From Naegleria gruberi (taxonomy: Eukaryota): a stretch of 64,000 nt of DNA. Positions within the stretch are counted from its first letter, which is position 1, and each line of letters begins with the position of its first letter. The notes beneath the pieces were generated by a model that was given only the letters and a program-made list of their open reading frames with translations, had not been told where the DNA came from and ran no database searches. The DNA is taken from the NCBI GenBank assembly GCA_000004985.1, contig GG738866.1; one strand, given 5' to 3'. The position numbers and the translations under genes are program-made. Positions 1-64,000 of this stretch are shown piece by piece.

Positions 1-1455
1 ATCTGTTGGTCTGTTACCAAATCCGCTATAGAATGGGAAATCTGTTGGGAATAAACTAGCAATTGAACCAAGGCAATTAATTTTGAATGTTTCAGGTCTT
101 CTAATAACAACTTCTCTTGCCAGAGCACTAAATGCCTTGTTGGGCGATGTAATGATTGGACCAGGTGGCATTTTATACCCATCTTGGTAGACAGAGTTGA
201 TATATTCTCGAGTTAATTGTGACATTGTAATTGGTCTGGCACTAAGGTAAATAAATTTGTAATTATTTTCAGCTATCGATTGAAATAATTTGGCAATTCC
301 TGGATGAGTGTAGTCTTTACCCATTCTACTGTACACTTGACCCATAATATCTGATTTGGTGATAGTTCCATCAATATCACTAATAATTATCTTATCTTGT
401 GGTGAAAATTCGAAAATGTAAGCCTTGACAGGTTCTAGCCCACCATTTGGATCAATAAATGAAATGGAAGAGCGACCATCAGTCATATGTGAATGAATTA
501 ATTCTAAATATTCTTTAGATGGACGAAGTCTATGTTCTGGGTGAGTTTCTTGATCAATGGATTTAAGCCATTTATCCATATAGCCAACTTTTGATGGAGA
601 TCCAGCTGTATAATAACCTGATTCTTCCTCAGCTGTTGGAGTCATTGTTCTAGATTTTCTAGGATTACTACCAGCTCTTGGTCTTTGGAAAACAGCTCCT
701 GTTCTTGATCTAGACCTTGAAGTGGATGTTTCCTCTTCAACCATTCTTTGAATTTCCTTTTCTTCATCATCCGGATCTTCTCCTTCCTGTTCCATTTCTT
801 TTATCATTTCTCGTTCTTCTCTTCTTAATTCTTCATTTTCTTCTGGTGAAGTAGCCAACATGCTTGCTCTATTTTCAGTTTTGATTATTAAATTTTGTGG
901 AAGAGTTTTCTTTGGAAGAGGAGGAAGATCTTTTGGAGACATTGAAGAAGGGCTTGTAGGATTATTCTGTGACTTGTCATCTTCGTATAATAGATCACTT
1001 GGTGGTTTTTGAATTTCATTCGTTTTTTTAGGAAGAGGAGGTAAAGATTTTTTCCTGTATTGTGCTATCATGGTTGCTGTCTCATCTGATTGGACAACAC
1101 TTGCTACAGTCTTATTATTTCCAACAATAATTCCTGATGGAGAAGGAGGAGGAACAGATGATGTTTGTGAATCATTGACTTGTGGATTATCACGAGTTTC
1201 AACACTGAAATATGCATAATTGTGGTCAGGATCGACAATAAGTTCACATCCAGGACAGCTAATTTTCTTTCCATTAACTTGAACAGTGATGACTCTTCTT
1301 ATCTTACTTCTTTGTGGAAAACGAATAAAGAAAGGTGATGATTGGAATGAACCATCATCTTGTTTGACAAGTACAACACTATATAATTAAATACATTCCG
1401 TTATTATTATTAAAATCATCAACCGATATAAACACACTTACTCTACAGCAGCCAT
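1..1455 (-). CDS. Lipin/Pah1-type phosphatidate phosphatase. The gene is partial: its 3' end runs off the left edge of the window. A 14-nt first exon (1442..1455, ATGGCTGCTGTAGA) is separated by a 63-nt intron (1379..1441) from the main exon (1..1378).
   Basis: The minus-strand translation gives the N-LIP motif VDVVLVKQDDGSFQSSPFFIRF. It also gives the C-LIP/HAD motif IIISDIDGTITKSD...YLSARP...GFGNRPTD, which is the DxDxT catalytic signature of lipins. The intron has a GTAAGT donor and TATAG acceptor, and splicing restores the frame (GA+T). Confidence 0.75.
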
Positions 1456-2128
1456 TGTGTTTTTCTGCTCCGAAAATAATATTATTATTTACAATTAATA
1501 ACGTAAAATGTACAAATAGTTAGTCTATTAACTATCCAATGTGTTTTTAATTATACTCCACTACTATAATTCCAATTTGGCACAATAGATCTTCTCACCA
1601 ATATCACTACGATATAGACGACTAAATATTGGCTTCAAACAACAGAATTGAAAATATGATACAATGATCGAACAAGGATCGAACTTGGTGTTGTTGTTGG
1701 CTTATTTTTTCAAAGCTTGTAATTTTTTGAAAGTTGTTTATGAAAATTATTGCGGCAATAAATGGCTTGTTTTGTTGATGGATTATTATTGTTATTTGAA
1801 AGGGAAAGGAAAGACGGTTTTTGGTTGGCAAGCTTTAAAGGGGATGATATTTTCGTTTGGAATTGAGAATCGTTTAGTAACCACCACCTAGCACGTTGTT
1901 GATTAGAGTGTTGGTCACTCAATGTACTTTCTGATAGAAGGAATAGCTATCCAATTAGCAAGTAAGGATAAATTGAATATCGGTTTCTTTATTTTGGAAT
2001 GGTCACTAACGGATAAGGAATTAGGCATCCCATTCATCATATTCATGTTCAACATCCAAAATTACTTGAAATAATCATCTTCTTTCTTCATTACAAATCA
2101 TTTTTTGGTCAACTCTTTACAATTATGA

Positions 2129-3369
2129 TTACAATTGTGTAATTGTGTTTCTTGGAAGGACAGAGATGGAGGGATAATGTGGTGGTGAAAGGGATTGAGG
2201 GATATAGGCAATCTGAGGTGTTGGATGTTGCTCAATTCTCTTTCTCGAAGATCGTCCCAAAAGTGCAGGCAAAATTGATCCAAAGAATGTATTAGAAAAT
2301 CTCCAACTAAAAATCATGAATAAGAAATATTTGAATATTCTCCTAAAGTCGATTCCATCCAAATCTAGAGAATGAACTACAATTACTTCACCTGTGGCTA
2401 ATACAGGAGACGAAGCCAATCTCTCCAGAGGATCCTTCAACGCATTGGAAGCTGCTTTACCAGCATCAGCTCCAAATCTTTCAATCCATGCAAGTGGAGA
2501 GGTTTTAGGTTTTCGTTCCTTTCTTTCCTTCTTTTCTATTTTGGCTCTTCTGATTGTGAAGATTCTGAATTCTTTTTAGAAGAGAACAGACTAGAAGAAA
2601 ATATTGTGGAAAGGATTGATGGTTCTGCTGCAGCTTTCTTTTCTTCTGAACTATTATTGGAATTTTCATTGCTTGGTGATTGTTGTTCACTGGATTGTGA
2701 GCTAGGGGTTTTTTCCTCAATTGTTGCTTTCTCGCTCGATTTCTTTTCTTGTTGCTCTGCAGCACTTCTTTTTGATGAACCTCCAACCATCCAAGAAAAA
2801 GGTGAAAATATTGTATCAATAATTGATGATTGCTCATTCTTTCCACTATCTCTTCGTTCCTTCTTTTCCTTCTTTGGTTTTTCAATAGTTGATTTTTCAC
2901 TTTTTTCTATTGTTGGCTTGACCGAAAACCTCTCAGATCCTATAGAATCTCCTATTTCATTCTTTCCAATAACCAGAGTATCTCTCGGAGGAGATAAATG
3001 TTCATTCGATACATCTTCATACTCTATTACTTTTCCATTCCTAATTGATTTCATCAAATCCTGAGACTTTTTAATATAATCCACATCCTCATCGTTATCA
3101 TTATTATGTACATATAAATTCTTCATATATTCTCCAACATGTTTATTATCGGATATTGATTTTTTATCCTCCAAATTATCTTCCGAATATTTATCATCAA
3201 TGTTAGTCGCCTTCTTCTCTTCTTCCTCCATGACTGAAGAAACCTCATTCCGACTGATGAGAACGGAATTTAATAGGAATGGTGAGTCAATGAGCGTTGA
3301 GAAGGATGGTGTGAGAATAGCACGATTTGCTTGTTGTTGCTGGTGAGTGGAATCGTTAGTTTCAGACAT
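2129..3369 (-). CDS. Ser/Glu/Lys-rich low-complexity protein. It carries repeated short amphipathic F/W motifs (TIFSPFSWMVGG, STIFSSSLFSS, PLAWIERFGADAGK, NTFFGSILPALLG). The reading frame shifts near 2530.
   Basis: The 277-aa ORF (2536..3369) and the 103-aa ORF (2129..2440) continue the same repeat motif but lie in different frames. No canonical intron can be drawn between them. The break falls in a T5/A5 homopolymer. Confidence 0.4.
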
Positions 3370-3520
3370 TTTTTTTAATTTGTTTTTAAAATAATAACAA
3401 TGTTATCGAATTTTTGTAAACTCTCGAATTGTTTATTGGAATTTTATCGAATTGATAAGATTCTTAATAACCTCACATGATTTTGACTATATTGTCTCAA
3501 AAATTTTGGTCTTGCTTTTT

Positions 3521-4126
3521 TTAACAAACACCATATCCACCACAACCACCACCATATCCATATCCTGCACCATAACCATAACCACCTCCATAACCACCTC
3601 CATAACCACCATAATATGGAACAGCTCCATAACCATAACCACCTCCGTAACCACCATAGTATGGGACACCATAACCTCCGTAACCACCATAATATGGAGC
3701 AGGGTAGTAACTACTGTAAGCATTATTATTACCATAGCTAGTTGGTCCAACGTAATTGCTTCCATAGCTTGAGTATGGATTTGAGCTAACTGCATTAATT
3801 TGATTACTGTAAGCTTGAGTATTTTGAGCATATTGATTGTAATTTCCTCCAGCAACTCCATAATTTTGACCAGCACCACCATTGTAACCATAATTGTTAC
3901 CATAATTATTGGAAGAAGCACCACCACCATATCCACCATAGTATGGAATTGGAGCTACTGGTGGAACAGCATAACCATAACCACCTCCATAACCACCACC
4001 ACCACCATAGTAACCACCACCAGAAGTACTTGCAGAATCCTTCTTTTCCTTGTCATCAGATGCATGAACTGCAACTGTTGCAATGAGAAGTGTTGCAATT
4101 GTAAATACAATGAATTGTTTAATCAT
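3521..4126 (-). CDS. Secreted Gly/Tyr-rich repeat protein. It has an N-terminal signal peptide followed by GGYGGGYGYG and YYGGYGG repeats.
   Basis: The 201-aa ORF begins with a hydrophobic leader, MIKQFIVFTIATLLIATVAVHA, followed by degenerate G-G-Y repeats. The opposite-strand ORFs in this stretch are mirror artefacts of the repeat. Confidence 0.6.
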   Translation of the reverse strand: MIKQFIVFTIATLLIATVAVHASDDKEKKDSASTSGGGYYGGGGGYGGGYGYAVPPVAPIPYYGGYGGGASSNNYGNNYGYNGGAGQNYGVAGGNYNQYAQNTQAYSNQINAVSSNPYSSYGSNYVGPTSYGNNNAYSSYYPAPYYGGYGGYGVPYYGGYGGGYGYGAVPYYGGYGGGYGGGYGYGAGYGYGGGCGGYGVC

Positions 4127-4293
4127 ATTTTTTTGAATTGTTGATTCGAATAGTGATGGAAATCGTGGACTTTTATAGTGTTGGAAAGGTTATGGTGAGT
4201 AAACATTGAAGGACAATGAACAAATCTCTATTTGGAAAGTTTGTTGATTATCGATTATTACTTTTATACTACATTCTCCAAAAAAGGTTTCGT

Positions 4294-5077
4294 TTAAAAA
4301 TGCACAATTACTACAGAAACATTGTCTTTCGTTTTCTTTTCTAAGGCAGTTTGACAAAAATCGAAAGCAATTTCTTGGGAAGTTCTTGCCTTTTCAAATT
4401 TTAGTTCTTTGAACAAGTTTTCAACATTTTCATTGGTCAACTTGTCGAATAAACCATCACATGCTATTAAAACACTTCCATGCTTTCCAGAAATATCAAT
4501 GAATCTAATTTCAGGAGTGGATATAATTACATCAACCTCTAAATTTGGTTTGTTCAAAGTTGTCTTTACAGCTGGTTGTTTGTATTGAAAATCTCCAAAC
4601 TATTGTTGATGATTAAGAATTTGATTAAGAGTAATCGAGAATAGAACTTACAGTTCTAGAAGGGAGTGTATTCACAACCTTAACTCCAATTTGTTGCATT
4701 CTTTCCTTTTCATAATGAGCTTTGTGATCTCTTGACATGACTGTGCATTCACATTGATTATTACTTTCACCAACAAATACCAAAGCTCTGCAATCTCCCA
4801 AATTTGCACAATAAACTGACTCACTGGTAAGAAAACAAACATTTGCAGCAGCTCCACAACTTGGTTTGATCTTTGAAAACTTTTGCTTTTCAATAAAGAG
4901 TTTTAAATTCAAGTCAACTTGTTCAAATGCTCGGATAAGAGCTTGTTCAATTGTATCCGATTCTTTTAATTTTTCTTTTAAAATTGATTCCAAATTACGA
5001 GAAACATATTCAGCAACTTCAATTCCTCCATGCCCATCAATTACGCCAAATAACCCACCACAATAATCATTGTGCAC
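4294..5077 (-). CDS. PP2C-family Ser/Thr phosphatase. Two exons (4652..5077 and 4294..4599) are joined across a 52-nt intron (4600..4651). The 5' exon carrying PP2C motif 1 was not found.
   Basis: PP2C motifs are present: GLFGVIDGHGG (motif 2), and SRT|FGDFQYK rebuilt across the intron (GTAAGT...CAATAG, phase 0). The C-terminal part reads VLIACDGLFDKL. Confidence 0.75.
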
Positions 5078-5269
5078 ATTTTTTTGTTTTTAAATTGTTC
5101 AATGTTCTCTGTTAAAGAGGACATTCCACCAAAGAACAGTCAAAAGTAAGAGAACAATGAAATCTTGGACATTGTGAAGAAAACATGATAGTTTAATGAT
5201 GAGGGCCTGTATGATGGGAGCTACTTCAAGCTACCAAAATCAGTCCAAAGTAGAGTACAAAATTATTGA

Positions 5270-7367
5270 CTATTGTTGATTGATTTCATGTTGAACTTCA
5301 TATGTGGCATATTGTAATGCCTTATCGGTTTGTGAAATGGCTGCCAAAACAATTGGCAAGTCACCTCTCAAAGTTTTAGAAGCAAAATAGAGTGTCATGC
5401 CATCCCTTTGAACAGCTATCTCTATTAATTGGTTTGAATTGAAAAAATAACTTACCATTTAAAACAACTTCTCTATCATGTCTGAAATGATCTGGTACAA
5501 ACTCGAGAGCTTTTGGATTAAGCTCGATCATATCTAATATGAATTGTTTTTGGGATTTAATTGACTCGGGAGTATACTTCAATGATCTGGCATCTTGAAA
5601 GACAGCTGCTGAAATGACAGTGAGATCTCTTTTAAGGGTTGGTGTGGCATATTGGATAGCTGTTCCCTTTTGATTTACAGCTAAAAATACCGTGTCGACA
5701 TCGTCCTTCAAAGCATCAGATGCATATTTTAGACAAATGCCTTTAACATTCAATACTTTTGCCATGAATTCTTTGTTTGCTCTTAGTTCTACTCCTGCAA
5801 ATTGAAGAGCATTCTCAAACACATCACCACAAGTTGTTGCTGCAAGATATGCCAATATTGGGTTCTTCTTCAAAGTAGTACTTGCATATTGAAGAGCCAT
5901 TGGTCTGTTACGAATGGCCAATTCCACAATATCAAACTCATCTCTCAGTCTTTGAGAAATATGTTGCAATAGGAAACCATTTTGTTTTACAGCAGCCTTA
6001 GCAATATTTACATTGTCTTTGAGTGCAGCAGAGCATTCATGAAATGCTGAAGAATTATTTTGAATAGCACAAAGGGCAACCTCTTCATCATCCTTCAATG
6101 TATCATTGGCATATCTAAACAAGCTACCGTTCTGAGTTACCATAGCTTTGACTATTGTTTTAAAGTTACAACTACTTGGAATCTCTCTGTATGTATGGAA
6201 TGAATATGGAAGACTTTCTCTCTGTAAAATGGAACCAATGTTGTAGTGAACATGATAAAAGTGTTTCTTCTTCATCTGAATCCAATTCTTAAAATTTACA
6301 ATCTCACTATGTTTTGTATGTTTAAACCAGAGAGAGCCATTCTGTTTACACAAGTGTATGAGTGTTGAGCCATCTGAAGTTTCACCAATCTTGACTTGTT
6401 CACCTTCATCTCTCCATTCACTAATAGGTAGCAACATGTTTGAAACGTGAAGGAATTTGTTATGCCAACTTGCTCTTCCATCACTCAATTCTATGAGAAA
6501 GGTCTTTAAATGATATGGAAGAATAACTTGAAATTTTCTTTCGAGTTGTGTAATGAGTATTGGACTGACAGTGTCTTCGTTCAATGGTTTGAGAAGGCAA
6601 GAGTTTTCCAAATTCCATAGTCTGAACAAGTCTCTCTTCTCCACTTGCAAACAAGCTCTGTGAAAATCAATGCTCACCCACTCTGCAATCTTTCTCGAAG
6701 AATCTTCCATGAAATTGAATATAATTTCAATAATATCACTTGGTAAATGACAGGATGGAACACAAGCTTGTGGGCTTTCTGGTGATTCGATAATTGATGG
6801 AGCACACGAAGTAGATGTTGAATTAATCTCTAAATATTTTGTATGGATATTTTGATGTGAGCATGTTTGATTGTCTGCATGGTGTTTAATTCTCTTCTTT
6901 GTCATTGGGAAGCAACTATCAGGAAGCTTGCTATCGAGAGGAGTTATCAAATCATATTCCTTCTGACTATGGTCCAAATCATCCTCATGATGAGTTAATA
7001 ATTCAGAATTGTGTTGTTCATCATCATAAACCTCTGAACATAATAGATTAACTTGAAAACCAGCTGATGCTCTTATTCTCTTCTTTACCTGTTGATGAGA
7101 ACGATTGGGGAAAGGAATAATCACTTCGGGTCCTCTTTCATGATCCTTACGGCAATCCGTGAGTGTTAATGCTGTTGAATGATCATCATCTTTAATTGTA
7201 TCAGTGTACTCTTCTTGTTGGTCAATGATTCTTCTTCCCACCAACAAACCGTGATGCTGCTTCCGTGCTGGTTGTGATGAAGCAGATGCTGTTGTTGTGG
7301 AGCCTCTGACAACATTCAAAGAATTGTATGGATTGTTTGTGGACATTTTATTGGAGTCAATTTTCAA
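5270..7367 (-). CDS. Protein with an F-box-like N-terminal region and tandem DUF4116-type repeats (LxYAS..LKxDxxxVxxAV.QNG.ALQYA). A 34-nt intron lies at 5422..5455.
   Basis: The 663-aa ORF contains about eight repeats of the form ALKDDVDTVFLAVNQKGTAIQYATPTLKRD. The next ORF (5270..5458) continues the repeat, and the join is in frame with a GTAAGT donor and TAATAG acceptor (phase 1, giving ...VVLNG-E-IAVQRDG...). Confidence 0.55.
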
Positions 7368-7715
7368 TAATTACCTCTTGGTTTTTATTGCTTCGTTCAA
7401 AGAATAATGGAGTGCTTTGTAAACCAATAAATTGGTACACGGTGTTGTTGTGATGGTGTGGATGGTGGTAATCTGGTAATGAGTGGTTCCTTTATAATGA
7501 TGATGAATTGTTCAATATGGCACACCTATCAGCTACAAAAGGAAGGTATGAGAGTTTGAAAAGGCGCCAATAAAATTACACAAATCAATATTTACGCTTA
7601 AAGACTGTAGTTGATGTATTGAATCGTGAAAAATCATGCAGTGGTAGGCTCATTATTGTATTTAATGTTAAATACATAAATGAAAATGGTAATAGTATTT
7701 ACAAAATGGAATTTA

Positions 7716-8603
7716 TTAAAAAACAATTTGTGCTCTTATTTGATCTAAAACTGAAAGAATGGCTTGAATTTTCACAATTTGCATCTTTCTTTGGTTTCTA
7801 ATCCAATTACTTTCTTTGAATTCAATCGAGTCCAGTTCAATTGTTAAATTCATTAATTCACCATCAAATCTTGTAAGTTGTTTCAGTATTTGATTAGAAT
7901 CAACTACTACTGTTGATGATTTGTTATTTTCTCTATCAGAAACAAATTGATCGACTCGTGACAAAACATTTTCAATTTTGGTTGCAATATCGAACACCTT
8001 CACTCCATCATCTCCACCAAATCTTTCTTTCATTTTCTTAAGACGAATACTTTCCTTTTCAATATCTTCTGTTGGTAATTCATATCTACAAGTTGGACAG
8101 GTATTATGTTCATTCAACCATGTACTCACACAATCTTTATGGAAAACGTGACCACAAGGAAGTCTTATCAGTTCATCACATTCTTCAAAATCACAAATGC
8201 AAACAGCACATGATTGGTCACAGTGTTCACCACATTGTGTCATAATTTGTTTTCGGAGAGGTGACAATTTGTAAGTAGGTAATGATTCTAAAGCATTCTT
8301 TTTCGTTGGTGCCTTCTTATTGATTTGATCCTGTTGATATTGTTGGAAGGATTGATTGGCAAAATCTGACATGTTTACATTATCGAACAGATTGGAGAAC
8401 GGAACATTATTCGAATATTGCATATCATTTGGTGAGAAGAACATTGTTAATGGCACACCATAGAAACAAAATTGTTGGTTTGTTTCTGGTTGCTGACGAT
8501 GGTGATTACCATCTTGGATAAAAATTGGTAAATTGAATAGAATGTTAAACATTTTCTTTTGTAATATATTTGATCGCTTATTCACAACACCGCTTGTTGT
8601 CAA
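7716..8603 (-). CDS. RING-H2 E3 ubiquitin ligase of the RNF126/BCA2 type.
   Basis: It carries the C3H2C3 RING-H2 signature CAVCICDFEECDELIRLPCGHVFHKDCVSTWLNEHNTCPTCR. The upstream PTYKL...L motif is typical of RNF115/RNF126. Confidence 0.7.
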   Translation of the reverse strand: MTTSGVVNKRSNILQKKMFNILFNLPIFIQDGNHHRQQPETNQQFCFYGVPLTMFFSPNDMQYSNNVPFSNLFDNVNMSDFANQSFQQYQQDQINKKAPTKKNALESLPTYKLSPLRKQIMTQCGEHCDQSCAVCICDFEECDELIRLPCGHVFHKDCVSTWLNEHNTCPTCRYELPTEDIEKESIRLKKMKERFGGDDGVKVFDIATKIENVLSRVDQFVSDRENNKSSTVVVDSNQILKQLTRFDGELMNLTIELDSIEFKESNWIRNQRKMQIVKIQAILSVLDQIRAQIVF

Positions 8604-9020
8604 TATTAAGATATTAAGACTTTTTTTTCAAGTTGGTTTTTCTTGTTTGTGTTTCGAATGGTCATTTTTAACGTTTTGAAAAATGCGACAAACTATTTTT
8701 ATGCGCAAAGGATTTTCCTCAGCTCTCGGAATGTGAAGGAAAATCAACTTCCGAACCTCAGATTCCGAAACTTTTATTAAATTGAAGTCAATGGTCTTTT
8801 ACGCTCACTAACAGTAAAGGACTGTAAAGTTGAATTTGGTTTCTTCTGAGATTATTCAAGAATATTGAGAAACGAAACCTTTTAGAAGGAAAAGCAAGGA
8901 GATAATTGTATTATGGATTGTTCTACAATGCTTTCAGAGAGAGATTGTTATTGGAATTGTTTTGGAATTAAAGATGTTGGAAACCTTACTCAATATCCTA
9001 AGAAAATCAGCTCCATAAGT

Positions 9021-9466
9021 TTACAAAAAGTTTGAGGTGGAATTGTTGAGGTTTTCGAGAACTCGTTTGTAGGTCTTGGCAGCTTTTTGATATCCCATAT
9101 TGGCAGCTTTTTCGAATACTTTAATGGCCTCCATTTGATTTATATCTAAAAAGTAGCCACCTTGATAAAGACAAGCCAGTATATAAATGAAAACAGGAGA
9201 ATTAGGATTGAATTGACATTGTGCAACGAGAGGTTTCAAAATAGTAAAGGCCAAATCGTCGTATTTTTCTTTCCATGCTAACTTGCCGGTCTTGTAATAT
9301 GCAAAAGGTATTAAAAAGTTTCCAGTGCATGATTGCTTGTAGTGATAGCTCTGAATACATTCTTCTCATATCCATTTCTTCCCTTCTCATAATAATACCC
9401 CTCAATATAGGAGATGTAATATTGAGCATCTTGATAGGTTTTGCCAGTTTTTGAGAAACACTCCAT
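9021..9466 (-). CDS. Sel1/TPR-like repeat protein. A +1 frameshift sits in a T5 run near 9268, so this is either a pseudogene or an assembly indel.
   Basis: Two frames read MECFSKTGKTYQDAQYYISYIEGYYYEKGRNGYEKNVFRAITTSNHALETF and FAYYKTGKLAWKEKYDDLAFTILKPLVAQ...KAANMGYQKAAKTY. Both are Sel1-like (A..Y..G.G...D). They join exactly if one T is removed from the TTTTT run. Confidence 0.4.
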
Positions 9467-9929
9467 TGCTTAACAGTTTAAATAAACCTATGCTTTTTCT
9501 CTCTATAAGATCACTATTTCTCTTAGTGTTTTATATCGTTTCCTCAATGCCCTGAAAAAGAATTTTCAATGAAAATTTACTGTTTGTTTCCAAGTTACAA
9601 ATTCTGTGGTTTAAGAATGAAATCTTTGAATCTCTCCTTTCGAATATTTGGTTGAGGTTTTGGACATTTGATAATGGATGGTGATTAATTCTGGTTCATT
9701 GTCTTGAGCTGTTTGAATGTCAAATTACCAATCACCAATTCAGTCTTCAATGATGAGATGGAGAATCTGAAATGATTTAGACAGGATTGTTTGCTAATTA
9801 ACCAATAAATTATGATCAAATTGAACTCAGTGGTACTGTAATAGTGAAAGGACTGCAAAGTTTCGTAAATATTGGGGTCATTCTAGAGTTCACGTTGTAT
9901 TATTTGTGAACAATTTGAATAGTGAGAAA

Positions 9930-10747
9930 CTAATCCTCATCTGGGCCTTTAACATCAGCAGTCCAATTACTCAAATTATCCCTCAATAATTGCAATATTA
10001 ACGTTATCTCACTTGAAATGTCCTCACCAGATTCGATCAAAATCTCAAGTTCTTTCATAGCTTTTGAAAATGCTGTTTGTGCAATTTCCACAGCTTTTTC
10101 ACACTCCCCTACAACCTCATATTTAAACACTGCCTGAGACAAAATCATTCCTAATCTAAGGGGATTCAGAATACTCAATTTAGTGGAAAATTCATTTGAT
10201 ATTTCATAACATTCCAATGATTTTCCCTTCCAATCCAGTCCAGAATTTTGATAATCAACTCGTGCAATATTTCTGTACAAGTCTCCTTTTTGTTTCCAAT
10301 AATAAACACAATCTTCTACTGATTGATCTTCCAATTGTAGAATTTTATCTATTATTTCAATAATTTCAACTGTAATTTCAATACATTTTTCTTGTAAATT
10401 TTTCATAAATCGTTCAGTCAACTTGACATTATGAAATTCATTCTTTGTTTCTAGTCTATCTCTTATTGACAATACAACATGATGAGGAGTTGTATAACAA
10501 GCAATTACATTCTTATAGGCTACCAACAACAGGTTCCTCTCTTCATCAGTCGGTCGTGGTTGACTAGAGTTGAGAATTTGTAAAATCAAACTCTTTATTT
10601 CCACCATCATTTCTGCAAATAATATATTACTAATAGATCTTTGGTAAACTTGTACTCACCCTCATAAAGTTCCGTTTGTTCTAGAAATTTAATAACGAAT
10701 AATTGATCGGAACGATAGTTAGTGTCAAGTGTTTGTTTTTGTGCCAT
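9930..10747 (-). CDS. 14-3-3 protein. Exon 1 is 10660..10747 and exon 2 is 9930..10612, separated by a 47-nt intron (10613..10659).
   Basis: Signature 14-3-3 motifs are present: EERNLLLVAYKNVI, YYWKQKGDLYRNIA, NPLRLGMILSQAVFKYEV and LILQLLRDNLSNWT. Splicing exon 1 (MAQKQ...DQLFVIKFLEQTELYE) to exon 2 (EMMVEIKSL) reproduces the conserved N-terminus. The intron reads GTGAGT...TTTGCAG and is phase 1. Confidence 0.85.
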
Positions 10748-10936
10748 TTTTTTGTAAAGTATCCAACATTTGACTTGCTGTTCATTCCTTTGCGTGAGTA
10801 AGAAAGCAGGATATGCTTTTCTGCCATAGAATTTAAAAAGCTGACCGTTATATTGTTGGCGCCACTTTTACATTCCCGCCTTTTAAAATCGTTGTTTTGT
10901 TATTGAAAAAATATTTTATCAAAACACATCAAAGAA
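10748..10936. promoter_or_regulatory. Bidirectional promoter shared by the 14-3-3 gene (minus strand) and the Aurora kinase gene (plus strand). It contains the palindromic TTGGCGCCA (E2F-like) element at 10858..10863.
   Basis: This is a 189-bp head-to-head spacer. GGCGCC is rare in this roughly 32% GC DNA. Confidence 0.45.
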
Positions 10937-12378
10937 ATGCAACCACACCAATCCTCTTCTCCATCCTCTACCAACACGATGAACAAGGAGAATGAACATT
11001 TTCACTTTCCAACCATGCCTTCCAAGACGCGATCATCTAAAACATCATCACCAACCAACAGCAATACATCACCAACCTCTCAACAAGCCAAACTAAAATC
11101 TGGTCAAAAAGTTTTTCCTTTCCATGTGGCTTATGGTATTTCCCCATCACCATCATTATCAACATCATCAAATACACAAAAACCAAGTGGTATTCCTAAA
11201 GTTGTGCACAATAAGAAGATTTTCAGCACTCCAAGCTCTGCTAAAAGTACCCAAAGAAAAGCTCTGGGCACTTTGAGTAATCAAAAATCTAATCAACTCT
11301 CCAATCTGCAAAATATGCATGCCAACATTACCATTACTCCACCAGAAAAGTTTACTCCTCATCCACCATCACAACCAAGAATTGTTGAAGAAACAAATGA
11401 AATGGTTGATGACGTAGCTGTTGATTCACATACTGTTACTAAGGAAGTTCCAGATGCTGAAATGAAGACTACAGAGTCAACCACTGAACAAACTCAATCT
11501 ACTACAACACAGGAATCATCAACTGGGGCTAAGAAATCTACATGGAAACTCCAAGATTTTGAAATTGGAAACTATCTTGGAAAGGGTAAATTTGGACAAG
11601 TATACCTTGCAAGAGAAAAGAGAACAAAATATATTGTAGCATTAAAGGTTCTAGATAAAGAACAATTAAAGAGAGAAGGTGTAGAACATCAAATCAGAAG
11701 AGAAATTGAAATTCAATCCCATCTCAGACACAAGAACATTTTGAGATTATATGGCTATTTCTATGATAGGCAAAAGGTATATTTGATTTTGGAATACGCA
11801 GCTGGAGGTGAATTATACAAACAATTACAAGAATGTAAACGTTTTTCTGAACCAGAAGCAGCTAGATACATTACAGGACTTGCCAAAGCTCTCAAATATT
11901 GTCATGACAGAAATGTCATTCACCGTGATAGTAAGTTTTCAATATTTCCAAGCAAAACAATTAACAAATACTAGTCAAACCTGAGAATTTATTGATGGAC
12001 TCAAATCATGATGTAAAAATTGCTGATTTTGGTTGGAGTGTTCATGCACCAACCACAAGAAGAACAACACTTTGTGGAACTTTGGATTATTTACCTCCTG
12101 AAATGGTTGAAGGAAGAGAACATGATTCAACAGTTGACTTGTGGTGTTTGGGAGTATTGTGTTATGAATTCTTAGTTGGTGAACCACCATTCATGGCTCC
12201 AACACAAGAAGAAACATTTAAGAAAATTAAGGATGTTGATTTACGATTCCCACCTTTCGTTTCTATTGATGCTCAAGATTTAATCAGTAGATTACTTGTC
12301 AAGGATACTTTGCAAAGAATGTCATTGACAGAATTATTTGAACATCCGTGGATTGTTAATAATTGCCCCGCCCAATAA
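10937..12378 (+). CDS. Aurora-family Ser/Thr kinase. Exons are 10937..11930 and 11975..12378, with a 44-nt intron (11931..11974).
   Basis: The kinase domain reads [14 protein letters not shown]...HRD|IKPENLL...DFGWSVH...[10 protein letters not shown], rebuilt across a GTAAGT...ACTAG intron (phase 1). The activation loop and C-terminal region are Aurora-like. The N-terminus is an S/T/P-rich extension. Confidence 0.85.
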
Positions 12379-12420
12379 ATTGTTTTTCTTTTTAATTAAA
12401 TTATTAATAATTTAAAAAAA

Positions 12421-13789
12421 ATGACCACTAGCAAACAGTTTACGTTGCCATCAACGCCTTCTCTGGCATATTTTGAGTGCCTTCTTGATTCTTTTCCGGA
12501 TGCAATTTTGAATACTATTGTGGATATAACAAAAGGAACAGATTCCAATTTTGATCAATACGAATCTGAAAAATATGTTGTGGTTAACAGAATTATTAAA
12601 CACTCCGTTAGAGCTGGTAGGTTTACAAAAAACTAATAATTTTAATGTGATTTTAGGATTTCGTATTTTTTCCCACTCTCTTGATAACGAAATGCTAAAC
12701 ACACTAATCCATATTTATAGACCATATCTAGAATCACGACATTCCAAAGCACAATTGGAATCAAGATATTTGATATTTAAGAAAGAAATAGTTTCAGATA
12801 TTTGGTGTCTGTTAGGTTTTGATAGATTTCTTCAAAATTTACCAATAGAAATAATTCACAAATTGTGTGAAGCTTTTGGATTTACTGAGGATGTAAATGA
12901 TAAAGAAAGTTTAGAGCTAGCACTTAAAGAGGAGATATTGATTATCGGATTTTGCGAAATTATTCGCAAACAAGAGTTAAAAATTCTTAATGCAGCTCTC
13001 ACATCTGTTAGAGAAAATTTTAAATCATTATTTGATCAATATCCATTTTTTGAGGATTCGTATTGTGTTTCAGATTATTTTGATGAGCAAGCGTATGCTT
13101 TATTCTTTCTTTCATTCAGTTTTCCTCATATAAGAAAGGAATTTATTGATTATATTCAAAACTCTGAGCAAATACTGAAAAAGCTTAATAATAGATCATT
13201 GAAGAAAATTCAAGCCCTCTCATTTACCAATGGTCAATCAGAAGAATTGGTAACATCATCTGAAAAGGATGTCCTTCAATTACTTGCAAAAAATCACACA
13301 AAGCAAGACAAAAATACAGAGAAGGGTGTCAAGGAAGAAAAAAATACAAAGAAAGAGAAAAATGATAAGAAACAAGAAAAATCAGCGGAGAAGCATGAAA
13401 AAGAAAAGAAAGTCAATAATATTAGTGAGCCATCTGTGTCAACTATCCCAACTAAAACCTCCAACAGAAACGATAGTAAACCTTTTGCCTCACCTAATGA
13501 AAAGAGTTCAGACGAGGATTCAGAAGAAACCTCAAACGAACCAACCTTTCCATCAAGTAAAGGAAGGGTTAAAATTGAAAAGGGTGTAACAGCAACTGAA
13601 ATTTACACCAACTATTCAGCCAAAGAGATTTATGATATTTGTAAACTATTGAAAATCAAACTTGCAGGTAACAGTACTGAGCGAACAAGACGAATTGTTA
13701 AATTCCTAAATGATGGAATAGTAGAAGCTAAACGTAAGAGAAAACGCAGTGCATCCTCCAAATATGCATCCTCCAAAAAATCAAAATAA
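12421..13789 (+). CDS. Lys/Glu-rich nuclear protein with a C-terminal SAP/DEK-C-like helix-loop-helix. Exons are 12421..12616 and 12657..13789, with a 40-nt intron (12617..12656).
   Basis: The intron reads GTAGGT...TTTTAG (phase 1) and joins ...HSVRAG to FRIFSHSLDNEML. The C-terminus reads ATEIYTNYSAKEIYDICKLLKIKLAGNSTERTRRIVKFL, followed by a KRKRKR tail. Assigning this to a domain family is tentative. Confidence 0.45.
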
Positions 13790-13830
13790 ATTATTAACAC
13801 TCCAAATTGATTTACCAACTTTACAAAAAA

Positions 13831-15273
13831 ATGTTAAAACGCCCTGCAGCATCAATTCTAAATTTGAAACGAAGCTTTATCTTCAAATCCCTACCAGCAC
13901 TTCACTACTCAATTACGAATTTTAAAATGAACTTGCAAATATCAAATCCCAACTTGAACCAATTCATTTCCGAAGAGGTTCCTTCAAGTTCATGCTTACT
14001 AGCCAGTGATCTTCACACGAAGCAGCATAATATTAATGATAATAATTTTATTATAAATACAACAACAGCAGAGAGTGATGAACTTCCGAATATTCTTTCA
14101 AAATTAAAAAAAATGAAACAATTGATATTTTTGGGTACAAGTTCTGGTGTGCCAACACCTTTGAGAAATGTCAGCAGTTGTGGTTTGCAATTGGATAACG
14201 GAGAAGTTTATTTGATTGATTCCGGAGAAGGAACACAACAGCAATTACAAGTATGTTTATAATTTATTGATCATGATGCTAATTGATTGCTATACCAATA
14301 TATGAAAAGTATTTTGAAATCTGGTAAAATTACAAGAATATTCATTACCCATTTGCATGGTGATCACTGTTATGGATTGCCTGGACTTTTGTGTACATTA
14401 TCCGGAAATAATCCTGTAACTAGAACTATTCTTCCGATTGTTGGACCTGTTGGATTGAAGAATTTCCTTCGTCAAACACTTTCATTGAGTGATGCCCATT
14501 TGAATTTCAGATTGGATATTCATGAAATTGTTCCACCAGAAATGACAGAAGAACAAGTTAAAAAGTATGATGAACAATGCATTGCTCCACTTGCTTGTGA
14601 ATATGATAGTGAAAATTGTTCAGAACCACCAAAGAGTGCAGGATCTTTTATTTATTTGAATAAGGAAACAAATTCTTACCCAGTTTTTGATTTGACTCAA
14701 ACTGATGCTGGATTGACTGTTCAAGCTGCACCAATTTTGCATCGAGTTTTCTGTGTTGGGTATGTGTTTACTGAAAATGACAAACCTGGTAAATTGGACA
14801 TGGAAAAGTGTAAACAACTTGGAGTTCCTAAAGGACCAATGCTTGGAAAAATTAAGAATGGCCAAACAATTACTTTGGATAATGGAACTGTTATCAAACC
14901 AGAAGACGTTGTTGGACCAACTATTAAGGGTAAAAAGTTAGTAATGCTTGGAGATACTCATAATCCTGAAGGAATTGCCACAATTGCTAGGGATTGCACT
15001 CTTTTGGTTCACGAAAGTACCTTGGAGGATAACATGAAAGAACTTGCAATTGATCGTGGACATTCTGTACCGTCAATGGCTGCTAATTTTGCGATCTCAA
15101 TCAATGCAGCTCGTTTAATTCTTACCCATTTCTCTGCTCGTTACGTTGACGAAAACAAACCAGAAAGTGAATTACACGAAAACGAAGTATCAGTCTCTCT
15201 CTTGAGAAAGCAAGCTCAACAAGTATTTGCCAATGTAGAGTTGGCTTCTGATTTTGCTGTCTTTACCATTTAA
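13831..15273 (+). CDS. Short-form RNase Z (ELAC1-type tRNA 3' endonuclease). The exon junction near 14251..14312 does not close in phase.
   Basis: The first part reads [13 protein letters not shown]...[14 protein letters not shown], and the second reads [28 protein letters not shown] (HxHxDH). Aligning to ELAC1 gives [19 protein letters not shown]. The likely start is the ATG at 13831 after an A-rich context, since the ORF track used a TTG start at 13807. Confidence 0.7.
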
Positions 15274-15351
15274 AGAATCTAAAATAAAATTAATTTATTC
15301 ACAAGTTTCATTTCTTTATTTACAATATTTACACTTAGTTGAACTTAATGC

Positions 15352-16048
15352 TTAGAGAGTTTTGGCCAAATACAAACTCCAGAAGAAACCAATAATGTTG
15401 AAGAAGAGTACAACAAGGTCTGGAGGGCTAGAACTCAAAACAACAATAGTAGCAAGTGGCCAAAGCATATAACCTGATTTCAAAGTGGTATAGAAATCAC
15501 GTTTCAAGTTGGCCAAAGCCTTATCTACCACAAAAGCTCTTGATTCAACAAAGGCCAAAACAACAATATAAAAAGCATTGATGAATGGAGCATAAACAGC
15601 TTGATCAATTAAGGTAGGAACCAATGCAAACTTTTCAATGGTTGGGTTGCAAACGATTGGTCTCAACGATTTGATTTCCTTCAAATAATCCATAATATTA
15701 TCCAAAAAACCATACCAAAAGTGAGAACAAGCAGAGCTGCATCCTCCTGTAATTGTAAAATTAATAACTGAATTCCAATCAATTTCTGTCTTTTTCTTGA
15801 TAAACTTTTGGCTTACAATATTAGCAATAAAAGTAATAAGAGCAGCTGTAATTGATTTAACTGCGACTGGTGGGTACTTTTCCATTAACATTTTGTAAAA
15901 ATTCAATATTTTCTTTAATTGATCGGCAAGAGAGTTTGACTTTCTACGAGAAGGATCACCTTTAATAATATTAATTCGGGTTCTCTTTTCTTCTCCTTTA
16001 CCCTCTGATTTAATATCAATAACATCCGTTTGATCGTCTTGACTCATT
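15352..16048 (-). CDS. Mpv17/PMP22-family membrane protein (peroxisomal or mitochondrial inner-membrane type).
   Basis: It is about 230 aa with four predicted TM segments. The match to Mpv17/PMP22 is spread along the protein, including YLKEIKSLRPIV, AVYAPFINAFY, GFFWSLYLA and MLWPLATIVVL. The likely start is MSQDDQ after an A-rich context. Confidence 0.65.
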
Positions 16049-16163
16049 TTTTTATTATTAATTTTTAAATAAAAAACCAAAGTACTAGAAGGCGCCAATA
16101 CGTAATTTCCTTACTAGAAGGTTTTGATTTTCAAACATTTTGACAAGTTGAGTACCTACCTTC

Positions 16164-17537
16164 TTACAATATTTTCTTTTCCGAAATTACTTTCTTTCTA
16201 GCACAAAAGAAGACACAATCATAAACTGTTTGTCTCATGATTTTTCTTGTGTTTCCAAATGATGAAATGTAGGTGTTCTTAATATTGACCTTTTCATTTA
16301 CAATTTCAAATCCCATTCCCTCCATTACTGATTTAATTTCCTCATAAGTTAATTCAATAGAAAATCCATTATCTCCCATTTCATGATAATGCCACAATAA
16401 TGGTCCCAAATTAATCCAATATCCTCCCTCTTTCAATGAATGAAATATAGTGTTAAGGTAATCAAAAATATTTTTAGCAGTGTCAATAAAGAAGCAAGTT
16501 GCAATACAGTCCCAAGATTCCTTCTGCGATTCATTCTTGTATACGTCCACAAAATCACCAGCAACCATTGAAAAATCTACACCCTCTTTTAATTCTAATC
16601 CAGGATGTACATCTGGTATATTGAAAGAATAGAGCTGATCCGTCCTAGAATAGAGATCAGTAAGATGTGTAACGAATGGATAAATTTGAAATTGTTCTAT
16701 TCTTCTCTGATTGTTTTCTTCAAATATTTTGTAAGGATGATTCAAAATAAAATTACTAGCTAGCAACATTTGAAATGAGAATTCATTACCTTGACTGGCA
16801 TATCCCAATCTAGCAATTTCCCATGTCAAACGGCCGAGACCAGCTCCAGGAGTGAGCACTCGATACTTGTTAGTTTCTCCAAAAAGAGGAAGTACTCTTT
16901 GCAATTCATCGATTATGAGTTGGTAACTTTCATTTCTTTCGAATGCACCTTCTGCACTCCAGTCTCTAGCAAACTGTTTGACAGTTGAAGATACCTTATC
17001 ATAATCCTCAGATGATAAAATACTTTCAATATCATCATTTCTAAATTGATATGCTGGAATGTCAACCTCCATTACTCTTGGCCTCATATCAAGAGCAATA
17101 CTTGATGCATCATTACTCTCCAGAGGTTTATCATTAATTTGTTGTTCCGAAAATCCAAGAGAATGAGAGTCCAATATTTTCAATATCAAATTGTCATAAT
17201 TTTTCTGGATGGCTTCCTTCATTTGTCTGAATTTTTCAAAATGGTCCGGTAATACTGTTTTTACGTCAGTATAGGCTTTACTATTTCCCAAATTTTGATT
17301 CCAAACTTGTCTGAAAAATTGAATTTTCCTATCAAAATACTTGAAATAATACTTTTCATATCTTGAGAAGGCTATCAAAACTTTGGAAAAAACAAAATCT
17401 TCACTTTCCAAATCCTCTTGCATTAATTCCTCATTCGACATGATAATAGAGCCGGGTATCCATCTCGAATGTTGATTGTGTTCTTCACTTTCCGAACCTT
17501 CTGCATGATGGTGAGAATCACAACAATGATGAGACAT
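16164..17537 (-). CDS. N2227-like methyltransferase of the carnosine N-methyltransferase (CARNMT1/YNL092W) family.
   Basis: Conserved blocks are present: RVLTPGAGLGRLTWEIARLGYASQGNEFSFQML (SAM-binding motif I), WDCIATCFFIDTAKNI and YWINLGPLLWHY. Confidence 0.75.
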   Translation of the reverse strand: MSHHCCDSHHHAEGSESEEHNQHSRWIPGSIIMSNEELMQEDLESEDFVFSKVLIAFSRYEKYYFKYFDRKIQFFRQVWNQNLGNSKAYTDVKTVLPDHFEKFRQMKEAIQKNYDNLILKILDSHSLGFSEQQINDKPLESNDASSIALDMRPRVMEVDIPAYQFRNDDIESILSSEDYDKVSSTVKQFARDWSAEGAFERNESYQLIIDELQRVLPLFGETNKYRVLTPGAGLGRLTWEIARLGYASQGNEFSFQMLLASNFILNHPYKIFEENNQRRIEQFQIYPFVTHLTDLYSRTDQLYSFNIPDVHPGLELKEGVDFSMVAGDFVDVYKNESQKESWDCIATCFFIDTAKNIFDYLNTIFHSLKEGGYWINLGPLLWHYHEMGDNGFSIELTYEEIKSVMEGMGFEIVNEKVNIKNTYISSFGNTRKIMRQTVYDCVFFCARKKVISEKKIL

Positions 17538-17723
17538 TTTTTGTTACTTTTCAAACCCATAATCTCCAATATTTTAAAAATAAAAATGATAAAGGAGCTT
17601 GCACTGTAATGGGGTCGAGCTTAAGCTGATGATACAATCTTTGCAACCGACTGTTGAAGGACGATACTCTTAGCAATATGGATCAACCATCTGATCAAGA
17701 GAAAGAATTTTAATTTTTAAAAA

Positions 17724-18896
17724 ATGATTAAACGGAAGTGTTTGAAGGAGGAGGCTAGCATTGTTTGGAACGAGAGAATAGAAGAAAGAAGATTGCAAAT
17801 ATTGAAAAAACGATTATTGTTGAAGGAACAAATTTTGGAGGAAATTAGAGAAAGTGGGGATGAGGAATTGGAAATGTCGGGAAGTAAAAAGAAAAAGCCT
17901 TTGGAAAAAACTATCACAAAGTTTGTTAAAAAGCATAGACTTTTGCCTTTGATGCAAGAGGAGTATTTACTTCCGAATGATGAATTTACTTGTGAAACTG
18001 ATGACCAAATGCTACGATTAGTATTTGATAAGAATAACTGGAATGAAAATGACTGGTATTTGTTGTATAGGCCACAAGGGAGGAGAGTATTGGTAATATC
18101 TAACAATATGTATACATTTGTTGTGGAAATGAAAGCTAAAGAGAATAATTTATTTATCAAAAAATATCTTTCAGTTTTACAAAGTATTGGAGGAAAACGT
18201 CAGTCTTTTACAATATTAGATGCTATTTTATACGAAACTAATGAAGAGAAGAAGCTTTATATACTTGATCTAATTGCTTGGAATGGGCATTATTTTAGCT
18301 CTAACCCAGCCGAGTTTAGATTTTATTGGCTCACCCAAAAATGGAGGGAGGATCTCAACGACAATATGTACACTAAAGATCAGATAGATATGGAGCTTTG
18401 TGAAAGGATTTCCCTCAACGAATTTTTTGCCAATGTTGACAAATACCATCCAAATTATGAAACAGATGGTCTATATCTTTATCATAAGGAAGGGGATTAC
18501 GTTCATGAGACCTCTCCTTTCTTATTAGTATTTAGAACTTTTAATAATTGCACGTATTTGAAAGAGTTAATGCAATCAGGAATATTCACATTCAAAATGA
18601 TGTATGAAAAGCATGATTCACTGGCAAGTATTAAAATTGGCCAATTAGAAGTTAAGGTTGGAGTTTTACCTCATATTGAAACTAAATCTGTTGTAAAAGT
18701 TAAATTAAGGCTAAAACAAAATGTTATGGTAGATGATGATATTCAATCGGATAATTTTGAAATTATTTCTATTGAAGAGGATCCACTTTTTAAAATAATT
18801 GGAAAAGGAGAAGGGGAAAGCTATTGTGATACTTTTGGAAAAGTGCTTTTTTACTTATCTATTCAAAATTTACAAAATGATGCAATGATACTTTAA
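17724..18896 (+). CDS. Snurportin-1-like m3G-cap snRNP import adaptor.
   Basis: The N-terminus resembles an IBB domain, with basic and acidic residues (RRLQILKKRLLLKEQ). Cap-binding domain blocks are present: FTILDAILYE...LYILDLIAWNGHYF, FRFYWLTQKW and ETDGLYLYHKEGDY. Confidence 0.7.
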   Translation: MIKRKCLKEEASIVWNERIEERRLQILKKRLLLKEQILEEIRESGDEELEMSGSKKKKPLEKTITKFVKKHRLLPLMQEEYLLPNDEFTCETDDQMLRLVFDKNNWNENDWYLLYRPQGRRVLVISNNMYTFVVEMKAKENNLFIKKYLSVLQSIGGKRQSFTILDAILYETNEEKKLYILDLIAWNGHYFSSNPAEFRFYWLTQKWREDLNDNMYTKDQIDMELCERISLNEFFANVDKYHPNYETDGLYLYHKEGDYVHETSPFLLVFRTFNNCTYLKELMQSGIFTFKMMYEKHDSLASIKIGQLEVKVGVLPHIETKSVVKVKLRLKQNVMVDDDIQSDNFEIISIEEDPLFKIIGKGEGESYCDTFGKVLFYLSIQNLQNDAMIL

Positions 18897-20805
18897 GCAA
18901 ACGTTCCTATTTCCATATCCTCACTAACCTCTGACATGTCGATAACATTTGCCATATCATATTGTGAACTCTCTTCTTGAACGGGCACTCCTTCATCAAC
19001 TTGGGAAATATCTCTCGGAATTGGTAGATTAGCAATTTCAGTCAACCACTTTTCATTATAGAGGAAATATTTTTTCCTCTTAATGATATCTGTCCACTGA
19101 CCATCACATTCACAAATTATATCAAGCATCATATCAGATGTTGAGGCAATTTGTTCATTCTCGTCTTGATATAACTCTATAATAACCTTGATAATATGGT
19201 GCTGACTCATTAAACCTTCCCTTGTTGGTCCAAATAAAAGCATCTTGTAGAATGTGTACATGGTTTGTAAAACTATTTCATCATCTTCTTGTTTTTCAAT
19301 AAATATATTACATAAGGTAATTATCATTGGAGAATTGGCTACTAAAGCTGCTGATTCATCATCAGAAATTGCATTACCAAGAAGAATAATTGATTCTAAC
19401 AGAATATCATCATCTTTGTCGCCTTCCACATTGGTTAACGAGTTAACAAGGCTGCTTCTTGTTTTTACCCCCTTTTTCAAGAAATTGAATAAGAAAGCAA
19501 CCAAATCAAATTGTTTGAATAGCTGAGAAAATGAAATAACATTCGAGTTACTCATATTTCCCAACATACCCAGTAATTCTACAACCAATTCATCATTTTC
19601 CGCCTTAGAACAAATACCTAGGATGTCATTTACAAATGGCTTGAATTGAATAGCCAGTTGAGTATGCTGAGAAATATTTCTAATCATCTTGGCTAAGAAA
19701 GGATCTCTTGTCCTCACCAATCTCTCCAATAATCTTGTAAGACCATTATTGTGCAAACACATTTTAACAGCCAATTGTTCTTGAAGTGTAACATTGATGG
19801 CTAAGGCAATTAATTCCTTGCTGACTCTTGTACCAGGATATTCTGCAACAAATTCCAAAAGAATAAATGGGAGAGTATCAGAGGAAATTCTCAATTTTGA
19901 AAATTCTTCATCTTGACTCAATTGATACAACAGCTTTACACAGTATTCAAAGTGGTCTGGGAACCGAAGTAACTCTATGAATTTAGGAACCAAAGGAATG
20001 ACATCCTTTCTTAATTGAGGATCGAAGGTAACATTGACAATCAATCTCATACTTTCATTCAACAAAATAATGTTGTCATATTGGAAAATATCTTCAAATT
20101 TAAACATAAGTCCAGCGTCCAACATTTCCCTTCTGTTTTCTTGGAATATACTAAGTTTCCTCAAAAATGTTACTAGAACACAAAGCAGTTCAGGGTTTTC
20201 ACTATCTAGAGCATTGACCAAGTTTGGAATCAATCCTCTCTTCTTCATTTTGGATTCTATGTCAATGTTCTCTGCTAAATTCAATAAAATTCTAAAGCAA
20301 ACATAAAGAAGATTCTCTTGTTTGGTTATCATACCTCCAACTTTCTTATTTTCATTCTTATTTTCCTTCTTCTTTAACATTTTTTCTCTTCTTTTTTCCT
20401 CATAGGCAATTGCTTCCATCACTACAACTCCAACCTTGAATTTGGTGATTATTTCATGAAATTGAGAAAAATGGGAAAAACTATAAAACACATAGAGTAT
20501 ATTAATCATCAAGTCCATACTCTTTTTTCCTTCCTCCCTCAATGTTCTTCCGAGTAAGTTTAATAATTGTTCTATTTCGTTGTTCCACCTCAACTAATTC
20601 CTAATGTTATTTACTTACCATGAGACACTAGGTACTGTAAATTCACTGGATTTTTCGAGAGCATCATTATATAATAAGATGCCTTGACCTTAGGAGTCAA
20701 ATCACCATGCTCATAAAACATTTCGAGATACCTATCTAGTTGATCGATAGAAATGTATTCCTCTCCCGGGTTGTTGTTTGATGAGGCGCTTTGTACCCTA
20801 CTCAT
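18893..20805 (-). CDS. Kinesin-associated protein 3 (KAP3/KIFAP3), the accessory subunit of heterotrimeric kinesin-II and an armadillo-repeat protein. Exons are 20620..20805 and 18893..20571, with a 48-nt intron (20572..20619).
   Basis: Exon 1 ends ...PVNLQYLVSHG. Splicing GTAAGT...GAAATAG (phase 1) gives ...G-E-QLLNLLGRTLREEGKKSMDLMINILYVFYSFSHFSQFH, matching human KIFAP3 ...[41 protein letters not shown]. The block AKMIRNISQH is also conserved. Confidence 0.8.
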
Positions 20806-21095
20806 TTTTTATTGGAAGTACTTGTAATTACTCGTGAATAACTGTTTGGCGGGATTCATCAACAGACATAAGAAATCCAAATTGGTGGTAGTTTAGTTCT
20901 TCTTCAGCTCACAATGACCCTCCACAGAGATAACATTCACTCATATTGAGAAGAGAGCAACTTGTAAAAACAGGATGAATGTTTCTCACCCTTCGTTCTA
21001 CTCATAAACGAACATGCAACACTTATGAAGTTGATTGTATTTCCTTTTGTTGTCAAAAAAGCGCCAAAGTCTACAATAAATAAAACCTTAAAAAA
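20806..21095. promoter_or_regulatory. Divergent promoter shared by KAP3 (minus strand) and the KATNIP-like gene (plus strand). It contains a GCGCCAAA (E2F-like) element at 21061..21068.
   Basis: This is a 290-bp head-to-head spacer between two cilium-related genes. The motif lies about 30 nt upstream of the KATNIP ATG. Confidence 0.4.
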
Positions 21096-24000
21096 ATGAG
21101 TGATGGTGATAGCCCTTCCCGAAGACTCAATGCCTTTGGTGGCTCTTCTCCATTAGAAAATGATCAATTCGATGATTTGGATGATACAACAAGGAAAAAC
21201 AAATGGGATATGAAGAGAAATAATGGAGGTGGAGGCGGTTTTAGTATTCCATCTTTGAATGAAGTAGGTTTTGTGCTTATATTGTTGATAGTTAAAAAAC
21301 AATAGTCGATAGTAATTCCTTCGATACCGTCGTTGGGAACAATACAACCAACAATATCTAAAAACATTACTAGCATAAATTCCATGCCAGCAAGTGGTTT
21401 TAAAATTCCCAATAATACAAACATCAACTTTAATGCTACTAAGGAGCCGCCAAACAAAGAATACAGCGAGTATTTGGCAAAGCTACAACAAAGGAATAGA
21501 GAGAAAAAGAGAATGGAGGATGATCCAAGAAAAAGGGAACTTGAGGAAAAAGAAAGAGGATTTAATTTAAATTGGAGTGGAGCTAATAATAACAAAAAAG
21601 ATAAAACTTTGAAGACTACTACATCAAATGAGGACTTTACCGAACCCACTACAAAAATTAAAATCAGAAGAAGCAGACCAACCGGCTACGCGGACAGAAA
21701 CCAAATAAAAAGTGAAGAGAAACGTGGTTGGAAACAATCAACAATAGCTATGAAGAAGGAAAATGGAGAAATGGAACGAATAACACCAGAAAAACCTAGT
21801 ATGTTTGAAGGCGATGATGAGCAAGAGGATGCCTCAGAAATACTCTTCAGAAAGAAAACGAGAGTCACACTCAACAAGGACGACATTGAAGCTCTCAGAA
21901 AGAGCCTAAGTTCTTTAGATTGTCCTAATGAAGAGAGTTTAGCTCATTTATCGACAATGGATACCTTAATTGAAAAATTGAAAAGACTGGACCAATCCAA
22001 ACAGAAATATTTGCTAAAGGTATTAGAAAAATTGGAACAGACAGATAAAACTGTCGAATTAGATGTTTCAGAGGACGAAGAAACTCCTAAAAAAACTGTT
22101 CAAACACCTTCAAAACAGCAAAATGATACATACTGCATAAGAATTTTAAGCACTTGGGGACATTCTAGTAACGTTGGTCTTACTGAAATAGAACTTTATT
22201 CTTTTGATGAAACAAAAATCGAGATTGTGGATGATCAAGTGAATCTTAAGGGTGGACTTGGTGGAAAAGGAAACATTATGCGATTATTCAATGGAAAGAA
22301 AAAGACCACAAACGACCAAAACATGTGGCAAACCTCTTTCCCTACTTTAAGTTATTTAGAAATATTTATAACAATTCCAAGCTTTCTTCCAGTAACAAAT
22401 ATCATTGTTTGGAACTTTAACAAGAGTATTAATGTAAGTAACAATTGTTATTAGGTGATTTCTGACTCGAAAAAGGAAAGTGTTAAAGGAGTGAGAGAAG
22501 TTGAAATCCTTAGAAATGATGACCAGGTATGGAAAGGAACTATACAAAGAGGAAATGGAAATAATGCCTTTGATTACTCAACATCTATTCAAGTTATGAG
22601 TCCAGAAGAAATGCAAGCAAAAAGATCTTCATTTAAACCACAAAAAATTGAAATTGTGCAAGTGTCACCAATCCCAAAGAAAGAATTCTCACCAGAACCT
22701 TCCAACAGTGGTAATGCTATCTCCAGTAAAATGGCTCTTTACGATAGTGAAGAAAGCGAAGAAAGCGAGGAGTCTTCGGAAGAGGAAGATGTTACTTCTT
22801 ACACTTTAGAAATTGAGGATGATGATGACTTACTCAAGCTCACAGAAGATAGGAGATCAAGCCCTCCAACCGTTCCACCACTCTCTATTTCTTTAAGAGA
22901 AGAAACACCAAAGAAGGTTGAAGAGCCTCAAAAGCCATTACATCTTGTTCCAGATGGCCCTAAAGAACAAAAGGATCCAATATGGCTTTCATTGACAAAA
23001 AATCAGAAAACACCAAAAGGAAATGTTCTTACTGATGCCCTTAAGAACACGAACCCAGAGAAGTTACCTGTGTGGTTTAGAGAACTGGAGAAAGAGCCAA
23101 CCCAGGAAAAACCAAGAAAGGTTGCTGATATTGATCTAGAAAAGAAAGAAGAGCCTCCAAAAGAATCTCCAAAAGAAGTTTTAAAAACATCTAGATCAAG
23201 AAGCAGTATCGAACAAAAGCCAACTCTTCAAACTGAAAAAAGTGTTGATTCATTACCTATCGTTACTATTGAATCTGGAAGAAAGCAACCTTCGAGATCC
23301 AAGAGCAGACCAAAGAGACCTCAAGTAATATATAATCAATCTGGTTACACTGACAAATCTTCTATTACAAACGAAACTTTTGACTCCTTAATGAAATTCA
23401 AATATTCTCATTTGGGTCGTCTTAAGCCAAGAGATGAAGAATCAAGCTCTTCTAATGAACCTACAGAAATCAAACCTCCAGTTTGGAAGATTGAAAGAAG
23501 GAAAAGCAGTCAAAAACTTATTACTAAGGATGAAGATTTAATATCGCTCCCTGCTTTAGCTCTTTCAAAAGAAAAACAACAACAACCTGAAGTTGACATT
23601 ATAGAGGAAGAAGAAGACATGGACTTCTTCATTCCAATTTATCCATCTGGTACAAAACTTGTAATCAATATTAAGGAAAGTTGGGGAGATCCCCACTATC
23701 TTGGATTGTCAGGTATAGAAATTTTCGATAAGAATGGTAACTTGCTAGTTCTAAATGATGTTTTCGCGCAAGTGAGGGCAAATCCTTCTGATATTAATAG
23801 CCTGCCAAATATTTCAAACGATCCAAGAACAATTGATAAGGTTTTCGATGGTGTGAACATGACATGTGATGATTTCCACCAGTGGTTGACACCATTTACT
23901 CCAGGAGGAGACCACTTTATATATGTTACCTTAAATGAAAGGACTACAATATCTATGATCAGATTTTGGAATTACAACAAATCAAGAATCCACTCTTATA

Positions 24001-25685
24001 GAGGTGCAAGATATTTAGAAATTTTCCTGGATGATAAGCCTATTTTCAAAGGCGAAATTAAACCTTCCCCAGGCTATTTGTCATCAGTTGAAGCTGGTTC
24101 AGAGAGTATTCTCTTCACCACTGAAACTGAGATTCTTGAAAGAATCGATAGATATGATCAAGAAGTTTATGCCAACCTTCCAACAGAACCTGAAGTTATC
24201 AATAATTGTGAAAGACCAAAAACAGCCAGTAAGGATGTAATGGATACAAGCTTTAATCCTATTGAACATTTTTCTAATATGGATCCATCCGAGAGACCAC
24301 TCACTAGCGCCCTTCCGCCTAAAGAGCAACATTTCAATAACAATAATGGTCTTGTAAGAGGTCAAAAAATAAGAATTATTTTAGAAAGCTCATGGGGTGA
24401 TCTGTTCTACATAGGGCTAACCGGTATTGAGGTTCTTGGGAAGGATGAAAAACTTATTAAGGTAACAACTGAGCAGTTGAGCGCAAAGCCTAGAGATATG
24501 AACGAAGTCGCTGGCCACTCTGGAGACTACAGAACCTTGGATAAATTAGTGGATGGTCTCAACGTTACCACTGATGACAGGCACATGTGGATGGTACCAG
24601 TTACTTTATTTAAAGAACGTCCTTATATAGAAATCGATTTAAGAAAGGAAACTGAAATTTCTGGACTCAGATTTTTCAATTATAATAAGAACCTTGAAGA
24701 TACTTTTAGAGGAGTTAAGAAAATTTCAATCTTATTAGATGACAAACCATTGCTAGACAATGAAGAGAGCTGTTTTATCCTTAAAAAAGCTCCTGGTAAC
24801 ACTAACTTTGATTTTGGTCATACTATTTTGTTCTCAGAAACTGGAACAACCTCTAACAGAAACTCTTTAGAAAATATGACGTCAAAATCAAAAGAAAACT
24901 CGGCTAGAGGTAGCTCCCTCAGAAACAGCTCTTTACTAAATGAAGGTATTCAGCAAGCTATCCTCAAGGCACAATCAATGCAAAATCTCCAACCGCCTCG
25001 TCAAGACTACCAAACGGCATTGCTTCCATGTGCCTATACTTTCAAGTTCCATTTGATTTCTTCTCTTGGCGATCCTTACTATGTTGGATTAAATGGAATC
25101 GAGCTATTTGATGCCAGACACGAGAGAATTCCTCTCACAGTTGCCAATATACAAGCAAGCCCATACAGTGTCTCGAAAGATGATGTCAGAACTCCTGACA
25201 AACTTCTTGACGGTGTCAATAACACTTGGAATGATAGCCATATGTGGTTGACTTTAATAGAACCTGGTCAAGATAATTATTTGTACATTACATTTGAGGA
25301 ACCTATTGCTGTGTCTTTTATTAAGATTTGGAATTATAGTAAAACTCCCAGCAGAGGTGTAGAAGAGTTAATTGTTTATGCGGACGATGTAATTATTTAT
25401 AAGGGATTTTTAAGAATGGCCCCTGCAATTAACGATCTTAATATTGACCTTAAGAAAGATTTTGCTCAATCCATACTATTTACAAATGACCCAACCATTT
25501 GCCAGCGAGAAAAGAAAAGAATTTATTCGAGAACTCTTGACGATCAAGATGTAAAGTATTACAATGAAAAACAATTGGTTAAACCAGCAACTCAACAACA
25601 ATTACCTCCACAATATCATGTTAAACCCCCTTCACGAGAATACTACCCTTCAACAAGACCTACAACATCCGTTGTCAATAAATAA
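21096..25685 (+). CDS. KATNIP (KIAA0556)-like protein with four DUF4457-type repeats. Exons are 21096..21263, 21306..22433 and 22455..25685, with introns of 42 nt (21264..21305) and 21 nt (22434..22454).
   Basis: Four units of the form S.WGD..Y.GL.GIE..D..G......MW....P......Y.......I...R.WNYNK are present (CIRILSTWGHSSNVGLTEIELYSF..., SWGDPHYLGLSGIEIFDKNG..., SWGDLFYIGLTGIEVLGKDE..., SLGDPYYVGLNGIELFDARH...). The 21-nt intron (GTAAGTAACAATTGTTATTAG) is needed to join ...WNFNKSIN to VISDSKKESVKGVREVEIL, and it contains an in-frame TAG. Confidence 0.7.
22434..22454 (+). other. Ultra-short 21-nt spliceosomal intron in the KATNIP-like gene.
   Basis: It reads GTAAGT...TTAG and its length is a multiple of three with an in-frame stop. 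Removing it aligns the first DUF4457 unit with the other three. Confidence 0.55.
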
Positions 25686-25724
25686 ACCTTTTTAATTTAC
25701 AATATTTACAATGTGTACAAATAA

Positions 25725-26627
25725 TTAATCTGCTTCATCATCAGAAAGTTCACTATCTCTGGATAAATCCATTTGATCATTTTCCTCTCTCACTAAGTGG
25801 CAATTCATAACATCAAGAATTGCAGGGAAATCAACTTTTTCTTGGAGTCTCTTTTGAGAAAACATTAAAATCTTTAAAAGAAGTTGAAGTTTTGGTGTTG
25901 CTTCCAACTGTTGACTTTTCAATATTGCTGAATTCAATTCACTTGCTGTTTTCTGCCTTTGACCATTTCCTAAAAGGCTCGAATATGGGCAAGACTTTTG
26001 ATCCTCAAATGCCAATAAGCTCATTACTTTTTCGACCTCCTGTAAAAACTCTGAATTATCCTCTACAAGAGGTACTAATTCTTCCTGGGCGAATCTTGTT
26101 TACAAATTGTTACAATCCATTACAATGATATTCTTACCTTAATGCATCATCTATTTTTCCACTCCTTATTAATTCAATCAATTGTTGTTGTTTCAGTTTG
26201 AAGAATAACTCTGGAGATGAATCGAGAATTTGTGGGTTCAGCATATTGACTTCTCCAATTGCTCCGATAATATCTCCCTCAATAACCTTCTTCCTAATTG
26301 TTACTCGTTCTCCAATTCCATTTGTATTAGTTTCATTTGTATCTTTGTTAACAAAGTATTGCATTATTATGCTTTCATTGTCAATTATACCTACCATCAT
26401 TCTTCAAGCCTGATTCTTGTTGAAAAACTTGAGCAGCCTCTTTATAACCCTCCACAACCAAATAATTCAAAACAAGAGAATCCAAATCACTGAAATTATA
26501 TTGATCACACTCTTAAAATAAATCATTAAAATTACCTTCTATTGATTTTAATTTGCGCCAACTTATCTTCCCACTCATTCCGATCAATAATTGATTTTTG
26601 AAAGGCTCTAACTGCTGGTTTAGACAT
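25725..26627 (-). CDS. GID8/TWA1 homologue, a LisH-CTLH-CRA subunit of the GID/CTLH E3 complex. Exons are 26536..26627, 26395..26489, 26138..26339 and 25725..26084.
   Basis: The protein rebuilds as MSKPAVRAFQKSIIDRNEWEDKLAQIKINR|SDLDSLVLNYLVVEGYKEAAQVFQQESGLKNDG|DTNE...FFKLKQQQLIELIRSGKIDDALR|EELVPLVEDNSEFLQEVEKVMSLLAFEDQ...QRQKTASELNSAIL...TPKLQLLLKILMFSQKRL. It is collinear with human GID8. Introns 1 and 2 are in phase, and intron 3 (26085..26137) is off by one nucleotide. Confidence 0.75.
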
Positions 26628-27018
26628 TTTTTTATTTTTAATCTTCTTAATTTAGATTCATTGTAAAGAATCATAAATTGTTGCCTTACTTTTCTCAGTA
26701 TTTGTAAGTAGGTTGAATTGGTTCTTCACTCTTTGTTTTATTTATTACAATGAAAGCAACCTATAGAAAATCATATATTCTGTTGTAACTTCTATTTCAT
26801 TAAATATCTCACTCAAACTCCTCTTTGTTTTTATCAAAGGTTGTCTAAATGAGCTCTTATTCTTGAAGAAAATACTCTTCCGCCCCTAACAAACAATACA
26901 CAATCTAAACATTCACTATTATTAATTAATAAATAGCTAAATAATTATTCTCTGATGGTTTCTGTTGATGAGATGATGACAATAATAATTGAACCAAATT
27001 TTTATTGATTCAAAAAAA

Positions 27019-29871
27019 ATGAGCAACAATTCATCATCTAAAAATTTCCAACAAAACACAAAATTGTTGAATAAATCTCAGCACTTGATAAAGAGTTTTC
27101 ACATTTCTCCTTTCATTTCGCTAGTATATAAGAATGATATTGGAGATAATATACAACGTGTAGCTTTTTCTAATGTATCACAACAATTCTATATTTGTTG
27201 TGCTGATAGTAAAATTAATATAGTTGAATATGCAACAGGAGAAAGATTATATACTATCGAAGCCGATTCAAATGTTACTTGTCTTTCATTAAGTTCGGAT
27301 GATAGATTCCTTGCTGTTAGTTGTAAGAGTGGACAAGTTACAATTTATAGTATGAAGCAACAAAAGGCTTTGAAAACTTTCCGAGTTGGTGTTTCTTCAC
27401 CTGTTATTCAATTAGCCTACTCTCCTGATGATGCCTTTTTAGCTATGGCTCATGGTGATGGTAGTATTGATATTTATTATACTCCTACAACTCAAGATGA
27501 ATCAACAGGACAACCTGCTTTACTTAAATTATTATTTACAATTAAGAAACATCATCAAGGACAAATACATTTAATGAAATGGATTGATAATTTATGGTTA
27601 GCATCAAGTGGTTTGGATGGAGCTAAAGTAATGCAAATAGGAAATGAAGAAGATGAAAGTCGTCCATATAAAATTATTGCAAGTATTCATGATAATAGAA
27701 ATGATATTAGAGATGTTACTTTATTGAAGGAACATGATACTGAAGATAATACTAAACCAATTTATTTAATGACTGCTGGACATGGTTCTTTATATCAATT
27801 TAAATGGAATGAAAAGAATTCTACATTCAATTTATCTAACACAATTCCTATCAAACATTATTTCTCAAGTATGATTGAAATAACTTCTACTGAAAATGAT
27901 TCATTTACTCTTATTGCCAGTACTCCTGTTAAGAAAAAGAATAATTTGGTGAGGATAACAGTTAAGAAACCACAAGTTTCTGATAAAAAGAAGAAGAAGG
28001 ACGAAGATGATGACGATGATGCTGTTAAAATTGAATATATTCCTGAAAAATCACTTGTTGGTCTTTCGCAATTATTCAAATTATCTGATTCTGAAATTTT
28101 TGCTATTACCATTGATTCAAATTTTGCAATTTTCAAGAGAAAGGAGAATGAAGCAAATGGTGATGAATCTGCTAAAGCTAAACTCAAGAAGAAACTTTCA
28201 AAGAAGGAAGATGTTACAGAAGTTGCCTCTAAAGGAGTTTTGTTTGAAAAAGTTGGTCAAAGATTGGGATTCAACGATGATGTCTTGGATATGTCATTGT
28301 TCTCATCTAGAAATATGTTGGCCGTCGCTACAAATTCTGAGAATGTTACCTTGTTGAATTTGAGTGATGCCAATCAAGATCCAATTGAAGTTTCTGGACA
28401 CTCTGAAATGATCTTGTCTCTTGATCGCTCAAAGGATAAGGATCAACGTTATTTGGTCACTGGTTCTAAGGATAAATCTATTAGAGTTTGGGATGTCTCT
28501 AAATACGGAAATACACAAGGAGAAGAACATGTCACCCCTGTTTCTGTTGGTACAAGCCACTTGACCGGTGTTACTGCTGTCTGTGTTTCTAACCACAAAC
28601 GAAAGCTCAAAGATTCTAAGGAAGAAGATTTCTTCATTTACTCTGCATCAGATGATGGTGTTCTTAAAAAGTGGAAATTATCTGATTGTAGCTTGTTAGG
28701 TACAAACTCTGAAAGCCACAAAAAGACTGTCAGTGAAATTTCAGTTTCACCTGATGATTCAATGATTGCCACTGCTAGTGCTGATAAGACTGCTAAAGTT
28801 TTTGATACTTCTGATTTGTCTAAGGTTCTCTTTGAATTCCCTCACAAGAAAGCAGTGTGGTGTGTCAAGTTCTCACCTGTTGATAAAGTTATTGCTACTG
28901 GTTGCAGTGATAACATGATTAGAATTTGGTCTTTAAAGACTGGTAACTGTGTTAAAGTTTTGGAAGGTCATGATCAATCAATTCTCAAGATGCAATTCTT
29001 GAATAATGGTGCTCAATTGGTTTCTGCAGATGCCAATGGTGTTGTAAGATTGTGGGTTATTAAGACTGGTGAATGCATTAAAGTTTTTGGTGATGCTCAC
29101 ACTGACAGAATTTGGGCTGTTTCTGTAGATCAAAAGACCAATCAATTGATTACTGGTGGTGAAGATTCCAGAATTAATATTTGGCATGATAACACTGAAG
29201 AAATTAAGGAAGAACAAAGAGAAGATGTAAATTTGTCAGTTATTCAAGATCAAGAATTGAGGAATTTGGAAAGACAAGGTAAAATGAAGGATGTCCTTAG
29301 AAAAGCCATTGAATTGGATAGACCAAAGCTCACCTATACAACCATTGAAAAACTTGTCAAGACTGATGAGAAGACTGTCTTGGAAGGTTTGATTATGGAA
29401 TTACCAAAGATTCACCTTATGCACCTATTCCAATACTGTATTGATTGGAACTCTAACTCAAAGTTTTGTCAAATTGCTCAACTTGTTTTAAAGATAATGT
29501 TTGACCTTGTAGAACCATCTTTCATTGATATTGCCTATGAAAAATCAGTAGATGCTTTGTCATTGTACAGTCAGAGACACTTAAAGAGAATAACTTATTT
29601 AGAACAAAAGAGTTTCATTTTAGAACATGCATTGAATCAAATGAATGCCTTAACGCCAATCGAAAATTCATCCAATGTTGAAACTTTGAAGAGTATGCCA
29701 TCAAAGAAGAGAAAGGAAATTGATACATCAAAGGTTGTTCAAGAACCAATTCAGTTCAAGACTGTTGAAGTTGTTGATGAAGATGTAGAATTTTCAGACC
29801 AAGAAGGAGAATTTGATGAAGATGGTGAAGAGGAAACATTCGAACCATCTACAAAAAAGCAAAAAAATTAA
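27019..29871 (+). CDS. UTP13/TBL3-type WD40 protein, a U3 snoRNP and SSU-processome component.
   Basis: It is about 950 aa with multiple WD40 repeats (GHSEMILSLD, LVTGSKDKSIRVWD, IATGCSDNMIRIWS, LVSADANGVVRLWV, LITGGEDSRINIWH). A C-terminal Utp13-type helical region follows. The start uses an A-rich context at 27019. Confidence 0.7.
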   Translation: MSNNSSSKNFQQNTKLLNKSQHLIKSFHISPFISLVYKNDIGDNIQRVAFSNVSQQFYICCADSKINIVEYATGERLYTIEADSNVTCLSLSSDDRFLAVSCKSGQVTIYSMKQQKALKTFRVGVSSPVIQLAYSPDDAFLAMAHGDGSIDIYYTPTTQDESTGQPALLKLLFTIKKHHQGQIHLMKWIDNLWLASSGLDGAKVMQIGNEEDESRPYKIIASIHDNRNDIRDVTLLKEHDTEDNTKPIYLMTAGHGSLYQFKWNEKNSTFNLSNTIPIKHYFSSMIEITSTENDSFTLIASTPVKKKNNLVRITVKKPQVSDKKKKKDEDDDDDAVKIEYIPEKSLVGLSQLFKLSDSEIFAITIDSNFAIFKRKENEANGDESAKAKLKKKLSKKEDVTEVASKGVLFEKVGQRLGFNDDVLDMSLFSSRNMLAVATNSENVTLLNLSDANQDPIEVSGHSEMILSLDRSKDKDQRYLVTGSKDKSIRVWDVSKYGNTQGEEHVTPVSVGTSHLTGVTAVCVSNHKRKLKDSKEEDFFIYSASDDGVLKKWKLSDCSLLGTNSESHKKTVSEISVSPDDSMIATASADKTAKVFDTSDLSKVLFEFPHKKAVWCVKFSPVDKVIATGCSDNMIRIWSLKTGNCVKVLEGHDQSILKMQFLNNGAQLVSADANGVVRLWVIKTGECIKVFGDAHTDRIWAVSVDQKTNQLITGGEDSRINIWHDNTEEIKEEQREDVNLSVIQDQELRNLERQGKMKDVLRKAIELDRPKLTYTTIEKLVKTDEKTVLEGLIMELPKIHLMHLFQYCIDWNSNSKFCQIAQLVLKIMFDLVEPSFIDIAYEKSVDALSLYSQRHLKRITYLEQKSFILEHALNQMNALTPIENSSNVETLKSMPSKKRKEIDTSKVVQEPIQFKTVEVVDEDVEFSDQEGEFDEDGEEETFEPSTKKQKN

Positions 29872-29885
29872 AATGTTAAAATTCT

Positions 29886-30817
29886 TTAATTAGTTGTGGT
29901 TGGTGTCTTTTCAGCTTCATCATCAATTGAGTTGAAGGTATTTGATGTTTCAGAATTATGAACCAAGAAAGTACGAGCATTACGGAAAGTACTACCATCC
30001 TTGATGGAAAGCTTATTGTGCTTATATTGAACAATAACACCTTCTCCAAAGTGCAAAATCCACTTGAAACGGTCACAAATGTGAATTCTATCAGCATGAT
30101 TGTTTGAATTCTTGTTCCAGACTTGTAAAACGTCTTCCTTAGTTCTCAAACTCAAAACACAACCAACAACATTACCAGTTTCTATTTAAGGAAGGGTGAT
30201 GAATTAAAATGAATATGAGTAACAATACATACCAAATTGTTCACAAATAGTAGAGAAAACGAGTTGTTCCCACAATCTATCACAGAAAGTTGATGTTTGA
30301 CCATTTTCACCCTTTCTAATTTTGACCATCCAACATCCACCTAATTATTATTAAATTATTATTATTAAATTTTTAATAAACGTAATGCGGAAATGTATAC
30401 AAACCTTGAGGGAAACTATTTAAAATTAATAATTAAATATAATTAAATACATACGATTCCCACATTGGTACTACTTCATGTCTGAACAATGAAATATTAC
30501 TATTCTTTGGCAATTTGCTTGGCTTTTGGAGGTAAGAATAAACTTTGCAGAATTCATCAATTGATGAAACGGTGGCAAGTTTAGTCAAACAATCACGGTA
30601 TTGACTTCCATCCTTTTCCTTTTCATGATGTTCTTGATGATGATGTCCTTCTTTATCTACTTTAGTATTAGCATACCAAAAAGTCCATTTAGTTTCAAGT
30701 GGAAATCCTTTAGCTTTTAATTGTTCATCGCTATCATATGATTGAGACTTGGTCTTTTTAGCTGGTTGAGGAACTTCAAAAACAGTCTCGGAAACAACTT
30801 CTTGTTGAGATGTAGAC
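29886..30817 (-). CDS. Translation initiation factor eIF4E. Exons are 30465..30817, a possible 11-nt micro-exon at 30405..30415, 30233..30340 and 29886..30181.
   Basis: Conserved blocks are KGFPLETKWTFWYAN (cap-binding Trp residues), HEVVPMWE, GGCWMVKIRKG, RLWEQLVFSTICEQF and GNVVGCVLSLRTKEDVLQVWNKN...DRIHICDRF. Introns start GTATGT, and the last is 51 nt (30182..30232). A His-rich insert (KEGHHHQEHHEKEKDG) is present. Confidence 0.75.
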
Positions 30818-31134
30818 ATTTTTTTATTAATTTTTGTTCTTCTTTTCACCTTTTCACCACAGAAGCCTTCTTCCTAGCATAACAGGATATCAAAAGAGAT
30901 TTGCACAAGCCATGTATTGTCTCATGGAGGCGAGAGTTGTTATTTGTTCTTTGACACTACTCCGATATTTATCTCTAACAATTGATGATTGAGTGGAAGA
31001 GAATTTATTAAGAATGTTCACCTACTAACAACATTCCACGTGACTTCCTTCAAATGAATTCAAAGGAATTGCAGATTTAAGATAATTTATAGAGCTAATT
31101 GCAGCAAAAGAATCAACCTTTCTTATTAATTTTA

Positions 31135-33402
31135 TTAGAAATAGGCAAAGAAGAAGGTAACAACAATTAAAATGTAAACAATAACCAATGCAGAACCTTG
31201 GAAGTAATTTGTTTTACCATCCAAACAAACAAAGTTCAAAACCAAAACACCAAAGAAAATTGCAATCAAATTAATTTGAGGGAACATTAAATTGAAAATT
31301 CTCAACTCATCACCACTGAATAATAAAGCACTCACCAATACAAGTACTGGCATTTGAATTAGTGCAATTTGGATTGAGGCAGAGTTACCAATTTCCAAAG
31401 CAAGTGAAATATTATTTTGTAAAGCAAATTGAATGGCATTTACAAATTCAGCACAACTTGGCACAATACTTAAAAAAGTTAAGCCAGCAAACATTGGATT
31501 AACACCAATCATATCAAATGCTGGTTCTAATGAGGCTGTCATTACTTCAGCCACTAGGGAATAAACAATTGTACATAACACTAAAATACCAACACACAAC
31601 CAAATTGGCCATACAGCACCAATTTCTTCCTCTTCTTGGTGATTGACATGATCTTCCTTATTCTCAGGAACTGGTGGTCTTTCAATCAAATAACGATGGG
31701 TTTTTAAGGAGAAAATCAATCCAATCAGATAGGCAATAGGTAAGATAGCAGAAACTGTATAAGCTAATGGTAAAGCTTGTCTTGTATAGACTGGATCTGT
31801 CAACATATCCTTTTGTACATATACACAACTATCACAAACTAATCCATATCCTTGTGTAGTATTCACATTGGATCCGTTTATATTACCAACAATTGGTAAT
31901 TTCAATCCTTGAGTTTCATTGACATTAATTGCTGCATTCACACAGACACCACATTTCAATTCATAATGACCTGAATACAATTGATAGAATAATGAAGGTA
32001 ACAATGCTGCAACTACACTCACCAATAATAGAGCACTTGAAACACTAGCAGCTTGTTTGTTAAAGAATTGTTGCTTAAACTTGAGACCTCCTAGGACCAT
32101 GGCTAGACCAGGCACTAATAAGATAGTAAGTAATAAAGCTCCAGTTATGGCACTGACAACTACATCATGTAAATTCTTAGATAAGGCTAAAATATATAAA
32201 ATCATTTCAATAATACTTCCACATATCGAGTTCAAAAGAGCACCAATAAGGAAATTAGTTTGGGCTGAAATGGCAGCAATAGCCTTACCAATCAAATATG
32301 ATAATGGAACTGTTGAAATCAAACAGAATGGGAATATCAAGACGGAATATTTTGTTACAAATTCTTCACCAAATGCATAACCCAATACTATAGAAACTAA
32401 ACTGAAAGGTAACATGTTAAATAAAATGACATTGAGTCCAAAAACATTGTGTTTGTAGTAATAAATATTAGTGGCTTGAATTGTACATAATATGACATCA
32501 GAAGTAACCTTAGGTGGATATTCATTACTGACATTTAAACTTAAGAAATGTCTGTACAAAAATTTGATACCTTCAAAATGAATCTTACTAGTTGGAATAC
32601 CAACAATTGAAAACCAACTCATTAATGAAACCATCAAGTGAGAAAATAAAAGTATTGGAGCAATCAATAACCAAATAAGATAGGAAATGACATCTAGGAC
32701 AGTATATCTTTGATACCATTTCAATTTGGAGTCATCATTGTAATAGTCTACATTTTCTGCAATTGGAACTTGTTCAGCATTCAAAAGAGGACTTGACTCA
32801 GTCCTTCTACTAGTTTTTACAACCTTCACACGTTCAACATATTTACCAAATGGATATAAATAATAAAAGGAAAATTTGAAACATTTCAAACCATATGGAA
32901 TTGTAAAAATTGCTAAACAAGACAAAACTCCAACCATTAAATATGTTAAAAACATCCACCAACCAATAAATATCACATAGAGTACATTTCCAATACTCAA
33001 AAAGCTCTTTTTCTCAAAACTAGATAAACTCCTGTCATTCCACATATGCAACTGTTTAACTTTATCACTTCTTTCCTCAAATTTTCTTTCACCTAACATT
33101 CCCTTCCATGGTTTAAATCCAAACAAGTAATTTTGATAATTCTTAGTAGTATCAATCTTATTAGAGGCACGTTCCACAACCACGGGATGAGCATTCTCTG
33201 CATTGACCTCACTATTTCCAGAAAATGAAGAATCAGGCAACAATTTACGTTGTCTCATTCCATCGTCATTGGTTGTTGGGGAGAGTATGATTTGGTCATC
33301 ATCGATTGGTTCTTCCAAAGACTTCATTTTGCATTGTGTCTTGGTGTATTTGTATTGATGAGTCTTCTTGTAACAGACTCGGAAATGGTTCATCTTCTTC
33401 AC
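31135..33402 (-). CDS. CAX-family cation/H+ exchanger of the VNX1-like long form, with an N-terminal extension of about 330 aa.
   Basis: It has about 11 predicted TM helices. The two CAX alpha-repeat signatures are FLIGALLNSICGSIIEMIL and GNSASIQIALIQMPVLVLVSALL..., matching the GNAAEH consensus positions. Confidence 0.65.
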   Translation of the reverse strand: MKKMNHFRVCYKKTHQYKYTKTQCKMKSLEEPIDDDQIILSPTTNDDGMRQRKLLPDSSFSGNSEVNAENAHPVVVERASNKIDTTKNYQNYLFGFKPWKGMLGERKFEERSDKVKQLHMWNDRSLSSFEKKSFLSIGNVLYVIFIGWWMFLTYLMVGVLSCLAIFTIPYGLKCFKFSFYYLYPFGKYVERVKVVKTSRRTESSPLLNAEQVPIAENVDYYNDDSKLKWYQRYTVLDVISYLIWLLIAPILLFSHLMVSLMSWFSIVGIPTSKIHFEGIKFLYRHFLSLNVSNEYPPKVTSDVILCTIQATNIYYYKHNVFGLNVILFNMLPFSLVSIVLGYAFGEEFVTKYSVLIFPFCLISTVPLSYLIGKAIAAISAQTNFLIGALLNSICGSIIEMILYILALSKNLHDVVVSAITGALLLTILLVPGLAMVLGGLKFKQQFFNKQAASVSSALLLVSVVAALLPSLFYQLYSGHYELKCGVCVNAAINVNETQGLKLPIVGNINGSNVNTTQGYGLVCDSCVYVQKDMLTDPVYTRQALPLAYTVSAILPIAYLIGLIFSLKTHRYLIERPPVPENKEDHVNHQEEEEIGAVWPIWLCVGILVLCTIVYSLVAEVMTASLEPAFDMIGVNPMFAGLTFLSIVPSCAEFVNAIQFALQNNISLALEIGNSASIQIALIQMPVLVLVSALLFSGDELRIFNLMFPQINLIAIFFGVLVLNFVCLDGKTNYFQGSALVIVYILIVVTFFFAYF

Positions 33403-34313
33403 TAGGATGCATCTTTAATTTGCTATTATATGTTTAATATATGAAAGGATATTTAGCATTGATAACAACAAGGTTATCCTAACAGTCTCTAAACTTGGTG
33501 ATGATTCAATCAAGGGATAACAGTAGCGACTGTTGGAGTTTTTTTTGTTATTTTCGTTAATTAACTTTTTCACCAATTTTGAAAGCAACCAAACACACAT
33601 GTAGTTCATGCTATTCAATCCTTTGAGTGGAGCCATTCATTCATCACACTGGCCAACACAAGTTGTGTTACTGACTTTACACTGCTCTTCGTACTTCAAT
33701 AAAGGGCATTGTAATGATTGGCAGCGTTCTTCGATTAAGCAAACGCGCAATGATTCGATGCTTTAGAATTTATAGTATCGTTACTAAAACAAACATTTAC
33801 ACCAAGTTTGTTAATTGCATTTTGTTTGTTTTTTTAAAATTTTCAATTATTACAATTTTAATGTTATTCAGACTCGTGATTGACTAAATTGCCGTAGATG
33901 GTGATCTACAGATACTTCAGTAATTATTGAGGAATTTAAAGTGCCATATAGGTTTGTCATAATTTAGAAATTTTTTTTTTGTTGTTAAAACAGTCGAAAA
34001 TGAGAAGGAATTTTTTAGAGATTGAGTATGTCCAATTTCTTCCTTTAGTCTACTTCCAAGTATTGAGAACGAATGAACAAAATATTAAGGATATTAATAA
34101 GTTGTCATATTTAGTTTTCATTCATTTCTCAACTTTGCAGAAGAGAGTTGGAATGCTTGATTATTGTCTTTGTAACCAACCAATATCTGGCTTGGTGTCT
34201 TGCTTGCCAACTGCCAATTCAAACAATTCTAAAACTCATTTTCTCAGATATTACAACTTCCAGTTCAAAAAATAATTAGTAAATTTTGAACAACAAAAAA
34301 AACTAATCACAAC

Positions 34314-35144
34314 ATGGCCCGTACTAAACAAACAGCACGTAAGATGCCACCAAAGGAATCCTACAAGAAGAGAAAAGATAATAATTGGCAAGTAGAAGAA
34401 AATTCCGAACCAAAGAAAAGAAAAATTGTCAACTTATTAAATCAAATATTTCCTTCCGATTTGATAATAATTACCAAATCGGAAAGTAATGATGAAAGTT
34501 TTTCAGTAGCAGAACATAATCAGCCTTCCACTCCAAATCTATCGATTAAATTGAATGAACATGTTTGTAGTGAGAGATGTTTTGCTTGGTTGACAAAAGT
34601 CAATTGGACCAATTATTTCAAACATGATTATCCAGTTCCAATATCTTTTTATGATAATATTAAAGATATGACAATATTTGCACCAAGTCCTGAACAGATT
34701 GATATTGATTATGCACAACACATTCTAAAACAAGTTGTATCAAAACAAGATGAATTTTCAGTTTCAATCTTCAAAGTTGAAATGGAAACTGATATAGATT
34801 CAGATCAGATAATACAATCAGTAACCTATGAATATAGAACATGTGGAATCAAATGCTATTACACGAGAGCAAAAGATTTTGCAAAGGAAGTTGTTATGAT
34901 TTTTATTGACACTGAGAAATACTTGTGTTTTGGACATTATTATAATTTTCCCTATTTTACAATTCCATATGTTAATCATGGAAAAGAAGAAGATAATTCA
35001 ATTAATTTGTGTGAAGAGGAATTCATTCAGTCAATCACCAATCCAGAAGGTCACCAAATTGAAACTCCAATTTTACTTCCACTATCAAAAGTATTGGAAA
35101 ATGCACAGGATTTTCTTGCTCAACTATTTGATTTGGAAAATTAA
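34314..35144 (+). CDS. Protein of unknown function whose first ten residues, MARTKQTARK, are identical to the histone H3 N-terminal tail. It has no histone fold.
   Basis: The ORF begins ATG GCC CGT ACT AAA CAA ACA GCA CGT AAG and then diverges (MPPKESYKKRKDNNWQ...). Two basic KKRK blocks follow, which look like a nuclear localisation signal. The Arg codons are CGT, the histone-style choice, whereas the rest of the window prefers AGA. Confidence 0.5.
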   Translation: MARTKQTARKMPPKESYKKRKDNNWQVEENSEPKKRKIVNLLNQIFPSDLIIITKSESNDESFSVAEHNQPSTPNLSIKLNEHVCSERCFAWLTKVNWTNYFKHDYPVPISFYDNIKDMTIFAPSPEQIDIDYAQHILKQVVSKQDEFSVSIFKVEMETDIDSDQIIQSVTYEYRTCGIKCYYTRAKDFAKEVVMIFIDTEKYLCFGHYYNFPYFTIPYVNHGKEEDNSINLCEEEFIQSITNPEGHQIETPILLPLSKVLENAQDFLAQLFDLEN

Positions 35145-35242
35145 ATTATCTCATTCAATGTATTTCAATTCTTATTTTGCTTCACCTTCAAATATTTAAA
35201 TATTTTAATTTATTAAATTAAAAAAATTAAAAATACAAAAAA

Positions 35243-36037
35243 ATGGCCAGAAATCAAGAAAAGGCCCAATCCATGCTGAATCGTTGGACCAATTTTAGGA
35301 TTGGTAACGAATTCACAGAGAAGAAAAGGCCTCCTCATCCATCATTTTCTAAAACTTTAAACGCTAGTGAACATTGGCGAAGAAATGTGTTGAAGGAAAT
35401 TGCTGAAAAGGTGACGATCATACAAAATGCTTCTCTAGGTGAACATCGTATCCGAGATTTAAACGATGAAATTAATAGATTAATACAAGAAAAAGCCGAT
35501 TGGGAAAAAAGAATTATTGAATTAGGAGGAATTGATTATAGTAAACAAGATATTAAATTATATGATGATAATGGACAAATAATAGAAATTGGTGAAGGAT
35601 ATAAATATTTTGGAGCGGCGCGAGAACTACCTGGTATAAAAGAATTATTATTTGAAAAACAAAAATCATCAGAAAAACAACAGAAAAACAAATTTAATGA
35701 ACTTTACAAAGGAATTGATTCTTTTTATTATGGATACAATGAAGATGAGGATGAACCTGATTTGCTTGCTGCAGAAGAAAAAGCAGAAGAGGAGCTTAGA
35801 AAGGAGTTTTATCAACGTTATTTAAAAGCTGTGGAAATTAAAAAGAAAAAGATGGGAGGTGGTGGAATTCAAAATGTCACAAGACAAACTATGGAAGCAA
35901 AATCATTTGGAGTGTTAAATGAAGAAGAAAAGAAAACCTTTGTATATAATGTACAACTACCAACACAGGATGTTATTGAACAAGCACTGTTAGAAAAGAA
36001 GAAGCAAGATTTATTGAAAGAACTAGGAGAATTTTAA
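35243..36037 (+). CDS. Pre-mRNA splicing factor ISY1.
   Basis: The N-terminus MARNQEKAQSMLNRW... is ISY1-type. The protein is about 260 aa and charged, with a coiled-coil character. Confidence 0.7.
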   Translation: MARNQEKAQSMLNRWTNFRIGNEFTEKKRPPHPSFSKTLNASEHWRRNVLKEIAEKVTIIQNASLGEHRIRDLNDEINRLIQEKADWEKRIIELGGIDYSKQDIKLYDDNGQIIEIGEGYKYFGAARELPGIKELLFEKQKSSEKQQKNKFNELYKGIDSFYYGYNEDEDEPDLLAAEEKAEEELRKEFYQRYLKAVEIKKKKMGGGGIQNVTRQTMEAKSFGVLNEEEKKTFVYNVQLPTQDVIEQALLEKKKQDLLKELGEF

Positions 36038-36041
36038 TTTA

Positions 36042-39000
36042 TTAAAAAGCTAAACTTGTGTTAGAATTATTACTACTAGTATTACTTGCTGCAATACCAT
36101 CTTGTGGTTCTGAATAGTTTGGTAAAATCGGTACTGCATGGGATTGTCTGATCATTTCCTCATTAAGACGTTGTAGAGCTGATGTATTAACATGCTCTGG
36201 GAATGAGAATGAATCCAAAACAGATGATCCCAATAAATGATTACTTGGACTTGCCAATGAAGAATCTGTTTGATTCATAGAACCTATTGCTGGAGGTGTT
36301 CCAGTCGATGTGGAATGGAAGCTCATACTTCTTTGGTAGGGAGGTGATCTTCCAGCTGCTCTCAAATCTCTCATACTATGAGAGGATGAAAGTGGTGGAG
36401 TTCTGCCAACAGAAATACCAAGATCAGTTTGTTCTGTCAAACATTCACTAGAATCATCAATATCAGAAAGGCACTTGTTTTCCATTGATTCTCTAAAGTG
36501 CATAGGGAATGCTTCCTCTCTTGGCTTGAATTTTGAGGTATCAGTCATATCTTTAACTCCAGGTAACACACCTACAGGTTCTTTCAATACTTTATCCCAA
36601 TCCACTCCACTCATAAATGGGTGTTCCTTTGCTGTTACTTCATTTAGACGAGTTTCTGGATTTGGATCTAAGAGTCTATCTACAAAATTCAACACTCCAC
36701 TAGCTACAATCTCTGGAGGTAAGAGTCTTTCATCAACCCAATTAATTCTTCTTGATAGAATATTATCAAAAATATATTCAGGAGTATCATCATTAAATGG
36801 TGGACAACCAAACAATAGCTCAAATACAATACATCCCAAACTCCAATAATCGACAGCTTCTGTATGTGGCATACCCAATAAAAGTTCAGGAGCCAAATAG
36901 TCAGGAGTACCTCTAACTTGAATTTCAGATTCTTCTATTTCATCTTGTCTTGCAAGAGCATCCATTGATTGTTTGCTCAATGTTTGTTCATCTTCTCTGT
37001 CAAGAACACCAATTTCACTCAAACCAAAGTCTGTTAATTTCAAGTGACCACACTTATCAATAAGCATGTTATCTGGTTTCAAATCTCTGTGTACAATCTT
37101 ATTGTGATGTAAATCAGATAAAGCTAAAATACTTTCGGCGGCAATATGTCTAACTACATCTATATCAAATGCTTCTCCATTTTCTAACTTTTCTGCTAAC
37201 AAACAATCTAAACTACCACCTGGACAATATTCCATAACAATATAGAGATATCTTTTACCAGCAAAGGAGTAGTAAAAATTAACAATAAATGGAGATTGCT
37301 CATTATTTTCCATTAGTACTTTCATGATAGTTCTTTCAGCCAATAGATCTGGCTCATTTGTGAGAGTTTTACCAACGTTCTTGTGATTATAGAGATATTG
37401 TTTCTTGATTACCTTAATAGCATAAATGTCTTTAGTTGACTTCTTTCTTGCCAAGTAAACCCTACCATAAGCACCTCTTGAAATTGGTTTAATGATCTCA
37501 AAATCAGAAATCTTAATTTTTGGCATTTTCTTAATATTTTGCTTCTCTTCATGAAGTAATGCAGTACATTTTCCTTCAATAACATCCATTAATCTTTTGG
37601 CGTATACAGAAACTCTATAGTTATTACCAGAGAAATTATCATCCTTATGTTCCTCTATTACTGTGGAAAGTACTCCAATAACTTCTTGCAATTGACTTCT
37701 ATCGTTACTCTTCTCTGCCTTCTTGGCTAATTTGAAAAGTTTGTAGAGTGAACTTGATTTTTTCTTCTTGATTGATTTTTCAATACCTCTACGAATGTTT
37801 TTCAATTTTTCAAAGGCACTAACATTTTGCATTTCAATCTTGTGTTTAACAGCACAAGTAGCACTGTGTTCTGCTAATTTAGTACTTGGTACCAATTCCT
37901 CACAAATTCTACATAAAATTTCAATAACAGTTTCTTCCTTCTTTGGCTTTGGTTGTTTCTTCAACTCTGTTGGTGTATTATTTGTAGACTTGGATTTAGT
38001 ACCAGTGGTATTGACTGACAAAAGGTTAGGATCCTCCTTCTTGGAAAATAGTGTTTTGAACTTGGAAAAGAAAGAATCTGAGAATTTTTTCTTTTCTGAG
38101 GTTGGTGTTACAGGAGTGTGAGGAATATCTTTGTTTGGTGTGGTTGCGTGTGCAGTAGCTGAAGAAGTTGATCTAGGAGAGCTTGCAGGTGAGTCATAAT
38201 CACTAGATTCCCCAGTATGTTCAGGTTTAGATGAAGAACTAACACTCGATCTTCTTGGAGAAACGCTCGTTGAACTGGTATCCTCATCGTCTGTTGAAGG
38301 TTTAAGGAAGGGTAATTTTGGATTAGGTTTTAAATTATCTTGTGATTCTGAACTGTCATAGTCAAATCTATCTCTAGATGATTCTGGTTCAACAACAGCC
38401 ATTGACCTGAATCTTTGTCTTTGCCTAACTTCTTCCTTCTCTTTTTCTCTTATTTCTTCTTCAGCTAAATGCTTCTTATACAATTCCAAAACTCTGTTAA
38501 CTCTACTATAAATAAATATGAGCTTTTTGGCTTGTTTCATAATTTCGAATTGTCTTCCAAGAGCCTGTACATCTATATTTGAGCCAGCAGTTGCAATTAA
38601 AGAACCAGGTGTTGTTGGGGTAGTTGAGAGCACATGCATTGAGGGAGAGTTACTCTGATGAGTCAAATTGGTATAGTTACCGACACAAGTTTGTAAAATG
38701 GTTTGTAATTCTCTCATAAAATCTGTTTTACAAAGATCATCAACTGTTTTAGAGCCTAAAATCTCCCTTGCTATGGCCTCAACTTGTTGTAACTCTGGAC
38801 ATGAAAATTCAACTTCCTTTAATTCCCATAAAAATGTTTTCAAATCTCTATTCATCTTATGTTGGATTACATTAGCTCGTTCTTTCAAAACATTTCCAAC
38901 TTTGTCAAATGATGAATTCAAATCTACACTCAAAGCTCTGTCTCTCGTATTTGCTATAAATAATCTCGGTGAATTTCTATCATTAATTGAAAAAGATGCA

Positions 39001-40299
39001 CTTGCTGCAGCAAACACTGATGCTTGCTTTAGAAGTGGTGATTTTTTCGCTAATTGTGGACTTTCCTCATCCAATTCATTGAGATCATCACCAAAACAGT
39101 CATCCTTTCTCATATCCCATTTTGGATCCACATTATGTCTCACAAATGATGAAGCAAGAAGTCTATTTGAATGAAAAACACTTTGTGCTCTCTTCAGTGG
39201 AGGTGGTTGAAAACCAGCATGAACACTTTGTCCTCTATTTCTATTATATCCACCACTATAAGAACTGTTATTTTGTGTAGCACTAATCGGTGAGAAATTT
39301 CCAGTGTATGATGAACTGATCTGTGGTTGAAATACTCCAGAGTAATTACTACTTCCAGAACTTCCAGAACTGTTTCCTTCATTATTGTGAGTCATACTTA
39401 AATGTGATATTGTAATAGCACTTGTTGATTGATATGGATTCACTGGTGTTGTTGGTGTGGGTGATTGATTTTGTGACATCTTTGGTAATTGAACCAAAGG
39501 AAAGTTGTATCCAAGTAAATTATTTAAAGAAGTGCTGTGTCCTCTATTTCTCGAAGGTAAACTTTTAATACTATTCAATCAATTAGTGTTAAACAAATTA
39601 ATTAAATACATACGCGAAATCAGAATAATTATGATATAATACAGTTGGTGATATTGGTGGTGATTGTTGTGGTGGTACTGCTCGTTTAGCTACTTGTGAC
39701 TTATTTTGTGGAGTGGCATCATTGGTGGTCGTGTTTTGTTGTTGTGTTTGTGGTTGAGTATGGGTAGTATCAATTTGGGGAAGTGATTTCGCCTTCTTAT
39801 CTAAAGGCTTTTGTTGATTATTTTCGTTTTTAGGTGATTTTGGTGTTTCTTGTTGCTGCTGACTTGTTGTGTTGTTGTTATTATTATTATTATTATTAAC
39901 ATTGTTTGATGGTAAGAGTTGTATATGTGTTGGAGACATTTCACATTCCTCCGATATACTTGATAAGAGTCCTGATTCATCAATGGAATTTAATGATGAG
40001 AAGAAGGAAACTCTCTTTGATGAAGATCTCCACAAACGAGTGTTGTTATTATTATTGGTTGAAGTTGTTGTTTCTGGTTGAAGATTGGATGATGACATTG
40101 ATGAAGAAGGAGAGGATATCCTATTATTATTTGGGGTAGTAGTAGTCATGGAAGAAGAGGAGGAACAAGCCTGCTGTTGTTGTTGTTGTTGTCTATTATT
40201 CTCTTCTCGGGTGGTGGTAGTGGTGTTTGCAGAATTTGATGAAGTAGTAGAAGAAGGAGAGGAGGCTTGTTGTTGGTATGAAGGAGGTTGCTGTTGCAT
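36042..40299 (-). CDS. MAST-family AGC Ser/Thr kinase. Exons are 39614..40299 and 36042..39570, with a 43-nt intron (39571..39613). Exon 1 is rich in Asn and Gln.
   Basis: The kinase domain reads FEIIKPISRGAYGRVYLARKK...HRDLKPDNMLI...DFGLSEIGVL, followed by a roughly 30-aa insert and then GTPDYLAPE and INWVDE, all MAST-like. An upstream DUF1908-like region is present. The intron reads GTATGT...GAATAG (phase 2) and joins ...YSDFA to IKSLPSRNRG. Confidence 0.75.
39878..39898. repeat. (TTA)n microsatellite, which encodes a poly-Asn run on the minus strand inside MAST exon 1.
   Basis: The repeat ttattattattattattatta is flanked by (tgt)n. Confidence 0.6.
40174..40191. repeat. (TTG)n microsatellite, which encodes a poly-Gln run as (CAA)n on the minus strand inside MAST exon 1.
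   Basis: The repeat is tgttgttgttgttgttgt. Confidence 0.6.
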
Positions 40300-40963
40300 T
40301 TTTCAAAAGATGAAGATGAGAAAAATCAACGTTAAGCACCGATTTTGTCATGGTAATAAATAAAAATAGAAAAGCGACCTTGAAGATGGAAGGAGTAGAC
40401 TTTGCAAATGTTGCACTGTTTTCAATTATTGAGGCCACGTAATGTTCAGCTGGTACCTGCAAAAGTTATGAGGAGAGTGCTGCAATACAATGGAATAGGA
40501 GAGTGAGCATAAAATCATGATGGACTCTCCGTAAGTTCTAATTATTCATCATCTCCATGTGAACTCAGTGTGCTGTTGAAAAATCATGAAATTAGAAATC
40601 ACAATAGCGTTTTAAAGGCACACTGTATTGAAACACTTTATACTAGTTCAATATATTGAGAATTTGATGTGAGATAGAGCCTCTACATTACCGGAGTCTT
40701 CAAATACTGAGAGGACAGTAATGATCATCCAGTTACCAGAGATGATGACCTTCAAACAACCATAAACACAAATTCACAATAAGGTTAACATTGAATTAAA
40801 TCCAAACCTGCCTTATACAATAGATTCTCAAAAACTTCCATTGTAATCACAAGGTCGACAAGGATTTGGAGTTGTCAGGAAAATTTCATCCATCAACTTG
40901 CTAAGGAAAAATCAAGCAGCAATGGAATAAAAAAGTCTTTTGCATTTTCGAACAATAAAAAAA

Positions 40964-41921
40964 ATGTCTAATTCTCCAAAGCCTTCTTCATCAACTCCTC
41001 CAGGCTATGATCAGCAAGCAGCTTCTACCACATCAGCTTCATTAGTCAAAGTGGAATACAACAATGAACATAAATATGCACTCATTACATTACAACATAA
41101 ACCTGTAAATTCATTCACTTTGGAAATGATGAATGCAATGATTAGTGCTATTGATGAGGTGGAGAAGAATTCTCAAATGAATGCCATTGTATTTACTTCA
41201 GGAATTTCTAATATATTCTCTGCAGGGTTGGATTTAAAAACTTTTAGAACTGATTCAAAGGATAAAATTGCCAACTATTGGTTTAAATTACAAGAATTCT
41301 TTCTCAAGATTTATGGTTGTACATTATTCACTTGTGCTGTAATTAATGGTCAATGTTTTGCAGGTGGTTGCTTGTTTGCATTGTGTTGTGATTATAGAAT
41401 TATTCATACTAATTATTTAATTGGATTGAATGAAGCGTAAGTTGTCAATTTTTAATAATTCAATTGATTTAAGATTCAATTAGTCAATTTGGTAAGTTGT
41501 TAAAATTTTTATAAATTTACATATCTTTATAGGTCTTGTTGCTCCTTGGTGGTTTGCTCAAGCTTATGAGAATGTCATTGGAAAGAGACAATGTGAAATG
41601 CATATTCAATTAGGTACCTTACATAAAGCATCGAGTGCTCTTTCCATTGGACTCGTCGATGAAGTTCATGATAAATTTGAAACAATGAAAGAGTCAGCCC
41701 TTATTCATGTGAAGAAATGGAATAAGGTCAACCAATTTGCAAAGAGAGAATCAAAAAAGATTTTAAGAAGAGACTTATATGAAAAATTGAATTCCACTCG
41801 TGAGCAAGATGTTCAACTATCTGCCTCTTTAATTAGTTCTCCAAGAGTTCAAAAACTTCTTGCTGAATATTTACAAAGTTTACAAAAGAATTCAAGCTCT
41901 AATAGACCTTCAAAATTATAA
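40964..41921 (+). CDS. Enoyl-CoA delta-isomerase of the ECI/crotonase superfamily with a C-terminal SKL (PTS1) signal. Exons are 40964..41435, an 8-nt micro-exon at 41484..41491, and 41533..41921.
   Basis: The protein aligns with mammalian ECI1 and fungal Eci1 (ISNIFSAGLDL, AVINGQCFAGGCLFALCCDYRI, GLNEA|QF|GLVAPWWFAQ). The C-terminus is ...RPSKL*. Introns are 41436..41483 and 41492..41532, and both start GTAAGTTGT. Confidence 0.75.
41484..41491 (+). other. 8-nt micro-exon (TCAATTTG) of the ECI gene.
   Basis: This is the only way to join exon 1 (phase 2) to exon 3 in frame. It supplies A-Q-F-G, matching the conserved NETQLG block. Confidence 0.55.
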
Positions 41922-42989
41922 ATTTAAATCCCAACATCTCAGTGCCTCCTCATCACTTCCACAATAAAGATATTTATCCTTACTAACACAAAGTGAAAAT
42001 ACTTGCATTGAAAGTCTTTCAATTGTTCTTAATAATTTGACACTCTTATTTGATGCATCGAGAGAATATTGACAAATAGTTCCATCTATTGATCCACTGT
42101 AAACATGTGATCCAATAACTTGGCAAGATGTAACCTTATCAGAGTGTTCACTTAATGAAATAATTGGTTCACTATTTTCTACTGAAAATATTTTTACATG
42201 ATTCGAATTATCTCCACTCACTAAAATATCATTTTCCACACTCAAGCAAGTAATATCTGAATAGTGACTATTATATCTTTTCTCAATTGTGTATGAATGA
42301 TCATCATTCAATGAAAGTGCTTGTAATGAACCATTTGTAGATCCAACAAATATTACAGATTTATCCTTAATTTTTCCAACATGACAACAAAATGGTGTGC
42401 CAAAATTGGTTGAAATTGAATTAATTTTACAATGTTCCGTACTATCCATTATATGAGATCCAAATGAACTGGTATTTCCTCCAAAAGATGATCCACTCAT
42501 AATATCAAAACTATAACTAGATACATTACTATGGTTATTGGTAGATGAATCATCAGAACCAAGTTTCCTAATATCCCAAACATTTAATTTAGAATCTTGA
42601 CCAACACTGTAAATTAAATAATCATTTGAAAAATCATTTAAATCACTCCAACATGTTAAATCATTCACTCCAGAAACATGTTGTAATTTACCAACACACT
42701 CCGATCCAACTCCATTTCTTGAATCCCATAGTCTAATAGAGTGATCAGCACCTCCAGATATTATTAAATTATTTCGGAGAACAGTTAGGCAGGAAACAGT
42801 TGAATCATGACCAATTAAAATTCTATCACAAACTCCTTGATTAACGTTCCATGTTCGAACTGTGTGATCATTTGATCCAGTAATTGCTTGATTGGTGAAT
42901 GGACAAACTTTCACAACACGAATAAAATCCTGATGACCATAAAGAAGCGCTTTAATTTTAATATTGGAATTGTTTTGTAACCAAGACAT
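41916..42989 (-). CDS. WD40-repeat protein of unassigned family.
   Basis: The ORF is 357 aa with at least five WD-like repeats (ITGSNDHTVRTWN, IISGGADHSIRLWD, YSVGQDSKLNVWD, LVSGDNSNHVKIF, YSGSIDGTICQY). Confidence 0.55.
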   Translation of the reverse strand: MSWLQNNSNIKIKALLYGHQDFIRVVKVCPFTNQAITGSNDHTVRTWNVNQGVCDRILIGHDSTVSCLTVLRNNLIISGGADHSIRLWDSRNGVGSECVGKLQHVSGVNDLTCWSDLNDFSNDYLIYSVGQDSKLNVWDIRKLGSDDSSTNNHSNVSSYSFDIMSGSSFGGNTSSFGSHIMDSTEHCKINSISTNFGTPFCCHVGKIKDKSVIFVGSTNGSLQALSLNDDHSYTIEKRYNSHYSDITCLSVENDILVSGDNSNHVKIFSVENSEPIISLSEHSDKVTSCQVIGSHVYSGSIDGTICQYSLDASNKSVKLLRTIERLSMQVFSLCVSKDKYLYCGSDEEALRCWDLNL

Positions 42990-43096
42990 TTTTTTCTAAA
43001 ATTAAACCACATTCAACAGATCAAAAGTGAAATAGTGAGGTTTGTACAAAATGGATTTTATGATACAGTTTATTGAGTTTTAAAAAGAGATAGTAT

Positions 43097-44029
43097 TTAG
43101 AAAATGATAGTGTTAAGCATCATACCAAGAGTTTGGTTGACGTTAGAGCCCATCAAAGTTTCAACACTGTTTTCCAAGTGTCTCTTGGAGTCTAATTTAC
43201 CAACATTGGCTAATTGATATTCTTCTCTAGAGGACTTTCCTTCTTCTTGAACCATCTTGTTATAAGTCTTTGCTAATTGAACCATACTCTTAATTGTCTT
43301 TTCAGTTTCCTTTTCATGTTCGTGGAAATCAACTAATTTCAAACCTTCAGTCCAAGTCTTTTTGTGAACGTGTAATAACATTTCTTGTTCCAATTCATTC
43401 TTACGATAAGAAATTGGCATTGAGTAATAGTGACGATTCAAACCGTGAATCAAAGCTTGTATAGTTGGCTTATTCAAATGACCTTGGACACTTGTTGATT
43501 GACGTGGTTCTTGACCAAACATGGCCAATTGTGGATTAATAGTACGGAAAGCATCGATAACAACCTTACCCTTCACTGATTGAATAGGGTCAACAACTAC
43601 AGCTACCGATCGTTTAGTAAGGGATTCAAATGACTGTTGTGTATTAATATCGACACTACTCAACCAACATCCAAAACCAGGGTGAGAGTGATACCATCCG
43701 ACAACCATTTCTGGTCTTCCTGTTTGTTTCAATAATTCCAACATTTTAGTTTGAAAGACTGGATCAACAGCTTCGACACTGACACCAGTACCGCTTTGTG
43801 GCATGGCGAAAACATCAATACAACGAACTGTATAATCATCAATAAATTCTCCCAACATTAAACCCATGACTTCCATAGGAACACCAGCACGACCGTGTTT
43901 TAACATTTTAAGGAGAGCCAAACTACTAATTGTAACTGTTTCAGCTGTATCGGGAAGAGGTTGATCACCTTGCATACCTCCTCCACCACCCATTTGTTGC
44001 ATAATAAGTCTTTGCAAACGTGGATCCAT
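43097..44029 (-). CDS. RPN11: 26S proteasome lid deubiquitinase RPN11 (PSMD14/POH1).
   Basis: The MPN+/JAMM motif is present ([10 protein letters not shown]...[23 protein letters not shown]). The protein is collinear with Rpn11 over about 300 aa. Confidence 0.85.
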
Positions 44030-44390
44030 TGTTTATATTATTTGTTGTTTTGTATAAAGATGATGTCCTTTTGATGATGAAAAATACAATCCAAATTCCT
44101 CCAAAGATTAACCTCGATTATTTTTTTCTATGCTTAATTTTTATTTTTAGAACAAGCTTCCTTGCTTTTATTAAAATTAATCCAACATCTTCCATCATCG
44201 AACATTATTCGCTTTTCCATCATGGCAAGGGAAGTACAAAATCCACACCATAGTATTCGGTACGAAATTTAATTCACTACCGATCAAAAAGATTGTGTTT
44301 CATCTTTTGACTATTACATGACGTGTACTCTATTCTATGCCAAAATCAAAAAAAGCCTTCATTATGAAATTTTAAATTTAAAATTAAAAA

Positions 44391-46787
44391 ATGAGCAGTG
44401 CTGAATCTTCATCTATTGCCACAACACCATCAACAACAGCAGAGGAGGAACAAGTTGTTGTGCAAGGACCACCAGCTAAGATTCACATCAAGCTTCACAT
44501 TCTTCAAGTTATTAAACAAAAACAAAACGAAAATGGTTTAAAGCATTTGGATTATGGTTACTATAGAAGATATTGTACAAAGAGATTGCGTAAACTTAGA
44601 TCTTTGTTGAATGCTAAGCATAAGAAGGAATATAAATTTGCTCAAGCACCAAAGAAAAAGAAGGGAGTTGCTTCTACTACAGCCACTACTGTTGAATCAA
44701 CAACAACAATTTCGGAAACAACATCAACTGATTCTATTCAAGGCATCAAAAATTCTACTCTCTTTAACCAACAAAATTTCACTGATAAGATTGTTAATCA
44801 TTACAGAGAAAAGAAACAAGTTGAAACTAAACAATTCAGAGAACAAGCCAAGAGAATGTTGATTCGTGAAAATGTTGAAAAACAAATTCAAGAAGAGAAG
44901 GAAAAATTATTGGCTTCCTTTGTTAAAAAGAAAAAGAAGGAATCAACAAAACCAACTTCCAAGAAGGATGCAAAGAATATTCAATATGATGCTGAGTTTT
45001 TATCTGAATTATATGCTCGTCTTAATACTAATCCAGAAATTACTGAAGAAGCTATTGAAGAACGTATTAAAAAGTTGTCAAACCAATCAGGAAATACTAC
45101 TGAACAACAAAATGATGCATTTGAACATGTTCAAGGAGATGAAAGATTCCTTCACTTGATTCTCGTTCAAGCTGAAAGAGCTTGGAGTCACTCCAAACAT
45201 TTGAAGAATGAAACAAAGCAAGATCCTGATAATTCTCGTATCAAATTCCATCAATTGAACAGATTGAAGAAGGCTGTCAAATGGTCTAAATTATTGCTTG
45301 ATTACTGTAACATTTATTCTGATGACCAAAGAACAATTTTGGAAGCTGAAGCTTACAATGCCTATTTATTGGGTACTCTTTATTTGGAAAAGGAATCTTG
45401 GGCTGAATCTCTTAAATTATTCAAACAATCACAAACTGTTTATGATCAATTGTACAAAGTTTTGACCTCTATTCCACAACAAATTAGAGACGAATATAAG
45501 AAACAAGTTGCTGAGATTAACAATTATTGCAGATTGTGCGAATATAACTTGAAGAAGGTTGAGGGTGGTGACATTTTGTTGCAACAATTGGAAAGCTCAT
45601 CACAAATCGATTTGCTTCAACTCAAGTTAAGCCAAGTTAAGGATGCTGAAAATAAGAATTTACCACAACAAACTATTGAATGGGAAGGTGTTATGACTAT
45701 TACAATTCCTAATGAAAAGATTAGAATTAACTTGTACAATGGACGTGCTTTAGAAGAAGCTGAATATAAGACATCTGAAAGCAAGTTGAGAGCTTTCGAT
45801 AAATTGTTTGGTATTTACAATGATACCATGAGAATGATTAGAGAAGAAATGAAACTTGTCACTGTACCAAATACTCAAAAGAAGAATACTCCACAATCCA
45901 ATTTGTCCAACTTACCTCAAGCTGAACAATTGAACCAATTGAGATTCCTCCACAGCTATGTCAGTTATGTTTTAGGCACAAAGACTATTGAAAGAAATGT
46001 ACTCATGCTTCAATCTTTACTTGATAAATTGGATACCATTCAACAACAAGTTCAAAAGGTTGAAAAGAAGCAAAAGGCATCACCAATGGATACTATCAGA
46101 TTATTTGATGGTTTATTACAAAATGTTAATGACTTGACAGAAATGTTGCAAAGTATTAACATTAATCAAGAAAGTTCTGCAAAATTACAAAAGGATTTGA
46201 ACGAAAAGAAGACATGTTTCACTGCTTACAGATGTTATTATATGGCTTGCTCCTATGCTACTCTTCAAAAATGGACAGAATGTCATCTTTTATTAGAAAA
46301 GAGCGAAAATTTATTGAAAGAAGTTAAGAATACCTTTGGTCTTCCAGATCCAAAGGGAATTTTGGATGAAATTAGAAAGGCAAAGATTATTTCAAAGGCT
46401 CAACAAGTTTTGTCAAAGAAATCAGGTACATCATCTATACTGTCAGCTTATGATAGTGATGATGAAAATAATGCAAGTAAGACTAATACAGAATTACTCA
46501 AGACTATTACAGAAAAGCCAATTACAGAAAGACTCGACAAGTTTATCAAACCAAACAAGGTTGTTCTTGATAATTTGAATTCTTACAATCTCGTTCAATT
46601 ACCACCAAAGTACAAACTTATTCCAGGTAAACCAGTTTTCTTCGATATTGCCAGTGGTTTGGTATCTGAATACCAAACAGAATATATTGATGAACAAATT
46701 GAAGAATTATCAAAGACTGAAAAACCAAAGGAACAACCAGCAACAACAGAAGAACCAAAGAAGAAGGGTTGGTTTGGTTTGTGGTAA
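44391..46787 (+). CDS. SRP68: Signal recognition particle subunit SRP68.
   Basis: The blocks HILQVIKQKQNENGLKHLDYGYYRRYCTKRLRKLR...ERFLHLILVQAERAWSHSKHLK...RIKFHQLNRLKKAVKWSKLL...AEAYNAYLLGTLYLEKESW match the SRP68 N-terminal RNA-binding region. Confidence 0.75.
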   Translation: MSSAESSSIATTPSTTAEEEQVVVQGPPAKIHIKLHILQVIKQKQNENGLKHLDYGYYRRYCTKRLRKLRSLLNAKHKKEYKFAQAPKKKKGVASTTATTVESTTTISETTSTDSIQGIKNSTLFNQQNFTDKIVNHYREKKQVETKQFREQAKRMLIRENVEKQIQEEKEKLLASFVKKKKKESTKPTSKKDAKNIQYDAEFLSELYARLNTNPEITEEAIEERIKKLSNQSGNTTEQQNDAFEHVQGDERFLHLILVQAERAWSHSKHLKNETKQDPDNSRIKFHQLNRLKKAVKWSKLLLDYCNIYSDDQRTILEAEAYNAYLLGTLYLEKESWAESLKLFKQSQTVYDQLYKVLTSIPQQIRDEYKKQVAEINNYCRLCEYNLKKVEGGDILLQQLESSSQIDLLQLKLSQVKDAENKNLPQQTIEWEGVMTITIPNEKIRINLYNGRALEEAEYKTSESKLRAFDKLFGIYNDTMRMIREEMKLVTVPNTQKKNTPQSNLSNLPQAEQLNQLRFLHSYVSYVLGTKTIERNVLMLQSLLDKLDTIQQQVQKVEKKQKASPMDTIRLFDGLLQNVNDLTEMLQSININQESSAKLQKDLNEKKTCFTAYRCYYMACSYATLQKWTECHLLLEKSENLLKEVKNTFGLPDPKGILDEIRKAKIISKAQQVLSKKSGTSSILSAYDSDDENNASKTNTELLKTITEKPITERLDKFIKPNKVVLDNLNSYNLVQLPPKYKLIPGKPVFFDIASGLVSEYQTEYIDEQIEELSKTEKPKEQPATTEEPKKKGWFGLW

Positions 46788-46815
46788 ATAATTTATTAAA
46801 GAAATTTCAATTATT

Positions 46816-49476
46816 CTATTTGAAAATAGTTTCTTCTTCTTTAGCAACCATTGATTGATTATACTCCTTTGTAAAGAAGTGTTTGATGATTTGAATTTTT
46901 CCTTTGAGTTGTTTCTTTTTCATTTCCATTGACATGTGTTTTGGAGAACGTAACAGAACATCAGCAAAACCTTGAGCTAACGAATCTGGACTCAAACCAT
47001 TAGCATCACTGTTCATTAAAACTTCACGTAAGAAATTCATTACATAATGCCAAACATTGTAATGAGTTGGTGATAGGTTATTCTCTATTAATTCTCTACA
47101 ACTATCTGGATTAAACCATTGTTCCATTAAAACTCTGTATAATTTTGGTGGAATAATTGGGTCTACTAGACTTTCAAAAAATTGAATCAGACAACTACAA
47201 ACAGAGTGAATTGAACCTGATGTGAAATGTTTAGAAAGTGACATTCCATTGTCAAGTAATTCTCTACAAGTTCTAATTTGATCTGTTACTCCTTGAACTT
47301 GGAATAGACCCTCTTCTCTAATTCCATATTTTACAATGTGATCACAGAGGAAGAATAATTCTTTAGGAATGAATAATCTTTCAATGAGATTGTCATTCTC
47401 ATCATAATATTGTACAGTTTTACATTTTGGATCTCTGACACTAGTGAAACATTCAACTAGATTATCAAGTGAATTTCCAAAACAAGATTTTAAATAATTT
47501 CCATAAACTCTGATTGGATGATCTTTTCCATTATCAACATGAATTAAAAGATTATCTTCAAATATTAAAGGTTTTTGAGTATCCATTAAATTAAATTGTG
47601 CAGCACTATTAGCATTGAAACAACAAATAAATTCAATTTCCAATGTTTCACCTGGTATTAATAATCTACGAATGGATGAAATGGTCAACCAATCTTGACA
47701 AATTTTCTCATCTAAACCTTTCTTTGTAAAGAAAAATTCAGAAACAACAGAACCAACATTCTTAACAAGTAAAGTAACTGATTGTGGAACACCAAATTTA
47801 GCATTTTCAAAATGAATTTCATTAGCAGATAATTGTATAGTTGGTTCATTGGATGGTAAACTGTTAATAAATTGATTTGTTGAAATTTGTGGTGTTTTTG
47901 GAAATAATTGTTCATATTCTCTTGCAATTGATTCTCTTGTTTGTCTAAATTTATGTTCAACTTCAATTTGAACATCAGTTTCAAATATAGAACTAACAGG
48001 TAAATGATCACTCATTAATAAATTTAAATGAGTTTGATAACATAATTGTTTAACTGAATCTCTTTTAACTCCCTTCCATAAAATTCTATCAGTATATGAA
48101 GGAATACGTCTCTTTTCAGATGTATCAAATGTTAAAGTACCTGGATCATATTTATAGGTTGGTGGAAATGTAATTCTACCTTCTTTAAATCCCATAAAAA
48201 CACGTCCACTCATCTTTTCAACTGTCAATTGATCATATTCTAATAGTGATTTATATTGTTCTTGAACAACATATTCTTCCACTTGATTTCTTTCTAAATT
48301 ATCAATACGATAATTTAAATCTCCAAACCAGAAAAAGTAATCATGTTGATCAGGTAACATGGATTGTCCCATAATTGATTGATTCAATCCTTGAAGTGGT
48401 GATGATATTTCATTATTATTACTATTACCTGATAATAAATTACCACTACTATTATTGCTAGAATTGTTAGATGTGTTGGAATTATTGGTAGCAGTAGTTG
48501 GTGAATTTAAATTAATAGTTAAAGTTGATGAATTATTTTCATTTTCAATTTTAGCAAATTCCAATTGAGTGAAAATGTCCATAAAATTTTGATTTCTCTT
48601 TTGAATGGCACCTTGATGAGGAGCCAAGTGAGTTGTTACAAAACACATTGTTGTCTCTGCAACTTTTAAACGTATACCAACAGCACCCTTATTACCCATC
48701 ACACCCATTGCACCCAAAGCCAATGAAACAGCTTGAACATCTCTCACTTGTGAATGAAATTTTTCATTAATAAAGAGACAACAAAACATTCCAACAAGTT
48801 GCTTATCTGCTAATCTAATATATTTAGATTTAGATGAACATTGTAATTCAGATTCTAATACTTGAATCCATTCTAATTTTGATTGAGTTTCTTTTTTTAA
48901 CATTGCTTCTGCTGTCATGTCAATTTCTTGTAATCCAATTGCAATAATATCAGGTTGTTCATTTAAATGTAACCATTCATCAATTGGATCAATATGTAAT
49001 ATTTTATCTTGTTCTAAATCTGTTAAATTGGATGTTAAAATTGGTTGAATCATTTGACTTGCTGAAATTGTTGCTTGATCAATTAGTGATTCTGTTAAAT
49101 CATCTGTACTTGATCTACTCAGTGTGGAAAGTAAATTTCTTTTACTACTGCTACTGCTACCTCCAGATGGTTGAGGAGGAGTTGATGATGATGATGATAA
49201 ATTATTGGGAGTATTTGGAGTGGTTGTTGTTGTTACTTGTTTCTTTTTTCCGAAAATATTTGGTAATTTACTATTAACATTCCAAGTACCAATGGCAATT
49301 TTAAATTTATGATTTTCTATAAAATTAGAACGACGTTGTTTTAATTGATTTTGTATGTATTGATCTTTCTTTGATGAAGTTAATAATGATGATGATGAAT
49401 TCTTTTGAACATTAGTTGGTAAACTAATGGATAGATATTGTTCCATGTCATTACTAGCAATTGCTGAAGACAACAT
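46816..49476 (-). CDS. Inositol polyphosphate 5-phosphatase with a C-terminal ASH and RhoGAP-like module (OCRL/INPP5B or Dd5P4 type).
   Basis: 5-phosphatase catalytic motifs are present (FWFGDLNYRI, PSYTDRILWKG). A RhoGAP-like C-terminus follows (ELFFLCDHIVKYGIREEGLFQVQGV...). Confidence 0.75.
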   Translation of the reverse strand: MLSSAIASNDMEQYLSISLPTNVQKNSSSSLLTSSKKDQYIQNQLKQRRSNFIENHKFKIAIGTWNVNSKLPNIFGKKKQVTTTTTPNTPNNLSSSSSTPPQPSGGSSSSSKRNLLSTLSRSSTDDLTESLIDQATISASQMIQPILTSNLTDLEQDKILHIDPIDEWLHLNEQPDIIAIGLQEIDMTAEAMLKKETQSKLEWIQVLESELQCSSKSKYIRLADKQLVGMFCCLFINEKFHSQVRDVQAVSLALGAMGVMGNKGAVGIRLKVAETTMCFVTTHLAPHQGAIQKRNQNFMDIFTQLEFAKIENENNSSTLTINLNSPTTATNNSNTSNNSSNNSSGNLLSGNSNNNEISSPLQGLNQSIMGQSMLPDQHDYFFWFGDLNYRIDNLERNQVEEYVVQEQYKSLLEYDQLTVEKMSGRVFMGFKEGRITFPPTYKYDPGTLTFDTSEKRRIPSYTDRILWKGVKRDSVKQLCYQTHLNLLMSDHLPVSSIFETDVQIEVEHKFRQTRESIAREYEQLFPKTPQISTNQFINSLPSNEPTIQLSANEIHFENAKFGVPQSVTLLVKNVGSVVSEFFFTKKGLDEKICQDWLTISSIRRLLIPGETLEIEFICCFNANSAAQFNLMDTQKPLIFEDNLLIHVDNGKDHPIRVYGNYLKSCFGNSLDNLVECFTSVRDPKCKTVQYYDENDNLIERLFIPKELFFLCDHIVKYGIREEGLFQVQGVTDQIRTCRELLDNGMSLSKHFTSGSIHSVCSCLIQFFESLVDPIIPPKLYRVLMEQWFNPDSCRELIENNLSPTHYNVWHYVMNFLREVLMNSDANGLSPDSLAQGFADVLLRSPKHMSMEMKKKQLKGKIQIIKHFFTKEYNQSMVAKEEETIFK

Positions 49477-49793
49477 TTTTTTGTGATGATTTTAAGAAAC
49501 TCACTGACACTTGACAGATGATGTTGAATCCAGGAAGTAAGCAATTTTGATTTTCAAATTTAATAATTTGGAATTTTTAAAAAACTAATTATTTACAAGA
49601 CTATTGAACAATGTTACAACTATTCAGTTGAACTTTTAAGGTTTCTTACTGAAAAATCAATTGTAAAATTTAACTGGAATGTATTCAATAAATGATACCT
49701 AATTAACACTGTTTTATTCATTCATTAAATATATTTGAAAATGATATTAACTGAAACGCTGCGGTATTCTAAAGGGTATTAATAGAGATGAGA

Positions 49794-52700
49794 TTAAGAA
49801 AGGATGAGAGACATTACAACATCAATAGTGTCATCTTGTGTAGTACCATGAGAAACAATCAACAACTTTAAAACATGATGCAAATGCTCTGCGAGTTGAG
49901 GATAGAAAAGTAGGAAGGAATCAATGAATCGTTTGTCTTGGAAAATAGCTTTTTCAAAGTTTGTTTCCATAACATAGATTACTTCATTTTCAATATCTGA
50001 ATGGATATCTCTGGATATTTCACATGAATTTCCATTTCCTATAATTGCTGTGACTGACAAGCTTTGAACTATTTGAAGATCCATTTCTTTTGGAGTGAAA
50101 CCTTGACGAGATAGATACTTATTGATATTTTGAACCATTACCTTAAATTTCTTCAAAATATTATCACAATCTGTAGTGGATGGTGTAGTCTTTGGATGCT
50201 TGTAAGAAATCGTATCACTCAATGGTTTAATTTTAAAAAATTGGAGAAAGTGTGATAATTCTGTTACATTTCTAACAAATAAACAATCAACAACATTTTG
50301 TAATTGTTTGTAACTTTCCTCATTATCACAATAATAAATTGCTTCTGAAAAATGTATTCCCTTATCACTTCTAAAGATCTTGTAGTTATTACAAAAGGCT
50401 CTGTCAAGTCTATCATTCTTGATTTGGCGATTGATCTCTTTGTATAAAACTAAACATTTGTTGTCAGCATTATCAGTATCCTTCTCGAGCTTTTCAATTT
50501 CTTTACAAATAATGTGGAATGGAATTTCTTGAGAAATATCAAAATCATTATACTTATTATCGACTTGTAATAAATTCAAAGCAGGAAAATCAACCATTAA
50601 TTCAGGGCTCAGTATCTTGAATAATTCTGTTTTCTTGTGTTTTCTATTGTGGCAAACAATCAACCCATTATCATAAATAAACTTGAGCATTTTCTGTTTG
50701 TAACAAGTTCTCTTACAATATTTCCAAACATTAAGAAATTGATCATCGGTGATATTATCAGACAAGAGGAATTCTCTAATCTTCTCCTCAGGTACAACTC
50801 TTTCCTTGTTATTGTCTTTGTATTTCACAAGATTTGACAATTTACCAAACCTCCTGGATAGATCAAGTTCCCTAAAGAATGGAATATCTTTCAACTCTAA
50901 TAAATCCCAAATCATGGAAGATGGAAGTGAAAAACTAAAACCTTCAGAAACAAGCACTTCTAATTGGGATAGTTCTTTGTTGCTTAATTTTGAAATGTCG
51001 TTCACTACAATACTGTTCAAGTGCGTCTTGAGGATTTGACAAAGATCTGGAAGTGTTTTGATATCATTTGATTGAATTACATTCTTAATAATAGTACTAT
51101 TAGGAAAGTAATTATATAAAAGTAATTCGTTAACTTCAATAGGGAATACTTCTCGCATTGAAAGATCCCAATACATTTTGGAAAGCGGTATCTTCTTGTC
51201 ATTGTTAGCAGTTACATAAATTCCACTTAAAGAAACAATGGCTGTTGAAGTAGAACTCCTTCGTGTATTGATAATAGCTTCTATGAAATATTGTTGGTCG
51301 CTTTTTGTTGGATTTTCATCAAGCAAAATAGTTTCATAATGACTTGTGGAAAGGGTATTGAGGATGGAGTTAATCTCACCATATTTGTAGCTGTTGTGTA
51401 TTTCTTTCCACTCAGGTCTGTACTTTTGAAGCTTTGCATCCATGGAGTAGAATAGATTGTTATCTAAAACAACGAATTCACCATTTGTGGTTATTAGTAG
51501 TGGTTGTGTTTTGAGTAACTTTTGAATGTGTGTGGAAAATTGTGATTTTAAACCATGTACAATAGATGACACACTTTTTGTTTTCATGATTAAATTTTGG
51601 TAAGCTTGTAGATCTTCTTTTTTTGCTCTCAATCCTTCTTTCAACTTGGCGTTCTTGATATAAGGTAAATAATCAATGGTATCACTGAAAATCTTACGTA
51701 GATCGGGATCATAAAGATTTTGAATATTCTTGTTCAAGAAATTGTGAATACCATTGATTTGGTTCTGGAATAATGAAAAATTATTGTCGAAATATTCTAT
51801 CAAGCTCTCTAAAGTTTGGTATTGTTTTCTGAGCTCCTTAAATTCTAATGTTTCTTCATAATTATACGAATATGATTGCTGTCTAAAAAGAGTGGGAACT
51901 GTTTTTGTTCCCAACTCTATCAAAATATTCGATATGTTGTCAGTGCTGTATATTTCATGCTTTTGCTTGTATAATATTTGTACAAGACTTTCCAAATCTA
52001 CAAACTTGGCTTTTTCCAAATATGATGTATGTTTTGAATGGATATAACATTGATTTGGGTGCAGCCACTCTCCATCTCGTGTCAAGCAAATTGGGCTTAC
52101 TAATGTCTTTCTTTCATGAAAGAGAACAAACAATTCTTCGTTTGATAATACATGTAGATTTTGGATATGTTGAGTGGTAGATATTAAGTGTTTGTAATCT
52201 TTTAAGGATGTATCAAGACAGTGATTGGAAGCTTTTTCAAGAAGTAAAAGACTGCTTTTAGATAAATCGCAATCCAAAATGTTTTCGGATGGTTTTACAA
52301 GTTTCTGAAGTCTTGTTGGTACAATTTCAAAATCCAAAGACTTGACACCAATATTAAAGTGTTTAAATAATTTGTATAATTGTACAATCTTATCAAATTT
52401 CAAATTGTATGGAAGGTTTTTAGCTAGATTAACAACATGTTGTTTCTCAAACTTTGTAAAAAGTTTATCCCATTGTTTGAACATTAGCTTTTCATTTTCA
52501 AATTTCGTGTCAATACATTCCTTGTTTAAAATAATAAAAGTTGTTTCAATTCCAAATGCTTCATAAGGATTGATAGGTGAATTACCCATTAATATAATAT
52601 TGGAGGGTTTTTCAAAATATTTAGTTTGACCTCCCAATAAAGGAATACAATCAATATTTTGTAATAGATTAATTGTTTTAAATTGTACATTGCTGAAATG

Positions 52701-54494
52701 TAATTTAGATTCAACTTGTAAAACTTTGAAAAAATCATACTTCCAATTATTAATGTTTTTCATGGTATTGAATGCCTTAACTAACAATTGAGGAATATGA
52801 TCAATAATAGAAATGTTCCAATCTGAAGATTCAAGCAGTGCTTCTCTATTTTGACTCAAAATAAAATCTGATTGTATCAAAAGTGGGAGATTGTAATCTT
52901 CTTTAACAGGTAGAAATGAGTGTAGTTTGTACCTTTTATCTACTTTCCATTCTTCTGGAAAAAATACCATAAGATCAGCTCTATGAAAGTTTGGTCTTTT
53001 TTCACACAATATGTTCTTCATATTAATACCATTCTCAATTGAGAAACCATAGAATTTTTCTGTGGTTGTTTTTGACTTGAATGTAGTAGAAAGTAAATAT
53101 TCATTATCCTTGCATGTCAATGAGTACTTGGTGGTATTCAATCCATCTTTGAAAATAATTGTCTTGATATTCTTCAATGTGAGAAGAGTGTACTTGTCAA
53201 ATATTGAATGATCAAATTTTTCAATTTCAATTTCGTATAAAGTACCATCAGAGAGGTTGAATTCTTGGTTTTCTTTTTTTGTCAAGTCTGTTGAGGTTAG
53301 AAAAACATCAAATCCATTTGATACCAAATGAACTTTTTTACAGACTGAAAAAATAGTTTTAAAACCAATTCCTTTCTCTCCAATTGCTAGTGTTTCTAAT
53401 TTTTTGGAAACCTTATCAGAGTCAGCAATACCAGATAGAGAGTATAAATTATCATAGGTAAATCCACATTCATTACTCTTGATTTTCAAAACCTTTCTAC
53501 TCTCATCAAAATCAAATTCTAAAATACCACCTTGTAGATATTCACTATCATCAGCATTTTGAATAAATTCCAAAATGAAATGGAATAAATTAGTGTTGAA
53601 TCCTTGTGAAAAAAGTGATCTAGCTGAACCAATTTCACTCTGCATCTTTTCAATCTTTCTTCTTACATTAAGGGGGATAGCTTCCAAATCTTCTTGATAA
53701 ATAGAGTTGACATCAATAATAAGGTTTGTTTGCTTTTCTCTGATTTTTCCAATTAACTCAACTGACAAGGCAAGACATTCATGCTGTTGATACTTTTTGA
53801 CTTGTTGGACAAACTCTTCAAAAGATTCTTTGGTCCAATAAATTTCCTTTTGTGAATCATCAAATATGATCATGGATTTTTCAAGCTTTTTTCTTTGTAC
53901 AACTCTCTTAAATTCAACATAATCTTCTTCTTCATCTTCAAATATTTCCAAATGAACTTTCTCTCTAATGATTTTAATAATTATTGCCTGTTCATTTCCA
54001 TCATAAATTGTGGTACCTAAAAACCCAATAACCTTTCTGATCAAATTTCCAAATGTATTTTCCTCTAATTTGATATAAAGTTGAGAAATCAAGTTAGTTA
54101 TGACCCCTTCCACACCATTCTTTCTAAAGTTAGTGACCATCTTTTCAATATTACTTTTCTTTAGGTTAAACAAGTTTACAGAAACCTCTTGATGATGATA
54201 AACTCCCATGTAAAATAGCTTCTTTTGAAGCAATTCAAACAGGATGTTCTTCTTGTACTTTTCAGTCATGACTTTAAGGCGTTCTTGAATTGACTTGGCC
54301 GCCTCTTGATCTTGAACATTGATAAATATTTTATCAAGATCTTGCAAAACACAACGAATGCCGTTTTCGAAAGGACTCTCTTTTGATTCTACTTTCATGT
54401 TGTTTTGTTTTTTTTGATAAGTAAGAACATGACATGTGGCAGGTTTAAAGCCTTGGTAGAACTTATGAATTCCCAACCCTTTTAAGACAATCAC
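49794..54494 (-). CDS. Giant (about 1550 aa) protein with an N-terminal sacsin/NOV-type HSP90-like ATPase (HATPase_c) module.
   Basis: The region reads LEFIQNADDSEY...GEKGIGFKTIFSVCKKVHLVSNG. This is the ELxQNAxDA ... GxFGxGFxSVF signature of sacsin repeating regions and NO VEIN proteins. Confidence 0.55.
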   Translation of the reverse strand: MIVLKGLGIHKFYQGFKPATCHVLTYQKKQNNMKVESKESPFENGIRCVLQDLDKIFINVQDQEAAKSIQERLKVMTEKYKKNILFELLQKKLFYMGVYHHQEVSVNLFNLKKSNIEKMVTNFRKNGVEGVITNLISQLYIKLEENTFGNLIRKVIGFLGTTIYDGNEQAIIIKIIREKVHLEIFEDEEEDYVEFKRVVQRKKLEKSMIIFDDSQKEIYWTKESFEEFVQQVKKYQQHECLALSVELIGKIREKQTNLIIDVNSIYQEDLEAIPLNVRRKIEKMQSEIGSARSLFSQGFNTNLFHFILEFIQNADDSEYLQGGILEFDFDESRKVLKIKSNECGFTYDNLYSLSGIADSDKVSKKLETLAIGEKGIGFKTIFSVCKKVHLVSNGFDVFLTSTDLTKKENQEFNLSDGTLYEIEIEKFDHSIFDKYTLLTLKNIKTIIFKDGLNTTKYSLTCKDNEYLLSTTFKSKTTTEKFYGFSIENGINMKNILCEKRPNFHRADLMVFFPEEWKVDKRYKLHSFLPVKEDYNLPLLIQSDFILSQNREALLESSDWNISIIDHIPQLLVKAFNTMKNINNWKYDFFKVLQVESKLHFSNVQFKTINLLQNIDCIPLLGGQTKYFEKPSNIILMGNSPINPYEAFGIETTFIILNKECIDTKFENEKLMFKQWDKLFTKFEKQHVVNLAKNLPYNLKFDKIVQLYKLFKHFNIGVKSLDFEIVPTRLQKLVKPSENILDCDLSKSSLLLLEKASNHCLDTSLKDYKHLISTTQHIQNLHVLSNEELFVLFHERKTLVSPICLTRDGEWLHPNQCYIHSKHTSYLEKAKFVDLESLVQILYKQKHEIYSTDNISNILIELGTKTVPTLFRQQSYSYNYEETLEFKELRKQYQTLESLIEYFDNNFSLFQNQINGIHNFLNKNIQNLYDPDLRKIFSDTIDYLPYIKNAKLKEGLRAKKEDLQAYQNLIMKTKSVSSIVHGLKSQFSTHIQKLLKTQPLLITTNGEFVVLDNNLFYSMDAKLQKYRPEWKEIHNSYKYGEINSILNTLSTSHYETILLDENPTKSDQQYFIEAIINTRRSSTSTAIVSLSGIYVTANNDKKIPLSKMYWDLSMREVFPIEVNELLLYNYFPNSTIIKNVIQSNDIKTLPDLCQILKTHLNSIVVNDISKLSNKELSQLEVLVSEGFSFSLPSSMIWDLLELKDIPFFRELDLSRRFGKLSNLVKYKDNNKERVVPEEKIREFLLSDNITDDQFLNVWKYCKRTCYKQKMLKFIYDNGLIVCHNRKHKKTELFKILSPELMVDFPALNLLQVDNKYNDFDISQEIPFHIICKEIEKLEKDTDNADNKCLVLYKEINRQIKNDRLDRAFCNNYKIFRSDKGIHFSEAIYYCDNEESYKQLQNVVDCLFVRNVTELSHFLQFFKIKPLSDTISYKHPKTTPSTTDCDNILKKFKVMVQNINKYLSRQGFTPKEMDLQIVQSLSVTAIIGNGNSCEISRDIHSDIENEVIYVMETNFEKAIFQDKRFIDSFLLFYPQLAEHLHHVLKLLIVSHGTTQDDTIDVVMSLILS

Positions 54495-54711
54495 TTCCGA
54501 TTAAATTATTAATTTTCATAAAAGGTTCGTGAGTAATGTTGATCTAATTTTCAAGCCTTCATGATTTATTCTTCGCCCGAAGGTCAGCACGTTGTATTAA
54601 TACTTTGCTTTAATTAACTGTTTCTTGTTTGTGTATTTTTTTCTGTTTGGTTTTTGGCGGGAATGAGTTTTTAAGCTTTTTTAAAAAAAGAAAACAATAT
54701 TTAATGCTAGT

Positions 54712-57700
54712 TTACAATGTCTTGACGTACTCTCCCAATGGCAAACTTGCCTTTCCAAACGATAAGTAGAATTCTCCATCAATTGATAAATCGACATTAA
54801 TATCCTCTTTTGAAAAAGCTAATGGTGTTGGTTGAGTTTCTTGTAGGTCTTCATGATTTATACTTATTGGAATAGATGATGATACAGGTGACAAATTATT
54901 TTGAATATCATTACCAGGATATGAAACAGGTGAAACAGGTTCATCTTCTCTTGCTTCTATTAATGGAGAAGTCAACTTGTTTCCTTTTGGCTTTTTTTTC
55001 AATTGAACTTCTAAAACCTCTTGTGTTTCAAGAATGTGTTCAATAACTATTGACAAATCATCTATTTGAGACTGAGCAACTGCTAGTTTGTCTCTTAATA
55101 ATTGGTTTTGATTAGTCAAGTTATGGATTTCAGAATCTCTAGTTCCCAACTCTTGCGAAAAGTAGGATTTCATTTCATCAAACTTTTTCTCTAAAACATC
55201 CAATTCATCTTGTTTCTTCTTTTTCAAATCTTTCATAAACTTTTCTAAATGATTAACTCTATTCAAAGTCTCTTGTTTTGGATCATCCTTAATAATTGAA
55301 GACATGGATTGATTCAAAGATGATTGATTGTTATAGCTTAAGCTTGTTACAAAGCTAACATTTGGTGACTCGGTTTCTTTTGTAATTTCAATCTTTCTGA
55401 TTGGTGAAGAATGACGTTCTCTTGATTTGCTCAAAAGAGCTTCAGTCTTCTTTAAGAGAACTACTTTTTCAGTATCTTCAGGAACAATGGCATCAACTGT
55501 TTCTTGGTCTATTTGAATTTGAGGATTCATGTGATGTACAACTGGTGGTGGATTTCTTGGAGGTGAAATAATAATCACCTCGTCAAACTTTTTTCTACTC
55601 GTTTTAACTTCTGGAATTGCAGCAACAAGCGTTGAGCTTGATTTCTCTTTCTTTTCAGGAAGACTTGTTAATTTAACTTCCTCTTTTGAAATGGTAGTTT
55701 CTTCACTTCTTTCTTTAACAACAACTGTTGTTGTGGATGTAGGTGGTTTATCTTTTACAGGGTCTGTTGTTGGTGCAGCTTTTTCAGAAGTAATGGAAGT
55801 TCTCGATCGTACCAAAGTAATTTGTTGGTTGGGTTCATTAGTTTCTTCTTTTTTGATTGGTACATTGGCGGATGGTTGTGGTGGATTTTGAACTGGTGGT
55901 ACATCCTTGGTAGGAGTAACAACCTCTGAAGTATCATTATTCGAAAGTAATGTTATACTAATTTCTTGTTTTTCTAATAGTTTCATTCGGGCATCTCTTC
56001 TTGCCTTATATCCAGCAAGTCTATGAGATGAAGGTTTTGGTTGTTCATCAGAATTTTTAGAGACATTAGTTGGCTCAATTTGAGGTGGTTGAACTGTTGA
56101 AGCTTCAGAGTTGGTTTGGACTCTTCTCCTCAATCTAGCTATTGGAGAACTGGCACCTCTTTCTACAAAATTCTTTGGATCCATTATGGTAATCTTTTTC
56201 CTTCTAAAGTCTTCACCAACAATTTTTTGTAATTCCATGTCAAATTCCAAATCTTCATCCACATGCTCAACTTGTTTTTTTGGCTCTGGAATGATTGGGT
56301 GATGATTAACAATTACTTTTACAGGTTCTGATACGATAGGTATTTGCTCTATAATTTCTGGCTCTGGTTCTTGCTCTTCAGGTTGCTCTGGTTCAAGTTC
56401 TGGTTCTGGCTCTTGCGTTTCAGGTTCTTGCTTTGGGTATTGATCTGAGTGCTCTAGTTCAGGCTCAAGAGGAGTAGAAATAATTTTGATTTCTTGTTTT
56501 GATTTGATGGTTTCACGAATAAATACTTCTGGTATTTTGATTGGTTTAATTTCTTGGATATTACGTTTTAACTCTTTCTTAACTTCTTGAAATAATATTT
56601 GATGATTCAAAAAAGCTCTTGGTTTGATTAATTCCTCTCTTGAAATTTCAATAATTTGTGGTTGATGGATTGGGTGTTGATGTCTAATTTCTTCTTGTAC
56701 AGGTTCTTCACCATCCTCTGATTCACTATCTTCAAAATAAGGTCTTTCATCCCTTTCCTTCTCAAAGTGTTCATGTTTTGGTAAGTCATAAACAACATTT
56801 TCAGGTTGTCTTTTTTCTTGATTATGAATATTAGATTTCAATTCTTTTTCCAAATATTTGATTTCCAATTCTAACAGTTGATTTTCCTTTTCCAAATCTA
56901 CAGTTTTCTGTAAATGAGCTTCCAGCTTTTCTGTTGCAGCTGTAGTAAACGACTCGTTCATTTCAAGAGGTTCCATAACTTCATCCTTTTGAATTGGTGA
57001 GAACATGTGAACTTCTCTTTCATCTTTGTTAGGTGATTCAAATACTACAACATCATCAGACTCCTCCATATAACTACCATAGGATGACTCTGAATCAATA
57101 CTTGTGTTAAGTTCCTTTTTCACAATTGGTGTTTCTTCAACTTGTAAAATTTGAGAAAATTGTTGAGATTCAGTTGGTATTGATACAGGAGTAGATTCTC
57201 CTTCTTCAAGTGGAGTTTCCTTAATTTCCTCCTTGATAGGATTTTGCTCTTCTTTAGGTTCAATTACTGAGATGTTATTAACAATTGTATTATCCATTAA
57301 ATCTTCCATTGTTCCATCTTTGGTTGGTGATTCAAATAATTCTTCATAATTGTTGTATTTCAAGTTTCTGGCTGCCAAGTTTTTAACTTTGATCTTTTCT
57401 TCCTCTGTTAAACTTGCAATTCTTTCAGAAGGTGTTGATGGTATTGTTAAAGTTGGCTTTGAATTGTTGATTTCAGTATGATTGAGAAGCTCCTTTTCAG
57501 TTTCAATCAAAGCAGAGATTTTAGAAATATCAATAATTGGTTTTTCAACCGCAAATTCTGGTTCCTTCTCTCCTTTCTCAATTGTAACTTCCAAACTCTT
57601 ATCATTTACCAATTCTTCTTCAAGTTTTGATGGTATTACTTCCTCAGTGTCATCTTTATGGGTTTCCTTGACTGGATCTTCCTGTTGAACCTCATCGGAT

Positions 57701-58263
57701 GAAGGGGTATCACTATGGATATTTGTTTCCGTATGTTCTGTTGTGTCCCTTGTTGGTATTTGTTGTTGGTCATTGTTAGGATCTTGTTGTGGAAGTTCCT
57801 TTGATTGTGTGCTCTCAACTGTAGTAGATGCTGTAGACTTTGTTTTCAACCCAGCAGCAGAACTTTTTGATGTATCCTTATTAGTTTTATCTAAATTTCG
57901 TTTTGTTGGAGTGAGAGGTGTTTTTGGCTTAATCCCTAAACTTGATGATGAAGGATTTGTTGAAGGATTCAAAGTAGTGGTGGTAGTAGTACTTCCTGAA
58001 GTGGTAGCTGAAGGTAATGGTTTCTTTTTCTTAAAGGCTGTTTTCAGGATTTCATCATAGACAGAAGAAGATTTTCTAGAGTCTAGCAATGGTGATGAGG
58101 AAAGAGGACCCGATGTAGTTGATACTTTACGACTTGTATTTCTCGATGAAATTGTTGTCATTGCTGATCTCTCAGAATACTTTGCCGAACCACTTGAATT
58201 ATTTGAGGAATGATTAGAAACGTGTGATAAGGCTGAGGAGCCTTTTCGTGGTCGTGTACTCAT
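54712..58263 (-). CDS. Large (about 1180 aa) acidic protein rich in Ser, Thr, Pro and Glu. It has a PEPE-type repeat (QEPEPELEPEQPEEQEPEPE) and coiled-coil segments. Function is unknown.
   Basis: It is one continuous ORF with no recognisable enzymatic motifs. The likely start is MSTRPRK after an A-rich context at 58263. Confidence 0.5.
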   Translation of the reverse strand: MSTRPRKGSSALSHVSNHSSNNSSGSAKYSERSAMTTISSRNTSRKVSTTSGPLSSSPLLDSRKSSSVYDEILKTAFKKKKPLPSATTSGSTTTTTTLNPSTNPSSSSLGIKPKTPLTPTKRNLDKTNKDTSKSSAAGLKTKSTASTTVESTQSKELPQQDPNNDQQQIPTRDTTEHTETNIHSDTPSSDEVQQEDPVKETHKDDTEEVIPSKLEEELVNDKSLEVTIEKGEKEPEFAVEKPIIDISKISALIETEKELLNHTEINNSKPTLTIPSTPSERIASLTEEEKIKVKNLAARNLKYNNYEELFESPTKDGTMEDLMDNTIVNNISVIEPKEEQNPIKEEIKETPLEEGESTPVSIPTESQQFSQILQVEETPIVKKELNTSIDSESSYGSYMEESDDVVVFESPNKDEREVHMFSPIQKDEVMEPLEMNESFTTAATEKLEAHLQKTVDLEKENQLLELEIKYLEKELKSNIHNQEKRQPENVVYDLPKHEHFEKERDERPYFEDSESEDGEEPVQEEIRHQHPIHQPQIIEISREELIKPRAFLNHQILFQEVKKELKRNIQEIKPIKIPEVFIRETIKSKQEIKIISTPLEPELEHSDQYPKQEPETQEPEPELEPEQPEEQEPEPEIIEQIPIVSEPVKVIVNHHPIIPEPKKQVEHVDEDLEFDMELQKIVGEDFRRKKITIMDPKNFVERGASSPIARLRRRVQTNSEASTVQPPQIEPTNVSKNSDEQPKPSSHRLAGYKARRDARMKLLEKQEISITLLSNNDTSEVVTPTKDVPPVQNPPQPSANVPIKKEETNEPNQQITLVRSRTSITSEKAAPTTDPVKDKPPTSTTTVVVKERSEETTISKEEVKLTSLPEKKEKSSSTLVAAIPEVKTSRKKFDEVIIISPPRNPPPVVHHMNPQIQIDQETVDAIVPEDTEKVVLLKKTEALLSKSRERHSSPIRKIEITKETESPNVSFVTSLSYNNQSSLNQSMSSIIKDDPKQETLNRVNHLEKFMKDLKKKKQDELDVLEKKFDEMKSYFSQELGTRDSEIHNLTNQNQLLRDKLAVAQSQIDDLSIVIEHILETQEVLEVQLKKKPKGNKLTSPLIEAREDEPVSPVSYPGNDIQNNLSPVSSSIPISINHEDLQETQPTPLAFSKEDINVDLSIDGEFYLSFGKASLPLGEYVKTL

Positions 58264-58384
58264 TTTTTTCCTTAATGATAAAAATATGAGAAAATGTAAC
58301 CGACAATTTTTTAAAATGAGCACACGTTGAAATTACAGTGAAAATAAAGTGAAATCTTATCTTACTATTATAATGTGTGAATCA

Positions 58385-61048
58385 CTACTGTATTGAAAAG
58401 AAATGTCTCACCGACTCAAAAACACTCTGCAGCTGTTCTTTTCTGTAAGAGGATTTCTTGGTTAAGCCATCAAGTACACCAACTCTTACAACAGCCTTAA
58501 CTGTATCAGAACATTCAGGGCATGAACAAGGATAACCATTTGATTCATCTCGAATAGTATTCCAACATTTTGAACAATAGGTGTGACTACATGGTACCAA
58601 TAAACATGGATCTTCATATAATTGGAAGCAATGAGTACATGTAAGTGATGAAACAGTTGCTTCCTCTGCTTTGATTAACTTTTCTATCGTTGCTTGGAGA
58701 TACTTTTGATTCTTATTTACATTTTCAATCATTTGTTGTTCACGTATGATTTGACCTTCATATAGAGATTTGTTATCCATTATTTCTTGTCTCAATTTAG
58801 AATTGTCAGCATTAAGGTTGGAGATTGTTGTTAAAAGTTGAGAATTCGTAGAATTCAATTCCCTCCATATTGTCTTTTCCTTTTCTATTTCAATTGCAAT
58901 TGCTTCATCCTTTTCCTTCAACTCCTTCTCTCTCTTTTGAATGGTTTCATTCAATTCAGAAATTGAACAGTCTCTATTTTTGAGGTTTTCTTCGAGTTCA
59001 ACAATTTTCTTGGATTGTTCCTCATTCTTTCTTTCAGCTTCATTCAACTTTGTTGTTGCAATATCCAGTTTTTGTAAAGATTCCTCATTTTCTTCCCTAG
59101 CTTTCATTAATTCAGAATATAAATGGTCACCATGATCTCTCTTAGATAGTGCTTGAACCTTTGTATTAAGGTCCAAATTCTCCTGTTGAAGTTTTGTTAA
59201 CTGTTGGAATAATTGCCTGAAAAATATTAACTTGGAAATAATCAAATATTGAAAACTTACTCTTTCTCTCCCATGGCTGATTCCAATCTCTTCTTTTGTG
59301 CTGATATGATATCAAGCTGTTTGTGTAAATCAAGATTTTCAATGGTCAAATCCTTGATTTGTTTTTCCAAAGTTGATTCCTTCTTTTCGTTTAATGAAGT
59401 CTTTAGAACATTTAATTCCTCTTCTAACTTTTTAACAATGACTACATAGTTTTCAATTTCATCTAGAAGATTTGTTACTTGGTTCTTTGACTTTTTCTCA
59501 GAGTTTTCACAATCTCTAACATAATTCTTAAGATCAGTTATTTGATTTTTAAGATCATTCACAGTTCGTATGGACTCTTTGGATTTAGCTTCTAATTGTT
59601 TAACATTGGCATCTTGATCCTCAATAATTTCCGTTTGTTCTTTAATTTTTTCGTTGAGTTCTCTTTGTTTTATCTCCAATTGATAAACTCTATCTTTATA
59701 TTCCGAACTGTCTGATTCTTTCTTTTGCATACTTTGTTGCATGGTTGAAATGTTTCGCTCTCGGTCCCTTTTTTAATTCTTTTAGCACATTTTTTTTCAA
59801 ATTTGAGAAAAACTTACTTTAGTCTTGCTTCCAGTTTCAAAATTTCAAGTCTTTTTTCCTCAAGTTCTACTTGAGATGAAGCATGTTTATCTTGCAAATT
59901 CCTAAATTATTTAGTATTTTGTAAAGTTAAGAACTACTTACTTCATTTCAATTTTGGAATCATTCAATTGTTTTAAAAAGTCAAGACTTCTTGTTTCATT
60001 ATCTCTTCTCAATGAATCCAAATCATTGATAAGACTTTTGATTTTAGAATTTAATTCAAAAACTGAAGATCTCAAAGAAGAATTCTCTTCTTCTAAATCA
60101 GCTTTCAAAGCTTCAACTTCTTTTCTTTTAATTATTAATTTAAACTTGAAAATACTGTTCAACCTACAAGCTTGTGAAAACATTTGTAAATTTTTCTTCC
60201 AATTCATGAAAAACTGTTTTTGGTACACTTGTGATTACTGTTTGTTTTAGAGTACAATTTTCATCCTTAATCCTATCCAAGTCACTTTTATATGTTTCGG
60301 ATTTGTTTTTCTCGCCTAAAATATTTAATTATTTCAATCAAAGATACTTACTTCTATACATGGATGATAATTGTTCAAAATTTCGTTGAATTTGTTCCAA
60401 AGAACCATTGCTCTTCTCAATTTCTGCCTGTTGGTCCATCACTTTTTGTTTTAATCTCTCAATGAACTCTTGATCCTCTTTCATTAATAAATTGTGTTTT
60501 CTTTCCCTTTCATTTTGAGACTTGTTAGACCTGCCAACTGAAATGTCAGGCAGAGTAATATGTGACGATCTTGGTGATGATTCGGTTGAAGCTGATGGAG
60601 TATTAGCCGAAGAAGAAGAAGTATTATTGCTTAGAAATCCACTATTAGATTTGGAATTGTTTTGTGTATTGATATTCCTAGTAGAGACTGGAATAAATCC
60701 CAAATCATTTATATTTACATTGGTATCATTATTTGGTGAGGTAACATTAATTGTAGTTCTAGGTTGTTGTTGCTGTTGATTTGATGGAAAATCGTGATGG
60801 ATTGTATTATTATTTGATCCCATAGGAGGGCTCTTATCCAACAATGCTGTTGTTGAGAAGGAAGATAAATTAGCTAGTTTGGGTGCTCTTCTTGATGATG
60901 ATGAAGATCCAGGCTTTTTCCTGATAGGAACAAAACTATCTCTACACGATGATGAAGAACCATTATTGTTTGAAGATGATAACCCAGTGGTTGCAATAGC
61001 CGAGTTCGACCTTAGTTCTCCCTTTCCAAAGCTATTGAATGAACTCAT
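58385..61048 (-). CDS. Coiled-coil protein with a C-terminal C3HC4 RING finger, a candidate E3 ligase of BRE1/RNF type. Its six exons are 60352..61048, 60168..60315, 59942..60124, 59818..59901, 59251..59767 and 58385..59216.
   Basis: All five introns (36, 43, 40, 50 and 34 nt) start GTAAGT or GTAGGT and close in frame. The RING reads CTHCFQLYEDPCLLVPCSHTYCSKCWNTIRDESNGYPCSCPEC. Heptad-rich Glu/Lys/Leu sequence runs throughout. Confidence 0.65.
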
Positions 61049-61237
61049 GATTTAATAAACGTGTTGTTACAAGAGAGGTTCAACCTAGATGCACCTAACT
61101 TTCAGGCGCTCGTTTTTTTTCAAGTTGTAGTTGATGGCTGTTGATAAAAAAAGCAATGAAAAATCCTTAATTTGTATTTCTCAACCCGATCTAAGAAACA
61201 GTAAATCTATTACAGATATTATATTCATCTAGCAAGA

Positions 61238-61308
61238 AGGGAGATAGTTCAGTGGTAGAACATGGGATTGTGGTTCCTAAGATCAGGGTTCGATTCCCTG
61301 TCTTCCTA
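61238..61308 (+). tRNA. tRNA-His(GUG): tRNA-His (anticodon GTG).
   Basis: The molecule folds as a cloverleaf. The acceptor stem is AGGGAGA / TCTTCCT, with one G-T wobble pair. The D-stem is GTTC/GAAC and the anticodon stem TGGGA/TCCTA, with anticodon loop TTGTGGT. The variable loop is 4 nt, the T-arm is CAGGG-TTCGATT-CCCTG, and the discriminator is A. No G-1 or CCA is encoded. A T5 run follows 3 nt downstream. Confidence 0.8.
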
Positions 61309-61452
61309 CACCTTTTTGATAATTTTAATAATTTTTATTGCAAACATAATTCCAAAAACTTTGAATTTTGAGTTGGTGCTTAGGTGGCGTAACATTAAGA
61401 AAATCAAGAGATGGGATCATTTATTGAAACGAAATGAATATTTTTACCAAAT

Positions 61453-62106
61453 CTAATGATAACATTCATCAATTGGAGGACAATTTTCTGGAATTTCAAA
61501 ATCACTATCTTCAACATATTCAATCATATCATAATATTTGTAATCTTGAACTGAATTATCAAAATACATTGTCTTACTCAACATCCAACAAGTATTCATT
61601 TCCATATTTGGTTCTCTCAAAGTAGTATATTCATATTTACCACCATACTTATCAATCATGGTAATAAAACCACTATTCTTACCAATTGTATATGGAGTAG
61701 TATTTTCACTTGTTGCTTCAATACATGTTTCTTTCCATTGATAATTCTTGGATTTGGAACATGAACATTTTGTTGGTTTAATTCTATATTCGATAGTAAC
61801 ATCATCCATTTTCAATTTCAATGTAGAATAAACCAATTCAGTTTGATTAGATTTGATAACAACTACCTCTCTCTTTCTAAATGATTTCATATCAACATTA
61901 TATATGACTGTAACACTATCAGGTTGATTGTTTTCTTCTTGCAATGATTTTTGATAGAATGTTCCTTTATAGGAATGAACAGGTGGTAAACAACATGTTG
62001 ATGCCTTAGTTGAAGTAGTAGCAGGTTTTGAGAAACCACAAACAACAGCAACACATGCAACGATAACAAATAGACAAGCAACAATAATCCTTCTATTGAG
62101 AGTCAT
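61453..62106 (-). CDS. Secreted or membrane-anchored protein of about 220 aa, ependymin-related-like.
   Basis: It has an N-terminal hydrophobic segment (IIVACLFVIVACVAVVC). The Cys spacing (CCLPPVH...C.C...C...C...C) and its length resemble ependymin-related proteins. This family assignment is weak. Confidence 0.3.
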   Translation of the reverse strand: MTLNRRIIVACLFVIVACVAVVCGFSKPATTSTKASTCCLPPVHSYKGTFYQKSLQEENNQPDSVTVIYNVDMKSFRKREVVVIKSNQTELVYSTLKLKMDDVTIEYRIKPTKCSCSKSKNYQWKETCIEATSENTTPYTIGKNSGFITMIDKYGGKYEYTTLREPNMEMNTCWMLSKTMYFDNSVQDYKYYDMIEYVEDSDFEIPENCPPIDECYH

Positions 62107-63018
62107 TTTTTTGAAAGTCATGAGTGAGAATAGAGCTATTCAATTGGTCTATTTAAGGTGAAATGATTAAGGACGGACATTCACAGTAGTTACGTAGATA
62201 TCAAGCCAAACAGTTGTTTCTAATTGGATCCTCACAACGATTATTTTCTTTCAAATTCCAATTCCTTTTTTTTACAGTAATGGATAAGGATACTGCACTT
62301 AAAATGGACATGAAATTTGTGGTAAAACCACATGACTTCTATGTGTTTCCAATCATATGAAAGTGTTTGAAATTGATAAATTTTATGATGGAGATTATGA
62401 ATATGAAATCAATATTTAATATTGTAATCATATAGATTCTAATTTCAAAAACTAATCAGTAGAGAATTGAATTAGATATAAAAAAACTATTTCCTTTGTA
62501 CGTACCTTACGAGTTTACCTATCTCTTATTTATCTTTTACTGATAGCAAAAATTTTCTCAATACATATGATCATTTGTAATCAGTTTATTATATTTCTTT
62601 CAATGATCAGCTAGTTCTCTTATATTATTTAGATTTAATAACAATAACCTATCCTTTCTTCTAATGATTACATATCAACATGTTTATAAACATTACTGTA
62701 ATGTTTATTGAATGTTTCTCTTTTGGAATGAATAGGTGATATAAATTTCATGGACCAATAACCCTTAATATTATTTGTTAGATGTGACACAAATGATTCG
62801 TGTATCAATAAATTTCTAATCTTCCAAAACAAGTCACTCCACATCCAAAATAAAACAGCAACTGTCACTTATCTAAAGATATTGTCATTGTCCATATTCA
62901 AAAAAACATCTGAAAGATATCCATATCCTAAACAATAACACACTAGCACTACTCTCTTAAATTCAATATATTCATTCAATATTCAATATATTAATATTCA
63001 TTGTCATCATATCTTTAA

Positions 63019-63949
63019 ATGTTTGGTAAACTTCGTAAAAAGAGTCAATCATTAGCATCATTATTATCTAGTAGTAATAATAATAGTAATAATCAAATCA
63101 ACAACAACAACAACAGGTATATATATTCCAATGATGATAATAATAACAAATTAAAAGATTCACCATCATTTATCGGAGATGAAATAGATTCAATAGGATT
63201 ATGGAATATTAAAGATACTTCTAATATTAATATTAAAATGTAAGTAGTTAATAATAATTATAGTAGTAGTTCATCATCATCATCATTCATGAATATATTT
63301 AAATTCAATTATTATCAATATTCATCATAATTTAATTATATTTTGAAAATTAAAATGTCATCATCATATGACAATACCTCATCATGTTATGTAACAATTT
63401 TTATTCTCATGTTATAACATTACGATTCCGTAATATAATATTTCATAATATCAATTGAATCAATCATATTTGAATTATTTTGTCATCATTATCATAATAA
63501 TTAGAAATAGGAAAAGTAGTTCACGTTCAATAACAGGTAGAAATAACACAACAACAACAACATCATCATCCACTAATCAACAACAACAAGTATTTTCACC
63601 AACACTTTCAATTAATTCAATAGATACACATTCTAATCTGACAACAACAACAACTCCTACCACTACCACTAATAATAATAATAACTATAATACTCTCACT
63701 AATAATTCTAATAATAATTTTAATAATTTTGGTGGACAATCAAAATATTTTGTTCACATTTTAAATCATTCACCATCTTTGGAAATATTAAATGATTTAT
63801 TAAATGAAATTAAACAAAATGATTCAAATTTTTGTATAAATTTTTATAATCAATATGGTTTATTTTCTTTAAATACTTTCCTTTTAAAGAATATTATTTA
63901 TATTTTTCCCAGAATTGATTATTCAATTAATGAAACTATTATTGAGTGA
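63019..63949 (+). CDS. Asn/Thr-rich protein of unknown function. Exons are 63019..63239 and 63505..63949, with a 265-nt intron (63240..63504).
   Basis: The intron reads GTAAGT ... AATTAG (phase 2) and joins ...NINIK to I-NRKSSSRSITG in the downstream ORF frame. The N-run is encoded by (AAT/AAC)n. Confidence 0.45.
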
Positions 63950-64000
63950 AAATATTTATAATATTTTATTTAAATGTATTGAATGTATTACTGGATTTAT

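Follow-up and report, generated by a model that had tools for sequence, protein, structure and literature searches.

A recurrent TTSSCGCC box in gene-upstream spacers of Naegleria gruberi as a candidate E2F-family site, with a conserved module at the Aurora kinase promoter

We analyzed a 64-kb segment of the Naegleria gruberi genome (scaffold_22:405336-469335, hereafter the window), 84% of which is occupied by long open reading frames (ORFs). A GC-rich motif, GGCGCCAA, recurs in this segment and is confined to short spacers upstream of genes. It represents one form of a broader box, TTSSCGCC, found mainly as TTGGCGCC and TTCCCGCC. The boxes and the genes next to them are as follows, with distances measured to the ATG.

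1752..1758, minus strand: weak TTGCCGC box, 296 nt upstream of the lipin ATG (1455)
5376-7346, minus strand: coding sequence of the DUF4116 gene
7563..7570, minus strand: TTGGCGCC box in the context ATTGGCGCCTTTTC, 216 nt upstream of the DUF4116 ATG (7346)
10856..10863, plus strand: Aurora box 1, TTGGCGCC, 73 nt upstream of the Aurora ATG
10873..10880, plus strand: Aurora box 2, TTCCCGCC, 56 nt upstream of the Aurora ATG; GC half of a bipartite module
10889..10895, plus strand: TCGTTGT, second half of the Aurora module, exactly 8 nt past the CCCGCC core
10937..12378, plus strand: Aurora kinase gene, two exons (AKG0024, scaffold_22:416272-417713)
15352-16047: Mpv17 coding sequence jgi_33383 (scaffold_22:420687-421382)
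16091..16098, minus strand: TTGGCGCC box in the context ATTGGCGCCTTCTA, 43 nt upstream of the Mpv17 ATG (16047)
20848..20855, minus strand: ATCCCGCC box in the context AATCCCGCCAAACA, 42 nt upstream of the KAP (kinesin-associated protein) ATG (20805)
21061..21068, minus strand: TTTGGCGC (half-site GCGCCAAA), 27 nt upstream of the KATNIP ATG (21096), in reverse orientation
54656..54663, minus strand: TTCCCGCC box in the context ATTCCCGCCAAAAA, an E2F/DP- and E2F7/8-type spelling, 257 nt upstream of an annotated ATG (54398)

The 7563 box lies 146 nt past the stop codon of a RING-BAG gene, and Aurora box 1 sits in the divergent spacer shared with a 14-3-3 gene. The Mpv17 box falls within the 116-nt spacer that follows the carnosine N-methyltransferase stop codon (16164); it lies inside a mechanical stop-to-stop ORF, yet is upstream of the published jgi_33383 start. 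The KATNIP half-site, located in the 290-nt divergent spacer between KAP and KATNIP, is weak evidence when taken alone, and the KAP box is a weaker version of TTSSCGCC. The box at 54656, 48 nt past the stop codon of the preceding gene, precedes a gene for a 1534-aa GHKL/sacsin-like protein (P0241). Across the window, the distance from box to ATG ranges from 27 to 296 nt.

A sequence-only reading of this DNA had reported three GGCGCC copies and the half-site, all noncoding and 30-200 nt upstream of start codons. The positions and the noncoding location hold exactly for all four sites, including the one at 16091; the distance range is approximately right, the DUF4116 site at 216 nt falling outside its upper end and the KATNIP site at 27 nt outside its lower end. 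That reading had overlooked Aurora box 2 at 10873, the TTCCCGCC box at 54656 and the ATCCCGCC box at 20848. Aurora aside, the genes bearing these boxes (DUF4116, Mpv17, KAP, KATNIP, GHKL-like and lipin) do not form a classic E2F regulon.

To set a baseline for over-representation, we used 100 dinucleotide-preserving shuffles of the window. GGCGCC (7563-7568, 10858-10863 and 16091-16096) occurs three times against 0.33 expected, and three or more copies were seen in 0/100 shuffles. All copies extend to GGCGCCAA/TTGGCGCC (3 matches against 0.13 expected), and none of the three lies in coding sequence (P~0.004 for all three being noncoding by chance). The wider box TTSSCGCC has 6 matches against 0.36 expected and the shorter TTSSCGC has 10 against 2.53, counts that again no shuffle out of 100 reached. 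GCGCCAA is present in five copies where 0.64 are expected; the fifth copy (26555) falls in the first exon of a LisH-CTLH gene, which makes it coding. With that site reclassified, TTSSCGC divides 7:3 between noncoding and coding sequence (P=2e-4), and TTSSCGCC divides 5:1 (P=6e-4). All five noncoding TTSSCGCC matches are oriented toward the downstream gene.

The 64 kb contain eight noncoding G/C runs of at least 6 nt, six of which are GGCGCC or CCCGCC boxes. Other CpG-containing GC hexamers display a weak bias only (8 noncoding versus 22 coding), and GCCGCC, the GCC-box spelling, is found in coding sequence only. Taken together, hexamers made up only of G and C show some enrichment in noncoding DNA. 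In a de novo ranking of noncoding k-mers, A/T-rich words dominate, with GCGCCA(A) rare but exclusive. The flanks of the boxes are mutually unrelated and the boxes are therefore not copies of a dispersed repeat.

The sample is small, comprising one 64-kb window and ~140 kb from relatives. In ~120 kb of N. lovaniensis, Naegleria sp., Willaertia and a metagenomic relative (L008), TTSSCGC is again mostly noncoding (10 noncoding versus 1 coding, P=2e-6), while in Acrasis kona all six matches are coding and none is noncoding. At individual orthologues, the related locus L002 has TTTGGCGC in its lipin promoter, 143 nt before the ATG, the Willaertia KAP promoter contains GGCGCT only, a weak match, and no box was found in the Willaertia Mpv17 promoter. 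Conservation could be properly tested at the Aurora promoter only, for which eight heterolobosean lineages were available.

An E2F-like box is present in all eight Aurora promoters recovered, although the sequence around it cannot be aligned across these lineages. The first box alternates between GGCGCC and CCCGCC: N. gruberi has TTGGCGCC, L011 and L012 have TTGGCGCCAA, and N. lovaniensis and L002 have TTCCCGCC. The second box is CCCGCC, CGCGCC or ACCGCC depending on the lineage. In 7/8 promoters NCGTT comes exactly 8 nt after a box, and the consensus of this second half-element among relatives is NCGTTAC, the reverse complement of which, GTAACGN, is Myb/MSA-like. The Acrasis kona promoter has GGCGGT only, corresponding to the GC half of the module on the opposite strand. 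By sequence comparison, the Aurora boxes are thus conserved among distant relatives, with turnover inside the consensus.

The spellings found in Naegleria fit the specificity of E2F proteins, as the sequence-only reading had proposed. In SELEX, E2F homodimers select GGCGCC; the site preferred by E2F/DP is TTGGCGGGAA, which reads TTCCCGCCAA on the other strand (Morgunova et al., 2015, PMC4686757). By these definitions, the boxes match the E2F consensus TTTSSCGC / TTSSCGCC, including the SELEX forms GGCGCC and TTCCCGCCAA. The search for E2F/DP genes proposed in the same reading has a positive answer: NgruE2F, NgruDP, NgruDEL and NgruRB are listed for N. gruberi (Medina et al., 2016, supplement), and we found E2F orthologues in N. 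lovaniensis, N. fowleri, Willaertia and Acrasis. The recognition helix of NgE2F is nearly identical to that of human E2F4 (PDB 1CF7), with a 23-letter stretch identical and the RRxYD DNA-contact residues intact. No TSSCGCC box occurs in the 21 kb of the N. lovaniensis E2F-gene locus, and there is therefore no sign of autoregulation.

Published RNA-seq groups Aurora (AKG0024) with MCM5 and mitotic kinesins in mitosis cluster 1; the Aurora log2 fold change is +4.0 to +4.65 (16-25 fold) 10-30 min after release from heat-shock arrest (Kennard et al.). Mpv17 belongs to cluster 60 and is not flagged as upregulated in mitosis; in the published data, its transcript rises ~4-fold during heat-shock arrest and is back down by 80 min. 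The suggestion of a cell-cycle element is thus borne out in part, by the conserved site of a mitotically induced Aurora gene but not by Mpv17.

We consider it likely that the GGCGCCAA elements, as spellings of TTSSCGCC, are Naegleria E2F-family binding sites and that the Aurora module is a cell-cycle element. The observations behind this reading are the sequence match, the noncoding restriction, the conservation at Aurora, the presence of the factors and the mitotic expression of Aurora; from them we infer that E2F proteins bind the boxes and that the boxes drive the expression pattern. The main competing explanation, unlikely but deserving some weight, is that the SSCGCC boxes are regulatory but read by a different factor, such as a zinc-finger protein or a lineage-specific GC-box binder, their likeness to E2F sites being coincidental. 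Most box-bearing genes are not cell-cycle genes, Mpv17 lacks mitotic induction, GC-rich hexamers generally lean noncoding, and the sense-strand bias of the five noncoding TTSSCGCC matches is not a hallmark of E2F sites. However, GGCGCC, CCCGCC and CGCGCC at orthologous positions, with T/A-rich flanks, correspond to the exact E2F consensus TTSSCGC(C), whereas the GCC-box is confined to coding sequence. Furthermore, E2F, DP and DEL are encoded with an unchanged recognition helix, and the best-conserved site belongs to a mitotic gene.

The sequence-only reading had also raised a core-promoter element making up most of the promoter in very short spacers. Such a general core-promoter or transcription start-positioning role would suit the five boxes located 27-73 nt from a start codon and the Mpv17 spacer, which has little space for anything else, but it is very improbable: only ~7 of the window's ~35 intergenic spacers contain a box of the TTSSCGC or TCCCGCC type, only three intergenic regions are boxed in 42 kb of N. 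lovaniensis, the noncoding words are dominated by A/T, and the distance to the ATG is not fixed. Still less credible is an effect of chance or of CpG/GC depletion in coding sequence. Counts are low (3-10 sites) and codon usage in a 33% GC genome disfavors GC-rich words, but the shuffles never reached the observed counts and the Aurora boxes are kept in eight lineages amid unalignable sequence. In addition, coding sequence in the window has a higher GC content than noncoding (33.4% versus 30.0%), so GC words should favor coding sequence; together these results largely refute the chance reading. We give equally little credence to an element acting in the transcript, as a 5'-UTR RNA motif for translation or stability. 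While the sense orientation near the ATG would be expected of such a motif, the core is palindromic or strand-swappable (GGCGCC versus CCCGCC at the same position), related loci contain reverse-orientation sites (L002 5910, L005 1033), and Acrasis has the GC half of the module on the opposite strand.

Under the favored E2F reading, the boxes, placed 27-260 nt upstream of start codons and usually with a T-rich flank distal to the gene, would be occupied by an E2F/DP heterodimer, an E2F homodimer or a DEL/E2F7-8 type factor. At Aurora, the two boxes and NCGTTAC would form a conserved module most likely conferring cell-cycle (mitotic/S-phase) transcription through a switch of the E2F-RB type. The same factor probably modulates transcription of DUF4116, Mpv17, KAP/KATNIP, GHKL-like and lipin. 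The presence of E2F-type boxes at KAP and KATNIP, both flagellar genes, is reminiscent of E2F4/5-multicilin in animal multiciliogenesis, and E2F might, speculatively, feed the amoeba-to-flagellate program as well.

The boxes resemble the E2F/DP sites found in the cell-cycle promoters of animals and plants (TTTSSCGC; SELEX TTTGGCGCCAAA, TTGGCGGGAA) in core and flanks, TTGGCGCC(AA) and TTCCCGCC(AA), in being promoter-proximal and often in tandem pairs, and in the presence of cognate E2F, DP, DEL and RB, a conserved recognition helix and a mitotic kinase gene as candidate target. They differ in belonging to a discoban amoeboflagellate with spacers of 100-300 nt, in lying mostly at genes that are not known E2F targets, and in their strong sense-strand bias.

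Bipartite G2/M elements are known in animals as CDE/CHR (DREAM/MuvB), in which a GC-rich CDE is followed after 4 nt by the CHR TTYGAA, as in the human Aurora, cyclin B and CDC25C promoters. The Naegleria Aurora module similarly combines a GC-rich, E2F-like half with another short element at constant spacing, upstream of a mitosis-expressed gene, but its spacer is 8 nt and its second half NCGTT(AC), and it is therefore not a CDE/CHR element. Plant MSA (Myb3R) elements have the core AACGG and act with E2F in DREAM-like complexes. GTAACGN and the G2/M gene class recall MSA, and the Willaertia AAACGG contains the exact core, but most lineages have AACGA or AACGT, without the final G of the Myb core. 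To our knowledge, MSA elements have not been described as coupled to an E2F box at a fixed distance of 8 nt. A tentative and rather doubtful proposal is that the Aurora composite (E2F box, 8 nt, NCGTTAC), which keeps its spacing across Heterolobosea (Naegleria, Willaertia, Acrasis and metagenomic relatives), is a DREAM-like docking site for E2F-RB and a Myb-type factor in Discoba. If true, it would push bipartite G2/M cis-logic (animal CDE/CHR, plant E2F+MSA) back toward the last eukaryotic common ancestor.

We found no description of cis-regulatory DNA from Naegleria or other heteroloboseans in the literature. For this lineage, an E2F-type box kept in place at the gene of a mitotic kinase would be the first candidate for a promoter element. 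The E2F-RB cis-logic described in animals and plants would then reach into Discoba, in agreement with the E2F/DP/RB set inferred for the last eukaryotic common ancestor (Medina et al., 2016), and the box could help in designing regulated promoters for expression tools in Naegleria.

Three copies of GGCGCC lie in the window, at 7563, 10858 and 16091, against 0.33 expected, and none of 100 dinucleotide-preserving shuffles reached three. All three copies extend to GGCGCCAA/TTGGCGCC (3 observed against 0.13 expected). A broader E2F-like box, TTSSCGCC, includes GGCGCC as one of its spellings and has six matches in the window against 0.36 expected; the shorter form TTSSCGC has 10 against 2.53. The TTSSCGCC matches and their weaker relatives are listed here.

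TTSSCGCC matches and weaker relatives in the window
7563 (-): box TTGGCGCC, TTSSCGCC, noncoding, upstream of DUF4116
10856 (+): Aurora box 1, TTGGCGCC, TTSSCGCC, noncoding, upstream of Aurora
10873 (+): Aurora box 2, TTCCCGCC, TTSSCGCC, noncoding, upstream of Aurora
16091 (-): box TTGGCGCC, TTSSCGCC, noncoding, upstream of Mpv17
54656 (-): box ATTCCCGCCAAAAA, TTSSCGCC, noncoding, upstream of the 1534-aa protein
37137: TTGCCGCC, the sole coding TTSSCGCC match
20848 (-): ATCCCGCC, weaker relative, 42 nt 5' of the KAP ATG
21061: TTTGGCGC, weaker relative, the half-site
1752: TTGCCGC, weaker relative, upstream of lipin

The ATTCCCGCCAAAAA box upstream of the 1534-aa protein is the best E2F/DP-type match in the window. 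The sequence-only reading had described the GGCGCC copies and a half-site (GCGCCAAA, which is indeed found at 21061-21068) as noncoding elements lying 30-200 nt upstream of start codons. All four sites are outside coding sequence, and the measured distances to the ATG (216, 73, 43 and 27 nt) roughly bear out the proposed range, although two of them fall just outside it. All five noncoding TTSSCGCC matches share one orientation, 5'-TTSSCGCC-3' on the strand that is sense for the gene downstream. When coding and noncoding matches in the window were compared, the expected avoidance of coding sequence held: TTSSCGCC is found in 5 noncoding and 1 coding positions (P=6e-4) and TTSSCGC in 7 and 3 (P=2e-4), the latter with the fifth GCGCCAA, at 26555 in exon 1 of the LisH-CTLH gene, counted as coding.

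Base composition cannot explain this noncoding bias, because coding DNA is slightly GC-richer than noncoding DNA (33.4% vs 30.0%). The window contains 19 runs of at least six G/C, of which eight are truly noncoding, with GGCGCC and CCCGCC boxes accounting for six of these eight. Among other CpG-containing GC hexamers, 8 are noncoding and 22 coding. An origin of the boxes in a dispersed repeat was likewise rejected, since the flanks of different boxes are unrelated and cannot be aligned. The suggestion that the element is a core-promoter component is unsupported, because only about 7 of about 35 spacers bear a box.

Other short motifs were observed in the window. The octamer CTCAATAT/ATATTGAG occurs six times (8862, 8989, 9401, 9419, 20943 and 40653), always outside long ORFs, and its copies at 9401 and 9419 form the inverted pair CTCAATATaggagatgtaATATTGAG. 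All five matches to GTTAATTA are noncoding, among them the palindrome GTTAATTAAC at 33556.

The window (33% GC) has a very high gene density, with stop-to-stop ORFs of at least 100 codons covering 84% of it. Pfam upheld the gene names initially assigned from the sequence, namely DUF4116, RING-BAG, 14-3-3, Aurora-type kinase and Mpv17/PMP22, as well as carnosine N-methyltransferase, snurportin, KAP and KATNIP/DUF4457. The KAP ATG was set at 20805 by alignment to the N-terminus of Willaertia KAP. The LisH-CTLH (GID8/TWA1-like) gene at 25725-26629(-) is multi-exon and is not seen as a single ORF; its exon 1 (ATG 26629) holds a TTGGCGCA, and overlooking the exon would have put this copy among the noncoding sites. 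A predicted protein of N. gruberi matches the 1534-aa product of 49794-54398(-) with 100% identity. This product has no Pfam hit; GHKL ATPase motifs of the sacsin/NO VEIN-like kind (EFIQNADD ... GEKGIGFKT) are present in it.

The closest named homologues of the Aurora kinase are those of N. lovaniensis and Willaertia magna. The NCBI/UniRef proteins returned include no N. gruberi entry for the Aurora gene (10937-12378), whereas other window genes have entries. Kennard et al. (bioRxiv 10.1101/2024.01.08.573270, Data S2) list a 'CPC Aurora', AKG0024, at scaffold_22:416272-417713(+), which is exactly as long as window 10937-12378. The original genome annotation seems to lack the gene, which is listed under this curated id. 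The Mpv17 CDS at window 15352-16047 corresponds to jgi_33383 (420687-421382(-)) in the same data. These two coordinate matches, together with the identity of the 1534-aa protein, therefore place the window at N. gruberi scaffold_22:405336-469335, and by this mapping the 16091 box lies 43 nt 5' of an independently annotated CDS start.

We compared the Aurora and E2F loci of N. lovaniensis (L001, L005), a Logan-assembled Naegleria sp. (L002), Willaertia magna (L004, L006), Acrasis kona (L007) and metagenomic relatives (L008, L011, L012); the near-identical strain contig L010 contains merely 33 nt 5' of Aurora and is hence uninformative. An E2F-like box is found in all eight Aurora promoters, representing eight heterolobosean lineages, 39-121 nt 5' of the ATG, and the sequence around the boxes is barely alignable between lineages. 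Box 1 is spelled TTGGCGCC in N. gruberi, TTGGCGCCAA in L011 and L012 and TTCCCGCC in N. lovaniensis and L002; therefore the two spellings, GGCGCC and CCCGCC, swap at one orthologous position. In seven of the eight lineages a box is followed by exactly 8 variable nt and then by NCGTT.

The bipartite module in Aurora promoters (box, spacer, second half)
N. gruberi, window 10873-10895: CCCGCC, ttttaaaa, TCGTTGT
L011, 17-45: CCCGCC, aatgtgaa, ACGTTAC
N. lovaniensis, L001 9874: CCCGCC, aacacaat, TCGTTAC
L002, 9882: CCCGCC, atcaaaat, TCGTTAC
L008, 9934: CGCGCC, tcaaagta, TCGTTAC
Willaertia, L004 9940: ACCGCC, aagtttga, CCGTTTA
Acrasis, L007 9956: GGCGGT, aaataaaa, TCGTTTA

The exception, L012, has TTGGCGCCAAA and then AACTGTTA in place of the NCGTT arrangement. 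A degenerate form of the bipartite pattern has no further match on either strand of 207 kb (shuffles give 0.74 in total), a result that measures specificity and not independent enrichment, because the pattern was derived from the same Aurora sites. The arrangement recalls bipartite G2/M elements. In CDE/CHR, a 4-nt spacer is followed by TTYGAA, and identity of the Aurora module with CDE/CHR was rejected on both spacing (8 vs 4 nt) and sequence (NCGTT vs TTYGAA). The reverse complement of the second half, NCGTT(AC), is Myb/MSA-like, but the Myb/MSA core (AACGG) is present in the Willaertia module alone, the second halves of the other lineages not being canonical.

A gene with a single-repeat Myb domain lies directly 3' of Aurora in conserved synteny in three lineages (L007 11216-12086, L008 11212-12633 and L012 1818-3068), and is not at that position in N. 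gruberi or N. lovaniensis. With only one Myb repeat it was rejected as a 3R-Myb, and it is therefore not an obvious cell-cycle Myb. In L008 a TTTTCGCGC site lies on either side of the Myb gene, and one of the two is located 257 nt 5' of a kinesin gene.

Across the Naegleria, Willaertia and L008 loci (~120 kb), TTSSCGC has 10 noncoding matches and 1 coding match (P=2e-6). Boxes are sparse in these relatives, with one in every 10-20 kb; the N. lovaniensis sequence examined (42 kb) has just two TSSCGCC matches, both at Aurora. The noncoding restriction does not extend to Acrasis, as all six TTSSCGC matches in the A. kona locus (21 kb, 39% GC) are coding. Conservation outside Aurora could be tested solely at the Mpv17 promoter of Willaertia, where it failed: this promoter has no box. 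Metagenome scans with KAP, as a single protein and then as an alignment, matched only a 1.4-kb contig at 40% identity. As for E2F autoregulation, the promoter of the N. lovaniensis E2F gene has no box, and a TTTGGCGC in Willaertia is ambiguous, being located 46 nt into the E2F CDS as annotated. At Willaertia L004 17396-17404, 209 nt 5' of a dolichol-kinase-like gene, we observed a perfect palindromic E2F-type site, TTTTGGCGCCATTTT, the only GGCGCC in this 21-kb, 21.5% GC locus.

Candidate trans-factors for the boxes are encoded by N. gruberi. A search for E2F/DP genes, proposed in the sequence-only reading, found NgruE2F, NgruDP, NgruDEL and NgruRB in the supplementary alignments of Medina et al. 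(2016; PMC4862756), where an RRxYD DNA-contact motif is given for each. Orthologues of NgruE2F are present in N. lovaniensis, N. fowleri, Willaertia and Acrasis, and the DNA-binding domain of NgruE2F shares an identical 23-residue stretch with human E2F4 (PDB 1CF7) in alignment. The preferred E2F/DP site is TTGGCGGGAA, the reverse complement of TTCCCGCCAA, and E2F homodimers bind GGCGCC besides the canonical TTTC[CG]CGC (Morgunova et al., 2015; PMC4686757). Judged against these site forms, both Naegleria spellings would be bona fide E2F-family site sequences.

Phased expression, anticipated for the flanked genes, is seen at Aurora but not as a mitotic pattern at Mpv17 in published RNA-seq sampled before, during and after heat-shock arrest and release (Kennard et al., 10.1101/2024.01.08.573270). 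Data S2 of that study sorts genes into 81 mitosis clusters and 29 differentiation clusters. Aurora drops to a log2FC of -5.1 in mid-arrest and climbs, 10-30 min after release, to values between +4.0 and +4.65; MCM5 and mitotic kinesins share its cluster, cluster 1 ('up in mitosis'). Mpv17 is up about 4-fold from mid-arrest to 40 min post-release, returns to baseline by 80 min, is placed in cluster 60 and carries no mitotic flag.

Literature searches found no E2F sites or any promoter motif described for Naegleria. We infer that the boxes are best explained as putative E2F-family sites, which are probably bound by such factors. At the non-Aurora genes their function is putative, the support being noncoding restriction and orientation. 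At Aurora, the boxes are plausibly part of a deeply conserved module driving cell-cycle-phased transcription. Two leads most deserve pursuit: this E2F-N8-NCGTTAC module with its conservation, and the boxes at KAP and KATNIP, both flagellar genes.

Follow-up and report, generated by a model that had tools for sequence, protein, structure and literature searches.

The closest described parallels to the arrangement reported here are the dual-use stop codons of compact protist genomes (Giardia, Spironucleus and Naegleria gruberi; Genome Res 2024, PMC11529991). Nanopore direct-RNA sequencing of N. gruberi identified AAUAAA as the poly(A) signal, with a U-rich element 3′ of it and a median 3′UTR of 39 nt; about 11–13% of stop codons overlap the hexamer, and the median 3′UTR of those genes is 22 nt (PMC11529991). 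A second parallel comes from the compacted genomes of the microsporidia Antonospora and Encephalitozoon and of nucleomorphs, for which overlapping transcription has been described (Williams et al. 2005; Corradi et al. 2008; both cited in PMC3629993). Spliced-leader (SL) operons, known from kinetoplastids, euglenids and diplonemids as well as from nematodes and Oikopleura, also bring same-strand genes together across very short spacers. Euglenozoa, in which trans-spliced polycistrons occur, are the sister group of Heterolobosea, and they carry long same-strand clusters, whereas Heterolobosea do not: a comparative study found no polycistronic genome architecture in the latter, with about two genes per same-strand run, intra-run spacers that are not shortened and a spacer ratio near 1 (bioRxiv 10.64898/2026.07.29.740908). 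Finally, polycistronic mRNAs with closely spaced same-strand ORFs have been reported in green algae (PNAS 2021, PMC7896298).

Here we analyze an array of three plus-strand genes in N. gruberi (contig GG738866.1), encoding an Aurora kinase, a SAP-like protein and an RNase Z, within a 64-kb window, by which we mean the whole stretch of DNA analyzed. The first-pass annotation had described these genes as operon-like on account of the 42-nt and 41-nt spacers between them, and both spacers have exactly the coordinates that it gave. The features of the array are as follows.

10858–10880, plus strand: two GC boxes (GGCGCC at 10858–10863 and CCCGCC at 10875–10880) in the divergent promoter region (189 nt) that precedes Aurora, at positions −79 and −62 relative to its ATG
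10937–12378, plus strand: Aurora kinase gene, exon 1 10937–11930 and exon 2 11975–12378; 465 aa
11931–11974, plus strand: Aurora intron, 44 nt, GT..AG
12365–12373, plus strand: GC box GCCCCGCCC with its CCCGCC core at 12367–12372, within the last codons of Aurora (Cys-Pro-Ala); candidate promoter element of the SAP-like gene
12374–12379, plus strand: AATAAA poly(A) signal over the Aurora TAA, a dual-use stop codon
12379–12420, plus strand: spacer 1, 42 nt, 5% GC, no AG, final letters AAAAAAAA before the ATG
12380–12393, plus strand: U-rich tract TTGTTTTTCTTTTT, directly 3′ of the Aurora poly(A) signal
12421–13789, plus strand: SAP-like gene NAEGRDRAFT_67308, re-modelled, exon 1 12421–12616 and exon 2 12657–13789; 442 aa
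12617–12656, plus strand: intron of the SAP-like gene, 40 nt, GTAGGT..TTTTAG
13785–13790, plus strand: AATAAA over the TAA that ends the SAP-like gene; this further dual-use stop is absent from the first-pass annotation
13790–13830, plus strand: spacer 2, 41 nt, 22% GC, no AG, final letters ACAAAAAA before the ATG
13831–14112, plus strand: in-frame N-terminal extension of RNase Z, N. gruberi-specific, 94 codons; coding status uncertain
14113–15273, plus strand: conserved core of the ELAC1-type RNase Z, exon to 14250, intron 14251–14304, exon 14305–15273
15283–15288, plus strand: AATAAA, 9 nt beyond the stop codon of RNase Z; a convergent gene follows at a distance of 78 nt

Judged from the sequence, these are probably three Pol II genes of an ordinary kind, each transcribed on its own, whose units abut or overlap in the compact N. 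gruberi genome. The three genes would be squeezed together because both ends of their mRNAs are very short, with dual-use stops at one end and short leaders at the other. No tandem spacer of the window is shorter than spacers 1 and 2; all the others span 98–369 nt. The further small tandem spacers pointed out in the first-pass annotation were recovered as described, at 98 nt (35145–35242), 107 nt (42990–43096), 116 nt (16048–16163) and 121 nt (58264–58384), and a 46-nt tandem spacer is annotated in Willaertia magna. Convergent pairs in the window, both partners of which have full-length Pfam matches, have stop-to-stop distances of −4, 0, 4, 14, 28, 39 and 78 nt, and extreme 3′ packing is thus the rule in the window. 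Divergent start-to-start spacers run from 186 to 664 nt, the smallest (186–189 nt) corresponding to about 93 nt per gene. Both spacers of the array are AT-rich and lead into an A-rich context (AAAAA-ATG at both downstream starts), as had been noted before; A occupies each of positions −5 to −1 in 21–25 of the 27 other starts in the window.

At 42 and 41 nt, the spacers fall below the usual sum of promoter, 5′UTR and 3′UTR (about 93 nt per gene in divergent pairs; median 3′UTR 22–39 nt), just as intergenic DNA in microsporidia and nucleomorphs is too short for a full promoter and terminator, and convergent stops overlap or abut in the N. gruberi window as well. In those genomes, according to PMC3629993, transcription is expected to begin inside upstream genes or to end inside downstream ones, and the same is predicted here; multi-gene transcripts have been seen in microsporidian spores, whereas the mature mRNAs predicted for the N. 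gruberi locus are monocistronic. Unlike the microsporidia, N. gruberi is free-living and has introns and a well-defined AAUAAA signal. Its genome is about 41 Mb.

The identity of Aurora and the reality of spacer 1 are well supported. The first gene has a Pkinase match at E 9e-74 (Pfam), the best-matching solved structures are without exception Aurora A (E 5e-121), and it is 99.8% identical in an independent assembly (L071). The second gene encodes a protein with a probable C-terminal SAP-like domain. Its own Pfam match to SAP_new25 (19.7 bits) is below the cut-off of 26.3; a two-sequence profile of the family matches proteins that carry SAP or SAP_new25 above threshold in the matched region. 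The NCBI model of this gene (XP_002677553) starts at an internal Met at 12692; the public model of NAEGRDRAFT_67308 is thus without its first exon, which is a practical point for annotation. Exon 1 (12421–12616) has a homologue in N. fowleri (tblastn E 3e-9) with the same intron position and is also homologous in a metagenomic relative (protein P0002). Because this homology is joined by the same 42 nt, base for base, in the independent assembly L071, spacer 1 is robust, and on this evidence we regard it as a solid case of a real inter-gene distance. Spacer 2 is likewise identical base for base in an independent assembly (L002). Exact-protein look-ups matched only genomic contigs of one ENA metagenome (L002, L003, L071 and L072), and the assemblies that reproduce both spacers derive from a near-identical strain, whose 99.8% identity leaves too little divergence to reveal constraint on the spacer.

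The 3′ ends of the two upstream genes resemble those published for this same species. The Aurora stop (TAA, 12376–12378) is embedded in AATAAA, as the first-pass annotation had stated, and so is the stop of the SAP-like gene (TAA, 13787–13789); spacer 1 in addition has the U-rich tract downstream of its signal. That annotation had held 41–42 nt to be too little for a terminator, which is half right, given the published median 3′UTR of 39 nt and of 22 nt where AAUAAA overlaps the stop (PMC11529991). The Aurora and SAP-like transcripts would each end through the AAUAAA over their own UAA, with cleavage predicted about 20 nt downstream, near 12400 and 13811, within the spacers. The published account covers 3′ ends only (PMC11529991); here two such stops stand 41–42 nt before the next start codon, with cleavage sites that are predicted, and the 3′-end module thus abuts the start region of the next gene. 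Dual-use stops account for 6 of the 32 stops in the window. In our own tally of the window they occur at 7 of 17 tight gene ends compared with 2 of 15 loose ends, so that a link with a close downstream neighbour is suggestive only.

Transcription of each downstream gene would start in or just before the final 20–40 nt, where A/T-rich sequence passes into AAAAA-ATG, and the leader would not exceed a few tens of nucleotides. Since the promoter need of roughly 90 nt exceeds 42 nt, it seems that part of the promoter must overlap the upstream gene. The first-pass annotation had offered promoters embedded in upstream 3′ coding regions as an alternative to polycistronic transcription, and for the Aurora and SAP-like pair this is the version that we favor: promoter elements of the downstream gene would lie within the upstream 3′ coding end, and the candidate for the SAP-like gene is the CCCGCC box in rare codons at the end of Aurora, at a distance typical of promoters in the window (54–56 nt upstream of the SAP-like ATG). 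Runs of six or more G/C bases number only 19 in the window, and against shuffled sequence there are 4 copies of CCCGCC (1.0 expected), 3 of GGCGCC (0.33 expected) and 6 of GCGCCA (1.55 expected). Nearly all GC-box copies in the window lie 35–260 nt upstream of start codons, and all four CCCGCC copies are in sense orientation upstream of an ATG. These statistics describe one 64-kb window with about 30 start codons, some of them called by means of the A-run itself. Orthologues of the SAP-like gene have comparable elements, GCGCCA at −28 within the 86-nt spacer of N. fowleri and GGCGCGC at −37 in a metagenomic relative (L001).

The codons that spell the box in Aurora are unusual. The box reads TGC CCC GCC, which has a joint codon probability of 0.00125 given Cys-Pro-Ala; CCC makes up 3.7% of Pro codons, and CCCGCC is used in none of the 13 other Pro-Ala pairs. 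This raises the possibility of dual coding in the last codons of Aurora, where rare codons would be retained for the promoter box that they form for the gene downstream. We put this forward tentatively, as a suggestion with a little less than an even chance of being right; it is more likely than transcription of the array as a bi- or tricistronic precursor. The GC boxes may resemble E2F sites. A literature search for E2F in Naegleria found no explicit statement, so this resemblance stays a lead. Polymerase that passes the Aurora poly(A) site would probably cross the next promoter before terminating, which makes nascent read-through, and perhaps an mRNA overlap of a few nucleotides, likely; mature mRNAs would nonetheless be monocistronic.

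Other candidate signals were tried and set aside. The word TTTACAAAA was considered as a start-site motif (12 copies against 4.85 expected), but its copies are scattered over introns and coding DNA. K-mer enrichment upstream of starts is dominated by the A-run and by TTAAAAA-like words and did not locate start sites, and a literature search on Naegleria transcription start sites, 5′UTR lengths and promoter architecture returned nothing usable. When JGI metagenome contigs were scanned for the 17-mer TTGCCCCGCCCAATAAA, 64 loci came up, none resembling the window beyond the seed, and these are thus chance matches.

Among the alternatives to three separate genes 41–42 nt apart, the one that survives best concerns spacer 2 and leaves spacer 1 unaffected. 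The third gene is a short-form ELAC1-type RNase Z, and the 41-nt distance is conditional on the 94-codon extension that begins at its first in-frame ATG, 13831; the first-pass pairing of a 42-nt with a 41-nt spacer thus stands for spacer 1, and for spacer 2 only if the extension is counted. Otherwise RNase Z would start at ATG 14113, and positions 13790–14112 would be a 323-nt promoter and leader that is open in frame by chance, making the short spacer partly an artefact of annotation. The orthologues in N. fowleri and Willaertia begin at the equivalent conserved Met, and the extension is absent from them and from most other homologues. The context of ATG 14113 (AAAAAAA-ATG) is perfect, with an A-run as good as that at 13831, and 323 nt is close to the 286-nt upstream region that RNase Z has to itself in N. 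fowleri. The extension scores 0.045 per codon, where the 5th percentile of true coding windows is 0.125, and all three SNPs within it relative to a 99% identical strain are non-synonymous, whereas those in the core are synonymous.

Against this, given the stop frequency of intergenic DNA, 94 codons would stay open by chance with a probability of only about 8e-4, and the frame of the extension outscores the other two by a wide margin and exceeds all off-frame windows. ATG 13831 has a consensus context, and an identical 16-mer is found at another predicted start in the window. A metagenomic relative (P0006) has an N-terminal extension too, its start coming from an automatic gene call. The extension is basic, and its first 47 amino acids include no acidic residue, features reminiscent of a mitochondrial presequence, which it may be. 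Weighing these points, we consider the later start a serious contender, somewhat more apt to be wrong than right. In terms of separately transcribed genes, the 41-nt spacing would apply only to a long RNase Z isoform made from 13831, possibly mitochondrial, and the conserved RNase Z can come from ATG 14113, 323 nt past the upstream stop.

In contrast, a true polycistronic unit fares poorly. The first-pass annotation had suggested that the array is transcribed polycistronically, perhaps with trans-splicing or internal processing, and a common strand, spacers of 41–42 nt, a pyrimidine tract in spacer 1 and the practice of the sister group Euglenozoa would all fit a single Aurora/SAP-like/RNase Z primary transcript cut by polyadenylation-coupled SL trans-splicing or another endonucleolytic step. 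However, there are zero AG dinucleotides in 12379–12420 and in 13790–13830, and hence no trans-splice acceptor between cistrons. The nearest AGs lie 89 and 81 nt upstream of the downstream ATGs, inside the upstream coding sequences (47 and 40 nt before the upstream stops), so splicing there would leave the upstream mRNA truncated. Both upstream genes come with an AAUAAA of their own at the stop. No tRNA or Rfam family was found in the spacers, the sole Rfam match at gathering score in the 64-kb window being a tRNA-His at 61238, and no RNA structure in them rose above shuffled controls. The array is of three genes only, unlike a long same-strand cluster; two runs of about eight same-strand genes do occur in the window, and every gene in them has a spacer of at least 100 nt. 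The short same-strand runs of Heterolobosea, with no intra-run shortening, argue in the same direction (bioRxiv 10.64898/2026.07.29.740908), and the SL trans-splicing literature that we found names Naegleria only as a comparison species.

Gene order in relatives likewise speaks against a polycistronic unit. In N. fowleri the Aurora and SAP-like genes are in tandem, 86 nt apart, but a FAD-binding gene on the opposite strand stands before RNase Z and splits the trio. The upstream neighbour of RNase Z in Willaertia is an Exo_endo_phos gene, and PAC2 lies upstream of the SAP-like gene in the metagenomic relative. As read from these assemblies, the order of the trio is not conserved among relatives. 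Taken with the missing acceptors and the separate poly(A) signals, this makes a polycistronic unit, whether cut by SL trans-splicing or by another endonucleolytic step, an extremely improbable account of the array.

The weakest reading of all, with hardly any probability, is that the mature mRNAs are stable bi- or tricistronic molecules on which leaky scanning or reinitiation gives access to the downstream ORFs, as reported for green algae and some fungi. The ORFs do lie close together, as they do in green-algal pairs, but the algal ORFs are small and their translation hinges on a weak start context of the upstream ORF (PMC7896298), whereas here the upstream ORFs have 465 and 442 codons, a strong A-rich start context and 30 (Aurora) and 18 (SAP-like) ATG triplets, which exclude leaky scanning, AAUAAA overlies both upstream stops, and no IRES-suggestive structure exceeds shuffled controls. 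More generally, the sequence evidence makes even partial transcription of the array into a single bi- or tricistronic precursor very unlikely. Such a precursor, if true, would represent incipient polycistronic expression without SL acceptors in a free-living, intron-bearing sister lineage of Euglenozoa.

The reading of three separately transcribed genes carries a caution for annotation, in that same-strand spacers of 40 nt in Naegleria would be no sign of an operon and would follow from dual-use stops combined with very short leaders. The locus would also offer a compact test case for a Pol II promoter and a 3′-end signal fitted into the same stretch of about 60 nt, with the candidate promoter box lying in rare codons of a conserved kinase gene. 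In addition, the A of the RNase Z intron acceptor (within 14295–14310) is missing from the reference sequence, a possible splice-site defect that, like the ambiguity of the start codon of this gene, is a practical point for annotation.

The Aurora kinase/SAP-like/RNase Z array is very probably not an operon, and its tight spacing is most readily accounted for by monocistronic units that abut or slightly overlap. In the mechanism that we infer, a dual-use stop/poly(A) signal would end the upstream transcript, the downstream gene would have a very short leader, and its promoter elements would lie within the upstream coding sequence. Between Aurora and SAP-like the tight spacing is real; between SAP-like and RNase Z it is conditional.

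Gene models built from the sequence
10937-11930 and 11975-12378, plus strand: Aurora kinase (gene 1)
12421-12616 and 12657-13789, plus strand: SAP-like gene (gene 2)
13831 (or 14113)-14250 and 14305-15273, plus strand: RNase Z (gene 3)

Gene 1 has a Pkinase match (E 9e-74) and only Aurora A entries among its top solved structures (E 5e-121); gene 3 is an RNase Z of the short, ELAC1-type form. The gene 2 protein is 100% identical to XP_002677553 (NAEGRDRAFT_67308, "predicted protein [Naegleria gruberi]"), and thus the window is N. gruberi nuclear DNA. Its family is very small (5 representatives with E ≤ 1e-10 among 1.84 billion proteins), with a conserved C-terminal domain whose profile reaches genuine SAP/SAP_new25 proteins. 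GC content is 29-36% across most of the window and 24.5% in the final 2 kb, and introns are short and GT..AG.

The spacers measured in the first-pass annotation stand: 42 nt for Aurora/SAP-like (spacer 1, 12379-12420; 5% GC), 41 nt for SAP-like/RNase Z (spacer 2, 13790-13830; 22% GC, read from the sequence), and 98, 107, 116 and 121 nt for other tandem pairs. So does the A-rich pre-ATG context, with both spacers finishing in the A-run typical of the window's start codons (A at each position from -5 to -1 in 21-25 of 27 other starts). Both spacers recur exactly in two contigs of an independent ENA metagenome assembly (L071 and L002; 99-99.8% identical strain), and the spacing is therefore not an assembly artefact.

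How short the spacers are depends on the downstream start codons. For spacer 1 the start is firm. The public 365-aa model XP_002677553 begins at an internal Met (ATG 12692), which would make the spacer 313 nt; this model omits exon 1 (12421-12616) and the beginning of exon 2 (region concerned, 12421-12691). Homology shows exon 1 to be real: residues 12-66 align with the N. fowleri orthologue (E 3e-9), whose intron has the same position, and a metagenomic protein, 31% identical, spans 98% of the re-modelled protein, N-terminus included. The homologous region has no possible start ahead of it other than ATG 12421.

Spacer 2 is conditional, hinging on a 94-codon extension begun by ATG 13831. This extension is absent from N. 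fowleri, Willaertia and most other RNase Z homologues, which begin at a conserved M-x-x-(L/I)-T-F-L-G-T-S-S-G corresponding to ATG 14113, itself in a perfect A-run context. Its coding score is weak (0.045 per codon versus 0.125, the 5th percentile of true coding sequence), nonetheless above every off-frame window, and each of its three SNPs relative to the other strain is non-synonymous. What speaks for the extension is that a run of 94 open codons would arise by chance with a probability of ~8e-4. The extension is basic, with no acidic residue over 47 residues, and appears presequence-like by composition. The start context of ATG 13831 includes a 16-mer identical to one at another predicted start in the window. 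On balance, we put the use of ATG 13831 at slightly better than even. If it is unused, RNase Z lies 323 nt from the SAP-like gene, resembling the 286-nt upstream region in N. fowleri. The 16-mer, ACTTTACAAAAAAATG, occurs at 10745-10760 (minus) and 13818-13833 (plus), where none is expected by chance; the sites are the predicted starts of the gene divergent from Aurora and of the long RNase Z form. Separately, the RNase Z intron (14251-14309 region) ends ...ATATATG/AAAAGT in the window, with no AG acceptor; it ends ...ATATATAG/AAAAGT in L002 and L003 (environmental, near-identical strains) and ...TTAG/AAAAGT in N. fowleri. At this acceptor the reference carries a one-base error or else a defective allele. 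Among the RNase Z homologues recovered, none was an NCBI protein from N. gruberi.

Packing is tight throughout the window and tightest at 3' ends. Convergent stop-to-stop distances are -4, 0, 4, 14, 28, 39 and 78 nt, including the snurportin/KAP pair (-4 nt, stops overlapping) and the Isy1/kinase pair (4 nt); in the convergent partners tested, Pfam matches extend to the protein ends. The snurportin/KAP stops have TTAA in common, and a second pair forms TTATAA.

Convergent overlapping or abutting stops, from the window sequence
18893-18896, convergent: stops
41916-41921, convergent: stops
36035-36044, convergent: stops
29869-29888, convergent: stops

With stops that overlap or abut, the 3'UTRs must run antisense into the neighbour's coding region. 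Divergent start-to-start spacers are 186, 189, 290, 361, 391 and 664 nt, and tandem spacers 42, 41 (or 323), 98, 107, 116, 121, 151, 167 and 313-369 nt. If the needs of the two ends are simply added up, with 0-40 nt for a 3' end and about 90 nt for promoter and leader together, the total agrees with the 98-121 nt tandem cluster. Spacers of 41-42 nt fall below it, and some overlap with the upstream gene is therefore unavoidable. Packing of this kind is already known for the N. gruberi genome, as for other compact eukaryotes: a 46-nt tandem spacer is annotated in Willaertia, and overlapping transcripts occur in microsporidia and nucleomorphs (work cited in PMC3629993).

At the 3' side, nanopore direct-RNA sequencing of N. 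gruberi identified AAUAAA as the poly(A) signal, followed by a U-rich element, with a median 3'UTR of 39 nt; in the dual-use class, ~11-13% of stops, the codon itself overlaps AAUAAA and the median 3'UTR is 22 nt (Genome Res 2024, PMC11529991). The Aurora and SAP-like genes have exactly that arrangement. As originally noted, the Aurora stop (TAA 12376-12378) is embedded in AATAAA (12374-12379), with TTGTTTTTCTTTTT directly downstream; the SAP-like stop (13787-13789) is likewise within AATAAA (13785-13790). Dual-use stops account for 6 of 32 in the window, and in N. fowleri Aurora AATAAA lies 3 nt ahead of the stop. Predicted cleavage, at ~12400 (Aurora) and ~13811 (SAP-like), would fall roughly 20 nt short of the following ATG.

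At the 5' side, the suggestion that promoters are embedded in the upstream gene's 3' coding region gains support for gene 2 from a GC box. Runs of at least 6 G/C bases are uncommon, with 19 in the whole 64 kb, and three motifs are several-fold over-represented in the window, almost only 35-260 nt upstream of starts: CCCGCC (4 copies versus 1.0 expected), GGCGCC (3 versus 0.33) and GCGCCA (6 versus 1.55), nearly all copies of the latter two being in promoter-proximal DNA.

GC boxes GGCGCC/CCCGCC/GCGCCA, from motif counts
7563, 10858, 10875, 12367, 16091, 20848, 21061 and 54656; CCCGCC in sense orientation: GC boxes

Each of the four CCCGCC copies precedes a start codon in sense orientation, the positions being -62 (Aurora), -54 (gene 2), -48 and -258. 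The sole copy within a coding region (12367-12372), that at -54 from the gene 2 ATG, lies in Aurora's non-conserved tail and encodes Cys-Pro-Ala in rare codons, TGC CCC GCC (choice probability 0.00125; CCC is 3.7% of Pro codons); CCCGCC is used in none of 13 other Pro-Ala pairs. A GC box also precedes the ATG of the gene 2 orthologues in N. fowleri and the metagenomic relative, at a distance of 28-37 nt and within longer spacers. The boxes have a possible resemblance to E2F sites. These observations support an own promoter for gene 2, with an upstream element overlapping Aurora's coding end.

The first-pass annotation had favored polycistronic transcription, perhaps with trans-splicing. The spacers give that proposal no support. 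Both lack AG; going upstream from the two ATGs, the first AGs are reached at 89 and 81 nt, ahead of the upstream stop codons, so no trans-splice acceptor could part the cistrons without truncating the upstream mRNA. A search in and near the spacers found no tRNA or Rfam family, and they fold with the same energy as shuffles (z -0.3 and +0.3). The three-gene array is not conserved among N. fowleri, Willaertia and the metagenomic relative: the N. fowleri order is PAC2, Aurora, (86 nt) SAP-like, an opposite-strand FAD-binding gene and RNase Z, and neighbours in the other two differ from the window's. In Heterolobosea, same-strand runs contain ~2 genes, with spacers not shortened within them (Discoba comparison, bioRxiv 10.64898/2026.07.29.740908). 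Leaky scanning to a downstream ORF of a bicistronic mRNA is implausible given 30 ATG triplets in the Aurora mRNA and 18 in gene 2, with strong start contexts in both; green-algal polycistrons, unlike this locus, have small upstream ORFs (PMC7896298). An Aurora/SAP-like read-through fusion is excluded by in-frame stops in spacer 1.

Several further features were observed. The N. fowleri FAD_binding_3 monooxygenase gene between SAP-like and RNase Z (N. fowleri contig L004, 8117-9714) is absent from the window, implying that it was gained, lost or moved in one lineage. Within 10611-10747 (minus), the gene divergent from Aurora has a short exon 1 starting at ATG 10747 (MAQKQTLDTNYR...) and an intron that ends TTTGCAG at ~10613. 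Both would be overlooked if the first ATG in the ORF (10610) were called as the start; including them reduces the divergent spacer to 189 nt. Two runs of ~8 consecutive minus-strand genes (1-10747 and 46816-62121) are longer than random orientation usually gives, with spacers of at least 100 nt for each gene. The first ATG of a large kinase gene (36042-39479, minus) lacks an A-run; its ORF is open to 39578, 20 nt from an upstream ORF's stop at 39598. A small intron may link the two ORFs into a single gene; alternatively, the start is perhaps mis-called (region 39480-39597, minus). A 276-aa ORF (34314-35144, plus) with no Pfam match begins with the histone H3 tail sequence MARTKQTARK; it may mimic the H3 tail or reflect a mis-joined model. 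The window's only Rfam or ARAGORN hit is a tRNA-His (GTG) at 61238-61309 (plus), between two minus-strand protein genes.

What the first reader, a model, noticed from the sequence alone, without database searches (positions are those of the whole stretch)
18893..18896. Convergent genes whose stop codons overlap on a palindrome (snurportin/KAP3, and ECI/WD40 at 41916..41921)
Snurportin on the plus strand ends TAA at 18894-18896. KAP3 on the minus strand ends TAA at 18893-18895, so both use one TTAA. The peroxisomal ECI on the plus strand and the WD40 gene on the minus strand share TTATAA at 41916-41921. Each gene reads Leu-stop from the same six bases. ISY1 and the MAST kinase gene are 4 nt apart (36037 and 36042). 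No room is left for separate 3' UTRs, so the convergent transcripts must overlap tail-to-tail with antisense 3' ends, or polyadenylate essentially at the stop codon. This is extreme 3' compaction for a free-living eukaryote. It may mean RNAi or antisense coupling between the neighbours.
Basis: seen in the sequence. Interest (0 to 1): 0.55.

Follow-up and report, generated by a model that had tools for sequence, protein, structure and literature searches.

The report
Tail-to-tail overlapping genes in Naegleria
In this stretch of the amoeba Naegleria gruberi, neighbouring genes that point at each other are packed so tightly that two pairs share their stop codons; the overlaps are real, but they are the extreme end of a known genome-wide compaction with very short mRNA tails, and nothing shows a special regulatory device.

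Summary
The window is Naegleria gruberi NEG-M. Snurportin(+)/KAP3(-) share TTAA at 18893-18896. ECI(+)/WD40(-) share TTATAA at 41916-41921. ISY1(+)/Greatwall-like kinase(-) are 4 nt apart. All six stops are supported by C-terminal homology; ECI ends in the peroxisomal signal -SKL. The palindromes carry no extra information: two convergent stop codons can only overlap by 4 or 6 nt, and both arrangements are palindrome-like by construction. These pairs are not isolated. All seven convergent junctions in the window have spacers of -6 to 78 nt (median 14), against 98-361 nt for the few tandem or divergent spacers I could measure. Published direct RNA sequencing gives N. gruberi a median 3' UTR of 39 nt, an AAUAAA signal, and stop codons that double as poly(A) signals. 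So antisense overlap of the mRNA tails is expected for every convergent pair here. One point is new: the four genes of the two stop-sharing pairs are four of only five genes (of 25) without a canonical hexamer within 35 nt of the stop. They must use weaker or more distant signals inside the partner's coding sequence. RNAi coupling is untested, and conservation of the pairings is mixed. No transcript data could be consulted. Modest interest.

The parts
17724..18896 (+). Snurportin-like gene: a single 390-aa ORF with its TAA at 18894-18896. It is not present in public protein sets.
   Evidence: Pfam SPN1_m3Gcap_bd 4.2e-22. There are 359 family hits but no self or near-identical hit. The C-terminus aligns with fragment P0166.
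18893..20805 (-). KAP3 (kinesin-associated protein 3, NAEGRDRAFT_79669). The last exon is 18893-20593 and an N-terminal exon ORF lies at 20611-20805. The TAA is at 18893-18895.
   Evidence: Pfam KAP 2.6e-107. It is 100% identical to P0001. The C-terminus is conserved in N. lovaniensis and in P0004.
18893..18896 (.). TTAA, where the two TAA stops share their middle two bases (4-nt CDS overlap). It constrains only the third base of each gene's last sense codon.
18850..18875 (-). Candidate 3'-end signals for KAP3, lying antisense inside the last snurportin codons: TTGTAAA (18875->18869), AATAGA (18863->18858) and AGTAAA (18855->18850). There is no canonical AATAAA or ATTAAA until +348.
35243..36037 (+). 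ISY1 splicing factor (EFC44814, 264 aa), with its TAA at 36035-36037.
   Evidence: Pfam Isy1 1.5e-77 over the full profile. The exact sequence is in the public set. The N. lovaniensis orthologue has the same length.
36042..39578 (-). AGC kinase resembling Greatwall/MASTL. The coordinates give the stop-to-stop ORF; the true start lies inside it. The TAA is at 36042-36044.
   Evidence: Pfam Pkinase 1e-55. Best solved relative is Greatwall at 8.6e-65. It is 66% identical to the N. lovaniensis orthologue over residues 4-1145.
36038..36046 (.). TTTATTAAA, a compact two-way poly(A) signal. It reads AATAAA on the minus strand, overlapping the kinase stop (dual use), and ATTAAA on the plus strand, 4 nt after the ISY1 stop.
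   Evidence: The same 9-mer occurs at 46792-46800 between SRP68 and the OCRL-like phosphatase.
40964..41921 (+). Enoyl-CoA isomerase (ECI, NAEGRDRAFT_33361, 289 aa). Its exons are 40964-41436, 41484-41491 (an 8-nt micro-exon) and 41533-41921. It ends S-K-L-TAA.
   Evidence: Pfam ECH_1. The model I built is identical to EFC44815. -SKL is conserved in N. lovaniensis.
41916..42989 (-). WD40-repeat gene (NAEGRDRAFT_67321, 357 aa), with its TAA at 41916-41918.
   Evidence: Pfam WD40. The exact sequence is in the public set. The C-terminus is conserved in P0132 and P0133.
41916..41921 (.). TTATAA. Each gene's stop codon is the antisense of the other gene's final Leu codon (6-nt CDS overlap).
   Evidence: The junction is identical in the independent metagenome contig L007.
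41963..41968 (+). First canonical AATAAA downstream of the ECI stop (+42). It lies antisense to WD40 codons L-Y-C. A TATAAA variant overlaps the stop at 41917-41922.
41828..41885 (-). Candidate 3'-end signals for WD40, lying antisense inside the ECI C-terminal codons: two TTGTAAA (41885->41879 and 41876->41870) and ATTAAA (41833->41828, +83).
29867..29890 (.). For comparison, the Utp13(+)/eIF4E(-) junction. The spacer is 14 nt and an ATTAAA overlaps the stop on both strands.
25677..25727 (.). For comparison, the DUF4457(+)/CTLH(-) junction. The spacer is 39 nt, with AATAAA over the + stop and TTGTAAATTAAA on the minus strand.
46785..46818 (.). For comparison, the SRP68(+)/OCRL-like 5-phosphatase(-) junction. 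The spacer is 28 nt and contains TTTATTAAA.
15271..15354 (.). For comparison, the RNase Z-like(+)/Mpv17-PMP22(-) junction. The spacer is 78 nt and there are AATAAA signals on both strands.

Best explanation
These are genuine tail-to-tail overlaps between functional protein-coding genes of Naegleria gruberi. They are the limit case of a general property of this genome.

Spacers between convergent genes hold no promoters, so they have shrunk to a few tens of nucleotides or less. 3' UTRs are very short (published median 39 nt), and poly(A) signals often sit on or next to the stop codon. Shrinkage stops where coding constraint begins. The only overlaps that cost almost nothing are 4 nt (stops interleaved as TTAA) and 6 nt (each stop antisense to the partner's last Leu or Ser codon). 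The two overlapping pairs occupy exactly these two states.

Each gene's cleavage and polyadenylation site must therefore lie inside the partner's last codons, on the opposite strand. The mature mRNAs would then be complementary over tens of nucleotides, possibly more than 100.

Shown here: the genes, their stops, the spacers and the positions of the signal hexamers.

Inferred: the poly(A) sites, the transcript overlap, and the view that the overlap is a by-product of compaction rather than a selected regulatory link.
For: Organism and gene models.

Stops validated by homology.

Spacers: all seven convergent spacers are -6 to 78 nt, median 14. The three tandem spacers measured are 98-317 nt and the two divergent ones 186-361 nt.

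Overlap geometry: only 4-nt and 6-nt overlaps are possible.

AATAAA behaves as a real signal in this window. It occurs 6 times in sense and 69 times in antisense across 45.4 kb of coding ORFs. Of 25 stops, 20 have AATAAA or ATTAAA starting at -2 to +35, against 9% expected (P = 3e-17).

Published direct RNA sequencing of N. gruberi (PMC11529991) reports a median 3' UTR of 39 nt, AAUAAA as the top hexamer, UGUA upstream, and 11-13% of stops overlapping AAUAAA with 22-nt UTRs.

At ISY1/kinase both signals lie within TAATTTATTAAA.

The four genes of the two stop-sharing pairs are four of the five genes without a nearby canonical hexamer (Fisher P = 0.0004). This is what is expected if the partner's coding sequence has displaced the usual signal.

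Spacer length is labile between species: 4 vs 78 nt for ISY1/kinase, and -4 vs 34 nt for snurportin/KAP3.
Against: No transcript data for these loci could be examined, so the poly(A) sites and the overlap are predictions.

Snurportin has no AATAAA-like hexamer, even allowing one mismatch, from -40 to +284 of its stop. Its 3' end is unexplained. It has no public gene model, so its expression is unproven.

The snurportin/KAP3 adjacency persists in a relative whose KAP3 is only 62% identical. That could reflect selection on the pair rather than mere difficulty of breaking a tiny spacer.

The sample is one 64-kb window with 7 junctions, and the genome-wide distribution was not measured.
Confidence: 0.72

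Rival explanations
1. The overlap is a selected regulatory link. Complementary 3' ends form double-stranded RNA, or the converging polymerases collide, so that one neighbour damps the other through RNAi or transcriptional interference. For example, flagellar KAP3 is induced at differentiation and could damp housekeeping snurportin.
For: Transcript overlap is unavoidable for the two CDS-overlapping pairs. Naegleria species encode candidate Dicer and Argonaute homologues (PMC13315211). Convergent 3' overlaps do affect expression in budding yeast (PMC3900390 and PMC6993858, listed). The snurportin/KAP3 adjacency is kept in a distant relative.
Against: No small-RNA or expression data were examined. 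The degree of overlap is not conserved: 78 nt in N. lovaniensis for ISY1/kinase, and 34 nt in the relative for snurportin/KAP3. In N. lovaniensis KAP3 faces a different gene. All seven convergent pairs in the window are predicted to overlap at the RNA level, so the flagged pairs are not special in kind. The partners have no obvious functional relation.
Confidence: 0.12
2. One member of a pair is silent or a recent pseudogene, so no real conflict exists. The obvious candidate is snurportin, which has no public gene model and no recognisable poly(A) signal.
For: The ORF is absent from public protein sets. No N. lovaniensis or N. fowleri orthologue was retrieved for snurportin or for WD40. There is no AATAAA-like hexamer for 284 nt past the snurportin stop.
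Against: The snurportin ORF is intact over 390 codons in a 33% GC genome. It has a significant cap-binding domain match. Its C-terminal region is conserved in other snurportins, and a homologue sits in the same position opposite KAP3 in another heterolobosean. The absence of a model is more simply explained by gene callers that disallow overlapping models (my inference). WD40, ECI, KAP3 and ISY1 all have public models.
Confidence: 0.08
3. The mRNAs are cleaved and polyadenylated at or within a few nucleotides of the stop, so that little or no antisense overlap arises.
For: N. gruberi does use stop codons that are part of the poly(A) signal (PMC11529991). TATAAA overlaps the ECI stop and AATAAA overlaps the kinase stop.
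Against: Even dual-use stops give a median 22-nt UTR in the published data. With spacers of -6, -4 and 4 nt this still places the cleavage site inside the partner's coding sequence. Snurportin, KAP3 and WD40 have no hexamer at the stop.
Confidence: 0.05
4. The overlaps are artefacts, caused by a wrong stop (a missed terminal intron) or by an assembly error.
For: Only that introns are common here and can be very small; the ECI gene contains an 8-nt micro-exon.
Against: All six C-termini match homologues. The -SKL ending must be C-terminal to work as a peroxisomal signal (established knowledge of PTS1). An independent metagenome contig reproduces the ECI/WD40 junction.
Confidence: 0.03

Closest known systems
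Ultrashort 3' UTRs and dual-use stop/poly(A) signals of Naegleria gruberi (direct RNA sequencing, Genome Res 2024, PMC11529991)
   Same: Same organism and the same signals. In this window AATAAA or ATTAAA lies on or just after most stops, and UGUA lies upstream. The kinase, DUF4457, Utp13 and eIF4E stops are dual-use.
   Different: In the passages I read, that paper does not discuss convergent neighbours or CDS overlap (one search found 'convergent' once, in another sense). The four genes of the stop-sharing pairs lack the canonical nearby hexamer.
Overlapping transcription in compacted eukaryotic genomes: microsporidia and nucleomorphs (Williams et al. 2005 PNAS, recalled from memory; its title phrases were found in the full text of papers listed, which I did not open)
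   Same: Intergenic spacers are too short to hold full transcript ends, so transcripts run into neighbours. The overlap is viewed as a by-product of compaction.
   Different: Those are reduced parasite or endosymbiont genomes. Naegleria is a free-living amoeba with a large gene set and ordinary promoter-bearing spacers. Here only the convergent spacers have collapsed.
Convergent gene pairs with overlapping 3' UTRs in Saccharomyces cerevisiae (PMC3900390, PMC6993858)
   Same: Tail-to-tail protein-coding pairs whose mRNAs are complementary at the 3' end. A short spacer predicts duplex formation.
   Different: From their abstracts, the yeast overlaps involve UTRs across short intergenic spacers, not shared stop codons. 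Regulatory effects were measured there and not here.
RNAi-dependent control at convergent genes in Schizosaccharomyces pombe (Gullerova and Proudfoot 2008, recalled from memory and not checked)
   Different: No small RNA, chromatin or cohesin data exist for Naegleria in what I could search.
Short fixed-length gene overlaps in prokaryotes, e.g. the -4 and -1 nt overlaps of co-directional genes (PMC10666635)
   Same: Only certain overlap lengths are allowed by start and stop codon geometry, which gives discrete classes.
   Different: Those are co-directional overlaps that serve translational coupling. Here the genes converge and are translated from separate mRNAs.

Membership tests
Tail-to-tail (convergent) overlapping protein-coding gene pair | Both members are bona fide protein-coding genes on opposite strands | tested here: met
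   Pfam matches for all six genes. Five have identical public models. Snurportin is supported by a domain match and by a syntenic homologue.
Tail-to-tail (convergent) overlapping protein-coding gene pair | The coding sequences, stop codons included, share nucleotides | tested here: met
   4 nt are shared at 18893-18896 and 6 nt at 41916-41921. ISY1/kinase does not overlap at the CDS level; it has a 4-nt spacer.
Tail-to-tail (convergent) overlapping protein-coding gene pair | Both members are transcribed, with complementary 3' ends | not testable with these tools
   No N. gruberi transcript contigs could be retrieved. The supplements of the direct-RNA paper are not held.
Dual-use stop codon / poly(A) signal (N. 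gruberi type) | AAUAAA (or AUUAAA) overlaps the stop codon | tested here: inconclusive
   Met for the kinase (AATAAA 36043->36038). ECI has only the variant TATAAA. Not met for snurportin, KAP3, WD40 or ISY1; ISY1 has ATTAAA at +4.
Dual-use stop codon / poly(A) signal (N. gruberi type) | The resulting 3' UTR is about 22 nt | not testable with these tools
   This needs mapped poly(A) sites.
RNAi- or antisense-coupled convergent pair (S. pombe / yeast type) | Small RNAs, or measurable mutual repression, arise from the overlap | not testable with these tools
   No small-RNA or expression data are available. Only candidate Dicer and Argonaute homologues are reported for the genus.
RNAi- or antisense-coupled convergent pair (S. 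pombe / yeast type) | The pairing and the overlap are conserved in relatives, as expected if selected | tested here: inconclusive
   ISY1/kinase is kept in N. lovaniensis with a 78-nt spacer. Snurportin/KAP3 is kept in metagenome relative L008 with a 34-nt spacer but replaced by ECH/KAP3 in N. lovaniensis. ECI/WD40 was not found elsewhere.

The most novel reading that the evidence does not exclude
Genes whose stop codons overlap a convergent neighbour form a distinct class in Naegleria that escapes the AAUAAA-near-stop rule. Their 3' ends would be specified by UGUAAA-type or distant signals written antisense into the partner's C-terminal codons, which would constrain those codons on both strands. 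The obligatory double-stranded 3' ends would feed the Dicer/Argonaute system, or cause polymerase collision, and so link expression of the neighbours. An example would be KAP3, induced at flagellate differentiation, against snurportin.
Probability: 0.1. Interest if true: 0.55.

Novelty: new member of a known kind. Interest (0 to 1): 0.27.

Why it matters
The finding shows where compaction stops in a free-living eukaryote: exactly at the two overlap lengths, 4 and 6 nt, that cost almost no coding freedom.

It also gives a concrete and cheap test. Genes in such pairs should have atypically long or non-canonical 3' ends, and obligatory antisense overlap with the neighbour.

There is a practical point for annotation. 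A clearly real snurportin gene is missing from the public N. gruberi protein set, probably because it overlaps KAP3. Gene callers that forbid overlaps may be systematically losing genes in this and similar genomes.

None of this changes current understanding of gene expression unless the overlaps prove to be regulatory.

Tried and rejected
1. My first guess was a heterotrich ciliate with 15-nt introns, because some ORFs are separated by about 17 nt. One search rejected this: the KAP3 ORF is 100% identical to a Naegleria gruberi protein.

2. I tried exact look-ups of window proteins to fetch N. gruberi contigs or transcript assemblies. Nothing was on record, so no direct transcript evidence was obtained. 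The supplements of the direct-RNA paper are not held.

3. I considered that both stop-sharing junctions arose when an ancestral KAP3/ECI junction, as seen in N. lovaniensis, was split in N. gruberi. I rejected the polarity of this idea. An outgroup-like metagenome contig (L008) has snurportin opposite KAP3, as N. gruberi does. The N. lovaniensis arrangement is therefore at least as likely to be the derived one.

4. I considered TTAA as a piggyBac-type target-site scar. I did not pursue it, because the second junction (TTATAA) contains no TTAA and no transposon remnants were seen.

5. The in-frame stop between ORFs 21306-22454 and 22455-25685 (DUF4457) looked at first like read-through or a 21-nt intron. 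Inspection and the start of homology at residue 8 of the second ORF fit an ordinary intron of about 42 nt.

6. Literature searches for a description of convergent overlaps in Naegleria found none.

7. The gene downstream of the WD40 homologue in L006 is not an ECI.
Full report
ORGANISM AND GENES

The window is 30-36% GC over most of its length and is read with the standard genetic code. The long minus-strand ORF at 18893-20593 is 100% identical to Naegleria gruberi NAEGRDRAFT_79669. It is 75% identical to the N. lovaniensis orthologue and 62% to that of Willaertia magna. Exact look-ups place ISY1 (EFC44814), the WD40 protein (EFC44907), a proteasome subunit, SRP68, the ECI (EFC44815) and an OCRL-like phosphatase in the public N. 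gruberi NEG-M protein set, all on one 469-kb scaffold.

The kinase's closest solved relative is Greatwall/MASTL at 8.6e-65, so 'MAST kinase' is roughly right.

THE OBSERVATION

All three junctions are exactly as described.
- TTAA at 18893-18896 holds the plus-strand TAA of snurportin (18894-18896) and the minus-strand TAA of KAP3 (18893-18895).
- TTATAA at 41916-41921 reads Leu-stop on both strands.
- The ISY1 and kinase stops are separated by 4 nt (36038-36041).

I checked that each stop is the real C-terminus.
- KAP3 ends ...DMEIGTFA, against ...DLEVGTLH in N. lovaniensis.
- ECI ends -SKL, the canonical peroxisomal PTS1, in both species. PTS1 works only at the extreme C-terminus (established knowledge).
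- WD40 ends within one residue of two homologues.
- ISY1 is 264 aa in both species and covers the whole Pfam profile.
- The kinase tails are of similar length.
- The snurportin end lies within four residues of a homologous fragment.

An independent metagenome contig, 99% identical and with introns present (so genomic DNA from another strain), carries the same TTATAA junction.

IS IT MORE THAN CHANCE?

Two separate answers apply.

First, the palindromes add nothing. Enumeration shows that two convergent stop codons can overlap only by 4 nt (TTAA, CTAA, TTAG, CTAG) or by 6 nt (TTA, CTA or TCA followed by a stop). Overlaps of 1, 2, 3 or 5 nt are impossible. With TAA on both sides the sequence must be TTAA or TTATAA.

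The 4-nt state constrains only the third base of each last sense codon. The 6-nt state requires each protein to end in Leu or Ser, and ECI already does because of -SKL.

Second, the closeness is not peculiar to these pairs. After identifying the remaining genes, I count seven convergent junctions in the window, with spacers of 78, -4, 39, 14, 4, -6 and 28 nt (median 14). The spacers I could measure between exactly known models are 98-317 nt for three tandem pairs and 186-361 nt for two divergent pairs. The flagged pairs are therefore the low end of a continuous distribution of collapsed convergent spacers.

HOW THE 3' ENDS ARE PROBABLY MADE

A 2024 direct-RNA study of N. gruberi (PMC11529991) reports:
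- a median 3' UTR of 39 nt;
- AAUAAA as the main signal, with UGUA upstream and U-rich sequence downstream;
- about 1200 AAUAAA in all coding sequence;
- 11-13% of stops overlapping AAUAAA, with a median 22-nt UTR.

The window behaves accordingly. AATAAA occurs 6 times in sense but 69 times in antisense across 45.4 kb of coding ORFs. Of 25 confident stops, 20 have AATAAA or ATTAAA starting between -2 and +35, against 9% expected (P = 3e-17). TTGTAAA is also enriched within 70 nt downstream of stops, with 7 observed against 0.8 expected.

At ISY1/kinase the two signals are fused in TTTATTAAA (36038-36046). It reads AATAAA on the minus strand, overlapping the kinase stop, and ATTAAA on the plus strand, 4 nt after the ISY1 stop. 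With cleavage about 15-20 nt downstream, the two mRNAs should overlap by roughly 45 nt. The same 9-mer sits between SRP68 and the OCRL-like gene. At Utp13/eIF4E both stops are dual-use ATTAAA. By this reasoning all seven convergent pairs should give overlapping transcripts. This is inference, not observation.

WHAT IS PARTICULAR TO THE TWO STOP-SHARING PAIRS

The four genes of these pairs are four of the only five genes without a canonical hexamer near the stop (Fisher P = 0.0004).
- KAP3 has TTGTAAA at +18, then AATAGA at +30 and AGTAAA at +38.
- WD40 has two TTGTAAA at +31 and +40, and ATTAAA only at +83.
- ECI has TATAAA over the stop, and AATAAA at +42, antisense to WD40 codons L-Y-C.
- Snurportin has nothing resembling AATAAA, even with one mismatch, until +285.

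This is what one expects if the partner's coding sequence has displaced the normal signal. It predicts longer or non-canonical 3' ends for these genes. The snurportin 3' end remains unexplained.

CONSERVATION

- In N. lovaniensis the ISY1/kinase pair is kept, but with a 78-nt spacer. There KAP3 faces the ECH/ECI gene across 74 nt.
- In an uncultured heterolobosean contig (L008; KAP3 62% identical), KAP3 faces a snurportin homologue across 34 nt. The snurportin/KAP3 adjacency is therefore older than N. gruberi, but the overlap itself is not conserved.
- In N. lovaniensis and N. fowleri the gene after the proteasome subunit is a guanylate cyclase, not the WD40 gene. No WD40 orthologue from those species was retrieved. 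The WD40 homologue in contig L006 does not face an ECI.
- Annotated convergent spacers in the N. lovaniensis locus are 25, 87, 74 and 78 nt, looser than in N. gruberi. The sample is small.

This pattern fits drift in spacer length under compaction better than a conserved regulatory overlap, but it does not exclude the latter.

INTERPRETATION

Best reading (confidence about 0.7): these are real tail-to-tail overlaps that mark the floor of convergent-spacer shrinkage in a genome with very short 3' UTRs. The consequence is mRNA tails that are complementary over tens of nucleotides or more.

The RNAi or antisense-coupling idea is possible in principle. Candidate Dicer and Argonaute homologues are reported for the genus (PMC13315211), and yeast precedents exist (PMC3900390, PMC6993858). 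It has no support here.

The pseudogene, zero-UTR and artefact alternatives are each unlikely, for the reasons given under rival explanations.

COMPARISON WITH WHAT IS KNOWN, AND VERDICT

The short UTRs and dual-use stops of N. gruberi are published. Transcript overlap caused by compaction is known from microsporidia and nucleomorphs, and convergent 3' overlaps from yeasts. I found no description of stop-codon-sharing convergent genes in Naegleria, although the ECI/WD40 overlap is implicit in the public annotation.

I therefore class this as a new member of a known kind, of modest interest (0.27). The parts worth following up are:
- the discrete -4 and -6 classes;
- the loss of the canonical poly(A) signal in such genes;
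- the unannotated snurportin gene.

LIMITS

- Only one 64-kb window and seven junctions were examined.
- No transcript, small-RNA or genome-wide annotation data could be consulted.
- The poly(A) sites given are predictions from hexamer positions.

Noticed in passing
window 17724-18896 (+): The 390-aa snurportin ORF has a clear m3G-cap-binding domain but is absent from public protein collections. There is no exact match and no close match (best 36% identity). It appears unannotated in N. gruberi v1.0, possibly because it overlaps the KAP3 model by 4 nt (my inference).
   Followed up: partly
window 41484-41491 (+): The ECI gene needs an 8-nt micro-exon (TCAATTTG) flanked by introns of 47 and 41 nt, both starting GTAAGTTGT. 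The public model EFC44815 uses exactly this structure. The N. lovaniensis orthologue is intronless.
   Followed up: yes
window, all confident coding ORFs (45.4 kb): AATAAA is almost excluded from the sense strand of coding sequence (6 occurrences) but not from the antisense strand (69). ATTAAA shows no such bias (38 vs 33).
   Followed up: yes
window 36038-36046 and 46792-46800: The same 9-mer, TTTATTAAA, sits in two different convergent spacers. It reads as AATAAA on the minus strand and ATTAAA on the plus strand, a minimal two-way poly(A) signal.
   Followed up: partly
window 7698-7704, 15319-15333, 18869-18875, 25696-25711, 41870-41885 (all minus strand): TTGTAAA recurs 12-40 nt downstream of stops (7 observed against 0.8 expected). 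It is often fused to the hexamer, as in TGTAAATAAA or TGTAAATTAAA. In this window it follows minus-strand genes only. TGTAAATAAA also lies in the CTLH/DUF4457 spacer of metagenome contig L008 (positions about 1835-1850).
   Followed up: partly
L001 10001-12821 vs window 18893-20805 and 40964-41921; L008 7000-9178: Gene order is reshuffled among relatives. N. lovaniensis has KAP3 facing ECH. N. gruberi and an uncultured heterolobosean have KAP3 facing snurportin. In N. gruberi ECI lies 21 kb away, facing a WD40 gene for which no N. lovaniensis or N. fowleri orthologue was retrieved.
   Followed up: partly
L007 1-611 (ENA ERZ929261, run ERR1078381): An environmental metagenome contains a 611-nt contig 99% identical to window 41393-42003 (5 differences). 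This indicates a wild N. gruberi-like strain in that sample.
   Followed up: no
window 18893-20805 (-): The public KAP3 model (P0001, 541 aa) starts at MDLMINIL. It lacks the N-terminal region that is conserved in N. lovaniensis and encoded here by ORF 20611-20805 plus the start of the long ORF. The public model looks 5'-truncated.
   Followed up: partly
window 61238-61309 (+): A tRNA-His (GTG) gene lies between minus-strand protein-coding genes. It is the only Rfam or ARAGORN hit in the window.
   Followed up: no
window 22435-22476 (+): The DUF4457 gene is split into two ORFs that lie in the same frame and are separated only by a stop codon. The stop lies in a short intron (GTAAGT...; about 42 nt judging from where homology starts, though a 21-nt GT..AG is also present). 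The exact boundaries were not resolved.
   Followed up: partly

Follow-up and report, generated by a model that had tools for sequence, protein, structure and literature searches.

A head-to-head KAP3-KATNIP gene pair with a putative bidirectional promoter in Naegleria gruberi

Divergent KAP3 and KATNIP genes

The window, a 64-kb stretch of Naegleria gruberi DNA, contains KAP3 (positions 18893-20805, minus strand) and KATNIP (21096-25685, plus strand) in divergent orientation (Table 1). Their start codons, at 20805 and 21096, agree with the conserved N-termini of the orthologues in N. fowleri, N. lovaniensis and the metagenomic contig L003. Since these N-termini fix both ATGs, the ATG-to-ATG spacer is exactly 20806-21095. 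The original prediction of a KAP3/KATNIP head-to-head pair over a 290-bp spacer was thus confirmed, with identities supported by Pfam and orthologues and with exact coordinates. Long ORFs cover 82% of the window, so that head-to-head pairs with short spacers are commonplace there and per se no surprise; the 14-3-3 and Aurora genes form another divergent pair, with a 326-bp spacer. The KAP3-KATNIP feature is of an ordinary kind, a putative bidirectional promoter pair.

KAP3, the non-motor subunit of heterotrimeric kinesin-II, is encoded here by two exons, which upon splicing yield 621 aa without an internal stop. The minus-strand ORF 18896-20593 matched Pfam KAP (PF05804; E=2.6e-107) and is 100% identical to NAEGRDRAFT_79669. 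The upstream minus-strand ORF 20611-20805 matched KAP weakly (profile positions 113-160), exon 1 matches its counterparts in L003 and N. lovaniensis at 88-91% identity, and the N-terminus M..GEEYISIDQLD is conserved among orthologues. The public KAP gene model (541 aa) lacks this exon. The intron is the sole GT-AG option joining exon 1 (phase 1) to the KAP ORF in frame; its acceptor AG (20573-20572) was picked because it restored the reading frame and matched the N. lovaniensis junction ...LVSH/EQLLNLL.

KATNIP (KIAA0556) comprises 1508 aa when spliced from three exons, with four jelly-roll-like DUF4457 repeats (approximately 22101-22694, 23649-24248, 24360-24944 and 25032-25568). The plus-strand ORFs 21333-22451 (E=2.6e-12) and 22455-25682 (E=1.3e-211) matched Pfam DUF4457 (PF14652), and residues 334-507 of the spliced protein matched profile positions 1-178 (E=1.1e-20). 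Exon 3 is 65-66% identical to the "KATNIP domain-containing protein" of N. fowleri and N. lovaniensis. Four DUF4457 units, one more than in the human protein, had been predicted. The count of four held, but it is not distinctive: the number of units among KATNIP orthologues is three or four (PMC4699358), and those of cnidarians likewise gave four Pfam stretches.

Table 1. Features of the KAP3-KATNIP locus (positions in the 64-kb window)
Feature	Position	Strand	Basis or remark
KAP3 exon 2, including stop codon	18893..20571	-	Pfam KAP PF05804; identity to NAEGRDRAFT_79669
KAP3 intron, 47 nt, GTAAGT...ATAG	20572..20618	-	read from sequence
KAP3 exon 1, ATG 20805-20803	20619..20805	-	weak KAP profile match; orthologue exon identity
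Spacer, 290 bp, putative bidirectional promoter	20806..21095	.	between the two start codons
TTTTTATT block adjoining the KAP ATG	20806..20813	+	8-mer common to three Naegleria species, aligned
Box A, TTTGGCGGGA, E2F-like	20845..20854	+	39 nt from KAP ATG; TCCCGCCAAA in KAP sense
Box B, GCGCCAAA	21061..21068	+	exact E2F consensus GCGSSAAA; 27 nt from KATNIP ATG, KATNIP sense
AAAACCTTAAAA leader just 5' of the KATNIP ATG	21082..21093	+	identical in three Naegleria species
KATNIP exon 1	21096..21263	+	start and N-terminal motif ...KWE/D.K.N.GGF.IPSLN conserved in N. fowleri, N. lovaniensis and L003
KATNIP intron 1, 42 nt, GTAGGT...ATAG	21264..21305	+	read from sequence; in-frame TAG inside; removal preserves frame
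KATNIP exon 2, start of DUF4457 unit 1	21306..22433	+	Pfam DUF4457
KATNIP intron 2, 21 nt, GTAAGT...TTAG	22434..22454	+	read from sequence; in frame, TAG inside
KATNIP exon 3, including stop codon; end of DUF4457 unit 1 and units 2-4	22455..25685	+	Pfam DUF4457
LisH/CTLH gene	25737..26334	-	convergent with KATNIP; tblastn matches to CTLH genes flanking KATNIP in N. fowleri, N. lovaniensis and L003

E2F-like boxes in the spacer

The orthologous spacers measure 109 bp in N. fowleri, 68 bp in N. lovaniensis and 126 bp in L003. All three named species, N. gruberi, N. fowleri and N. lovaniensis, carry the Box A core TTTGGCGG(G) in their spacers; among 5000 shuffles, 17 produced a GC-rich 8-mer common to the three. 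Across 25 kb of N. fowleri DNA, TTTGGCGS occurs nowhere but at the spacer copy of TTTGGCGG; 22 kb of N. lovaniensis DNA contains two, one of them the spacer copy. In line with the original prediction, the N. gruberi spacer carries GCGCCAAA (Box B), which fits the E2F consensus as quoted in PMC4862756. It occurs once in the 64 kb (0.16 copies expected) and, being single-copy, is not a recurrent element in the window. Its L003 equivalent is GCGCAAAGTCTTGGCGCC, 33 nt from the KATNIP ATG. Near-matches to the AAAACCTTAAAA leader in the window were not above shuffle expectation. An Rfam search of the spacer gave no match, and RNA folding of its N. gruberi-specific middle part revealed nothing unusual (z=0.29).

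The N. lovaniensis and N. fowleri spacers have a single TTTGGCGG box, with 29-53 nt between it and either ATG. In N. gruberi, each gene has a separate box that follows its sense: CCGCCAAA 5' of the KAP ATG and GCGCCAAA 5' of the KATNIP ATG. Since these two boxes lie 208 bp apart, separate promoters for the two genes are possible in this species.

A possible shared promoter

We give roughly an even chance to the reading that a compact shared promoter drives KAP3 and KATNIP together, most probably at the amoeba-to-flagellate transition. The spacer would then be a compact bidirectional promoter with an E2F-type box as its conserved core, and its growth to 290 bp in N. gruberi would have provided each gene with a separate box in the sense of that gene. 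An E2F/DP-like factor on the boxes may drive or gate both genes together, so that both would be switched on when kinesin-II is needed. KAP3 and KATNIP would meet at a single step of intraflagellar transport (IFT), and transcription from one promoter would balance the amounts of the motor adaptor and its antagonist.

Competition between the two proteins for IFT88 could be the functional rationale for the pairing. According to a 2025 paper, C. elegans JBTS-26 (KATNIP) competes with KAP-1 for OSM-5/IFT88 and so frees kinesin-II from IFT trains (PMC12663925). The same families, a kinesin-II KAP subunit and a DUF4457-repeat KATNIP, are paired in Naegleria. However, the nematode link is biochemical and genetic, with no genomic linkage reported, whereas the Naegleria link is genomic only; furthermore, the nematode mechanism serves the handover from kinesin-II to OSM-3. 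For human KIAA0556, co-purification with IFT88 and IFT52 and a positive test against IFT88 have been described (PMC4699358).

Conservation of the pair and neutral retention

Synteny in relatives had been set beforehand as a test of the pairing. Within the genus the pairing held: KAP3 and KATNIP are head-to-head in all four Naegleria-clade loci (N. gruberi, N. fowleri, N. lovaniensis and L003), even though most N. lovaniensis gene adjacencies (7 of 10) were broken up in N. gruberi, and the three-gene block of CTLH, KATNIP and KAP3 is conserved. It failed beyond, since the pairing was absent in the sister genus Willaertia, in Acrasis and other heteroloboseans, and in Salpingoeca and Marchantia. 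As relatives beyond the Naegleria clade lack it, function does not depend on it.

Neutral retention of a short spacer is a serious rival, although we consider it rather doubtful. The genes may be chance neighbors in a very compact genome, each with its own proximal elements and under no selection for joint regulation; with the same reservation, their adjacency may have persisted only because a 68-290-bp spacer is a small breakpoint target, any break harming a promoter. The high ORF density with its short divergent spacers, the absence of the pairing in Willaertia and more distant relatives and the two separate boxes of N. gruberi are all consistent with this. In addition, only 3 of 10 N. lovaniensis gene adjacencies are retained in N. 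gruberi in this region, a background at which keeping KAP3-KATNIP is not significant alone, and all three have very short intergenic gaps, the other two being KATNIP/CTLH and Greatwall-like kinase/Isy1. However, the entire N. lovaniensis spacer is 68 bp long with one central box, into which two independent promoters are hard to fit, and a box was retained in every Naegleria spacer. By our own rough estimate, a few percent of genes are cilium related. The documented direct functional relation of the two proteins would be unlikely for a random neighbor (PMC12663925).

Distribution of the E2F-like box and cell cycle control

Among the TTSSCGS sites of the window, 10 of 15 fall into its noncoding 17% (P=3e-5), compared to 3 of 10 for the control motif TTSSGCS. 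Judged by this distribution, the E2F-like box behaves as a promoter element in the N. gruberi genome. Such boxes were found at roughly a quarter of the window promoters, Aurora included, and the Aurora kinase promoters of N. fowleri and W. magna share this conserved box type with N. gruberi. Because of this promoter-wide enrichment and the presence at Aurora, the boxes are not cilium specific, and their distribution could point to cell cycle rather than flagellar control. No E2F-like box was found upstream of KAP in Willaertia and Acrasis or upstream of KATNIP in L007 and L008. That Naegleria itself has E2F/DP is presumed from a survey covering Excavata in general (PMC4862756).

Under cell cycle control of the pair, the E2F-type box would put KAP3 and KATNIP under a proliferation or mitosis program along with Aurora, and their shared role would lie in the mitotic spindle and not in flagellar assembly. 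The spindle is the only microtubule array of Naegleria amoebae. Besides the shared box type at Aurora, non-ciliary microtubule roles of Dictyostelium KATNIP, including anaphase spindle defects (PMC10011725), and the induction of several "flagellar" genes (central-pair components, epsilon/eta-tubulin) also in Naegleria mitosis (bioRxiv 10.1101/2024.01.08.573270) are in line with this. We nevertheless judge it unlikely, more so than neutral retention. Kinesin-2, of which KAP3 is the dedicated adaptor, was described as flagella exclusive in activity (bioRxiv 10.1101/2024.01.08.573270), and the distribution of KIAA0556 orthologues among eukaryotes follows that of cilia (PMC4699358). Moreover, an E2F box does not exclude ciliogenesis, since in animal multiciliated cells E2F4/5 activate genes for basal bodies and cilia outside the cell cycle (PMC12183034).

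The proposed shared promoter would resemble this E2F4/5-MCIDAS/GEMC1 program in that E2F-family sites lie upstream of genes for basal bodies and cilia whose expression occurs outside S phase. MCIDAS and GEMC1 are, however, animal factors, and E2F binding at the Naegleria spacer and E2F action during differentiation are putative by contrast. A search of the spacer for RFX or X-box-like motifs had also been suggested. The RFX/X-box idea failed: an X-box search of the spacer found none, and Naegleria was reported to lack RFX, FOXJ1 and XAP5 (PMC12183034). In C. elegans, the promoter of K04F10.2, a member of the same KATNIP family, has an X-box (PMC4699358), likewise a cilium-gene cis-element near the start codon; the conserved element of the Naegleria spacer is E2F-like instead.

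Neighboring genes

An OCRL-like 5-phosphatase, an Aurora kinase and a MAST kinase had been predicted in the same window. Indeed, the OCRL-like gene (46819-49476, minus strand) encodes 5-phosphatase, ASH and RhoGAP domains, and the best solved-structure matches of the Aurora kinase (from 10937 onward, plus strand) were Aurora A (E=1e-56). The third gene (36045-39578, minus strand) encodes a kinase, but Greatwall/MASTL was nearest (E=4.5e-64) and neither a DUF1908 nor a PDZ domain was found in it. A larger cilium/centrosome neighborhood with the pair as its core is very improbable and already contradicted: although all three genes are in the window and their orthologues lie within ~15 kb of the pair in N. 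fowleri and N. lovaniensis, they are 6-21 kb from it amid ~30 unrelated genes (including snurportin, carnosine N-methyltransferase, Mpv17, Utp13, eIF4E, Na/Ca exchanger, Isy1, ECH, RPN11 and SRP68), which is not above chance, gene order near the pair is scrambled between species, and of the two kinases one resembles Greatwall and the other, Aurora, is mitotic.

Comparison with human head-to-head pairs

Human genes arranged head-to-head with less than 1 kb between them tend toward coexpression and shared function, and E2F4 and E2F6 are over-represented at such pairs (PMC4089025). In humans, CCHCR1-TCF19 has a 287-bp E2F1-driven bidirectional promoter (PMC10734992). The Naegleria pair, in contrast to these human pairs, is known from its sequence architecture and conservation alone; its host is a heterolobosean, and its 68-290-bp spacers have no CpG-island context. 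Like CCHCR1-TCF19 and the human head-to-head pairs, KAP3 and KATNIP are divergent with a spacer well below 1 kb and an E2F-type box within it, one partner is centrosome or cilium linked, and the partners are functionally related.

Structure of the KAP3 and KATNIP genes

The identities proposed for the two divergent genes were borne out by Pfam matches and by named homologues. The minus-strand ORF 18896-20593 matched the KAP profile (PF05804; 360.3 bits against a gathering cut-off of 25.6 bits; E = 2.6e-107; profile positions 163-675) and showed 100% identity with the Naegleria gruberi protein NAEGRDRAFT_79669. A short minus-strand ORF at 20611-20805, corresponding to exon 1, matched profile positions 113-160. 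The 112 homologue matches of KAP3, named kinesin-associated protein (3), came from Naegleria, Acrasis, choanoflagellates, chytrids and animals. No match was obtained to the N-terminal ~110 profile positions, as the KAP3 match begins at position 113. An extra upstream exon supplying this part was rejected, because four species share the start codon and N-terminus and because the orthologues are as short (595-656 aa in heteroloboseans). The absence of the N-terminal profile part looks like a lineage trait rather than a fault of the gene model.

The KAP3 intron given in the table (GTAAGT...ATAG) was preferred because its junction agrees with that of N. lovaniensis, while the alternatives of 18, 25, 26 and 30 nt either disrupt the reading frame or rely on a poor GAG acceptor. 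The public model NAEGRDRAFT_79669 comprises 541 aa and starts at the internal Met of ...KKSMDLMINIL. The first 80 residues, encoded by exon 1 and the start of exon 2, are absent from it; they are conserved in N. fowleri, N. lovaniensis and a metagenomic contig of the Naegleria clade (L003).

The plus-strand ORFs 21333-22451 and 22455-25682 matched DUF4457 (PF14652), with E-values for KATNIP of 1.3e-211 and 1.1e-20. The closest named homologues were the "KATNIP domain-containing proteins" of N. fowleri and N. lovaniensis (65-66% identity). Four DUF4457 repeats with 14 invariant columns in common were found, confirming the number originally predicted. DUF4457 defines the KATNIP/KIAA0556 family and is confined to it. 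The number of repeats is not distinctive but represents the normal architecture: all known orthologues have three or four (PMC4699358, PMC10011725), and cnidarian KIAA0556-like proteins likewise give four Pfam DUF4457 stretches.

Queries with KATNIP exon 3 or exon 2 returned no N. gruberi protein from a database that contains N. gruberi KAP. Thus, the annotated proteins of N. gruberi seem not to include KATNIP, and array or proteome work built on them may have overlooked it. Since the public KAP model also lacks exon 1, expression studies based on these models could have missed the pair. In the literature, we found no mention of NAEGRDRAFT_79669, nor of KIAA0556 together with Naegleria.

Both start codons were confirmed by N-termini conserved in three relatives, so that the spacer has exactly the proposed length of 290 bp. 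The three introns of the pair are very short (21-47 nt; donors GTAAGT/GTAGGT, acceptors TAG), in a window with ~33% G+C and standard stop codons. Two of these introns, both in frame, contain a stop codon; the exons therefore resemble a single ORF broken by one TAG.

Coordinates of the KAP3-KATNIP pair, its spacer and other features (window coordinates unless another locus is named)
Feature	Coordinates	Strand	Remark
KAP3 exon 1	20805-20619	minus	
KAP3 intron	20618-20572	minus	47 nt
KAP3 exon 2	20571-18893	minus	product, 621 aa
KAP3 residues absent from public model	20519-20805	minus	
KATNIP exon 1	21096-21263	plus	
KATNIP intron 1	21264-21305	plus	42 nt
KATNIP exon 2	21306-22433	plus	
KATNIP intron 2	22434-22454	plus	21 nt
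KATNIP exon 3	22455-25685	plus	product, 1508 aa
DUF4457 repeats	~aa 322-512, 831-1030, 1068-1262, 1292-1470		KATNIP residues
KAP3/KATNIP spacer	20806-21095		
Shared spacer block TTTTTATT			adjoins KAP ATG
Shared spacer block TTTGGCGG	20845-20854		box A, which contains it
Shared spacer block AAAACCTTAAAA			directly before KATNIP ATG
Box B, GCGCCAAA	21061-21068		KATNIP side of spacer
TTSSCGS sites	1752, 7564, 9283, 10856, 10873, 16092, 20846, 21061, 26555, 54654		
X-box match	24564		in KATNIP coding sequence
14-3-3/Aurora spacer	10611-10936		326 bp; 14-3-3 minus, Aurora plus
Aurora upstream region, N. fowleri	L006 24075-24371		
Aurora upstream region, Willaertia magna	L002 1-250		
Two genes in place of KATNIP, W. 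magna	L002 5850-10000		
E2F-like boxes, W. magna	L002 7398, 7642		start of membrane protein gene
Greatwall-like kinase	36045-39578	minus	
1566-aa ORF	49797-54494	minus	no Pfam match
TTTGGCGGGAA box	54653-54663		~160 bp upstream of 1566-aa ORF
1203-aa ORF	54715-58323	minus	no Pfam match
286-aa ORF	58388-59245	minus	
tRNA-His (GTG)	61238-61309	plus	

Conservation of the head-to-head arrangement

The head-to-head pair is kept in N. fowleri (KAP minus, KATNIP plus), N. lovaniensis and the metagenomic contig L003 (KAP 62% identical). The divergent start codons lie less than 1 kb apart in each case, with ATG-to-ATG distances of 109, 68 and 126 bp, respectively. These three share with N. gruberi a LisH/CTLH gene that is convergent with KATNIP. 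The pairing was not found in the loci of W. magna, Acrasis kona, Salpingoeca and Marchantia or in further protist contigs (L004, L007, L008 and L009). Thus, the synteny anticipated for the pair held among the Naegleria relatives but not beyond them, and the arrangement is a feature of the Naegleria clade.

In W. magna, the CTLH...KAP frame is retained with two unrelated genes in the interval, where no remnant of KATNIP was detectable. These are an RCC1-repeat-like gene and a gene for a multipass membrane protein, the latter with two E2F-like boxes at its start. W. magna KATNIP was absent among the database matches.

For 7 of the 11 N. lovaniensis genes of the compared locus, orthologues are present within the 64-kb N. 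gruberi window, yet of the 10 adjacencies only three remain (CTLH/KATNIP, KATNIP/KAP and Greatwall-like/Isy1). This indicates that local inversions and transpositions are frequent around the pair. Since background retention is ~30% and all three kept adjacencies have very short gaps, retention of the pair is suggestive, not significant on its own.

E2F-like boxes in the spacer

The spacers of the three named Naegleria species were compared by k-mer sharing, with shuffled sequences as the control, and by aligning their proximal parts. A global MAFFT alignment of four spacers was dropped as misleading, because the spacer lengths differ. Only three blocks of at least 8 nt are common to all three species (see the table), one of them in box A, on the KAP side. 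In the shuffle control, a GC-rich 8-mer was common to the spacers in 17 of 5000 shuffles. TTTGGCGS is rare. Of its four copies in the window, two are in the spacer; 25 kb of N. fowleri sequence contain a single copy, which is in the spacer, and 22 kb of N. lovaniensis sequence contain two, of which one is.

Box B matches the E2F consensus exactly (TTTSSCGC / GCGSSAAA; the latter taken from PMC4862756). Box A fits this consensus at 7/8 positions and reads in the opposite (KAP) sense as TTTGGCGGGA, a near-consensus site. The box B element had been noted in the spacer before and is indeed there; as a recurrent element of the window it was ruled out, since the 64 kb contain a single copy. We also rejected AACCTTAAAA as a general leader element, for which there was no enrichment.

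The geometry of the boxes is informative. The N. gruberi spacer has grown and holds one box per gene, each in the sense of its own gene and located upstream of it by 39 nt (KAP) or 27 nt (KATNIP). The single box of N. lovaniensis is separated from the two ATGs by 29 and 31 nt, that of N. fowleri by 53 and 48 nt. The metagenomic contig carries GCGCAAAGTCTTGGCGCC 33 nt before KATNIP, similar to GCGCCAAAGTCT of N. gruberi. An E2F-like box was not found upstream of KAP or KATNIP in the non-paired species, where the gene starts are uncertain. The middle part specific to the N. gruberi spacer has no repeat elsewhere in the window, and a hidden RNA gene or structured element was rejected there because of the lack of an Rfam match and a folding z-score of 0.29.

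In the window as a whole, TTSSCGS was found at 15 sites, 10 of them in the 17% that is noncoding (P = 3e-5); for the control motif TTSSGCS, the noncoding share was 3 of 10. Of the sites listed in the table, all but that at 16092, on the 5' edge of the Mpv17 ORF, lie outside ORFs. The promoters with such sites are those of a DUF4116 gene, Mpv17 and the 1566-aa gene as well as the 14-3-3/Aurora, KAP/KATNIP and CTLH/Utp13 regions. Moreover, the promoter boxes of Aurora, a canonical E2F target, are conserved (TTCCCGCC in N. gruberi, TTTCCCGCC in N. fowleri and GTTCCCGC in W. magna). Because of the noncoding enrichment and this conservation, the E2F-type box looks like a real and fairly common N. 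gruberi promoter element; it is not cilium specific. The E2F family has been reported in Excavata generally, in a survey that took in N. gruberi (PMC4862756). The genes for 14-3-3 and Aurora form a second divergent pair, with the boxes TTGGCGCC and TTCCCGCC located 55-80 bp before the Aurora ATG.

It had also been suggested that the spacer might harbor RFX or X-box-like motifs. This idea fails: allowing one mismatch, no X-box (GTNRCC N1-3 RGYAAC) was detected in the spacer or near a start codon, the single match in the window (1.7 expected by chance) being internal to KATNIP, and RFX, like FOXJ1 and XAP5, is reported absent from Naegleria (PMC12183034).

Proposed joint transcription of KAP3 and KATNIP

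A KAP3 protein would be expected to bind the tail of the kinesin-2 heterodimer and IFT-B. The C. elegans KATNIP orthologue JBTS-26 binds doublet microtubules and OSM-5/IFT88; by competing with KAP-1 for the latter, it sets kinesin-II free from IFT trains (Wang et al. 2025; PMC12663925). In addition, IFT88 and IFT52 copurify with human KIAA0556 (PMC4699358). KAP3 and KATNIP would therefore be antagonistic at one shared step. Binding to microtubules, katanin and IFT88 is known solely for human and C. elegans KATNIP (PMC4699358, PMC12663925), and Dictyostelium KATNIP has nonciliary microtubule roles (PMC10011725). The pairing provides independent support, by genomic context in a distant eukaryote, for competition between KATNIP and KAP at IFT88, which bears on Joubert syndrome 26.

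Most likely, the pair has a compact bidirectional promoter with an E2F-type box at its center. This one promoter would drive KAP3 and KATNIP jointly, probably at the amoeba-to-flagellate transition, and joint transcription would balance the amounts of the kinesin-II adaptor and its antagonist. Head-to-head genes separated by less than 1 kb are as a rule coexpressed and often bound by E2F4/E2F6 (PMC4089025), and the human CCHCR1-TCF19 pair has a documented 287-bp E2F1-driven bidirectional promoter (PMC10734992). The sequence comparisons establish the identities and structures of the two genes, their orientation and, in Naegleria, the conservation of the pair and of the box; joint transcription, the factor, the timing and the stoichiometric rationale are what we infer. 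The original prediction was correct in its observation and partly supported in its interpretation.

Apart from a wider cilium cluster, rejected below, two other explanations were considered. One is that the short spacer has been retained neutrally in a genome that is 82% ORF, each gene having its own promoter. This is plausible for N. gruberi, with 208 bp between the boxes, and less so for N. lovaniensis with its 68-bp spacer. A second rival is control of the pair by the cell cycle instead of flagellar differentiation. In line with this, the E2F-type box is common to the pair and Aurora, and certain "flagellar" genes are induced in Naegleria mitosis according to RNA-seq time courses that exist for both differentiation and mitosis in N. 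gruberi (Kennard et al., bioRxiv 10.1101/2024.01.08.573270). Should coexpression not hold, the locus is just another case of divergent genes close together in a compact genome.

We conclude that the pair is a further example of a conserved bidirectional gene pair, whose functional rationale is of modest interest and whose regulatory mechanism is unproven. A stronger proposal, which we consider rather unlikely, is that selection keeps KAP3 and KATNIP adjacent as IFT88 antagonists needing a fixed proportion, that the kinesin-II release mechanism described in C. elegans in 2025 dates from an early eukaryotic ancestor, and that the E2F-type box belongs to a ciliogenesis program operating without RFX, FOXJ1 and XAP5. 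Naegleria makes basal bodies and flagella from nothing in about an hour, and a selected adjacency with a ciliogenesis box, if true, would offer a first handle on how it turns on flagellar genes. How protists lacking the above three factors activate ciliary genes is an open question (PMC12183034). With 68-290 bp, one conserved E2F-type box and two proteins of the same IFT step, the promoter is a small, defined object for reporter, binding and motif enrichment work.

Neighboring genes and other features of the window

The wider cilium or centrosome cluster envisaged around the pair was rejected: its direct neighbors are the unrelated genes for snurportin, CARME, LisH/CTLH and Utp13, and the OCRL-like, Aurora and Greatwall-like genes lie 6-21 kb away with unrelated housekeeping genes between. 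The OCRL-like gene (5-phosphatase, ASH and RhoGAP) and the Aurora kinase themselves were confirmed. The presumed MAST kinase is nearest to Greatwall/MASTL (E = 4.5e-64) and lacks the DUF1908 and PDZ domains. Its gene is convergent with Isy1 at a distance of 4 bp, an adjacency also kept in N. lovaniensis.

The 1566-aa ORF contains ...IQNADDS...GEKGIGFKTIF..., a motif that we read as that of a candidate GHKL-type ATPase, sacsin/NO VEIN-like; the TTTGGCGGGAA box upstream of it is perfect. The 1203-aa ORF is rich in serine, glutamate and proline and has a coiled-coil-like C-terminus. It is followed by the 286-aa coiled-coil ORF, which ends in a RING-like cysteine pattern. The tRNA-His gene was the sole Rfam or ARAGORN match in the window.

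Follow-up and report, generated by a model that had tools for sequence, protein, structure and literature searches.

A predicted 8-nt coding micro-exon between two short introns in a PTS1-bearing enoyl-CoA isomerase gene of Naegleria gruberi

The ECI gene and its predicted product

The stretch of DNA analysed here (64,000 nucleotides, hereafter the window) comes from Naegleria gruberi NEG-M and carries on its plus strand, at 40964-41921, the gene NAEGRDRAFT_33361, a predicted enoyl-CoA isomerase (ECI) gene laid out in three exons (Table 1). Two intron-free open reading frames (ORFs) adjoin it on the opposite strand, and their products, an Rpn11/MPN protein and a WD40 protein, match the N. gruberi proteins EFC44908.1 and EFC44907.1, respectively, exactly (469,335-bp scaffold). 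These matches dismiss a dictyostelid origin, which the AT-rich sequence and its poly-Q/N tracts might suggest. At 32.8%, the GC content of the window is in line with the published value of 33% for N. gruberi NEG-M (PMC8296547). A poly-Q/N/T-rich ORF on the minus strand (39598-40299) lies upstream of the ECI gene and is apparently exon 1 of a considerably larger gene: a 43-nt intron at 39571-39613 (minus strand; GTATGT...AATAG) connects it with an open frame that runs for over 1,100 codons.

Table 1. Predicted layout of the ECI gene and the ORFs adjoining it (positions in the window)
Feature	Position	Strand	Length	Content
Exon 1	40964-41436	+	473 nt	ATG to GC, the first two bases of Ala158
Intron 1	41437-41483	+	47 nt	Phase 2; GTAAGTTGTCAATTTTTAATAATTCAATTGATTTAAGATTCAATTAG; AG ends at 41483
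Micro-exon	41484-41491	+	8 nt	TCAATTTG
Intron 2	41492-41532	+	41 nt	Phase 1; GTAAGTTGTTAAAATTTTTATAAATTTACATATCTTTATAG; AG ends at 41532
Exon 3	41533-41921	+	389 nt	GT of Gly161 to ...NRPSKL; TAA stop at 41919-41921
WD40 protein ORF	41919-42989	-		Intron-free
Rpn11/MPN protein ORF	43100-44029	-		Intron-free

The last full codon of exon 1 is the GAA at 41432-41434, which encodes Glu157, the predicted catalytic base. The micro-exon then supplies the third base of Ala158, the whole of Gln159 and Phe160, and the first base of Gly161. It is set in a canonical splice context, with an AG directly upstream and a GT directly downstream (TTAG/TCAATTTG/GTAAGT), such that the predicted spliced junction reads GAAGC-TCAATTTG-GTCTTG and the peptide across it NEAQFGLVAPWW. 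The spliced coding sequence is an 870-nt ORF specifying 289 amino acids (...GLNEAQFGLVAPWW...RPSKL, followed by the stop). The first-pass annotation of this DNA had intron 1 start at 41436, which is one base early, as its initial GTAAGTTGT starts at 41437.

By its sequence relationships the product is an ECI1-type delta3,delta2-enoyl-CoA isomerase of the crotonase superfamily, with the corresponding activity predicted. The Pfam domain ECH_1 (PF00378) is recovered across residues 39-278 with 165.4 bits against a gathering cut-off of 27, and the best relatives with solved structures are human ECI1 (1sg4; E = 1.3e-50) and rat ECI1 (1xx4; 8.2e-49), with the next crotonase at 1e-18. These values place the protein with the monofunctional ECI1 enzymes rather than with the hydratases and bear out the identity assigned at first pass. 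Alignment to ECI homologues, which had been proposed there as a check on the gene model, is ungapped at the micro-exon junction in human and rat ECI1 (1sg4, 1xx4) as well as in intron-free heterolobosean homologues. In this alignment Glu157 falls on position 136 of the human chain 1sg4_A, and Glu136 is the catalytic base of human ECI1 (PMC9541288).

The residues encoded at the junction belong to a conserved block. The micro-exon is needed both for the reading frame and for the Ala-Gln-Phe-Gly of the NE-x-x-x-G motif that directly follows the catalytic Glu codon. Within this block, an alignment of seven sequences shows no variation at E157 or G161, the four heterolobosean proteins all share F160 and G161, and an exact NEAQFG is present in 10 of 105 homologues. 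The match of the rebuilt NEAQFGLVAP to the conserved crotonase block, recognised at first pass from the letters alone, is recovered in the alignments with human and rat ECI1 and with the heterolobosean proteins, and in a profile of 105 homologues. The junction reads IGLNEAQFGLVAPWWF, and the same residues are found in an intron-free heterolobosean homologue (L002); it is likewise uninterrupted in N. lovaniensis, N. fowleri, the loci L039 and L024, and 29 other eukaryotic metagenome loci.

The protein ends in SKL directly before the TAA (...RPSKL), as had been pointed out, which is a PTS1-type tripeptide fitting the pattern (S/A/C)-(K/R/H)-(L/M). The same tripeptide terminates the N. lovaniensis protein, the N. 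gruberi paralogue and the L002 protein, and is absent from more distant homologues. Naegleria has peroxisomes (PMC9512073), and the supplement of the same study gives SKL, PKL/SKL and SKL for this enzyme in what are apparently three Naegleria columns. Inspected by eye, the Naegleria protein has no Arg-rich N-terminal presequence. Taken together, the SKL end and the lack of such a presequence lead us to predict a peroxisomal rather than a mitochondrial location, and the gene is one more member of the set predicted for peroxisomal beta-oxidation in Naegleria.

Splice solutions at the micro-exon

An exact-sequence look-up showed the spliced 289-aa product to be identical to EFC44815.1 / XP_002677559.1 (NAEGRDRAFT_33361; UniRef100_D2VEL7), a protein from the 2010 JGI annotation of NEG-M whose sequence is wholly the same throughout. 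The records call it a hypothetical or uncharacterized protein, or in UniRef 'Enoyl-CoA delta isomerase 1, mitochondrial', and leave the micro-exon unmentioned. The micro-exon is thus already contained in the public 2010 annotation, and the ECI and PTS1 readings are already known. The expectation of the first-pass annotation that such an exon would be missed by gene callers does not hold here, since the public N. gruberi annotation holds exactly this ECI product.

We enumerated every GT/GC..AG combination, with one or two introns, in the interval 41400-41600. Thirty of these combinations leave the ORF open, one of them with a single intron of 151 nt (41437-41587), and the deposited protein EFC44815.1 is produced by the micro-exon join only. 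We also looked for one canonical intron able to restore the frame with LVAPWW retained, and none is found among the enumerated combinations. To score the products, a profile hidden Markov model was built from 105 independent homologues, with the N. gruberi protein left out. The 8-nt micro-exon model obtains 332.3 bits against 317.8 bits for the best other two-intron variant, 287.4 bits for the micro-exon with an alternative 3' splice site and 265.4 bits for the single 151-nt intron. The micro-exon had been put forward as the only in-frame solution: as a statement about frame this fails, given the 30 combinations that keep the ORF open, but the micro-exon alone keeps every conserved residue and yields the best profile score.

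With its product identical to EFC44815.1 and its score the highest among the rival splice models, the 8-nt gene model offered at first pass stands. We regard it as highly probable that two U2-type GT-AG introns lie 8 nt apart in NAEGRDRAFT_33361 and that TCAATTTG is a true coding micro-exon of this PTS1-bearing ECI gene. Its inclusion in the mRNA is suggested by the conservation of the residues and by the existing annotation, which may itself be homology-driven. An RNA-seq dataset for N. gruberi exists (PRJEB23822), and the record of the deposited protein names neither a Logan nor an RNA-derived source. Were 41437-41532 instead to be taken out as one piece, the frame would shift and a stop would follow after 12 codons (...GLNEASCCSLVVCSSL and stop), giving a truncated product; skipping of the micro-exon would therefore be unproductive.

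An independent metagenome contig, L034 (ENA ERZ929261, contig k127_194510; 611 nt), corresponds to 41393-41990 of the window at 99.2% identity (5 differences over 598 aligned bases). It carries both introns, all four splice sites, the identical micro-exon and an identical intron 2, with a T to G change at 41476 in intron 1 as the sole intronic difference. The recurrence of the same introns, splice sites and micro-exon in an independent assembly rules out a sequencing or assembly error as their source. The contig also indicates a close relative of N. gruberi in the ERZ929261 sample.

The two annotation routes differ in what they retrieved: the homology-aware eukaryotic annotation caught the micro-exon, and the metagenome pipeline, with its prokaryote-style caller, returned for L034 a 107-aa ORF starting MHIQLG only. 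This 107-aa fragment is the representative of its 90% cluster, and as such it hid the full-length GenBank protein from the homologue search.

Short introns of the window and the question of a common origin

Twelve further introns of the window were inferred from long open frames that could be joined at donor-like sites (U2-type GT[A/G]NG[T/A]). All of these are 40-52 nt long with 19-32% GC, and they mostly start with GTAAGT. The ECI introns, with 47 and 41 nt, are typical for the window, and a single intron of 96 or 151 nt would not be. The published mean intron length for N. gruberi, 203 bp, averages over the whole annotation and is compatible with a short mode. A search of the window for other micro-exons, by paired donors enclosing phase-compatible exons of 24 nt or less, gave formal candidates only, none of which is needed for an ORF. 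One such case, at 22434-22526 (plus strand), has formally two donors and a 15-nt exon, GAAAGTGTTAAAGGA, and a single 42-nt intron there already keeps the ORF open.

The first-pass annotation had described the two ECI introns as near-identical and had taken their common start to suggest an intron duplication. They do start alike, with GTAAGTTGT at 41437 and again at 41492; the identity, however, is confined to these first 9 nt (14/17 over the first 17), after which the sequences diverge. In the 64-kb window this 9-mer is found three times against 0.62 expected, two of the three being the ECI donors, 55 nt apart, and plain GTAAGT is present at chance frequency (23 against 24.5 expected). That the introns arose by duplication or propagation, be it through reverse splicing of a neighbour or through two introner-like insertions, and that the micro-exon is no more than the 8 nt left between two insertion sites, is in our view unlikely. 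Such a scenario concerns the origin of the introns only and is compatible with the micro-exon gene model.

The shared GTAAGTTGT and the 14/17 match speak for duplication, as does the distribution of introns among relatives: N. fowleri, N. lovaniensis and three heterolobosean-like contigs lack an intron at the site. Against it, the similarity of intron 1 to intron 2 is no greater than that among unrelated introns of the window. When the 14 introns are compared in all 91 pairs, the ECI pair ranks second with a score of 43 (interior shuffles, p = 0.14), below the 45 obtained by ECI intron 1 with an unrelated intron at 59260. T is common at intron positions +7 (9/14) and +9 (8/14), and, going by such positional counts, chance alone should give the same first 9 nt in an estimated 9% or so of GTAAGT intron pairs. 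Moreover, neither terminal inverted repeats nor convincing target-site duplications were found at the two ECI introns. Direct repeats at the boundaries (AAGTTGTCAATTT and AATTAGTCAATTT, 11/13), considered as a signature of intron gain, are too short and AT-rich to interpret.

A further observation on the side of propagation comes from elsewhere in the window. Two inferred 44-nt introns, at 11931-11974 (plus strand) and 59260-59217 (minus strand), are identical over their first 17 nt, GTAAGTTTTCAATATTT, and both carry TTCCAAG after a 7-nt indel, even as they sit in unrelated genes, namely a protein kinase split at HRD/IKPEN and a coiled-coil protein. The ECI introns match this 17-mer at 15/17 and 14/17 positions, and within the 64 kb it has 7 matches with at most 3 mismatches against 1.6 expected. 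Propagation of introns may have left these shared 17 nt, or they may reflect an extended 5' splice-site consensus. The more specific proposal that a family of approximately 44-nt introns propagates in this genome (introner-like or by reverse splicing), that the ECI introns are two independent insertions 8 nt apart, and that the 11931/59260 pair is its first trace, we hold to be somewhat more doubtful still than duplication or propagation at large.

The ECI genes of N. lovaniensis (L001) and N. fowleri (L038), along with the fowleri-like L039 and the heterolobosean L002, are wholly intron-free, and the L024 homologue is uninterrupted at the micro-exon site. The ECI1 genes of a starfish (Patiria miniata; L035, 13426-14707) and a leech (Helobdella robusta; L036, from 4550) each have a phase-0 intron directly before the invariant Gly codon, a position exactly 1 nt upstream of the phase-1 intron 2 of N. 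gruberi. Given this proximity, intron 2 could go back to an old intron whose position has shifted by one base, or it could have been gained in parallel at a G/G site, and its possible antiquity weighs against duplication. For intron 1, none of the homologues examined has a counterpart.

Another scaffold of N. gruberi carries a second ECI1-type paralogue (P0003; EFC41453.1), with 302 aa, 54% identity and an SKL end, and one such ECI gene each was recovered for N. fowleri and N. lovaniensis. The two N. gruberi paralogues cluster weakly in a neighbour-joining tree, and the immediate neighbours of the ECI gene differ between species; one-to-one orthology is therefore uncertain. Given the paralogue, the NAEGRDRAFT_33361 copy could in principle be dispensable. 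A full-text literature search on introners or micro-exons in Naegleria returned passing co-mentions only, with no listed title or abstract addressing either.

Competing gene models, the proposed order of splicing and known systems

Two readings would do away with the micro-exon itself. In the first, one intron at 41437-41587 (151 nt, GTAAGT..AG) yields a 268-aa protein without QFGLVAPWWFAQAYENVIGKR, and the 8-nt exon is an artefact of annotation. It is a formally valid in-frame GT-AG solution that uses the same strong donor. It would nevertheless delete 21 residues, among which G161, V163, P165, F168, G177 and R179 are invariant in seven homologues; it lies 67 bits below the micro-exon model, and its intron has about three times the typical length in the window. 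It would also leave as an unexplained coincidence the perfect succession of an AG, 8 nt and GTAAGT, encoding exactly the conserved Gln-Phe. We accord this reading a very low probability.

The second sees in the locus an assembly error or a paralogue that has been frameshifted and is decaying, with a single 96-nt intron (41437-41532) removed to give a truncated product. The presence of the second paralogue in N. gruberi would be in keeping with decay, as would the frameshift and early stop that the 96-nt excision brings about. Yet the independent assembly from the related strain, L034, has the same sequence, and its four exonic differences comprise two synonymous and two conservative changes (E to D, K to R). 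No damage is seen in the ORF, in the catalytic Glu or in the PTS1, and by a rough estimate of our own, made outside any program, the probability that 8 nt encoding conserved residues in phase would fall by chance between an AG and GTAAGT is well below 1e-6. This reading, too, is highly improbable. A ciliate-type code or read-through of the TAA after GCG was dismissed, as the standard code is used in the ORFs nearby and the window derives from N. gruberi.

Returning to the micro-exon model, we propose how its two introns might be spliced. With introns of about 44 nt, recognition would probably take place across the intron (intron definition), such that each is spliced as a self-contained unit. 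An 8-nt exon would be too short for a 3' splice-site complex and a U1-bound 5' splice site (-3 to +6) together. Since both complexes could not be held on it at once, intron 1 and intron 2 would most likely be removed one after the other, in either order. A special RNA structure that joins the splice sites was also considered; with a fold z-score of -0.48 the pre-mRNA segment is unremarkable. The locus leaves current understanding unchanged and its value is modest; it offers a clean and well-supported case of a coding exon of 8 nt in an excavate protist whose introns are near-minimal, and hence a possible test case for intron-definition spliceosomes.

As an enzyme, the Naegleria protein resembles the human and rat mitochondrial ECI1 in the catalytic residue (Glu136/Glu157) and in the ungapped junction, and differs from them by its SKL end. 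As a gene, it departs from animal ECI1 (starfish, leech), where a single phase-0 intron precedes the Gly codon, in having two introns that flank 8 nt.

Coding micro-exons are known from other eukaryotes, such as the mini-exon of 9 nt in potato invertase and, in plants and animals, micro-exons of 1-15 nt. Like these, the predicted ECI exon is internal, lies far below the footprint of a splice complex, has canonical splice sites and keeps the frame when included. It differs in that its flanking introns (41 and 47 nt) are near-minimal, as is the norm in the N. gruberi genome. With such introns being the norm, recognition across the intron is likely to operate here rather than enhancer-dependent exon definition.

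The introner-like elements and intron families of Micromonas, fungi and others show two of the features seen at the ECI locus, namely a shared 5' sequence that extends beyond the splice consensus and homologues that are intron-free at the site. Unlike those elements, the ECI introns are 41-47 nt long, have neither terminal inverted repeats nor target-site duplications, and in the comparison within 64 kb are no more similar to one another than background. Finally, stwintrons and the zero-length exons of recursive splicing also have two donors within about 100 nt and, as would probably hold for the ECI introns, are removed stepwise. In contrast to stwintrons and ratchet sites, the 8 nt of the ECI gene are predicted to stay in the mRNA and neither intron interrupts the splice signals of the other.
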